Shown: piece after piece, positions 1 to 41,655 of the stretch | Position numbering within the stretch: position 1 is the stretch's first letter | Layout of the letters: every line of letters begins with the position of its first letter | DNA from: Hyphochytrium catenoides | Lineage: Eukaryota > Protista > Hyphochytriomycota | Assembly (NCBI GenBank): GCA_900088475.1 | Contig: FLMG01003751.1 | Span: 1 to 41,655 of the forward strand | Direction: 5' to 3' | DNA: 41,655 bases | Notes under the pieces: model-generated | The model's input: the letters and a program-made list of their open reading frames with translations, nothing else | Databases searched by the model: none | What the model was told of the DNA's origin: nothing | Program-made: the position numbers and the translations under genes

Positions 1-34
1 GGACGAGCGCTCTTCTCGCAGCAATGGCTTCAAA

Positions 35-1473
<1,439 letters not shown>

Positions 1474-1842
1474 AGTGGAAGGAACCCCGGCTCTTTTATC
1501 CTTACACTAGACGAAACCTCTACTTGCCCTGGGCGGAATAGTCGTGCCCATCGCTCCTCTCCGTTGAGTAGTCCAACAAACACGGAGACAGAGACCTGCA
1601 ATACTTCTTTGAGGAAAGCTTGTTCATGTCTGTCAAAAGTCAGAGAAAAGAAAGGGGGGTTGGTTCTCTCGAGCACAAATAGGCGCGACGCACGGACAGG
1701 CATATCGCAAGACAGACACCGGATGGTCTTCTCACATGGCCACCTTGCTGCTTTGGGAGAGAAGAGAGGCCTGCAACCTCTTCTGTTTGAGAGGATTACG
1801 GCTCTTTTGGAAGCAGAGAGAGATCTGACCTCTGGTGAACCT

Positions 1843-2877
1843 TTAGGAGGACTTCCTTGCCCGTTTCTTGGCAGGTCTTTCATCTTCAGAGGAGGAAGAG
1901 TCAGAGTCTGAACCCGATGTACTGCTATCACTGCTTGAGTCACTCTCGGAGCTACTGCTGGAAGCCGAAGACGAGCTAGAACCGCTTTCAGATTCGCTTT
2001 CACTATCACTGCTGCCGCTGCTGCTGCTGCTTTCACTGTCGCTGCTATCAGAGGAAGAAGAGGATTCGCTTGAGCTTGTCTCCTCTTTTTTCTTCTTCGT
2101 TTTCTTCTTTTTGCCAGCAAGCTTGTTCTGTGCCTTCTCTTTTGCTTCTTGCTTCAACTTCTTCTCCAGCTCGTCAGGAGGAAGCTCAAGGTGGAACTTC
2201 CGCAGCTTGGGATTTTTGAGCTATTGAGGGACAGCAAGAGGAGTCAGAAGTAGTCTAAACGGCATAAGGTTCTTGGAGTCCCTTCTGTTTCCTCTCTCTA
2301 TTGACCCGACCAACATGTATCATCCGAGAAAGCAGCCTTCCAATGAATTGTGCTGATGTGCCGCCTTGTCACAGATTCTCTTAACTCCTCTCTGTTAGCA
2401 TGGCAACACCCTCTACGTAGCTCTACCTTGCAGAAGGAATGGCATCTGTAGTCACTCTCTCACGAGACCTTTCTGGCTATCATCCTTCTCTCTTGGGCCT
2501 CGCTCTCTGTCCCCTGGCCAACTCATTGACATGCCCCTGCCATATTCCCCACTACGCCTCTCTGGAGGCCTTGAACGCCTTCTCTATCTCCCCTGCACTG
2601 GCCTTACCAAGCTCTAAGATAATCTTAGCCTCATTTCCAACTATTTCATCCCTACCTCCTTTGTCTTCGAAGCTCTGGAGATGTAAATGGGCTCCGCCTT
2701 GCACTCATAGGTCCAGTGCCCAGTCTTTAAACACTTTTGGCATTGCTGTCCACTGCCTCCGCCGCCCTGACTTCGTCGGATGACCTTGTTTCCCTCTGTA
2801 CTTGTCAGGTACATATTGGCCTTCGCCTCTTTCCGCTGCGCCCAGCGGCTCATTGGTCGGTCTCCAGTCTCTGCCAT
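1843..2877 (-). CDS. ZCCHC10: ZCCHC10-like zinc-knuckle protein with Lys-rich and Ser/Asp-rich tail, 2 exons (2877-2656, 2220-1843)
   Basis: CQKCLKTGHWTYEC knuckle followed by YISRASKTKE|LKNPKL, then a poly-Ser/Asp tail ending RPAKKRARKSS*. The intron is canonical and in phase. Confidence 0.85.
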
Positions 2878-3809
2878 TTTACCGGTAGAAATGGCTCCTT
2901 CGAAAGGAGCGAGGGCAGCAGGAGATAGAGCCAGAAAAAGAGAAAGAAAGTCCTGCCCGAGACCCGAACTGTGAAGGACAGAATCGCCACAAGAGAGAAC
3001 TTTCAGCAGCTGAGCTTCGTCCCCTATGTGAGACTTATTCTCCGCATCCACAAAGAAGAGAACCTTAGTAACAATGAGGGAACAAGGAGTGAGAGGGAGA
3101 AGAGGGAGCGAGAGACCGTTCAGTTGTGAAGCTTCTCAGCGACGAAGAAGAAGCTTCTGAAGCTTCGAAGAGTCACGCTGTCGAGGAGGAACAGAAAGGC
3201 TGCTAAAGAGGTCGCAGGGATGAACTGGACGGCTGGCAACTGCTGAAGATCGACACAGATTCAAGCTAGGGAAGGCACACCGCGCTAGAAAGAGTGCTCG
3301 TGAGCTTTACCAGAATTTTCACTAGATTTAAGGATTATTATGAAGTAGAGCAATTTTATAAGCCAGAGTGGTTCTGTACTAGACAGAGTGTACAGGAGAT
3401 ATGGTAGGCGGCAAGCTGCGCACAAACCCCAACAAAGCTCTTTCCAGCCCTCCCCCAGGGGCGAGGAATCAGAATGAAGCTCAAAACCAGTTCAGAAGCA
3501 GGTAATCATAGTAATACCCACCTGACCCTAAGGCTAGTTAGGCCGCTAAATGGAGTAGTAATACAGTGTGTAGGGGAGTTGATGGCGGCGTCAGGACAAC
3601 GAAGCTCGGCGGTTCCTCGAGGCGCGTCTGAGGTCTGAACGGCGGATATCGGTAATTTTCTTCCCCCGACCTCTGTCTCTCTCTCGATCTGGAGAGCTGG
3701 GAGCACGTAGTAGAAGCTGTGGGGAAGCAGAGCTCAAGGTCACTTTGAAGTTAATCTACCGAAGGGAGCAGCGCTTCATAGGCGAAGACCTTTAGTGCGT
3801 GGTGTGGGA

Positions 3810-5989
3810 ATGTCAAGAAGCAGCTCTGGAGCGGGAGGTAAGAGCATAGGCGGGCCAGACCTTGGCTTTCCCGTGATCTAAGGTTGTGGGCCAAAGACGG
3901 CACTAGACTGACTCTTTGTCTTGCTGTTTCTATAAACTCTGGCTGTCGCTGCCGTCTGTCACGCGCTTTCAGAGGTGGCTCCTCTCCACCAGCGTGTCCT
4001 GGTTGTCGCTGTCACTTCAATTGTAGCCGAATTCATCTGGCGCCGCCGGCAATACCTCTTGGATTTTCTGATAATGAGAGAAAGCGGCTTTTTGGCGTAC
4101 ATCCTCTCGTCGGTCATCGCATACTCCTTCATATTTGCGGGTCTCTTTGGCATTGGCCAGATTATTAGCAGAGTTATCTCTACCGCGCTCTCAGGCAAGC
4201 AGAAAAAGAGAAAGATGGGGAGTAGCAGCAGCAAGGAAAAGGACGAAGCCGTTGCAACCCGGCAGAAGAACGAGAATGGGTCAACCTCCTCTAAGGCTCC
4301 ATCTTCCCCTAAGCCAGCTGCAAAGATTCCTGATGTATCAACAGCAGCTCCTGCTGTGGTCGAATCTGAGAAGTCTGCCACCAAACAGGCTCCAGAGAAG
4401 GAAGAATCTCCGTCTTCACCAGGAGAGACGACAAAGGGGTCGACAACTGGAGATTTGTCAAACAGTCAGGATTTCGCTGAGATTGACGCGGTTCTTTTGG
4501 GCAATAGAGAAGAGCCTGGAGCATTTGAGAGGGTGCAGCAGCAGCTGGAAGCAATGGAGAGGACTGGTCCAGTCCTTGGTGAGTGCCAAACTTCCCCATC
4601 GTTCAGGGACCCCTGCCCTCTCTCTTTCTCTCTCACTCCCTGCTCCCTTCCGCGCTCCCTCTCGTCACTCTTTCCCATTGTCCCTTCACAAGCTTTACAT
4701 TGCCTCTCTCGCTTCCTCTGGGTTCCCGTTCTCACGGAGGTCACTCTCGCTGCTCTTGATAGCCTCTTACTAACCCTTGCCCTTCAGCTCGATTGGCACA
4801 AATAACTTATTGGATTGGAGAATTTGCAGAGTCTAAAGCAGAGAAGGATGAAATCTTCACAGAGGTGACGATTAAGGCTGGCACACTTGTCCTTCTCCGT
4901 CGTTGCCTTCTCTGTGCCTTTTTTCAACCTTTATTGTCCAATCGCCCGTTCTTGCCTCTTTCAATATGCTCGTGCTCAGGACATCGGATCTTAGAGGAGA
5001 CTTTCTCGGTGTTTAAAATCTCTCTTTTGCTGGTCCAAATGGCTTAGGAGCCCGTTTCCTCTTCTACTGCCTACCTGTCATCTGGTGGCGGTTGTCTCCC
5101 GCCACTTATAACCGTTGTCCCTGTAGGCAGTCAGACTGGGCCAAGAAGCAGTGAAGAAGGCTCCAGACTGCTTTGAGGCTCGCTTCTGGTACGCTGTAAG
5201 CATGGGCTCACACGCGCAGGTCAAGGGAATGATGAAGAGTGCACAGTACCTCACACCCTTAACAGAGCACGCCGAATGGGCCTATAAAGCTAAACCAGAA
5301 TACTTCCAGGTACTGCCGAGACAAGCATCTTTTGGTCTGCATCCCAAGGAGTTCCCCGGTCTACCTGCCTTCTCCGGCTGCATGCCATGTCACATAGATG
5401 GCTCTCTGTCCTCTCTCAGTCGTTGCCATCATACTTTGTCCTTCACTGACCTCGTAAATGTTCTCCATGATCCGAACTCCCGGAATCCAATAGGGTGGCC
5501 CTTGCAGGCTATGGGGTGGAGTGCTGCTTGACTCACCTCCATGGCCCATCGCCGTTGGAGATAAAAAGAAAGCTCTTCGAGTCTTACAGCAGGGCATTGA
5601 GTTGGGGCCTGGTGAGTGAACGACAAGAATATGCACGGTGGACAGAGAAGAATGCGAGGATCCCCGAGAAAGAGAGGGTATAAGAGGATGGCATCCAGGC
5701 AGAGCGAGTTAGAACAGATAGATAGAAAAGAAAGAGTTGGGAAGGAAAGAGACACAGCGGGTAAAGGGCGACCCTCTCATGCAAACTTTGCTCTTCCCAA
5801 CCTGCAGACTTTCCACAGAACTATCTGCTCCTTGCTCGCGCATACTATGCTAATGGAGACAAAGCCAACGCTCTGGAAGCCCTGAGGGAGCTCTCATCAC
5901 AGAAGACACCGTCCATTAACGCAGGATTCCATGGCAAGATGCGCTGGGAGGCTCAGGATCTCATTGCTCAGTATTCCAAGGATAAGTGA
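3810..5989 (+). CDS. N-terminally membrane-anchored TPR protein (RMDN-like or bacterial TatT-like TPR), about 6 exons
   Basis: Short exon 1 (ATG 3810) splices in phase to 3973. Two hydrophobic segments, an S/P/E-rich linker, then helical repeats ARLAQITYWIGE..EAVKKAPDCFEARFWYAVSMG..GGPCRLWGGVLLDSPPWPIAVGDKKKALRVLQQGIELGPDFPQNYLLLARAYY..AQYSKDK*. Confidence 0.75.
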
Positions 5990-6727
5990 GAGCATAATAT
6001 TGTACACCACCTTGAGGAGAGAAAAGAGAGTTGGCAGCAGTGGCAGGGGCAAAATGTTGACATAGGGAAAGAGCCATCGCGCTGAGAAACCTTCAAGCGT
6101 CTGTCGCAGCGCAAAACAATGCGAGACACTAATCACTACTGCGGGACAATAGTCCGCGTGAGGGGCCATAAGATGCCTAACCTCTCCGTAACCTCAATTG
6201 ACTCCTCAATCAATGCGGCTGAGTCTCTCTTTGTCTTGTCTGTCATCGATATTCACCCTTGACCTGCAGGATCCTCTGTCTTCTATACAGCGTGAAAGCT
6301 GAGGACATCTCTGCCCGTCATCGGTCCGTCTCTGTGTTGATGCTCTATCACTGTTGTGCGGCAGATGGTGGCCGAAGAACCGCTTGCTTCTCTCTCCCTC
6401 AACAACCCAAACGAAGATTCTGATGATTCGAGCCGTTAACGTCGGAGCCCGAGCCTGTTGCTGGGAGCTCGTTTTTGAAGATTTTCGTCTCTCTTCTCGA
6501 GAGCCCGATGGGCTGTCGTTTGCACCTCACGCTGCACATCATCTGTCTGATGCTCTGAACCGCTGACGGCAGAGAGGAAGTTGGGAGACAGAGAAAGAAG
6601 AACCGAGGATCTGACAGCCTGTACAGCAAGTTATTTGTCTACGTTTTGACGGTCATCCGGGGCAGAAGAAAGCGTAGTCTCAATTGGAGACCATTCCTGG
6701 GTGGCAAGGCTTTCCTGGGGTTCAGCC

Positions 6728-8615
6728 ATGGTTGCTGGGCCTGACCTGACCCGACATCTGCCGCAGCTGTACAATGAGGCAGTCTACGAAGAGACAGTGA
6801 CGCGGCAGGCTCGCCTGCAGGAAGCAATCATCTTTTGCCTCAAGTTCTCGCCATGTGGCAAGTATCTGGTCGCAGCAACTAACTTCGGAACCATAAATGT
6901 CTGGCACTTACCGAAGTATATGGTAAGTCTAGACTATCTAGTTAACGAACTTGAAGAGAGCCGACTAATCAGCCCTTGGTGCTGCGTAGGATGAGCAGTT
7001 CTGGAAGGACAAGGCGCAGGGGTAAGTGGCAGGGCACTTATAGCAATGTTTATAGCCATGCATTCTTCTAGTACCTCACGGTAGTCCGTAGGAAGCATCA
7101 TCCAGCTCCAGACTGGTCTTTTCAGGCTCATCGTGGCGCCATATATTCTTTAGCCTTTGTCAGTCGTGGCTCTTCCACAATACTAGTCAGGTCCGTGGCA
7201 AGGCTCTTGAAGAAGAGCCATGGCGTGGCATCTAACTGGAATGTAGTGGATCAGATGTTGAGACACGTGCTTGGAACTGGAAACTGCTGATCACAGGCAT
7301 ATCAGACGTTCCAGGTGAGACATTACCAGGGGTTCCACTGCAATTCTTGCGTGCTGCTTTACTGATGCGACAGACAGGCACAACGCCGTTGTGGGACTTT
7401 CGAGTGCCAGCGGATGGCAGCTCCAGATATGTAACCCGTCCTGTGGCTGAGACCAATGGCATCGCCTATATGGAGGAGGTTGCTCTTTTGCAATGCGTTG
7501 TCCACTTTCTTCCATGCTTACGCTCAGCTGTGTTAGTTAGGGCATCTGTTGCTGGCGGCTGGCGATGGCAACGCCTATTCTGTGGACTTGGAGACGCAGA
7601 CCGTAGTCAAGAAGTACGAAGGTAGTGCCATATCGGGCCTTGATCACCGGGCTATCTGCTAACACCGCTATGCAGGACATAAGGACTACTTACACTGCAT
7701 ACTGAGAATCCCAAACTCCAGTTTGTTCGCGACCGGCTCAGAAGATGGCAGAGCTGGTGTCTGGGGTAAGTCCGAAGCAAGTTGACTCTTCCAACATTGT
7801 GCTTCTCAGAGCTTCATTGGCTTACCGCGTCCTTGGTCTGCTCTTAGATGTCCGCTCTTCTAACGTGACGTTCTTGGACGGAATTCCTACTGGTACCTTT
7901 TCTGGGAGCTCCCGGTAAGTTGCAAACGTCGGTAATGGCGCAAGAACATAATGGCAATGTGTCTTCCTGATCTCTGTTCGCTCAGATCTTCGAGGCAGAG
8001 AAGCTGGGTGTCTTCGCTGGCTGTTGATAGTACTGGCAATTGGTTGGTAAGTAAGGAGAGATTGCTTTGGACTCCCTGGCGCCATCCTCACTTGGCTACT
8101 TCGGCTTACAGACGACTGGTGTCGGGATTCAAGGCAGCAAAAGCACGTCGCATGGAGTTTGGAGTGTGTGGCACGTGGGCTCGATGACTGCCACCATAGT
8201 CAAAGAACATCCATCTCGAATTCAAACCCTGACTTGTTATTCGGACGATGAAGAGGTACCAGCATAACGGAGTCATTCGCTATATAAGTTTGACCAAGCT
8301 ACATCGTTGTTCATAGGTTATAGTGGGCGGCAACGAATCCTCGTTGAGCTTCTATCGGCGGTCCACGAGCGACCTGCGGACCAAATTTGCCACATCTTGC
8401 TCTTCAGTCTTTGCGGCAGCTCATAACAGTGACGAGGAATGTGAGGTAAGATTGTCCAATACTGGTCTACTTAGACTTTCTACCGTATAATGGCATCTCA
8501 TCTTTGTCATGTCGCCAAATTGTCCTCGCAGGTCATAGCGGTCGGTGGAGCTTCTTGCTTGGTCGATATCTTCAGCAGCCTCGGCAACAAAGCCTTCTGC
8601 TTTAGATGCTGCTGA
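6728..8615 (+). CDS. THOC6: THO complex subunit 6 (WD40 repeat protein), many short exons
   Basis: Spliced motifs FSPCGKYLVAATNFGTINVWHL, AHRGAIYSLAF, PVAETNGI, LAAGDGNAYSVDLET, GHKDYLHCI, TGSEDGRAGVWDVR and terminal VIAVGGASCLVDIF match THOC6 hallmarks. Confidence 0.85.
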
Positions 8616-9011
8616 GCTTTATCTATGAAGTTTTCATATTTATCAGAGGTTACCGGGTCTTCAGACTGCAGCCCTAAGAGCGGCACCCACTTTTATCATC
8701 AACTCTTTGCCTCTAGGCATCTGGAAAAAAACTGTATAATATTACTAAGTTAACTAGCGGCCCTTGCCTCTGTTCTTTATCCATAAACAAGTTCAGAGAA
8801 GTCACAAAGAAGAATCAAAAATAGCCATGCAGCTGTCTCCTCATAAGGGAAATGGGAAAGCGGGAGGACGAATGAATTAACTTCGTCATTCACCCGCAGC
8901 TCCGGAGACTTGACTTTCGAGCTCAACACTCCCACACTTTAGAAGTCTGGGAGATTTGGACCAGAGCTCTCCAGTTTGCAAAACACCTTCTGGGTGAACA
9001 TTGTGTCCTGC

Positions 9012-10325
9012 TCAGACAGCCAGCCGCACCCTTGCATTCACAATGCTAGGCAGATCTCCGACTGTCTGGTAAGCGCTAATATGTTCATGTCGCCGGGTAG
9101 GACAGCCTTCAGTGCTTGTTTCACTCTGTAGGCGGTCTGTGTTGATCCTCAATAGCGCGCTCATCTTTGAAGCTTTCTTTCTCGGCCCTGGGGTCTTCAA
9201 ACAGTAATCTGAGAGGTCTGAGCTCCGTCCCCCATGGAAAGAGTAGTCTTTGAGCCGCTTATGTGGCAGTTCCAGGTCTGGGTGCATGACCTTGGCACGA
9301 AAGTGCAGAACCTTCTTGCCTGCCTTCGGCGGTGAAGCCTCATCTGCATCAGCGGGTCCTGAATCTGTCTCCGTGCCTCTCCAGTACTTCTCAACCCATG
9401 AAATGCGGAAATCTGAAGATTCTGCCGCTCGTAACCTGGCGCATGCGAGAATGTATTTGTTGAAGTTGGGCGAGATCTGGACGACACCGAACGCTTCGAT
9501 CCCTCGGGTAAGCGTAGCGATCATTGGATCGATAGCTTGATAGATGCTAATCAGTGCCTTAGGGAATCGGAAAACTTGAGGTGCTCTCGGATCAATCTTC
9601 ACATTAAGAGAACAGCTTGGCTCCTCAAGCTCAAGAAGATCTGTCGTGCAGCGGATGTTCTCATCCATCCGGATAGACGATGCCACTGCTTCCCCTACTT
9701 TGAGTTGAAACAAAGTTCTTCTGTACTGAACCATCATCCGAGCCCGCAAGCCCCGGGTCCGTAGAGCTTCAAGGACATCTGAGGGGGCTTCATCATTCCG
9801 GATCCATGGATCTGCAAACAACTTCCGGGCACAAAGCACGGAGATCTTGTGTCGCAATACCTCCGTCGGGACGCCTCTGTGATATATCTGCTTCTCGATT
9901 ACTAAAGTAGACTCAATTGATCGCGATTCCCATCGGATGCAATAAAGCTCTCCAAACTCTAGCTCTCTTACTCTCTCCAGACAACATGAGAACTCATCGT
10001 CATCAAAGAACACAACGTTCTGAAGACCAAGAAGAGTGCAATGCATCCGGAGACCCAATCTGTCCTTGAGTTTGGCGGCATTCCTGGCACTGATATATAA
10101 CTTCCTCCTCATGAAGCGGTTGTACGTTGGGTGCACAGATTTGCCAGCGGGTTCCTCATGGTAGGATGACCGTCGCTGATACTCTGTTCTTCCACCGTCT
10201 AGTGCCTCTAGACTCTGTTTTCTCATGCTTCCTCGCCTCGATGGCGTCTGAAAGCTGATAACTCGGTTATTGACCTCCTTCTCCTGCATACAGAAGACTC
10301 GGCCAAAGAAGCCTTTAATCGCCAT
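9012..10325 (-). CDS. Standalone, divergent VTC-domain protein (Vtc4/Vtc2-like CYTH/TTM tunnel fold), apparently intronless
   Basis: 437-aa ORF. Ordered motifs RRKLYIS..KLK, VVFFDDDEF..ER..GELYCIRW, LVIEKQ, LRARMMVQYRRTLFQL, SIRMDENI, FPKALISI, PNFNKYILACARL parallel the VTC motifs KYWV, SIYFDN, RLRWY, FVERK, YNRTAFQL, RISLD, FPYAVLEVK, PKFSKF. Confidence 0.75.
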   Translation of the reverse strand: MAIKGFFGRVFCMQEKEVNNRVISFQTPSRRGSMRKQSLEALDGGRTEYQRRSSYHEEPAGKSVHPTYNRFMRRKLYISARNAAKLKDRLGLRMHCTLLGLQNVVFFDDDEFSCCLERVRELEFGELYCIRWESRSIESTLVIEKQIYHRGVPTEVLRHKISVLCARKLFADPWIRNDEAPSDVLEALRTRGLRARMMVQYRRTLFQLKVGEAVASSIRMDENIRCTTDLLELEEPSCSLNVKIDPRAPQVFRFPKALISIYQAIDPMIATLTRGIEAFGVVQISPNFNKYILACARLRAAESSDFRISWVEKYWRGTETDSGPADADEASPPKAGKKVLHFRAKVMHPDLELPHKRLKDYSFHGGRSSDLSDYCLKTPGPRKKASKMSALLRINTDRLQSETSTEGCPTRRHEHISAYQTVGDLPSIVNARVRLAV

Positions 10326-13300
10326 TTTGCGGCGTCTTCGCTTAATTCCAAACCAAAGAATCGCTTTAGTTTGTCTGTCGATGCTGCAGTCCGCGTTGGA
10401 AGGATCTCAAATGACGGAATCCACGCTTCTGCTCCTCAGAGCCACTTCGTCAGACGCTTTGAAGACTCTGCTGGGATCTTGCTGATTGGAAGGTGTCTGG
10501 AAGTCGTACTGCTGAACAGTGAAAGACTAGCTCTCACAGAAGGTAGGTAGTGCGAAATAGTTATAGGGGCTTCAGCAAGCCAAACACTCTTGAGAACTGA
10601 CAGCCGTCTCAAGGTCAACCTCACCGGATTGACAAAGAGAAGCAATAACTTTCTCCACGGAAGGGCCCCCAAGCTGAAAGGTTCAAGCACTCTGGCCTGA
10701 CCACCGAGAGTCCAATAAAATGTATGAAGAAGGCGGTGACAGCGGAACAGAGGATGCTGTTAGAAAAGTAGAAGGGCAGCTAGCTTTGTACCCACTGCGT
10801 CTCTCGAGGGCGTGATGCGAAGCTTCATCTGGCGCACAAGGGAAAGGGGAATATAAATGGAGGACCTTGCCATTTTGGCCCCATGGCTTTGGATACGAAG
10901 ACACTGATGTTAGTGAAGGAAGGCGGGAACTCTGGCTCAAGGATTGCACTGCTTCCTCCTAGAGTATTATGACAGGGAATAGAAGGCCGAGAGTGGCGAG
11001 AGAGAATGGGCAAAAACAGAATAACACAAAAACGAAAGAAAAGCTGTGGGGGAAAGGGCGTCAGGTACAAATATAAGGGGAACGAGCGTGACAGAGTTTC
11101 TATGTGAGGATGGAGGGAAAGCAAAAGCCTGGGGCTCTGGGTAGGAGAGACAAAAGGGACTCCTAAGAAACAGCCCGAGCATTATTACTCCAGTGCATTC
11201 CACTATCCCCTAATTCTATGCATAGGATTCTTATTGGCCATGCCGCGCATTATTTTGGAGAAGAGGATACACCCTGATTGGCTGGCAAATCTTAGGACAT
11301 TCTTGACCAAGGCGCGTCTTTGGGCGAAACTAACATGTAAAAGTTATTATTGACACTTTACTGCAAAAATAACCACCTTTCTATTTATCAATACTTCGAG
11401 GGCAACTATGGTAAGGTTTATTAGTGGTAGAACAGCTGTCTATTTGTCAAATATCAGTTGACAGGTATTATTTTGACCTTAGCGAAGATGACAGGCGGCA
11501 TGACCAAAGTCCTACAAAGACGCCAGCCCTGGCGTGTTAGGAACTTTTTCCAAGGAGATGCGGGCTTCTGTGTCCCGCAGCTGCGCAGGGCAGACAGCTC
11601 ATTTAACCCATAGGTTTATCATAGACAACCAGATTTTTCATGGAAGACATCCTACCTCCTGAAAGCTTCATGAATGGCTTGAGCCCAGATCAGTCATTGG
11701 GAAGAGGTTGAAGGTTTGGACGGCTCATGGTGAGTGGTCTCCTAGCTTCCTCTTCTCAGCCAATATTTTCCCCTCAGAAATTTCTTCCTTCTTCCTTTGG
11801 TCTCTTGCTCTGCCACCTAAGCTACAGCCAGTCAGAAGATGACATCTCTTATCAGCACTACTACTACTGTTATTCTCTTATCATCACTGTTTCCTTGCAC
11901 TAGGAACTACTACGTGAGTAGGAGGTATTCTTTCTAATATAAACTTTAGCTCTGTAAGTATAGTTCTATCTAGCGTCCGATGTGATTGCCTCAGAATGAC
12001 ACAGTGTATCTCTTGTTGGCTTGTGGGCAGCTAGAACTATTATATTAATCTGAAAGCTTTGGCTCACTAAAAGTCTGAAAGTCCTCTTGGGCCGGCCGCC
12101 AAGTGTGCCTTGCGGAAGCGATGCACAAGACAGTTTACTCGTCCTTTCAATACCCATCATGTTCCTAGGTAACTCATTACCACTTTGTTTCGATGAGCGT
12201 CTTTAGTATTACTTATATGCACCGTAACATGTGTATTATGGCACGAGCTCCTTGGTCGTCTGGCCTCGCTTAAGCCTCGCTTAATGCTGCTGCTGGGTCA
12301 GAGGATACTCCTTGATTCCGCAAAAAAAAAGTGCTACGTCTCCCGGCTGCAGTGGCTGAGGAGGAGTAAGAGCTAAGTAACGGATGTGCACTAACAGCCA
12401 AGGCAGCAAGCTATCCAAACTCTTGCTAGAGGAGACGCAAGAAACAAGCGGAGATGGTGGCAGTGATTTATAGAAAGCCCTACTACGCACGTGGGATCTT
12501 TGATGGGTAGATCCTCCAAACAGCCACAGCAGGCGGCCACGAAGAAAGTGCCACTAGTCCACGCTCCTCAACAACAAGCCGGGCGTCCTATAGTACTCTC
12601 AGCGGTCGGAGACCCTATCTTTTTGCAGATGGCTGCTCTATCTCCCAGCTAGCCGTCGTAGAGTCTATCTCGCTCCACATCTTATCAGAGATCCGGCAAT
12701 AAGTTGATGAACCTCTCTTATTATCAGCTGTCCACTAGAGGTATGTTGTTGCTACTAATAGCGGTAAGCAGAACTGTACATGCGGACATGGCTCTGCGTC
12801 GTCTCCCATCTTATTAATATTCTATACCCACCACCATCAGTCTACTAGTCTACGCCCCAGTATTCACTCGTGATGGCAAGAAGTTTGGTTACCCATACCT
12901 CCCGTTTGTGGCGTGCAATGTTTATAAGCTCTTTCCTTACAGTTGAGCATATGGTACTATCTCTCAGGCTCAATCGACGTAGGCGCACCGCACCGCTAGC
13001 ATTTGAAAAGTAACAAGAAGAAAGCGTTCCACGAAAGGGCTGTTGTCGGATGAGTTTAAGGGCATTCAAACATCAACATTGGCTTCAGGAATATATAAAA
13101 TAGTAAGGGAAACAATCATCTTTCACGTGTATCTACTTTGTCAATCTTCTGGCGATTTAATGGATGCCTATACGAAAAAGTAGGCCAGCATACCACCAGT
13201 GATAACCACATCTTTGGTAGCATCCGTGACCACAAAGTGCAATGGGCAGCAACTTCTTGCGGACCATCGACCAGGCAGATAACAAATAGCTACGCACGAG

Positions 13301-14526
13301 CTCCGTCCGCCCATGGCAAGTGTGGCGTTCGTCCACTCAAGCCATCCCCTTGAACGTGGTCGCTACTTGGGATATGCTGTCCAGTAAAGAGACTAACAAG
13401 TGATTAGTATCTATGTAGGGTCTATCCCCTTCCTCTCTCTTTCTATTAGTACTAAAAATGTCTCAACAATGCAGATAGTGTCGGGTCAGCGCTGTGTCCT
13501 ACTTCCCACGGCCGTTGCCCTTGGAAGAAGCCCATCATCATCACCTGCTGCTGCGCTCTACTACTACTGCTGAGCGCAGTACGGGATGTTTGCGTCCTCC
13601 TCCCACTGATACTCATCAATGATGAACAAGAAGACATGAACAGAGATCCAAGTGCTGGCCTCCAAACTCAATGACATGCTGCTTTTTAACAGGAGTCATC
13701 TGCTTCTTCCTTGCAGTAGTTACTGGTTCATCACTTAGAAACGCCTATCTTTTGTTGTTTGGTTGTGAGGAGGAGAGTCCGTTCATCAAAAGTGCCACTT
13801 GCCGCTTGTTGAAGGTGCGCTTGACCTTGATGAGTAACACTTGGGAACACCCGCCTTTGAAGGCTGTCAGGTACGGGGCAAATAAGAGAGACAGAGTGAG
13901 GTAGAGGTGTGAAACAGAGTGAGGTGGGGCAGATCAAGCAGAATAGATAATGGTGGAACAGGTGAGATAGTTCTGGTCAAGGTAGAATAAACCTAGGAAG
14001 ATAGTCAGAGTAAGAAACGGAGAGACAGAGCGCATAGTTATGAGAAAGTGTTTTGGCAAAGAGACAGAGGAGCAAGAGGGAGAAAAAAGCGGCAGCAACA
14101 AGAAAAGAAGGTCAACAAGGGTTCTTGAGCACAGAGAAAAGACAAGGAACCTTCGTCTTATGCAAGCAGCACCCACCCGCCCCGCGGGACGGACGGAGAG
14201 GTGGATGTATGAGTAATAATAAGGGCTTTCCTCATCCTAGACTCCACCCACCCCGCTTTGTGGTTTGTTGTGGTCTTCTACAGGTACACTCGGATATTGC
14301 CTCATTCCGAATAGGAACGCTAATGCTACCACTCTTTACTGTACTGTAGGAACCTTGGGTACTTCATTACGCTATATTCTGGATGTGTATAAAGTAGGCA
14401 TCACTGGCTCTCCCACCCCACCCGCCCTTNNNNNNNNNNNNNNNNNNNNNNNNNNNNNNNNNNNNNNNNNNNNNNNNNNNNNNNNNNNNNNNNNNNNNNN
14501 NNNNNNNNNNNNNNNNNNNNNNNNNN

Positions 14527-14590
<64 letters not shown>

Positions 14591-14740
14591 TTCTCTCGCG
14601 CACACTCTCTAGTTCTCTCTCTTTCTTTCTCACTCTCTCTCTCTCTCTCCCTTGCTCTCTCCCTCTTGCTCTCTCTCCTCTCTCCCTGTTCTCTCCTTTT
14701 TCTCTCTCTGTCTTCCTTTTTTCCTCTCTGTTTCTCTCTG
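14527..14740. repeat. Compound (CT)n/(CA)n microsatellite next to an assembly gap
   Basis: Directly visible CT and CA runs following the N run at 14430-14526. Confidence 0.95.
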
Positions 14741-15341
14741 TGTCATCCTTTCACCGGCCCGCAGCTCCCCTGTCTTGTTCTTGGTGTCCCTGATAAAGAC
14801 GGCTGCTTCTCTTCCTCGAGCGCTTCCGCGTTCTTTCTTGCAAGTCCTCAAGCTCCTTGATGTTCGCAGGTCTTTCTTAGTGACTTCCAGTCAGGACTTG
14901 GACCGCACCTGCAACCTTTTCTGGCAGATTCTGACGGGGAAGAGAGGAACACAAAGAGCGCCACCCATTGCAGGCGAAGAGAGACTGCAGACGAAGAGCT
15001 GCGGCTGATAGGAACGAGGTGCGAGAGAGAGAGAGAGCTGCAGTATCTGTAAGTATACTAGGACGATTGACAATTGCACGCGAGAGGAAGAGAGAAGGGC
15101 ACAAGCGAGGTTGACTAGATCACGCTTTCCCTGGACGCTGACTTCTCTGAACATCTCTTCGCATCATTGCTGGCTAGCGTTGGGCAATAAAGGGCAACGA
15201 AGGATGGCAACCTGCGTGTTCTGGAGGCGGGACTGTTAGTCCTAGGATGTGTAAACTGACTGGCTAAGAGCTCTACTGGCTTCAAAGCATCTTGCGATTG
15301 GGCAGTCGTTTGGACACTTTTCTGTTTGCCCTTTCGAGACC

Positions 15342-18272
15342 ATGGAGGCCTCTCAATCTTCGTCCTCAGGCATTGACATTGGTGCCCCTGGTGGGGTGGA
15401 GAAGCTGATTTACACGATGCGGTGTAAGCTGGACATCCGCGATCGGCATCATAAGAGAAGAACAGTAGAATCGGTATTTATTGGCAGTGAAGCTGTGGGG
15501 TTTCTCATGAAGTGCGGCGCTTCGCGGACGAGAGAGGACGCCGTAAGATTAATGCAACAGCTTGTCAAAAAGGGCTATGTACAATGTATAGAAAAAGAGA
15601 CAGAGTTCAAGGTAGGTACATCTCTAAGTCTCTCTCTCTCTATCTTCCATTCATTTTCTCTCTTCTCTCCTTCTATGTTGCCGACTATCATCGTGTTATT
15701 CTATCATTGGAAACCTCCACTGGTGGCCACTGACACGCCTGTACCTGGTCCTCGTTTAGGATTCCTCCAACCTCTATCGGTTCTACGACGATGAGGATCA
15801 TTCCTTTGACCCGCGGAGCCGCAGACGGCCCAGCAATGGCTGCAAAGTTCAGCTAGACCGCCGCTCACTATCCAACAGCAGCAGGGGCAGTAGGTGGTTC
15901 TTCTCTCCACACACCGCACATAACTCCATCATCATGCCCTTTGAAGTCTCCGAACATCTTCAACGCTGCTGCAACGACTCTTCAGATCCCACGGAACAGA
16001 TGAAGGCGGTAGAGAAGATTCGGAAGGCGATTGTGAAGGAAGTGCATGTGCGAGCGGGCAACTGGGTCCTGACGAAGGAAAATAAGAGCGCGAGCCAAGG
16101 GCGGCAGGTGCAGGTCTATCGGCGAAAGGTGGACGGAAACTTTCAGATCTGCAAGACAGTAGGAAGGATCAATGTGCCTCCAAGAGAGTTCGTGATGGGC
16201 TTCATTGACTTTGAAAGGAGAAAGAACTGGGAGGCTCTCTTTGACACAGGTTACATCGTAGAGTCGATTCCTGGTATCACCCCCATCTTCCCCTTCACTG
16301 ATCCAGCACAGCTGGACCCCAAGGAAGCCAAAGATGTTATAGGCTTTGAGACTAGCGCGAGGATTATTTATAGGACCACCAGGACGCCTTCTGGCCTCTT
16401 CGCCCCCAGGGATGTCTGCAGCTTCCAAGACTGCTTCATGACTCAGGATGGTACCTACGTGGTCTACGAGATCTCTGTTATCCATAAAGATGTACCCACA
16501 AGCTGCAAGGGATATGTTCGAGGGGAAGTCTTCGCTCTCGTTCACTGTGCACAACCCTTAGCTGATGACCCCAGTTCCTCTAAGCTGATCCTTATTACCC
16601 AGTTTGATTCCAAGGGCAAACTGCCAGCCTGGCTGGCAGATATGGTCATCGACTCTCTCCAGCTACGGAACTTTGAAGAGCTCAAGGCTCTTCGCATCCC
16701 TGAGGAGCTGAAGGACGTTCCTTTGGATAAGGCACTGACAGATGACACGACAACGGGAGTCGGTATCGCAGACTTTGAGCTCTTGACGGTGCTAGGGCGC
16801 GGTGGCTTTGGTAAGGTCCTCCAGGTCCGCCACAGGAAGACAGGGGAGATCTATGCCATGAAGGTGCTTACCAAGTCCGAGCTTGTGGCGAAGCAGCAGG
16901 TGGAGAGGACGCAGGTGGAACGAAGTATTCTTGCCGCGGTGCATCACCCCTTCATAGTACAGCTTGCATATGCTTTCCAGTCCGAGCTGAAGCTCTACAT
17001 GGTGATGGAGTTCGCCCAAGGTGGAGACTTCTTCTCACTAATCAGAGTGCAGGGCCGCATACCAGAGGACAGAGCAAAGATCTACATCGCTGAAATTGCT
17101 CTCGCCCTTGACCATCTGCACTCTCTGGACGTTGTTTACAGAGATCTGAAGCCTGAGAATGTCCTTCTAGCCGCTGATGGCCACGTAAAGCTCACAGATT
17201 TTGGTCTTTCCCATCTTTTCGAGCCCACCTCTGAGGCACCGAACCCAAATATGTCTGATCCTGGCCCAGCCAGCCAAGTTACCTACTCTTTCTGTGGAAC
17301 CGAGCGGTACATGGCCCCTGAGATGCTGCTGCAGTTGGGACACGGGAAGGGCGTAGACTGGTGGTGTCTAGGTGTACTGGCCTGCGAGATAATGACGACA
17401 AGACATCCCTTTGACGCGTCCAACCACTTCCAAACTCTTAGGAACATTGTCTCTCAAGAGCCGAATATTCAAGGCACGCTGAGTGAAAAGGCTGTCTCAC
17501 TCATCCACTGTTTATTGAGGAGGACCGTCAATGATCGTCTCTGTTGCAGCAAGGGCTTGGTGGAGCTGAAGGCGCATCCGTTCTTTGAAGGACTAAGCTT
17601 TGACGAGGTAACCCTGGTGCCCTTCCCCTTGGCACTTTTCCCCTTTCTTGCGGTCCTTGATCAGTGTGCCACCTCTTCAGCTCCCTCTTTCCCATCGGCG
17701 CTCTTCCCTAACGATAAAATTTCTCAAAGACCTCTATCCTCAGTGGCTGTCTCTCCTCTACTTACTGAGTAAATAGCTGTCTTAGCGAGTCTCGGGGCTA
17801 GTACACGAGCGTTGTTTCCTGTTTCTCACATTCCTAGTCCTGCCCTCAGGCTTCTCTGATTTTCCTCGATTTGGGCTCTCTTCCTCTGTTTGGTGGCTCT
17901 AACGCTCACTTTTTGATCATTCCAAAGGTCCTGGCCAAGAAGATTCAGATGGACTACGTACCGAAGGTCAAGAACTCTATGGATGTCAGCAACTTTGAAG
18001 AGGTCTTCACCCGACAGGATATAGAGGAAAGCATTGCAGAGAGAAAGCCACCCTCTGCAGGCAGCTCGCAGAGCAGCCTGGACGACGGGAATGAGCGGAG
18101 GATGTTCAATTTCTTCACTGGCTGGATAGGCAGCGGCTCACAACGAGGCAGCAGCCTGACCGGCGTGGATTCGGATGGGCATGGCCAGCAAGCTTCTGAC
18201 ACTCAGAATCCGCGCCTTGTCAACTTCTCATACATGGCCCCGTTCCCGTCGAAGAAGCTGGTAGAGGAGTAA
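15342..18272 (+). CDS. AGC-family Ser/Thr kinase with N-terminal DEP and START domains, 3 exons (15342-15611, 15760-17607, 17928-18272), about 820 aa
   Basis: DEP: IRDRHHKRRTVESVFIGSEAVGFL..TREDAVRLMQQLVKKGYV..FKDSSNLYRF. START: FERRKNWEALFD, APRDVC, HKDVP..GYVRGE, DSKGKLPAWL. Kinase: LGRGGFGKV, YAMKVL, YRDLKPEN, DFG, SFCGTERYMAPE. AGC tail: YVPKV..DVSNFEEVFT..NFSY. The exon lengths sum to a multiple of 3. Confidence 0.92.
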
Positions 18273-18721
18273 GTGAAAGAAACAGGAGGATCTAGTAGGA
18301 GAAGAGACATACTAGCTTGTCAGTCAGGTCCTCCTAGTTGTTGTCTGGGGGAGAAAGGAATGGACACACACAGAGTGTGTTAGCGTCGTCTACGCAGTCT
18401 GCAGCCTTGTCCTCACGTTCGAGAGGGACAGCAATAGGCTGCACGTTGTCGAATCAGTACATAAAGCAATCACTGAGTATCTCTCGTCCTCCGCTTCGTC
18501 TCCTGGGCTCCTCCTCCGTCATTAGTCTGGCCGGTGGCTGGCTCACGCTTTCTCCCATCTGCTGTCCTCTCTAGTATCTCTCCCTTCTCTCTGTCTCTCT
18601 CTCTCGTGCACTGTCTCTCCTCCATCATCAGCAAACTTCAAGATTGAGAGCCGCTAACGACTGATGTCCCGAGCTTCAAGATCTAATGAAAAGTGTCATC
18701 TGAGAGAAGTTCAGAACTTTT

Positions 18722-18840
18722 CACTCTCTCTCTCTCTGTCTCTCTCTCTCTCTCTCTCTNNNNNNNNNNNNNNNNNNNNNNNNNNNNNNNNNTCTCTCTC
18801 TCTCTCTCTCTCTCTCACTCTCTCTCTCCTCTCTCACACA
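18722..18840. repeat. (CT)n microsatellite spanning N gap 18760-18792
   Basis: Directly visible. Confidence 0.95.
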
Positions 18841-19080
18841 CATCCCGAACGCCCACTCTCTCTCTCCTGTGTCATCCATACCACGCCTATTAGTGTTTCG
18901 TTTTCGCTCTCGCACCCGCGTCGTCTCTGTTCACTGCCTTTCGCAATCGCCTTCTACACTCGTTCTCTTCTTCCTCCTTTTCAAGCTCTTTCCATCATCT
19001 CTCTGTCGTCAAGATCATCTGCCAGCCCTCGGACTTGGGCTTCTCTACAACTTGCCACACAGGCAGAAGAGGCGCAAAGC

Positions 19081-19581
19081 ATGGAACCCTCATACCGGTA
19101 CTTCGTGGCGATAGGCAAGGTCCAGAACGTGATGTTCCGGCAAACTCTTATTAGGTCTGAGGCCCTTGTACTCATACTTTCCTTGCTCTTATGTTTACTC
19201 TCGCATGAACTCTGCGCTTACTCTCGTTCTCGCTCGCCAGAGCCATGATCAAGCGAAACCTGGAGGGCGGAGCGACGAACACGAGGCACAAGAAAGACGA
19301 AGTCACCTTCACTATGCGAGGGCCCGCAGAGAAGATTGATGAGATCGTGGGCTTCCTGTCCAGCGGCAAGGAAATTAATAGCTGGGGAGCTCGAGCGACG
19401 AAGGTCTCGGAAGTGGAGTCGGGCCTCAGCCCTGAAGAGCATCAGGTAAAATAAGAGGGGCCCTAGCAATCTCACAGCGCTAAGACATGAGCTGCTTGTT
19501 CCTCTTCTGTGTCCGGCGCAGGTGTCCACGAAGAACGTAGACACATTTAGCTGGAGGAAGGACGTCGAGATGTACCTCTAG
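19081..19581 (+). CDS. Acylphosphatase-like protein, 3 exons
   Basis: MEPSYRYFVAIGKVQNVMFRQTLIR|AMIKRNLEGGATN..EVTFTMRG..|VSTKNVDTFSWRKDVEMYL*. It carries the GxVQxVxFR motif and the downstream Asn of acylphosphatases. Confidence 0.8.
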
Positions 19582-21138
19582 CCTTAGTGAACAGCCCTCG
19601 GAAGTGGCCTGTTGACTATCTTGAAGGGGTAGAGTAGGTCAACAAAGAAGAAATGTGCCCCAGGCTAGACTGGCAGAGAGGAAGGGCGGAGAGACAGAGA
19701 GAGAGAATGAGAGAGAGAAGAAGAGAAGGAGGGAAGAGATGAAGAAGAGTATCAGAGATGTGAAGGCGAATGCATGCAACGTATATCTAGGTCTATTTAT
19801 TAGCGCCTTTCAGCTTGAAGAATAGTAATGGGTGAAGCATAACCACCCAAGGATCTCTGGAAGCAGTCATCTTCCTTGTGCCTCTGCTCTCATTTCTTTT
19901 TGAGAGGAAGCGCAGGGCGCTCATTAAAAGCTTAGAGGATTCATCGGGAGCACATGCTTTTAATGGGCCCCACGTCTAGTCCTTCCTTCCTGGCGGCATG
20001 ATGCCTCGTGAATGATATAACTTTTGCTACCATGAGAGCTAGAGCTCGCTTTTCTTTGCCCTCTCCTCCTCTCTTCTCCCTCTCTGTAGGTTTCTGTCTG
20101 TTGCCTTGGCTCCTGGACGCAGCTCATCTTCCCCGAGCACCCGTTGCCCTTGAGAGCTTGAGAGTGAACAATAAATGACAAGTGCTCGGCGGCGGAGAGT
20201 GGCCGCGCCGCCGTGTCCAAGGAGAAAGCCGATGATGGAAAGAAAGAGAGGCCACTTCCGCTTCATTCTTAACAGAGAAAATGCCTGCGCTCTGTCTCCC
20301 ATCAAAACATCAGCGGGTAAAGAGGGCCAGAGAAACCAATGGAACTTATAATTCCCCCGATTCTTGGTTGTTCCTACCACGGACTATAGCAATTTCTCTC
20401 ACTACCTACAGGTCTGTACAGCTGATACTACAACAACGACGAGTCCTCTTACACAGACAAGTGAGAAAGGACAGAAAGAGTAACGGCCCGCACTTGACAG
20501 CAACGTTATCTGTTTGTCTCTAACCGCCTCATTGGCCTACATTATCTATGGACATAGCCTCACGGCTTGGCTGCTCTCCAATGTCTGTCAACCCTGCGGC
20601 AGGCCCAGAGGCCGGAGGAGGGCGCTAGCGGAGATGGCAGGCGGATGGAGATGAGACCAAATGGAGAGAGAACGAGAGAGAGTGAGGAGGAGAGAGAGAG
20701 AAAAGAGGGAGGAGAGAGAAGAGAAGAGAGAGAGTGAGGAGGATGATTGAAGGAGAGGGTGAACAGAACGGCGACAGGGAAAGAGCAAGAGAGGTAAAAT
20801 ATAAGGAAGAGAGAAGAAGAAGAGCAAGAGAGGAGAGAGTAACGGGGAGAGGCAATGAAAGAAAGGAACAGAGAATTCTCGTGGCGACATAAAGAGCTGG
20901 GCGAGTGATGAAGACAAAGGCGGCTGTTTCGTAGGTTAAAACGCTATGATCAATAGGCTCGCAAGGCTAGTCTGTAAATCCTCCTAGTCTTCCTCTCGCA
21001 TGCGATCCTTTCCCTGTTGTCTTCAATCTAAACCAGTCAATTTCCTGGCCAGCAGGAAGGTTTTGGCAGAGCAACAGTCATTTCTCTCGATGGCCTAGTG
21101 CCAAGAACTCTAGAGTGAGTAAGCCAGACGAAAGTCAG

Positions 21139-21560
21139 ATGACAAGCGTGGAGAGCAATCTGCCGACACTGGGCGGACCAGTCGGCAGCCAGGCTTCGGA
21201 AGCAAGGAGTGATGCTCGAGGCACAGTCCAGGATGCCCCTGTCCCTGCTGCGGGCAGTCTTCCTCCCTCATCTGTTGCCTCGAACAACGTGCAGCCATCA
21301 GATGAGTCCGCTGTCGCTACAGAGGAAGTGCTGGCGGGGTTGGAGTTTAGGGCGCTGCCCGCCAGATTCGTGGTGCCTGTCCGCCAAGCCTCTCTCTCGG
21401 TAGTTAACCTTCTGCTGACGATAACGCTCTCTTGATCATCTCTCCCGCTTCATCTTCTAGGAAGGTCACTCGATGCGTGTCTTACCCACTCCTGCCTCTC
21501 TGTCTTTCCACTAAACCTTCTTCTCTCTCCTCTCTCTGTCTCTCTCTGTCTCTCTTTCTT

Positions 21561-21593
<33 letters not shown>

Positions 21594-23716
21594 TTCTGGC
21601 CCTGCCCTCCTTCCAGAGTGTGGCATCAAACATCGCGCTAGGAACAGCCGAGCAGGTGCGGCTCTACGTGGACGAATACTGGGCTATCCGCTTTCTTCTT
21701 GGATGGTACTCCTTGCAGGTAAGCCCGAAATAGAGGAGAAGGGGCCGGGAGACGGAAGGTGGTTGAGAGATGCCTATCATTTTAGACAGAGCAGAAGGAG
21801 AAGCACAAAGTGAGAGTGAAGAATCAAGAGACGAATAGAGGAAGAGAGAATGGGAACAGGTGGAGCAAGATAGCTGCGAGGTTGACTCCAATTAGACAAA
21901 CTCTTCTCTGTCTTTACGTCTGGGAGGAGAGAAGAGCAAGCGATATGCTTGTCCGTGTCTGGGTGGGGAAAGGGGATATACCTTGCGTGCTGTGCCTGTA
22001 AAGAGAACTGAGAGAGAGAGAGAAGAGAGAGAGAAAGAAAGAAAGAGAGACCAAGACGGAGCGAGAGAGACAGAGAGAGACAGAGAGGGAGAGGAGAAAG
22101 AGAGAGAGACAGAGAGAGACTGAGAGAGACAGATAGAGAGACATTGAGAGAGAGAGAAAGAGAGCGAGAGAACGAGGAGAAGTTTATGCCAAAGGAGCTA
22201 ACCCGAACTCTTCTTATCGTTCTTGCCACTAGCTGCTGGCCAAGACCTTAATCGGTTTGATAAGAGGGGAGTACACTGCGAACCTTCATGGTGAGCCTAC
22301 TTCTTCCCCCTCCACAGGCTGCTCCGCTCTGTATAGCACCTGGTGTGGGACCTCCTTGCAGGTCTCATGGTCAGTTCTTGCCTGTCTAGCTCTCTGCTTT
22401 AGGAGAGAGGAGGTAAGGGGCCAAGGTATCTGTGTCTGTCCGTGATCTATTCTCCCGGCCTTCTTTTTTCTTTCTCGCACGCATCTTTCTATTCCTTTCC
22501 CTTATTCTTCTCTTTGGCCCACGCTTATTCCTTGTCTCCGTGGCTGATCCCCACTTTCTGTTCCTCTTGGAAGTCACGGGAGAGCCAGGTTCGCTTGGTC
22601 CTCAGATATATGTTGGCGCTTCATAGAATTGTGGAGATTGGGTGGTTCATTGTAAGAAGCTCGCCCCTTTCTGTCTAGTTCTTCTCTCTCCTCTCTCTCT
22701 GCAAATTCCTCCTCTCTTTTCTCTTCTTGTTCCCTCTTTGCTGACCTGTTCCTCACTCCCCTCTGCAATCCCGCCATTCTTCTTATAAAGTATCATCTCT
22801 CTGTATGGATTCACTCTACTTTCTTGTCCTTCTTTGTCTCTAACTAAATTTCACGCAGTGGGGGAACATTGTAGCCTTTTACTACGGAGCTCCTTGCAGA
22901 GACACCAACGCGATCGAGTACTACTTCTCTCTCGTCATCCTCAGTCTTCTCTACTTGCGGATCTTAGTGATGGCCTCAGAGAAAGCAACAGCCGCTCTGC
23001 TTTACCCGCTCACCCTGGCGGCCGCACCTCATGTTGTCAGGACCTTTAGCGCCGTCGTCAGACAACCCTCAACCTCTGAGAGGCCAGAAGGGGCTCAAGG
23101 GGCCATCCTCGCCTTGCCTGTATACCAGTTCGAAGGCGATAAGACTCTACTGCCTGATGTGAGTTCTTTGGCCGTTCACTCGTCGTCTGGCTTTCTCTTA
23201 AGCTCTTTTTATTCACGTGTACCACGCGCTTGGCTATGTATCCACATACCTCGCCTCATACTCAGGGTGAGGATGCTTATCTCAACGGTGCTCAATAACT
23301 GCCTCGTCTTCAGCTTACATCGGTATTTATTGCTTGGTCCGACTGACAGCGTCCCACGCTCCACCCTTGATCTCTTGTCGCAGAACGACCCTTCTTGTCC
23401 TGTCTGCCTAGCGGCTTATGAACCAGGAAGCGCGATTAGGATCTTGCCATGCCGTCATCACTTCTGTCTCCAATGCATCGACCACTGGCTCGTCCTTAAA
23501 CCCTCGTGTCCTGTGTGCCGTAGCTCGTTGACTGGAGAGCCCGAGCGACAAGAGCCTCAAAGTCCAGGACAAAGCAGATCTCAACCACCACCGTCAGGGG
23601 AGACAATAGCTGGACGAGAGACTGTTATTCCTGCTGGAGGTAGTGCTACTGCACCAGTGATAGCCGAAGGCGGTGGATCTCAGAATGCTCAGGCAGTGAT
23701 GCCCCTGCCGGAGTGA
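21139..23716 (+). CDS. Multi-pass transmembrane RING-type E3 ubiquitin ligase, about 7 exons
   Basis: Exons give hydrophobic segments (YWAIRFLLGWYSLQ; IVEIGWFIWGNIVAFYYGAPC..YYFSLVILSLLYL), then AILALPVYQF and the RING CPVCLAAYEPGSAIRILPCRHHFCLQCIDHWLVLKPSCPVCR. The start codon and 5' exons are less certain. Confidence 0.8.
22010..22170. repeat. Intronic (GA)n-rich microsatellite
   Basis: Directly visible inside an intron of the RING gene. Confidence 0.9.
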
Positions 23717-24334
23717 TAGAAGAGACTGAAGCATAAATTACTTTTTATACTATGGCCAGTTTTCGCTAGCGTAAGGTTCACTTGGAGGAACAGAGCGGAT
23801 CCAAAGCTTTACGATGAGCTTATTACTGATGCCAATCGAGCCGCGAATCTTAAACTTCTGTCTACTTGGCCCACTTGCGGCCTTCTTTCGACTACCTCTT
23901 TCCTATGCTCTCATCCTTCTCTTTCTTTGTCTGTCGTCTCTCTGTCTGGCTTCTCTCTCTCTCTTTCCTCTCTCTCTCTTTTCTGCATTCTGCGCTCCAC
24001 ACCGTACAGCTACCGTGTCGATATCGCAATACAGAAGCAGTCGGTCAATCAGCCACTGCCCGAGGCGCTGAAGATGCAAAGGCGCTCCTTGTTCGCTTCC
24101 CGGCACTGCGGTACGGTACGCACAGGAAGCATGAAGGGAAAGCATGAGAGTAAAATGTATACATATGTAAGGTCCTAGCAAGGCGAGAGGGGAGCTGGGG
24201 AACTGCCAGAATGATGATATTGATCGTTAGCGCGCCGCCCCAAGCCACTCAATGAGCTCAGTCACTCCATGGCTCCAGGAGAAGGTCTAGGCTACTCTAA
24301 TTGTACTTCTACAATCCCTTACACATAGATTCTA

Positions 24335-24353
24335 TAGAGAGAGGGAGAGAGAA

Positions 24354-24385
<32 letters not shown>

Positions 24386-24505
24386 GCAAAGAGAAAGAGA
24401 GAGAGAGAAAGAAAGAGAGAAAGAGACAGAGAGAGAGAGAGAGAAAAGGAGAGAGTGAAAGAGAGAGAGAGAGAGAGAAAGAGGGAGAGAGAAGGGGAGA
24501 GAGAT
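24335..24505. repeat. (GA)n-rich polypurine tract
   Basis: Directly visible. Confidence 0.95.
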
Positions 24506-25238
24506 TGGAAGGAAAAAAAAAAACTGTTCAGAACCCCTGACCTTTCGGTCTGCGGCTCTAAACCTCAGTGTGTCGTATGGACCCTAAAGGGTATCCCGTC
24601 CTTGTCGAGGGAGATGCTAACTGTCTCTCGGCTCAACGAACACAAGCAGCCATTCCCTCTTCCCTAGATTATATATGGGGAACCTGAGACCAAGATCAAG
24701 TCACGGATGGTGTCAAGACTTTTCTCTCGAATTGGGTCTCTGTTTGTAAGTACCAGTTAATAGGCGCAGTTTCTTTTCTGAACCTGGGTTTGTGACATTG
24801 GATGGGCGTCGTAGTAAATATATGTAAAGTGGGATGGCTTTGGATACCCGGGTTACCCGATAAGTGAAGAGCTTCTGAAGAGCGTTGCTGCTGATCTGCG
24901 GCGCCAGAGCTTTGAGAGAGTTCTGCAGCCGCCAGACGGCGCCGCCCAGGGCGCAGATCTTCATCAGCAAGGAGCTCGTCCTTGGAGCACTACGAGGCTG
25001 CACATTGCACTAGAGGAGTGCAGGGATTAGGGCGCCTCTGATTGCAGGCGACACCGAGAGAGACCATCCTCAGCGGCCTCGGCGGTACCGGGGTATAAAC
25101 GGCCCCTTGGGAGTTAACGCTGGGCATAATCACTCTGTAAGGCTGAAAAGTGAATGGCATTGGGCCACCATAATTTCAGAATCGTAATTAAGACCCCTAG
25201 AGGAGCGAGCGTACCGTGGCCACCGCTTGCCGTTCGCG

Positions 25239-28200
25239 ATGAAGGAGCTGCCTGGGCCCTGCAGGCGCTGTGGCGGTAGGGGCCATGGGCTACTAATCCC
25301 TAAGAGTGATGTTTGCGCGCATTGCGCCAGGTAAAAGGCCAGACTATAAGGAGTCGGTGATAATTGAGCTCATCAAGTGTCTACTGCACCGCAGGCAGCT
25401 AAAGCTCTTCTTCAATCCAGACGAAGATGAATACTGCAGGGACCAGGGGTATACAGATATCAGCCCCTATGCAGATGGCAAACTCCTGAAGAAGGTTGGT
25501 GGAGACTTCGTTTTAGAGAGTTACTTTCATTCCAGACATTTCTGGAACTCCATCCTAGCTCGTCTGCCCTTGACTAAGGATCTCTTGCGTTATCTAGGGC
25601 CTTTGCTATCCATCTAGTTGTAGCACTCGCTCTTAACTATCGCCCACTAAGTGGGGCAGGCCCATCTCGCTCGGTACTCATTAACTGCTGCAGGTGATCA
25701 GAGAAGCGTCTCCTGGCATTGACTTGATTACAGAGGGATGTCCTACCTTTGGTAAGTGCAACGGCAGTGACGGTAGTCCTTATAAATCTATCGACGTCTA
25801 ACAGACGCACTTCTGACTCTTTTCTGTGCTGATTCGTATACTTTTGCAATGCAGTCCAGTATGTTGGTCGGCTGACAGATGGTTCCATCTTTGACACCAC
25901 GTAAGCCCAATGAGGGGTTGCACTCACCCTTCAAGCGTTGAGTAAGCTGAGACGCTCACCGCCGTTCTCTTCGATTGCGCCATTGTCCTCTTCCCTTATC
26001 TTCCTAGCCGAGATGTGGTGGATGGGAAGCACGTAGGAGGCACAGATGATGAGTTTGAGTTCCAATTAGGACGAGGTGAGGAGTGCCAACAGCCATCACT
26101 ACGTCATTGGGTTTGCCAGCTTGCGCGCCCTTCGTACTCCCGCTCTCTCTCATGACGCCTGTCGTGCCGCCATATTCTTTCTCTTAGTGTGGGTTCCTCT
26201 TCTCAGTGGGATGCCCGTCGTGCAGTTCCTTATAGGCCGCAACTTGAAGCTGGTATCTAACTAACTCAGGCGTATTCCTCAGGGAAAGTCATCAAAGGTT
26301 TTGACCTAGGCGTGGCTACCATGAAAAGGGTACGACGAGAGACAGTTAGGCTAAAGGCTAAAATCGCAGATCAGGAGTGTCCAGCGTGACAAGAGAGAGA
26401 AATTGTGCGAGTAGCGGCTCACTAGTATTCATATTGTAGGGAGAAGTTGCACGGTTCATTATCCACCCGGAGTATGCCTACGGGAAAGAGGGATTCGCGC
26501 CCAAGGTAAGAATGACGAAGCTCCGGGCCGGCAGGGAGAAAGGAAATACACACCTCAACCGAGAAGAGGAGGAGAGATTGTGAGCATAAGGGAAAAGAGA
26601 GGATATGGGCTGACCAGGAAAAGGGAGCGCTCACATAGGTCTTTGGAGGAAGGAGGGACCTAAAGTTAGGACGGGCGACGAAGGACCATGGCAGATAGCC
26701 GAAGCTCTTCTAGCCGGAAGAAGCGATGCAGAAGTTCAAAGGAGGGATAAAGATCGAAAGAGAGAGAGGACAACAGAATATTGTTCCAGATTATGCGAAA
26801 AGCCATTCAAAGTCGCAATGAAAGGCGGCCTCAAACTATTCTCCTGCCACTGCGTTGCAGGTCTTTCCTGACGCTACGCTGGACTTTGAGATCGAGCTTG
26901 TCTCGTTCAATGTAATCCTCACCCCTCACTAGCTTTTCACTGTCGCTAGCCTGCACTTATGCGGCGGGTTGCCTCTTCTCTCTCGCCTGGCTCTTGTCTC
27001 TAGGACCCTCTACCGCGTTTTCCCTCTAAAGCTGAGATGGAGGAGGCAAAGAAAAAGAGGGAAGCTGAGCTAATGGAGATGGTAGAAAAAGACCCGCCTT
27101 TGCCTATAGGTCAGTTATCCTCCCTCTCGTTGTTCTCATCCCGTGTTAGAAGGGTCCCTAAGAAGAGGATCTCAGAGGAAAGGATTCGAAGGTCGAATGA
27201 AGAGAAGGAGAAGGGAAACCAACTATTTGCACAGGGCAAGCTGGAAGAAGCGAAGAAGCAGTATGATATGGTAGGTTGGCCCAGGCGCTCTCGGCTCTTC
27301 ACCCCTCCTAGCAGGTCGAGGCTTGTTTATCATGTCACTGGCGCCTTCACCTCGTCTTTTACCTTCTCTCGCTCTCCTCCCCTGGTAGTTGGAACGATCT
27401 GCTTTCCCTCGATCTGCCTTTGCCCGTTTGCTGATGCTGACTCGTAGGCGTTTGTGAACATCTTTATTGTGAAAGAAGAGTGGGAGCAAGTGCTGACAGA
27501 GGATGAGAGACAGAAGATCAGTATGCAGAAGGTAACATGGGTGTAGAAGTATGATCTGCTCCTGTTATGAGCTGGCACAAGCAACAGCTTTCTTCCATAT
27601 CAACAGTTTTTCCTCCTTGCTTTCCCTCTCGATCGCTTCTGGTCTGAGTCAACATCTTATTCTGGCGTCCAGGTCCCACTCCATCTTAATCGTGGCCTCG
27701 TCAAGCTTAAACTGGGAAAGGTGGACGATGCTCTGTGGGAGTTTGACCAGGTACCTTGCGTCTCAGAAGCTCGCGCTTCTGCGGGGACCTTCTTCTGTTC
27801 TTCACGACTGTTCAGCCTCATCCTTTATCCTTGAGCATTCGAGGTCATGCGGGTAGGAGAGAGAGAGATTGGTGTATCGTAGGTGTTCTTTGCACTTTCC
27901 TCTCTCTTCTGTTTCCGAGGACCATCTTCTCTCCCTCTCTAAGCCTCTCTATCTCTCGCTTTTCTTCTCTTTTTCACGTGACCCTCATCCTGCGTCAGCA
28001 TCTCTCTCCCTCCCCATTCTCCCGCAGTGCAGTTCTCGGTATTCTCCTGATGATCTTTTGCAGGCATTAAGCATAGATCCTGAAAACGTCAANNNNNNNN
28101 NNNNNNNNNNNNNNNNNNNNNNNNNNNNNNNNNNNNNNNNNNNNNCATTTACAGGCTTGCTAAAGAGAGATCTAGAGAAGGAAGAACTAAAAGAGTACTG

Positions 28201-28651
28201 GGACCCGGAGAAGGCATGGGATAAGGCAAGGAAAGCAGAGGAAGACTTCCTCGAGGCCAAGAAACGCAGCCCAGCGGATAAGCAGGTTATACAAGCACTT
28301 AGGGAACTCAAGCAGTGCGAGGTAACAGAGAATGGAGCGGTTTCTCCTGCTGCTGCCTATTCCTACTCATTCATATCCAGTTTCCCAGCGTTCTCGGGAC
28401 GATCTCTCTGCTACTAAGCAAGGATGTTCTATCTTGCCACCAGTTTCGTGCTTGCCTCCTGACTACTCTACTACTACTCTGCTGCCTCTTAGGTAGCACT
28501 GAAGAAGTGCAACGAACGCTATCGCGAGCAGCAGAAGCATCTATTTAGGGACAAAATGTTTGGCCGATTAGAGTCGAAGCAGCGGAGAGAAGGAGAAAAA
28601 GAGCAAACAGCAGAAGACGCAGATTTTGAAGACATGCCACCGCTGGAATGA
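25239..28651 (+). CDS. FKBP-type peptidyl-prolyl isomerase with TPR domain (FKBP4/5/62-like immunophilin) and N-terminal CxxC-x14-CxxC motif; many exons, one interrupted by an N gap
   Basis: [81 protein letters not shown] (FKBP). KEKGNQLFAQGKLEEAKKQY..HLNRGLVKLKLGK..ALSIDPENVK (TPR). Ends EDMPPLE*. Confidence 0.9.
28093..28144. other. Assembly gap within the TPR-coding region of the FKBP gene (other gaps: 14430-14526, 18760-18792, 41070-41108)
   Basis: Runs of N. Confidence 1.
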
Positions 28652-29001
28652 CTTATATTTGAGCCCCAACCTGCCCTGCTGCTACCATCTCTGTGCGCTA
28701 GATGCCACTCCACCGCTATTAGATACCAGGAGCTGCCCGCTCTCCACTCAGCCTGTTCCGTAGTTCCAGTCCTTACACCAGATATGCCTCTCGCGTTATG
28801 AGGCATAGACTACAGGCTAGTCTAGTATGGCTCTAGTATGGCTCTATAAAGCGCGCCATGACCACCTGCCATATTGACCGTGATCAGGAGCCCAGTTGAC
28901 AGGTTTCAGACACCGTGCGATGAGCTTCATCGCAACCATAGGCACAGTACGACCGCCCGGCAATAGCTGTGCCTGCGCTGTCTTCACATTGATGGTCTGT
29001 C

Positions 29002-30816
29002 CTAACTGTCTAGTAAGTAGTTGGCGGTAAGCGTCTCGTTTCTGCCGCAAGCTCTGTACGCCTCCACCACCAAGTCACGGTCGAAGCCCAAGGCTGTCAG
29101 CTGTCAGAGAAGAGGTTAATCACTAATCTATTGAACACAATCCTCTCCTGTCAAATCTCCTGAAGCCTTTCTAAAACCCTAGTCTCCCCCCGGCATATCC
29201 ACCGAGCCTTCCCTGTCATTGCTCTAGCTCAGTATGTCCCTTGAGTCCGTCTCCATGATGCCAGACAAAGCTGTGCACTCTAATCTGCTGTGGGTCGATC
29301 TCTAGGCTTGGTGAAGCTTCTCTGCACCCTTACTCCCTTTTCGACTTACCCTACTTATTGCTTCCTCATCTTGTGCGGTCAGTGGCGCATCGTCCTGTTC
29401 TCCTCCGCCTGACTCCTGGAAGGCATAGTCCTCGTCATCATCATGCTCGTCGTCTTCCTCGTCCATTCCTTCAAGGTCTTCATCTTCGAGGTCGTCCAAA
29501 ATCATTCCTAAGACCTCCTCGACTGTCGCGCTGCAAAGTCAAGGAAGAATATCAGAGAAACAAACCTAATAAAAAGGCAAGAAGACGAAGATGGACAGCA
29601 GAGAGAGAGAACCGGAACTAACAAAGTCCTGGAAACGGGGTAGAGCTCCATAAAGGAAGACACAGCTGCTCGGAGGGCGAAGAAGTGGAAGACATAATGT
29701 GAGGTTTCTGCTCCTCTTTGCACCTTGGCTGCATGCGGGTGGGTGTGGGCTCATTTAGCAGCCGTACAAAGTCCTCAGAATGCTCATTGATGTACGCTAA
29801 CAGCTCAGGGTTACGTCGGCCGATGATCTCGAGGACATTCTCTAGCAGGGCAGGATTTGCTTGCACAAGGGCTCTTAGCTGCAGAGGGTGGCCGGTTAAG
29901 AATGCCAGAATGTAAGCGATCATATGATACAGAGGCAGGATAGGCCGAGAGAAGCGAGGGAGCAGAGACAGTGAGACATATAAGAGGAAAGAAAGGCAAT
30001 TACAGAGACAGGGATGTCAGCGGCGGAGACTCACTACGTCCCTCTCACTTCCTTGCGCTGACCTGATTGAACTGCGGGTGGCTCCTTAAAAATGTCGGGT
30101 CAAAGTCTGCATCTTGGTGACTGTCATCATAGGTTGCATAGTCGCTGCCAGGCCCCGTGGTTAGGCTTCCATAGGTGGAGCGATCGCTGCGTTGGTCATG
30201 TCCCTCATCCATTAGAAACTCGAGTGCCATTTGCCGATTGTTTCCAGACGCCTCGAGAGCTATTCTGCAGCTTTCTTCACTAAAGCCCATACTTACAAGT
30301 TGCTGCAGCGCGTCCACGTTAGCTTGTGAGGCGGCATTAGCGGCACCAACAGGAGCAGCAGGCGCAGCAGCAGGTGCAGCCGAGGCAGAGGGCAAAGGAG
30401 CTATCGAAGGAATCGCTGAAGCTGCTGGTGATGCCTTAGGCTGATCTTCCGCCTTCGCAGCCTTTGGCTTGAGAGAGAGGAGTGAGATCATGTGCCGAAA
30501 GAAGTGATAAGCAAGAAGGAAGCAGCAGACCTTGATGACCATGCAGACAATGAAGTCTGAGGGCTTGATATTGCATTCTTTGACGGTCACGGTGTCCTCC
30601 AGGATCTTTCCGACATGAATTATCTTTTGCGAGGCCGCAGAGATCTTCTCCTGATCTTCAATGACCTTCTTCAGCTCACTAACCTGCGACGCGGACCACA
30701 TCCTTAGCAGTATCCCTGGTCTACGTAACTCCAGAAATCCTGCTCCTTACCTGCATCTCAGGATCTACGTCTACCGTGAACGCCCTCCCAGAAGTAGTTT
30801 TCACCGTGAGCTTCAT
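29002..30816 (-). CDS. RAD23: UV excision repair / ubiquitin receptor RAD23 (UBL-UBA-XPC-binding-UBA), 6 exons
   Basis: MKLTVKT..QKIIHVGKILED (UBL); LQQLVSMGFSEE (UBA1); FLRSHPQFNQLRALVQANPALL (XPC-binding); [39 protein letters not shown] (UBA2). Confidence 0.95.
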
Positions 30817-32233
30817 GTTGACAGCTGATAGTCCTTGTTAGACGGAGCTCTTTCTTTTTATCAAGCGTCCACGAGGCTCTAGGATAAGAAGAATGGTTTG
30901 ACAATGGGAAAAATGACGAGACTTTGCTGCTGGCTGATCTCTCAGCAAGTCTAGGCACAGAACTGTTCTATCGCAATAATAGCGGCCTGCGAGTCCACAG
31001 CTACGTCGAGGAGACAGTCTGCATCCGCATCATCAGTCTTGCTAGCTTCTCAAGCTCCTTTGCACCCAGCTGGAAGCTCTTGACAGACGCTCCAGAGACG
31101 GTCAAAGCACGACGATCTGCTCCGAATCAGAGAGAACGAGACCAGAGATGATCGTGCAGTCTACATGCCCTGGAGGCTATTTCAGAGCTCCCCCGGTAGA
31201 AAGATTCGTGGAATCTTCATCATTAGAAAGGCAGCAGAGATTGGAGAGAGCTTCACTAGAGCTTCGACAGAGCTCGGAGCTTTTTTTCTCATTGAGAATG
31301 TGCGTCACAGTGGTGCGTGCACATAAGAGGAAGGTCCTCTTCTCCCTATGGAGGCAGATCTGCTCTCTCTTCAGTTGCATAGCTTATTGAGAGAAAAAGA
31401 GAAAGATAGAGTGGACCGTGCTCGGGTGTGGCCGTCGGAATGGTGCTTTTGATTTGTTAGCGACTTAACACTTATGGAGCATGCTGCTCTTTTCTGAGAT
31501 ACTTCCAGCCTAAGAGGACCAACTTTTGAAGGGAAAGATGCTTCTCAGACTTTGTCTCCTCTCAGAGCCGTCAGCCTGCCTATGATTCACCCGATTCACC
31601 GCTTGTTTGCTATGAGTGCTTCCAGTTGGGCATATAAGGGATCTGTACATCTTTCTTATAACTCTAACCATGACCTTGATGGCTTGTGCCGGACGAAGAG
31701 ATGGATTAGAGAGTGAAAAAGGTATTCTTCGTTTGATAGTAGATCATTCACTTGGTCGCTTTGACAGACCTCAGACCAGAGATCGTAGATTTTTCAGAAG
31801 AACATATAATGCTGAAGAGATAGCCAGGAAGATGCATCCAAGAGGACGGAAGGAGAGATGCAGTGACAGCAGATTGACAGCAGGCAGCGCATCAAGGGAG
31901 CCTTGTCAGACAAAATCAGCAGTTTTTTCTCCTGAGAACGGCGCTGCGCTAGAGACTAGTTCTCCATTTATGTTAGGCTTCACTATAAGACGCGACTGCC
32001 TTAGGCCGTCGTCTTCGTAGTCCTTTCCCATCTGGGAATAATAATTAGTTAGATCGCTGAGATTCGGGCAACGTTCCAGCATCCCCACGAGCTGCTTGCA
32101 ACTACCTCTGTATCGCTGACACCAGACTGTTCTGTGCGGTGTCGCCGCTCTCATGCCATGTTTCTCCTGTTTGTCTTGGAGCTTTGGCGAGGTTTTAAGT
32201 TCTCGTTCTGTCTTGCTGAGTAACCAGAGTCTA

Positions 32234-35200
32234 CTACTCCTCGGCAGCTGCGTCTTCTTCTATGCTTTCAGGTCCCTGTCCTCCCTCGCTCTGCTCTCTT
32301 TCTCCTCCTGACTGCAGCTCTGCTGCCTCCTCTCCAACGCGGTCAACGAGGGCTGTAGCATCATGGTCTACTTCTCCAGCACCCCACAAGCCGCTGGGCT
32401 CTTCTTCAGGAGTGGTTGCATCCTGGACTGCCTCTTCAGCATAGTCAACTTCAGCTGGTGCCTCTTGCGCGCTCTCATCTGGCGTATAGTCTACCTCTTC
32501 TACTGCATACTCTTCCCGCATCTCCGGTTCTTCTTCCCCGCTCACAATGTCCTGCTTGTGCTCCAGGCCGTTTCCTTCATCGATGGCTGCAGTGAGCTCG
32601 CCACTGACATCATCGATCGATTGCCGTAGCTCAGCTGGAGAAACAGCGACCTCATGGTGCTGGCGCTCTACGATGGTGACAGCAGTCTCCTTCGCACGCT
32701 TTTCTGCCTTCTTGCTGAACTTCTTGCCTGAAAGCTTCACGCCTGACGTCATGTTGGACATGCTAGGGCTGCCGGAGGAATTAGCAGGGCTAGGGGCTGC
32801 ACCCCAGCCACCTGCGTCAGAAGAAGCAGGAGGCGCACCCCATCCTCCTCCATCCGCAGTGGTAACCTTAGGAGTGCCCCAAGAGCCAGCTTGTTCTTCA
32901 GATGGGGCAGCAGGTGCAGCCTCTCCCCAGCCACTGGAGGGAGCATTTGTGGCTACCCCTTTACTGCTCTTCTTGCTATTTTTCTTGCCTTCGTTTTCGG
33001 TGTCTGCTTCTGGAACTAAGTTGCTCTCTTTCTTTCCTTTCTTTTGCTGTTTCTTTGCCTTGCCTTGCCTCCGGCTGTCATCACCACCCGTCACACTGTT
33101 ACTTGCTTCATCTGAAGTCTTGCCCTCTTCAGGAACGCCCGTCTCCTCGGCCGCTGTGGTTCCTTGACGCCCTGTAGCTCCCCAACCGCCACTGTTGGCT
33201 TCAGGCTCAGGAATTCCCCAGCCTGCATCTTCTTTAGGCTTAGGAGCGTCCCAACCTGCATCTTCTTTGGGCTTAGGAGCCCCCCAGCCTGCATCTTCTT
33301 TGGGCTTAGGAGCTCCCCAGCCTGCATCTTCCTTAGGCTTAGGAGCCCCCCAGCCCGCATCCTCTTTAGGCTTAGGAGTGCCCCAGCCTGCATCTTCCTT
33401 GGGATTTGCTACTCCCCAACCCGCGTCTTCCTTAGGCTTAGCAACACCCCAGCCTGAATCGCTCTTTCCACCTGCGGTCTCTGATATTACAGCTGCTCCA
33501 GATTCACCGTCAGCATCAGGCTTGCTCTTCCCCTTTCCTTTTGGCTTCTTGGGCCCCTCATCCCATCCATTGTCCTCACCCTTAGCTTGCTGCTTTGGTC
33601 CCTTCTTTGATTTACCAGCTGGAGCTGGAGGTTGGGCCCAGCCTGAGTCTTGGGTTGCGGCAGGAACGCCCCAGCCGCTGTCTTTAGCCTGAGGAGCGCC
33701 GTTGTTCCCCCAGCCACTTCCCTCCTGATTGTCGTAGCCGTTCTCACCTCCTTTTCTCTTACTTTTCTTAGTGTTCTTGTCTAATGATTGACTCAGAGAA
33801 GTGCGCTGTTCCGAGGACCACGAGCTGACAGGGTTATTTCAGCGGGAAGTGCAGCGTAGCAAGGAGAAGAGAAGCAAACATGGTCAGTGAATGAGCTAAT
33901 GCAAAAGTTGCGGCTCTGTAGGTGCCATATGGCAGAAGTTTAGCCAGCCCAGCACCTGATTGAGTACTCTGTCTAGGTACCGCAGGCATACAAAATGAAA
34001 TGAAGAATACAGTCGATGGCGGACATTTATAGGTGATCGACAAGGTGGACAGATAGTAGCAAATAGAGAAGGCAAAGCCCAGTGCTGCCTACCTATCTGT
34101 GCTCTTCTTGCCCCAAGAGCCCTGCTGCTTGAGCTTTGCAATGCCGAAGACTTGAGGTTCTTGAGAAGGAGGTGGAAGAGGAGGAGGTGCACTTTTCCCG
34201 GATCGCGGCGTTTCACCCCTATAAGACCCAGGACCTGGCCGTGTGCCGAGTAGCCCTTTCTTCCCTCGTGGAGGCTCATAGTCATAGTCCTCTACTTCCT
34301 CTTCCAGCCCACGAGAGTGTGGCCGCCCAGGGCCTTTCTTCCCCCGACGCGGAGTAGTGTAGTCGTCTACATCTTCGTATCCGGTTCCACCGCGCGGGAA
34401 AGTATGAGAGGCCCCTTTCCTCCCCCTTCCCATAGAGCCTGTACTGTAGCTATCTATTTCTTCATCAATATACGCATCACTGGTTCTTCTGATAGGTCCG
34501 CCCTGTGGACCAGCAGGCTTCTTATTTGAGCTGGAGGCAAGGAGAAAGAGTTAGGTGGTCGCAAGCTATCTATCACTTCCCCATCTTGCTTTCTGACACT
34601 ATATTCTGTTCCTCGACAAGTGCCCCAAAGCATTCCAAAGTTCGCTCTCTCTCTACCACCTTCTCTTCAAGTCAAACATGCACGTGGGCCTCTCAATGAA
34701 ATCAATGCAGCCATACTCCATAGCAACCCTAGAATGCCTGTCTGTCATGGTGTTCCCACCGTCATTGTGACATACAAGGAGCTCCTGGATCCTGCTATGG
34801 CTTCGTACTCATCCACAGCTAAAGCAGGGATGGGCGTAGGAAGTACTGTCACCATCCGTCCTTCCGATTCTTGTGAGACCTGTACTTTGAGGTTGAGGTT
34901 CAGGATATCTCCTAACTCATCATCGCTGGCCCTGAGCGCAAAGGTATTGGATGATAAAGAGAGAAAGAGTGAACACTTAGAGAAAGCATAAAGGAGCCAA
35001 TGCGAAGGTGTAGCAATTAGGTCTAATGAGAACCTAAATAAGCGACAGTGCCAAGGCATGGACACAGATACCAGGGCAGAGAGAGATACATAGTGGTAGG
35101 CAGCGTAGCACGCGGTAGTTAGGGTTCTTACTCGTCATCTAAAAATGGCCGGGCTGAACCGAGAGGTCCTCGATTTCTTGCTAGTTTATGCTTCATCGGG

Positions 35201-35586
35201 GGTGGATGCATGCTCGGCGGGGTTGGCCCTCCATGGGCTTGATCCCCATACTCAGAAGCGTCATAAGGCATCTCACGATAGTCTCCCTGACTTGCGAGCT
35301 GATGGCTTTCATACTGAGTACGATGATGTACTAGAGGATATCTGCCGGGGTACACGGCGGGAGGAGCAGGACTGCCTGGGCCATGAGGAACCCCCAACGA
35401 CTGAGACTGTGGAGGGTGGGCGTACCCCATCGTGTGCCCTTGATAGACGGGATTATATGGAGCACCAGGCTGATAAGAAGAATGAGCCATGCCTGGATAG
35501 ACAGTGCTGGGGTACTCCTCTCTAACATAGCCAGGTGGGACGTACATAGGAGCCTCCGGGGAGAACTCAAACTGGTCCTGCTGCAT
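32234..35586 (-). CDS. Largely disordered GW/WG-repeat protein of about 900 aa with N-terminal PAM2-like motif (candidate Argonaute-hook protein)
   Basis: Exons 35586-35132, 34931-34776, 34728-34660 (possibly optional), 34530-34093 and 33824-32234 join in phase with GT-AG borders (2709 nt). The last exon is a 1.6-kb open frame carrying most of the GWG motifs and an acidic C-terminus. Confidence 0.8.
33197..33460 (-). repeat. Coding tandem repeat, 8 x 33 bp, consensus peptide DAGWGAPKPKE
   Basis: Units DSGWGVAKPKE, DAGWGVANPKE, DAGWGTPKPKE, 3x DAGWGAPKPKE, DAGWDAPKPKE, DAGWGIPEPEA. Many differences between units fall at third codon positions in this frame. Confidence 0.95.
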
Positions 35587-36340
35587 CTTTCTACCCGGTG
35601 CTCTCCTGCCTGCAAGCCGCACCCCGCAGAAATGGCTACAAGGCTGCCACCTGCAAACCCCTATTCGTAGGAGGATTAACGACTTGCAGATACCACTACT
35701 CGAGTGGCGATAGATCCGATGTGTCTCCCACACCAAGCCTTCCTCCCAACGAACTCAATATCAGGGTCATCGGGCTCTTGAAGCCTGACTTCGTCTGCAA
35801 AAATCTTCGTTGAAGTCTCCATCAGATGCTGATCTGTGGCCAGGAAGTCCTCACAGCTGCGTATTACTACCAGCATGTATGGCATAGAGGCGCCTAACAA
35901 CTGGCGGCTGGTCATTATTAATGCACTTTTTGCCGCCATATCTCGCTCGTTCTTATTTGTATATGATAATCAGTTAGGGGTAACTATTAACTCAGTCTCT
36001 GGCTGATCCTGAATCATTCTGCCGTGGTTGGGATTCTGAAGCTCTCCCAATAGCCGCGAAGTTGCGCTGTTATTCCCTTGGCGCCAAAGCTCTGACTGAT
36101 GGCAATGTCAGAGCTTGTGGGCCCTCCTCAGTCTATCTTGAGCCATATCTGTTCTTGGTGTTCGTGCATGTGCCATAGTTTTATTGGTGTCCTAAGTCAG
36201 ACAGTCTGTTCTGTTTGCAGGGACCTCCGTGAGTGATATCATTGTGTTTATGGTTGGATCTCCTGTTTCATTCAACACAACCTTGTCCTGACTCCTTATC
36301 GCGAAGACCTCAAGGCAACTCTACTCCGTTGGCACTTATT

Positions 36341-38160
36341 ATGGCCTTCATGGCTTCACCATCATGCAAGTTTGTGCAGTCGTCGTTGAAGCGATTGGCT
36401 CTCCGTCGGCGCCCAGTTGGTCATCCTTTCGATAGGGTGAGACCTGGTGGCAGATTCTACACAACGACTCACTCAGCACTTGCCCGAGCTGCTGCATCTT
36501 CTACGGATGATAAAGGCTCCAGCCAGAAAACCCGCATGGGTGCCCTCGCCATTGCTGTCAAACAGATTGAGTCTACCTTTGGCAAGGGGTCTATCATGCG
36601 GTTGGGAGCGGATAGCGCTGTGCACGATATCGAGGTGAAGTTGATCACATTCTGGCTGCATCAACTAGTCTCAGTCAGACATGAACATCGGAAATCTGAT
36701 GACTGTGTCAATACTCTCTCAGGTCATCTCCACGGGCTCATTGAAGGTGGACATCGCCCTAGGCTGCGGAGGGCTTCCCAAGGGACGAGTGGTTGAGATC
36801 TATGGCCCTGAAAGCTCAGGAAAGACATCTCTTGCCCTTCATGTGATCAGTGAAGCGCAAAAGCTTGGAGGGAACTGCACCTTCATTGATGCTGAGCATT
36901 CTCTAGACCCTCAGTATGCTAGAGCACTAGGTGAGTCTTTTCCAGGGTTTCTCGACCTAGTGAGGCATGGACTCACTTACGATTCTAGGTATCAATCTTG
37001 ATGATCTCTATGTCTCTCAGCCTGACTCAGGCGAGCAGGCACTAGAGATCGCGGACACTTTGATCCGCTCCGGGGCAATGGACGTCATTGTCATCGACAG
37101 TGTGGCTGCTTTAGTTCCTAAAGCAGAACTTGAGGGAGATATGGGAGATGCGCATATGGCGCTGCAGGCGCGTCTCATGAGTCAGGTACCTTCTGGTCGT
37201 GCTATAAATGACCCTTGTGCCAAATGCTAGGGCTTCATATATCACCTCCCACCTAGCTCAACCTCTTTATGCCATGCTGAGAATCGGCTTCTAGCCTGTA
37301 ATCTGAGCCTTCAACGTTTTTTTCTCTCCCTCTCTCTCTCTCTGTTTCTCTCTTTCCCTCTGTCTCAGGCCCTTCGGAAGCTGACGGCATCTCTGTCCAA
37401 GTCGAACTGTCTGCTTATTTTCATCAATCAGATAAGGCAGAAAATTGGCGTTATTTTTGGCAATCCAGAGGTCACCGCGGGCGGCACAGCGCTCCGGTAA
37501 CATGCCCCTTCGGGTTCCCAGCACGGAATGAATTGTTGACCTGTTCTATATTTATCTAGGTTCTATGCCTCCGTACGCATGGAGGTGAGGAAGAAGGGTC
37601 CCATCAAGCAGGGAGATGTGGTAGTAGGAAATGAGACGCGGGTGAAAGTTACCAAGAACAAGCTGGGGCCCCCATTCAAAGAAGCAGAATTTGACCTCAT
37701 CTTTGGGGAGGGGATCAGCAGGCCCGGAGAGCTCTTAGATCTTGGTGTGGAGGTTAGTCGCGGGCTGTTACTTCGTGGCCCTTTTCTGCCTTGCTCTCTT
37801 TGCACCTCGTCTCGTTGCTTGTCTGATTCTTTAAGGTTTGCAGCAGAATAGAAACGTAGCCCTCATGCTCCGACGTCACTGAGGCGCTTCTCTGCCGTAC
37901 AGACTGGGCTGGTTAAGAAGAGTGGGGCCTGGTACAGCTTTAATTCTCCGTTGACAGAGGAAGTGACTGTCGGAGAGAACTTCGCGCAGGGGAAGGAGAA
38001 AGCGAAGGCATATCTTCGGGAGAACCCAGAGCTGGCAAGAAGTCTGGAGATGGCCATACGAGAGGCAATGAAGAAACAAAGCAACCCACCGCCAGCAGAG
38101 AGTGAAGAGACGACAGAAAACGTGGATGACCCTGAAGCTGCAAACCCAGGCACCGCATAG
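36341..38160 (+). CDS. recA: Nuclear-encoded organellar (probably mitochondrial) RecA, 6 exons
   Basis: [42 protein letters not shown] (Walker A), [55 protein letters not shown]. The N-terminal extension is R/S/A-rich and acid-poor, like a mitochondrial presequence. Confidence 0.96.
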
Positions 38161-38231
38161 AGTAAGCCACAGAAGAGACCACTCTAACAAGAGCGGGCGG
38201 GTCTTGAGAGAAAAGCATCATCTTTGTCCTG

Positions 38232-40627
38232 TCAGCTGACTCTTCGGATCAGTTCATCTGTGTCACGCTGAAAGTTGTCGACGCATTGTAAGAGGGAGGA
38301 CAAGAAATCGCCGTTCCCTTCAGGTACCAGAGGGCGTAGACGGACTGGAGAGACCTGTAAAGCGCCACAGGTGGCCGTTTTAGAGGCAGAATAAGAGTGA
38401 GAGAGAGAAGAGACCAGAGAGAGCCACGTAGGAAGATTATATTGAGTGGCGTGAGCGGAAGACGGAAGGATGGTGCGCCGATTCGGGTGATCTTTCAGCC
38501 AAAGATGAGCTCTCACGAAGTTTGTCTCCTACCTCCTTTCTTCTCTGCTGAAGCTCTTCGATCTCCACCTTGTGGATTCTCTTAACATAGTCCATCTCTC
38601 TCTGGTGTCTGCTCTTGCAGCTGCGCAGCTCTCTTTCTAGCTTCTCCAGGCGAGAAGCCTGTGAATGGATGACGCCCTCTAGCTCCTTCAGTGGATAAGT
38701 TGAGGAAGAAACAGTCAGTCACGCTAACCCATCTTCAGTGTGGCAAATACTCTCTAAATGAAGCAGTAGTTCTCCATCATTCGGTGTCTGCTCTCCTCTC
38801 TCTCCCAATCTTACCGCTATGTAGCTCTGAAGTTTCTGCTTCTCTGCCTTTTCCTCTGCAAACTCCTTTGACATATTCTCCAACACCATCTCTATGGCTC
38901 TCTCCCCACGGCGGTGCTGCTGACTGAGGAGAGTGCGGTCTAGAGAGGACGCGAGGGAGGCTTGTGAGCAGCTGTCACATTTTTCCTCTGGTTGGTCTTT
39001 CTCTCTCCCGTCAGGAGTAGGATTCACTGTGTTTTGCCTCTCCCTTTGGCTGAGACTATTTCGGCCTGAGGCTCTGGTGCTCGCTTCCTCATCTTTTTGC
39101 TTGGGTTTCTATAGAGAGAGAGCATGAGACACGCATAAAGAGTGGTCAATGTACAGTCCTTAGAGAGGACAAGTAGCAGAGAAGGGTTACTCGTACCGCC
39201 TGACGAGCTTGAAGGAAAGAGGGAGATGGGACCGGAGCAATGCCCTGAGAGGCAATAGACGGATCTCTCCTGAGCTGAGGACGAGGAGCCTTTCGTATCG
39301 GAATGCGCGACTTCGCGCCAACATCGATGTCCATCGGGGCAGGCCCCTCAGCTCTCACTTGACTCCTTGACTCATTCTTCCTAGTCTATTTTTGAGAAAA
39401 AGAGTAGGGGAACACTGCTTTATAAACGATGCGGACGCACGGAGTGAGAGAAGGATGCCTATGACAGAGAAGGCCGAGTAGGAAGCCTATGAGAGAGAAG
39501 GCCGAGTGACAGGAAGGACAAGGAGAAGTTAGAGAAAACGAGAGAGAGAGTTGGCCAGTACCAGGTGGATCGGTAGTGGTGCCAGTGGACCATCGCCAGG
39601 CAGAGTGTCAAAGGGTTCTCTGAAGTCCTAGTAAAGGAGGTCACTCGTCAGAAGCAGTGCACAAATCGTTTTTCTCCTGCGCACTCTGGCCACTCTACGG
39701 CCTCTCCTCTCCCTGTTGGTCTCTGTCTGTCTGTCCCTCTGTCAGTGTGTCTATCTCTCTATCTCTTTCTCTCCCTCTCCCTCTCCCCTTCCGGGTACTC
39801 TCTCTCCCTTCTGGCATTCTCCCTCTCTCTTCCGGCACTCGTCTAGGTATATAGCTATAGAAATGCTCTCGCCAACATCTTTCACTTCCATCTTGGTCTA
39901 TTGCTATCGCCGGCAGTCTCTCTCTCTCTCTCAGGTACCTGTCTCTCTATCATGTCCTCCAGCAGCGCGCAGTAGTTCAGAATGTTCCGCAGCCAGATGA
40001 CATTCGTCGTCGGCACCTCCAGCTTCTGCAGCCATTTCTGCAGGCGGATCCTGAAGAGTCAGAAGACAGATTGCGTGTGGGGAAGCATTGTTCGTTCAGA
40101 GTCGATCTTCTCCCCTCTCCCGGTGACTCATACTCAGGTTTCAGACTTTCTTTTCTATCGGGCTTCAATCTTCTCTCTCATCTCTCTCTTCTTTGTCACT
40201 CATTTCCAGCCAACCTTGACAGCTTTTTCGTTTCTATCCCTCTCGCTCTCTGTCTCTCTGTCTTTCTCTCCGTCTCTGTCTCTCTCTCAGTCTCTCTCTC
40301 TCTCTCTTTCTCTTTCTGCAGTCTGTCGGTAGCTTAGTCCTTCACACCAGATGTCTCTCTGTCTCCTCTCAGTAGCTTATCTCTTCTCAAGCATCCCAGG
40401 CTGTCTGACCTGACATGCTTGGAGCTTACCAGCCTCAGGCTGTCTCTTAACGCCGCCAACCTGGTCTCAGCTTGGTCGATAAGCTGGGCGGGCGAAGGGG
40501 AATAAGAAGGCGCATTTTCACCCTGCGACCCTTCAGGAGGCAGAAGTGAGAGATATGCTCTGACCGGCGTTGAGGGCAAGCCTGATTGACAACCTCTCTC
40601 TCTCTCCCTGACATCAGTGCCAGTCAT
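38232..40627 (-). CDS. DUF4485-domain coiled-coil protein (CEP112-like N-terminus)
   Basis: Spliced HVRIRLQKWLQKLEVPTTNVIWLRNILNYCALLEDMIERQ|DFREPFDTLPGDGPLAPLPIHL fits the DUF4485 pattern, followed by coiled-coil exons (ELEGVIHSQASRLEKLERELRSCK..HKVEIEELQQ). The start and one middle splice junction near 39110-39200 are unresolved. Confidence 0.7.
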
Positions 40628-40774
40628 GTTTCGCACGGCAAGCAGCCGTCGCCTTAGCTGCCCAAGCTCCCAGGAAGGCAATCCATCATCATGTCAGCAG
40701 CCGAGGTTATTGACAAATGAAGAAAGGAGAAAAATCGAGTCCCATTTATCTCCATCATGACCTTTCTCTTTTCT

Positions 40775-40870
40775 TCTTGTCTCCCTCCTCTCTCTCTCTC
40801 TCTCTCTCTCTCCCTCTCTCTCTCTCACTCACACACACACTCTCACTCTATTTTCTCTCTCTCTCCCTTC
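40775..40870. repeat. (CT)n/(CA)n microsatellite
   Basis: Directly visible. Confidence 0.9.
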
Positions 40871-41579
40871 TCCCATAACTCTCTACAAACCGGGATACCC
40901 GACTGAGTTACCCATGCAACCCAGGTGGTTGGGCGGCAATCACTCAGCCATAATAATACGCAGACAGTATCTTCAACATCAGGTCTATCGCTTTAAATGT
41001 ATCTAGTAATAGTTCTTGGCGGGACGGGCAGGAACGTGCAAGTTTTTGAAAAGTGGTGACAGTTAGAGANNNNNNNNNNNNNNNNNNNNNNNNNNNNNNN
41101 NNNNNNNNGAGAGAGAGAGGAGAGAGAGAGAGAGAAAAAAGAGAACACAAGCAGAAGAAGAGAAGGGAAGGAGGATGAGGAGATAGTAGTAGAACTAGTA
41201 GAGAGGGTTGGCAGACAGGCAGGGTGGTGAGAAGAGAGAGACAGAGCATGGAGAGATAAAGAAAGAGAGGGAGAGAGGAGAAACGAAGAGGGAGAGGAGA
41301 GGTTTTCGAAGGGAAAGTGCACTTGGGGATGGGGCACCAAAAAGATCTTTCTGCACTTCGAAGAGTTCTGAACTGCCCCGACGCCCGACTGACTCTCAGC
41401 TCGCGCAGTCAGCAATCTCTCTCTCTCTGTCTAAGTGCCTCAAACTCTCTCTTTCTCTCTTTCTCTCTTTCTGCTACTTGTTTACGCTCTTTCACTTTTG
41501 CACTCAAGAACCGGCAACGGCACGAGTTCCGAGCTATTATCTTCACTCCTCTGTTTCTGTGTCTCTCTTTCTCAGCCTT

Positions 41580-41580
41580 T

Positions 41581-41621
<41 letters not shown>

Positions 41622-41625
41622 GTCT
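41580..41625. repeat. (CT)n microsatellite
   Basis: Directly visible. Confidence 0.9.
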
Positions 41626-41655
41626 AAACCCACCCTAAGTCTCCCCTTCTTATCT

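What the first reader, a model, noticed from the sequence alone, without database searches (positions are those of the whole stretch)
32234..35586. Candidate GW182-like silencing scaffold in a non-animal: about 19 GW/WG motifs plus PAM2-like and PPGY motifs
Seen: the spliced ~900-aa protein has no recognisable enzyme domain but about 19 Trp residues in GW/WG context (SWG, GWG, GWD, GWA, LWG) in a disordered G/S/D/K/P background, and it begins MQQDQFEFSPEAPMYVPPGY. Established: GW/WG Ago hooks bind Argonaute (GW182/TNRC6, S. pombe Tas3, plant NRPE1 and SPT5L), and GW182 couples them to a PAM2 motif that binds PABP. GW182 is regarded as animal-specific. Inference: this could be an independently evolved Argonaute-to-poly(A) machinery adaptor with reversed motif order, implying a miRNA/siRNA translational-repression or deadenylation route in this protist. 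The supplied ORF track fragments this gene and does not show the GW array in its coding frame.
Basis: partly seen in the sequence, partly recalled or inferred. Interest (0 to 1): 0.8.

Follow-up and report, generated by a model that had tools for sequence, protein, structure and literature searches.

The report
Orphan GW-repeat disordered protein, likely Argonaute hook
A three-exon gene in a soil stramenopile encodes an 827-residue, fully disordered protein in which 19 of 20 tryptophans sit next to glycine, which fits an Argonaute-docking platform, but no binding, expression or orthologue evidence could be obtained and its likeness to animal GW182 is only an analogy.

Summary
On the minus strand, three exons (35586-35132, 34530-34093, 33824-32234) join in frame through GT-AG introns.

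- **Trp pattern:** The protein has no Cys and no Pfam domain. It has 20 Trp, 19 of them in GW/WG context, against a mean of 5.2 and a maximum of 14 in 20,000 shuffles.
- **Repeat array:** Eight tandem 11-aa units (PKEDAGWGxPK) differ at the DNA level mostly in third codon positions, so the peptide is under selection.
- **Composition score:** A re-implemented published WG/GW score gives 85 and 51 half-bits for the two main GW domains. The published threshold is 7, and human TNRC6A-C score 90-107.
- **Spacing:** Trp spacing of 11 fits the rule of ten or more residues between Trp in TNRC6 Argonaute sites.
- **Disorder:** AlphaFold2 predicts disorder.
- **N-terminal motifs:** Residues 6-17 meet five of seven specified PAM2 positions. 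They have Tyr at the invariant Phe position and do not hit Pfam PAM2. PPGY alone is within chance (11-36% of shuffles).
- **Relatives:** None were found in any search. There is no UBA or RRM domain, so it is not a GW182 family member.
- **Untested:** Expression, and whether the genome encodes Argonaute or PABP.

Verdict: a probable lineage-specific Ago-hook protein (confidence about 0.45). GW182-like coupling to PABP is possible but weakly supported. The scan also noted a different GW182-like candidate elsewhere in this genome.

The parts
35132..35586 (-). Exon 1 (residues 1-151 plus 2 nt): Tyr/Pro/Gln/His-rich disordered N-terminus
   Evidence: First in-frame ATG after a stop; donor GA|GTAAG. 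Codon-usage score is best in this frame. AF2 finds no secondary structure, pTM 0.12. No Pfam hit.
35536..35571 (-). PAM2-like motif, residues 6-17 (FEFSPEAPMYVP)
   Evidence: Fits the refined PAM2 definition at positions 3, 4, 5, 7 and 12, but not at 9 (Met) or 10 (Tyr for invariant Phe) (PMC2854688). Regex chance is 1.3% per shuffle. Pfam PF07145 is not hit at E<=10.
35527..35538 (-). PPGY, residues 17-20 (PPxY WW-ligand pattern and PPG-hydrophobic GYF-ligand pattern)
   Evidence: present once; chance is 11-15% as PPG-phi and 24-36% as PPxY. For the TNRC6 PPGL/GIGYF parallel see PMC10187677.
34531..35131 (-). Intron 1 (601 nt, GT..AG, phase 2)
   Evidence: Stops in the exon frame; codon-usage score <=0 in all frames.
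34093..34530 (-). Exon 2 (residues 152-297): mixed basic/acidic region with RG/PRGKKG and acidic-Tyr patches; first GW (W291) at its end
   Evidence: No Pfam hit.
33825..34092 (-). Intron 2 (268 nt, GT..AG, phase 2)
32234..33824 (-). Exon 3 (residues 298-827 plus stop), part of a 534-codon open frame
   Evidence: Strongest codon-usage score. No in-frame Met before residue 653, so the GW array needs upstream exons.
33215..33781 (-). Main GW domain, residues 313-501, 12 Trp
   Evidence: Re-implemented Karlowski dos score of 85 half-bits.
33206..33469 (-). Tandem array of 8 x 11 aa (PKEDAGWGxPK), residues 417-504; Trp every 11 residues
   Evidence: TRF finds a 33-bp period with 82% matches. Differences between copies by codon position are 52/36/123, and the Gly after Trp uses all four codons.
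32762..32995 (-). Second GW cluster, residues 575-652, 4 Trp (SSGWGE, GSWGT, GGGWGA, AGGWGA)
   Evidence: dos score of 50.7 half-bits.
32570..32713 (-). Only predicted secondary structure: two low-confidence helices, residues about 669-686 and 694-716
   Evidence: AF2 single sequence, pLDDT 51-68.
32237..32569 (-). Acidic C-terminal tail, residues 717-827, with two EVDY motifs and the last Trp (LWG, W778)
   Evidence: 48 Asp+Glu in residues 661-827.

Best explanation
This is a lineage-specific, intrinsically disordered GW-repeat protein of a stramenopile. It most likely acts as an Argonaute-docking platform (an 'Ago hook'). Its Trp side chains, each flanked by Gly and small or acidic residues and spaced 11-13 residues apart, would insert pairwise into the Trp-binding pockets on the PIWI domain of one or several guide-loaded Argonautes. 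The array grew by tandem duplication of an 11-aa unit, as plant NRPE1 and SPT5L platforms did. Shown here: the gene structure by sequence logic, the Trp/Gly pattern and its non-randomness, selection on the repeat peptide, disorder, a composition score in the range of proven Ago hooks, and the absence of homologues. Inferred: Argonaute binding itself, and what the protein recruits. The N-terminal PAM2-like and PPGY motifs may add PABP or GYF-domain partners, but this is weakly supported.
For: 19 of 20 Trp touch Gly, against a mean of 5.2 and a maximum of 14 in 20,000 shuffles. Of the 12 Trp outside the array, 11 touch Gly (P = 3e-6). The repeat copies differ mainly at third codon positions (123 against 52 and 36) while D-A-G-W-G is kept. 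The dos scores are 85 and 50.7 half-bits with the published matrix; the threshold is 6.99, TNRC6A/B/C score 92/107/90, and shuffles reach at most 47.5 (PMC2910046). Only 4 of 340 residues in 313-652 are L/I/M/Y/C/F/H, the residues disfavoured in Ago hooks. Trp spacing of 11 meets the rule of two Trp at least ten residues apart (PMC9262622). AF2 gives pLDDT 44.7 and 56.5 with almost no secondary structure. 15 of 20 Trp have Asp/Glu at -4..-2; an acidic patch matters for the plant SGS3-AGO1 GW contact (bioRxiv 10.1101/2025.10.18.683247). Oomycete relatives have Argonautes (PMC6284064). An unchecked scan note places an Argonaute gene elsewhere in this genome (s1-336216).
Against: There is no binding, expression or conservation evidence. 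No RNA run was listed. No orthologue was found in any search, so Trp retention across species could not be tested. Composition-based Ago-hook predictors are known to pass glycine-rich false positives (PMC2910046). My score is a re-implementation with a plant-derived matrix. Pro, Lys and Glu are commoner here than in the plant reference set. Five NLS-like basic clusters and the acidic tail are equally compatible with other roles. I did not verify that the genome encodes an Argonaute.
Confidence: 0.45

Rival explanations
1. The protein is a Trp-motif adaptor for other Trp-pocket proteins of mRNA decay (CCR4-NOT subunit CNOT9, PAN3), or a sticker-and-spacer scaffold of mRNP granules, and does not bind Argonaute. 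The Trp residues would then be effector-side motifs like those in the GW182 silencing domain.
For: It shows the same G/S-flanked Trp in disorder. The N-terminal PAM2-like motif is typical of deadenylation adaptors such as Tob and PAN3 (PMC2854688). The Tyr/Pro/Gln-rich N-terminus and RG patches are granule-like. GW182 Trp motifs do bind CCR4-NOT (PMC3553986).
Against: Known CNOT9 and PAN3 ligands use a few Trp, not a regular 11-residue array of 8. No 4E-binding, FDF or LIR motif is present. The PAM2 match is imperfect.
Confidence: 0.2
2. It is a lysine-rich nuclear or nucleolar low-complexity protein whose GW repeats have no dedicated pocket partner, for example a nucleic-acid or chromatin-associated filler protein. 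The PAM2-like and PPGY strings would be chance matches.
For: There are five NLS-like basic clusters and an alternating basic/acidic charge pattern. PPGY is expected by chance in 11-36% of shuffles, and the PAM2 regex in 1.3% of shuffles, found post hoc. Pfam PAM2 is not hit. The soil variants show 7 non-synonymous against 7 synonymous changes in residues 566-770, which suggests weak constraint outside the GW cores.
Against: The exclusive placement of Trp next to Gly, and its preservation through a diverged repeat, argue for a specific Trp-centred function. Every long eukaryotic GW array tested so far that I know of binds Argonaute or its effectors (my own knowledge).
Confidence: 0.25
3. The gene model is wrong: the N-terminal exon and the GW exon belong to different transcripts, or the locus is not expressed.
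For: No RNA evidence could be obtained. Intron 1 (601 nt) is long compared with the 208-nt mean reported for Hyphochytrium (PMC5795050), if that is the organism. Met185 in exon 2 could start a shorter product. The codon-usage signal for exons 1 and 2 is weak (0.08 and 0.11).
Against: The open frames are 206, 153 and 534 codons, with canonical GT-AG sites and matching phases. Exon 3 has no Met before residue 653. All three exons score best in the model frame and the introns do not. The third-position bias in the repeat shows translation-level selection.
Confidence: 0.08

Closest known systems
Animal GW182/TNRC6 (and the C. elegans analogues AIN-1/2)
   Same: A long disordered protein with many GW/WG Trp at spacing of ten or more residues. 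It has a PAM2-like string and a PPG-hydrophobic string, the three kinds of short motif that TNRC6 uses for Argonaute, PABP and GIGYF (PMC9262622, PMC3018788, PMC10187677). Its composition score is in the TNRC6 range.
   Different: There is no detectable homology and no UBA, Q-rich or RRM module. The motif order is reversed, with PAM2-like at the extreme N-terminus. The PAM2 has Tyr for the invariant Phe and fails Pfam PF07145. The motif is PPGY, not PPGL. GW182 homologues are reported only in animals (PMC4615383, PMC6155107).
Plant WG/GW Argonaute platforms (NRPE1 C-terminal domain, SPT5L/KTF1, SPT6L, SGS3 disordered region)
   Same: The platform is built from tandem short repeats in which little but the GW/WG and the overall composition is conserved. 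It is disordered, and acidic residues lie next to the Trp (PMC2910046; bioRxiv 10.1101/2025.10.18.683247).
   Different: Those platforms are appended to a folded, conserved protein (polymerase subunit, elongation factor, XS-domain protein). This protein has no folded module at all, and it is richer in Pro, Lys and Glu.
Other non-animal GW proteins that bind Argonaute (S. pombe Tas3, Tetrahymena Wag1/CnjB, Cryptococcus Gwo1/Gwc1) - from my own knowledge, not tested here
   Same: They are independently evolved, lineage-restricted GW-rich partners of Argonaute/Piwi.
   Different: There is no sequence relation. None is reported with a PAM2-like motif.
PAM2-bearing adaptors (Paip2, Tob, PAN3, eRF3, Ataxin-2, LARP4)
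   Same: A short N-terminal motif in disorder, with a hydrophobic residue, Ser/Asn, Pro, Ala and an aromatic-x-Pro at the right spacing (PMC2854688). The protein-language-model neighbours of exon 1 include plant Ataxin-2/PAM2 clusters at low score.
   Different: Tyr replaces the invariant Phe and Met replaces the preferred Glu. There is no Pfam hit.

Membership tests
GW182/TNRC6 family (homology) | Detectable sequence similarity to GW182 proteins | tested here: not met
   phmmer against 1.84 billion representatives gave only repeat-driven hits to unrelated GWG-repeat proteins. The PDB search gave none.
GW182/TNRC6 family (homology) | UBA-like domain and C-terminal RRM | tested here: not met
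   No Pfam family at E<=1 in any exon. AF2 shows no folded domain in exon 1 or exon 3. Exon 2 was not folded.
GW182/TNRC6 family (homology) | PAM2 and PPGL motifs inside a C-terminal silencing domain | tested here: inconclusive
   PAM2-like and PPGY strings exist, but at the N-terminus and in degenerate form.
WG/GW Argonaute-binding platform (functional class) | Multiple GW/WG Trp in a disordered region, beyond chance | tested here: met
   19 of 20 Trp, against a shuffle maximum of 14. pLDDT is 44.7.
WG/GW Argonaute-binding platform (functional class) | Composition like validated platforms (dos score above 6.99 half-bits) | tested here: met
   85 and 50.7 half-bits by my re-implementation of the PMC2910046 Table 1 method. 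The ics score was not computed because its matrix is in a supplement.
WG/GW Argonaute-binding platform (functional class) | Pairs of Trp separated by ten or more residues | tested here: met
   Spacings are 11 (seven times), 12, 13, 13, 16 and 12. The rule is from PMC9262622.
WG/GW Argonaute-binding platform (functional class) | Trp-dependent physical binding to an Argonaute PIWI domain | not testable with these tools
   Needs a pull-down or ITC, or a complex model with the cognate Argonaute, which I could not reach.
WG/GW Argonaute-binding platform (functional class) | An Argonaute encoded in the same genome | not tested
   There is only an unchecked scan note (s1-336216) and the presence of Argonautes in oomycetes (PMC6284064).
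PAM2 (MLLE ligand) | Hydrophobic at position 3, Asn/Ser at 4, Pro/Val/Thr at 5, Ala at 7, Pro at 12 | tested here: met
   F8, S9, P10, A12 and P17, checked against the PMC2854688 definition.
PAM2 (MLLE ligand) | Invariant Phe at position 10 (Trp in PAM2w); Glu preferred at 9 | tested here: not met
   Y15 and M14. Pfam PF07145 has no hit at E<=10.
GYF ligand (PPG-hydrophobic) / WW ligand (PPxY) | PPG followed by a hydrophobic residue other than Trp; or PPxY | tested here: inconclusive
   PPGY is present once, and 11-36% of shuffles also have such a string. Whether Tyr is accepted by Smy2-type GYF domains was not established.

The most novel reading that the evidence does not exclude
A convergently evolved GW182 analogue outside animals: one disordered protein that hooks Argonaute through its GW array and, through the N-terminal PAM2-like and PPGY motifs, contacts PABP and/or a GYF-4EHP-type repressor. 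This would give a stramenopile a small-RNA-guided route to translational repression or deadenylation.
Probability: 0.15. Interest if true: 0.75.

Novelty: new member of a known kind. Interest (0 to 1): 0.45.

Why it matters
GW182 and its link from Argonaute to the poly(A)/deadenylation machinery are regarded as an animal invention (PMC4615383, PMC6155107). My literature search found no paper linking an Ago hook or GW motif to oomycetes or stramenopiles. If this protein binds Argonaute, it would be the first such partner in that lineage. It would also be another case showing that Ago hooks arise repeatedly by duplication of short Trp units. If the N-terminal motif also binds PABP, it would show convergent assembly of the same three-motif logic as GW182. 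That would suggest mRNA-level, miRNA-like repression in a protist group where only siRNA-type silencing is documented. As it stands, this is a well-formed, testable candidate, not a demonstrated system.

Tried and rejected
- **RNA evidence:** No RNA run was listed. The 'any' search gave only DNA contig runs and soil or sediment metagenomes.
- **Read layout:** Laying the metagenome contigs gave only six 151-nt pieces at 96-98% identity, i.e. the same or a sister strain. The changes were 7 synonymous and 7 non-synonymous, and none touched a GW. This is too close to test conservation.
- **Orthologue searches:** The word-indexed search with exon 3 found none. Exhaustive phmmer gave 58 hits, all on the repeat (query 110-250). 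These were bacterial GWG-repeat secreted proteins, neuropeptide-like precursors and similar, and I rejected them as compositional. Two metagenome scans, with exon 3 and with exon 1, found none.
- **Protein atlas:** All scores were 0.69 or below, which are leads only.
- **PDB:** Only chance matches appeared, to a designed Kelch repeat and a lysozyme.
- **Alternative exon in intron 1:** A candidate around 34935-34880 was rejected, because its donor phase would put a stop at the start of exon 2.
- **Other motifs:** LIR, eIF4E-binding and FDF motifs are absent.
- **Organism:** The neighbouring kinase hits oomycetes and ochrophytes at only 42-51% identity, so no close genome is in the databases. 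Hyphochytrium catenoides is a guess from soil habitat, run dates and intron statistics (PMC5795050) and is not established.
- **Scan index:** A look-up by sequence found no paralogue.
Full report
**What is there**

On the minus strand between 35586 and 32234 there are three long open frames of 206, 153 and 534 codons. They join through canonical introns. Exon 1 runs 35586-35132 with donor GA|GTAAG. Exon 2 runs 34530-34093 with acceptor ..CCTCCAG| and donor AG|GTAGG. Exon 3 runs 33824-32234 with acceptor ..CTGTCAG| and a TAG stop. Both introns are phase 2.

The ATG at 35586 is the first in-frame ATG after a stop. Exon 3 has no in-frame Met before residue 653, so the GW array cannot be made without upstream exons.

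I built a codon-usage log-odds score trained on 1,783 codons of the window's other confident exons. It is highest in the model frame for each exon (0.08, 0.11, 0.28) and at most 0.01 in the introns and flanks. This is weak for exons 1 and 2 and clear for exon 3. No RNA run was listed, so splicing remains inferred.

**The observation**

The protein has no Cys and 20 Trp, all between residues 291 and 778. There are 16 GW, 16 WG and 13 GWG, and 19 of the 20 touch a Gly. Shuffling the protein gives a mean of 5.2 and a maximum of 14 in 20,000 trials.

Part of this comes from duplication. Residues 417-504 are eight tandem 11-aa units (PKEDAGWGxPK), which appear as a 33-bp repeat at 33216-33460 with 82% matches. 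The remaining 12 Trp still touch Gly 11 times (P = 3e-6).

The repeat copies have drifted at the DNA level mostly in third codon positions, with 123 differences against 52 and 36 at the other two. The Gly after Trp uses all four Gly codons. So the peptide is being preserved, not merely the DNA. This is also the best evidence that the frame is translated. It is the only GW-rich open frame in the window.

**No fold, no family, no relatives**

- None of the three exon translations hits Pfam at E<=1.
- AlphaFold2 without an alignment gives mean pLDDT 44.7 for exon 3. The only structure is two low-confidence helices at protein residues about 669-716.
- For exon 1 it gives pLDDT 56.5, pTM 0.12 and no secondary structure.
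- The word-indexed protein search found nothing.
- Exhaustive phmmer over 1.84 billion representatives returned 58 hits. All lie on the repeat and all are unrelated repeat proteins.
- Neither the protein itself nor its neighbours' exact products are in these collections.
- Two metagenome scans found no relative.
- Soil and sediment metagenomes hold six 151-nt pieces at 96-98% identity. Their 14 changes are half synonymous, and none touches a GW. They are too close to be informative.

The neighbouring DEP-START-AGC kinase is closest to oomycete and ochrophyte proteins at 42-51% identity. The organism is therefore a stramenopile without a close sequenced relative in the databases. Hyphochytrium catenoides is a plausible guess (soil habitat, run dates, intron-rich genome; PMC5795050) but is not established. 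The lack of orthologues therefore means 'could not be tested', not 'orphan proven'.

**Tests of the Ago-hook reading**

Published work defines Argonaute-binding WG/GW platforms by composition rather than alignment. Trp and Gly score highest, then Asn, Ser, Ala and Asp. Leu, Ile, Met, Tyr and Cys are strongly disfavoured (PMC2910046).

I re-implemented that paper's domain-extension score with its Table 1 matrix and its 8.6 half-bit drop-off.

| Region (residues) | Trp | dos score (half-bits) |
|---|---|---|
| 313-501 | 12 | 85.0 |
| 575-652 | 4 | 50.7 |
| 507-566 | 1 | 23.4 |
| 289-302 | 2 | 16.8 |
| Published significance threshold | - | 6.99 |
| Human TNRC6A / B / C (same paper) | - | 92 / 107 / 90 |
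| Shuffles of this protein (maximum) | - | 47.5 |

Only 4 of the 340 residues in 313-652 are L/I/M/Y/C/F/H. TNRC6 Argonaute-binding sites each need two Trp at least ten residues apart (PMC9262622). Here the spacing is 11 across the array and 12-16 in the second cluster. Asp or Glu lies at -4..-2 of 15 of the 20 Trp. A negative patch beside the GW motifs is required for the plant SGS3-AGO1 contact (bioRxiv 10.1101/2025.10.18.683247).

Three caveats apply. The matrix is plant-derived. The method is known to pass glycine-rich false positives (PMC2910046). I did not compute its second (ics) score.

**The N-terminal motifs**

The refined PAM2 definition has these requirements (PMC2854688):

- a hydrophobic residue at position 3 (Leu, occasionally Pro or Phe)
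- Asn or Ser at position 4
- Pro, Val or Thr at position 5
- invariant Ala at position 7
- Glu preferred at position 9
- invariant Phe at position 10
- Pro at position 12

Residues 6-17 (FEFSPEAPMYVP) satisfy positions 3, 4, 5, 7 and 12. They have Met at 9 and Tyr at 10. The LARP4 Trp variant shows that the pocket tolerates another aromatic residue (PMC7356810).

A regex of the motif matches once. It matches in 1.3% of shuffled proteins. Pfam's PAM2 model gives no hit even at E<=10. Protein-language-model neighbours of exon 1 include plant Ataxin-2/PAM2 clusters, but at scores (0.64-0.69) that are leads only.

PPGY (residues 17-20) can be read in two ways. It fits PPxY, and it fits PPG-hydrophobic, the GYF-domain ligand. 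Animal TNRC6 carries a conserved PPGL in its silencing domain that recruits GIGYF-4EHP (PMC10187677). However, such a string arises in 11-36% of shuffles. Both motifs together occur in 0.15% of shuffles, but the selection was post hoc.

**Mechanism**

The most likely reading (about 0.45) is a lineage-specific Ago hook. Pairs of Trp would insert into the PIWI pockets of one or more loaded Argonautes. The platform expanded by tandem duplication, as in plant NRPE1 and SPT5L.

What it brings to Argonaute is open. The rivals are:

- a Trp-motif adaptor for CCR4-NOT/PAN3, or a granule scaffold without Argonaute (0.2)
- a lysine-rich nuclear low-complexity protein with chance motifs (0.25); there are five NLS-like clusters
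- a wrong gene model (0.08)

The full GW182-analogue reading (Argonaute plus PABP and/or GYF) gets about 0.15.

**Comparison and membership**

It is not a GW182 family member. There is no homology, UBA or RRM, and GW182 homologues are reported only in animals (PMC4615383, PMC6155107).

It meets every feature of the functional class 'WG/GW Argonaute platform' that sequence alone can test. Actual binding and the presence of an Argonaute in the genome were not testable here. An unchecked scan note (s1-336216) mentions an Argonaute gene on another contig, and oomycetes have Argonautes (PMC6284064). Another scan note (s1-331107) reports a different GW182-like candidate elsewhere in the same genome, so GW-rich candidates may be several.

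In the literature I searched, no paper links Ago hooks or GW motifs with oomycetes or stramenopiles.

**Verdict**

I class it as a new member of a known kind. Interest is moderate (0.45).

Noticed in passing
window 36233-38157 (+): A multi-exon RecA-like gene is transcribed divergently from the GW gene, with about 650 bp between the two starts. Exon translations carry RecA motifs, and an N-terminal extension suggests organelle targeting. Pfam RecA hits the first exon only weakly (E = 5e-4, below the cut-off).
   Followed up: partly
window 29300-30746 (-): A Rad23-like gene (ubiquitin domain plus UBA domains) lies downstream of the GW gene.
   Followed up: partly
window 15934-17772 (+): A START plus AGC-kinase open frame. 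Its best relatives are oomycete DEP-START-kinase proteins at about 42% identity and ochrophyte proteins at 45-51%. This places the organism among the stramenopiles and agrees with scan note s1-333928.
   Followed up: partly
window 9012-10325 (-) and 22955-23716 (+): A VTC-domain open frame of 437 aa and a RING-finger open frame.
   Followed up: no
window 39600-41655: Long CT/TC-type microsatellite tracts that translate as SLSLSL runs in several frames. Assembly gaps (runs of N) lie at 14430-14526, 18760-18792, 28093-28145 and 41070-41108.
   Followed up: no
window 32377-33058: Soil and sediment metagenomes from 2025 hold 151-nt contigs 96-98% identical to exon 3, so the organism or a sister strain is present in those soils.
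   Followed up: partly
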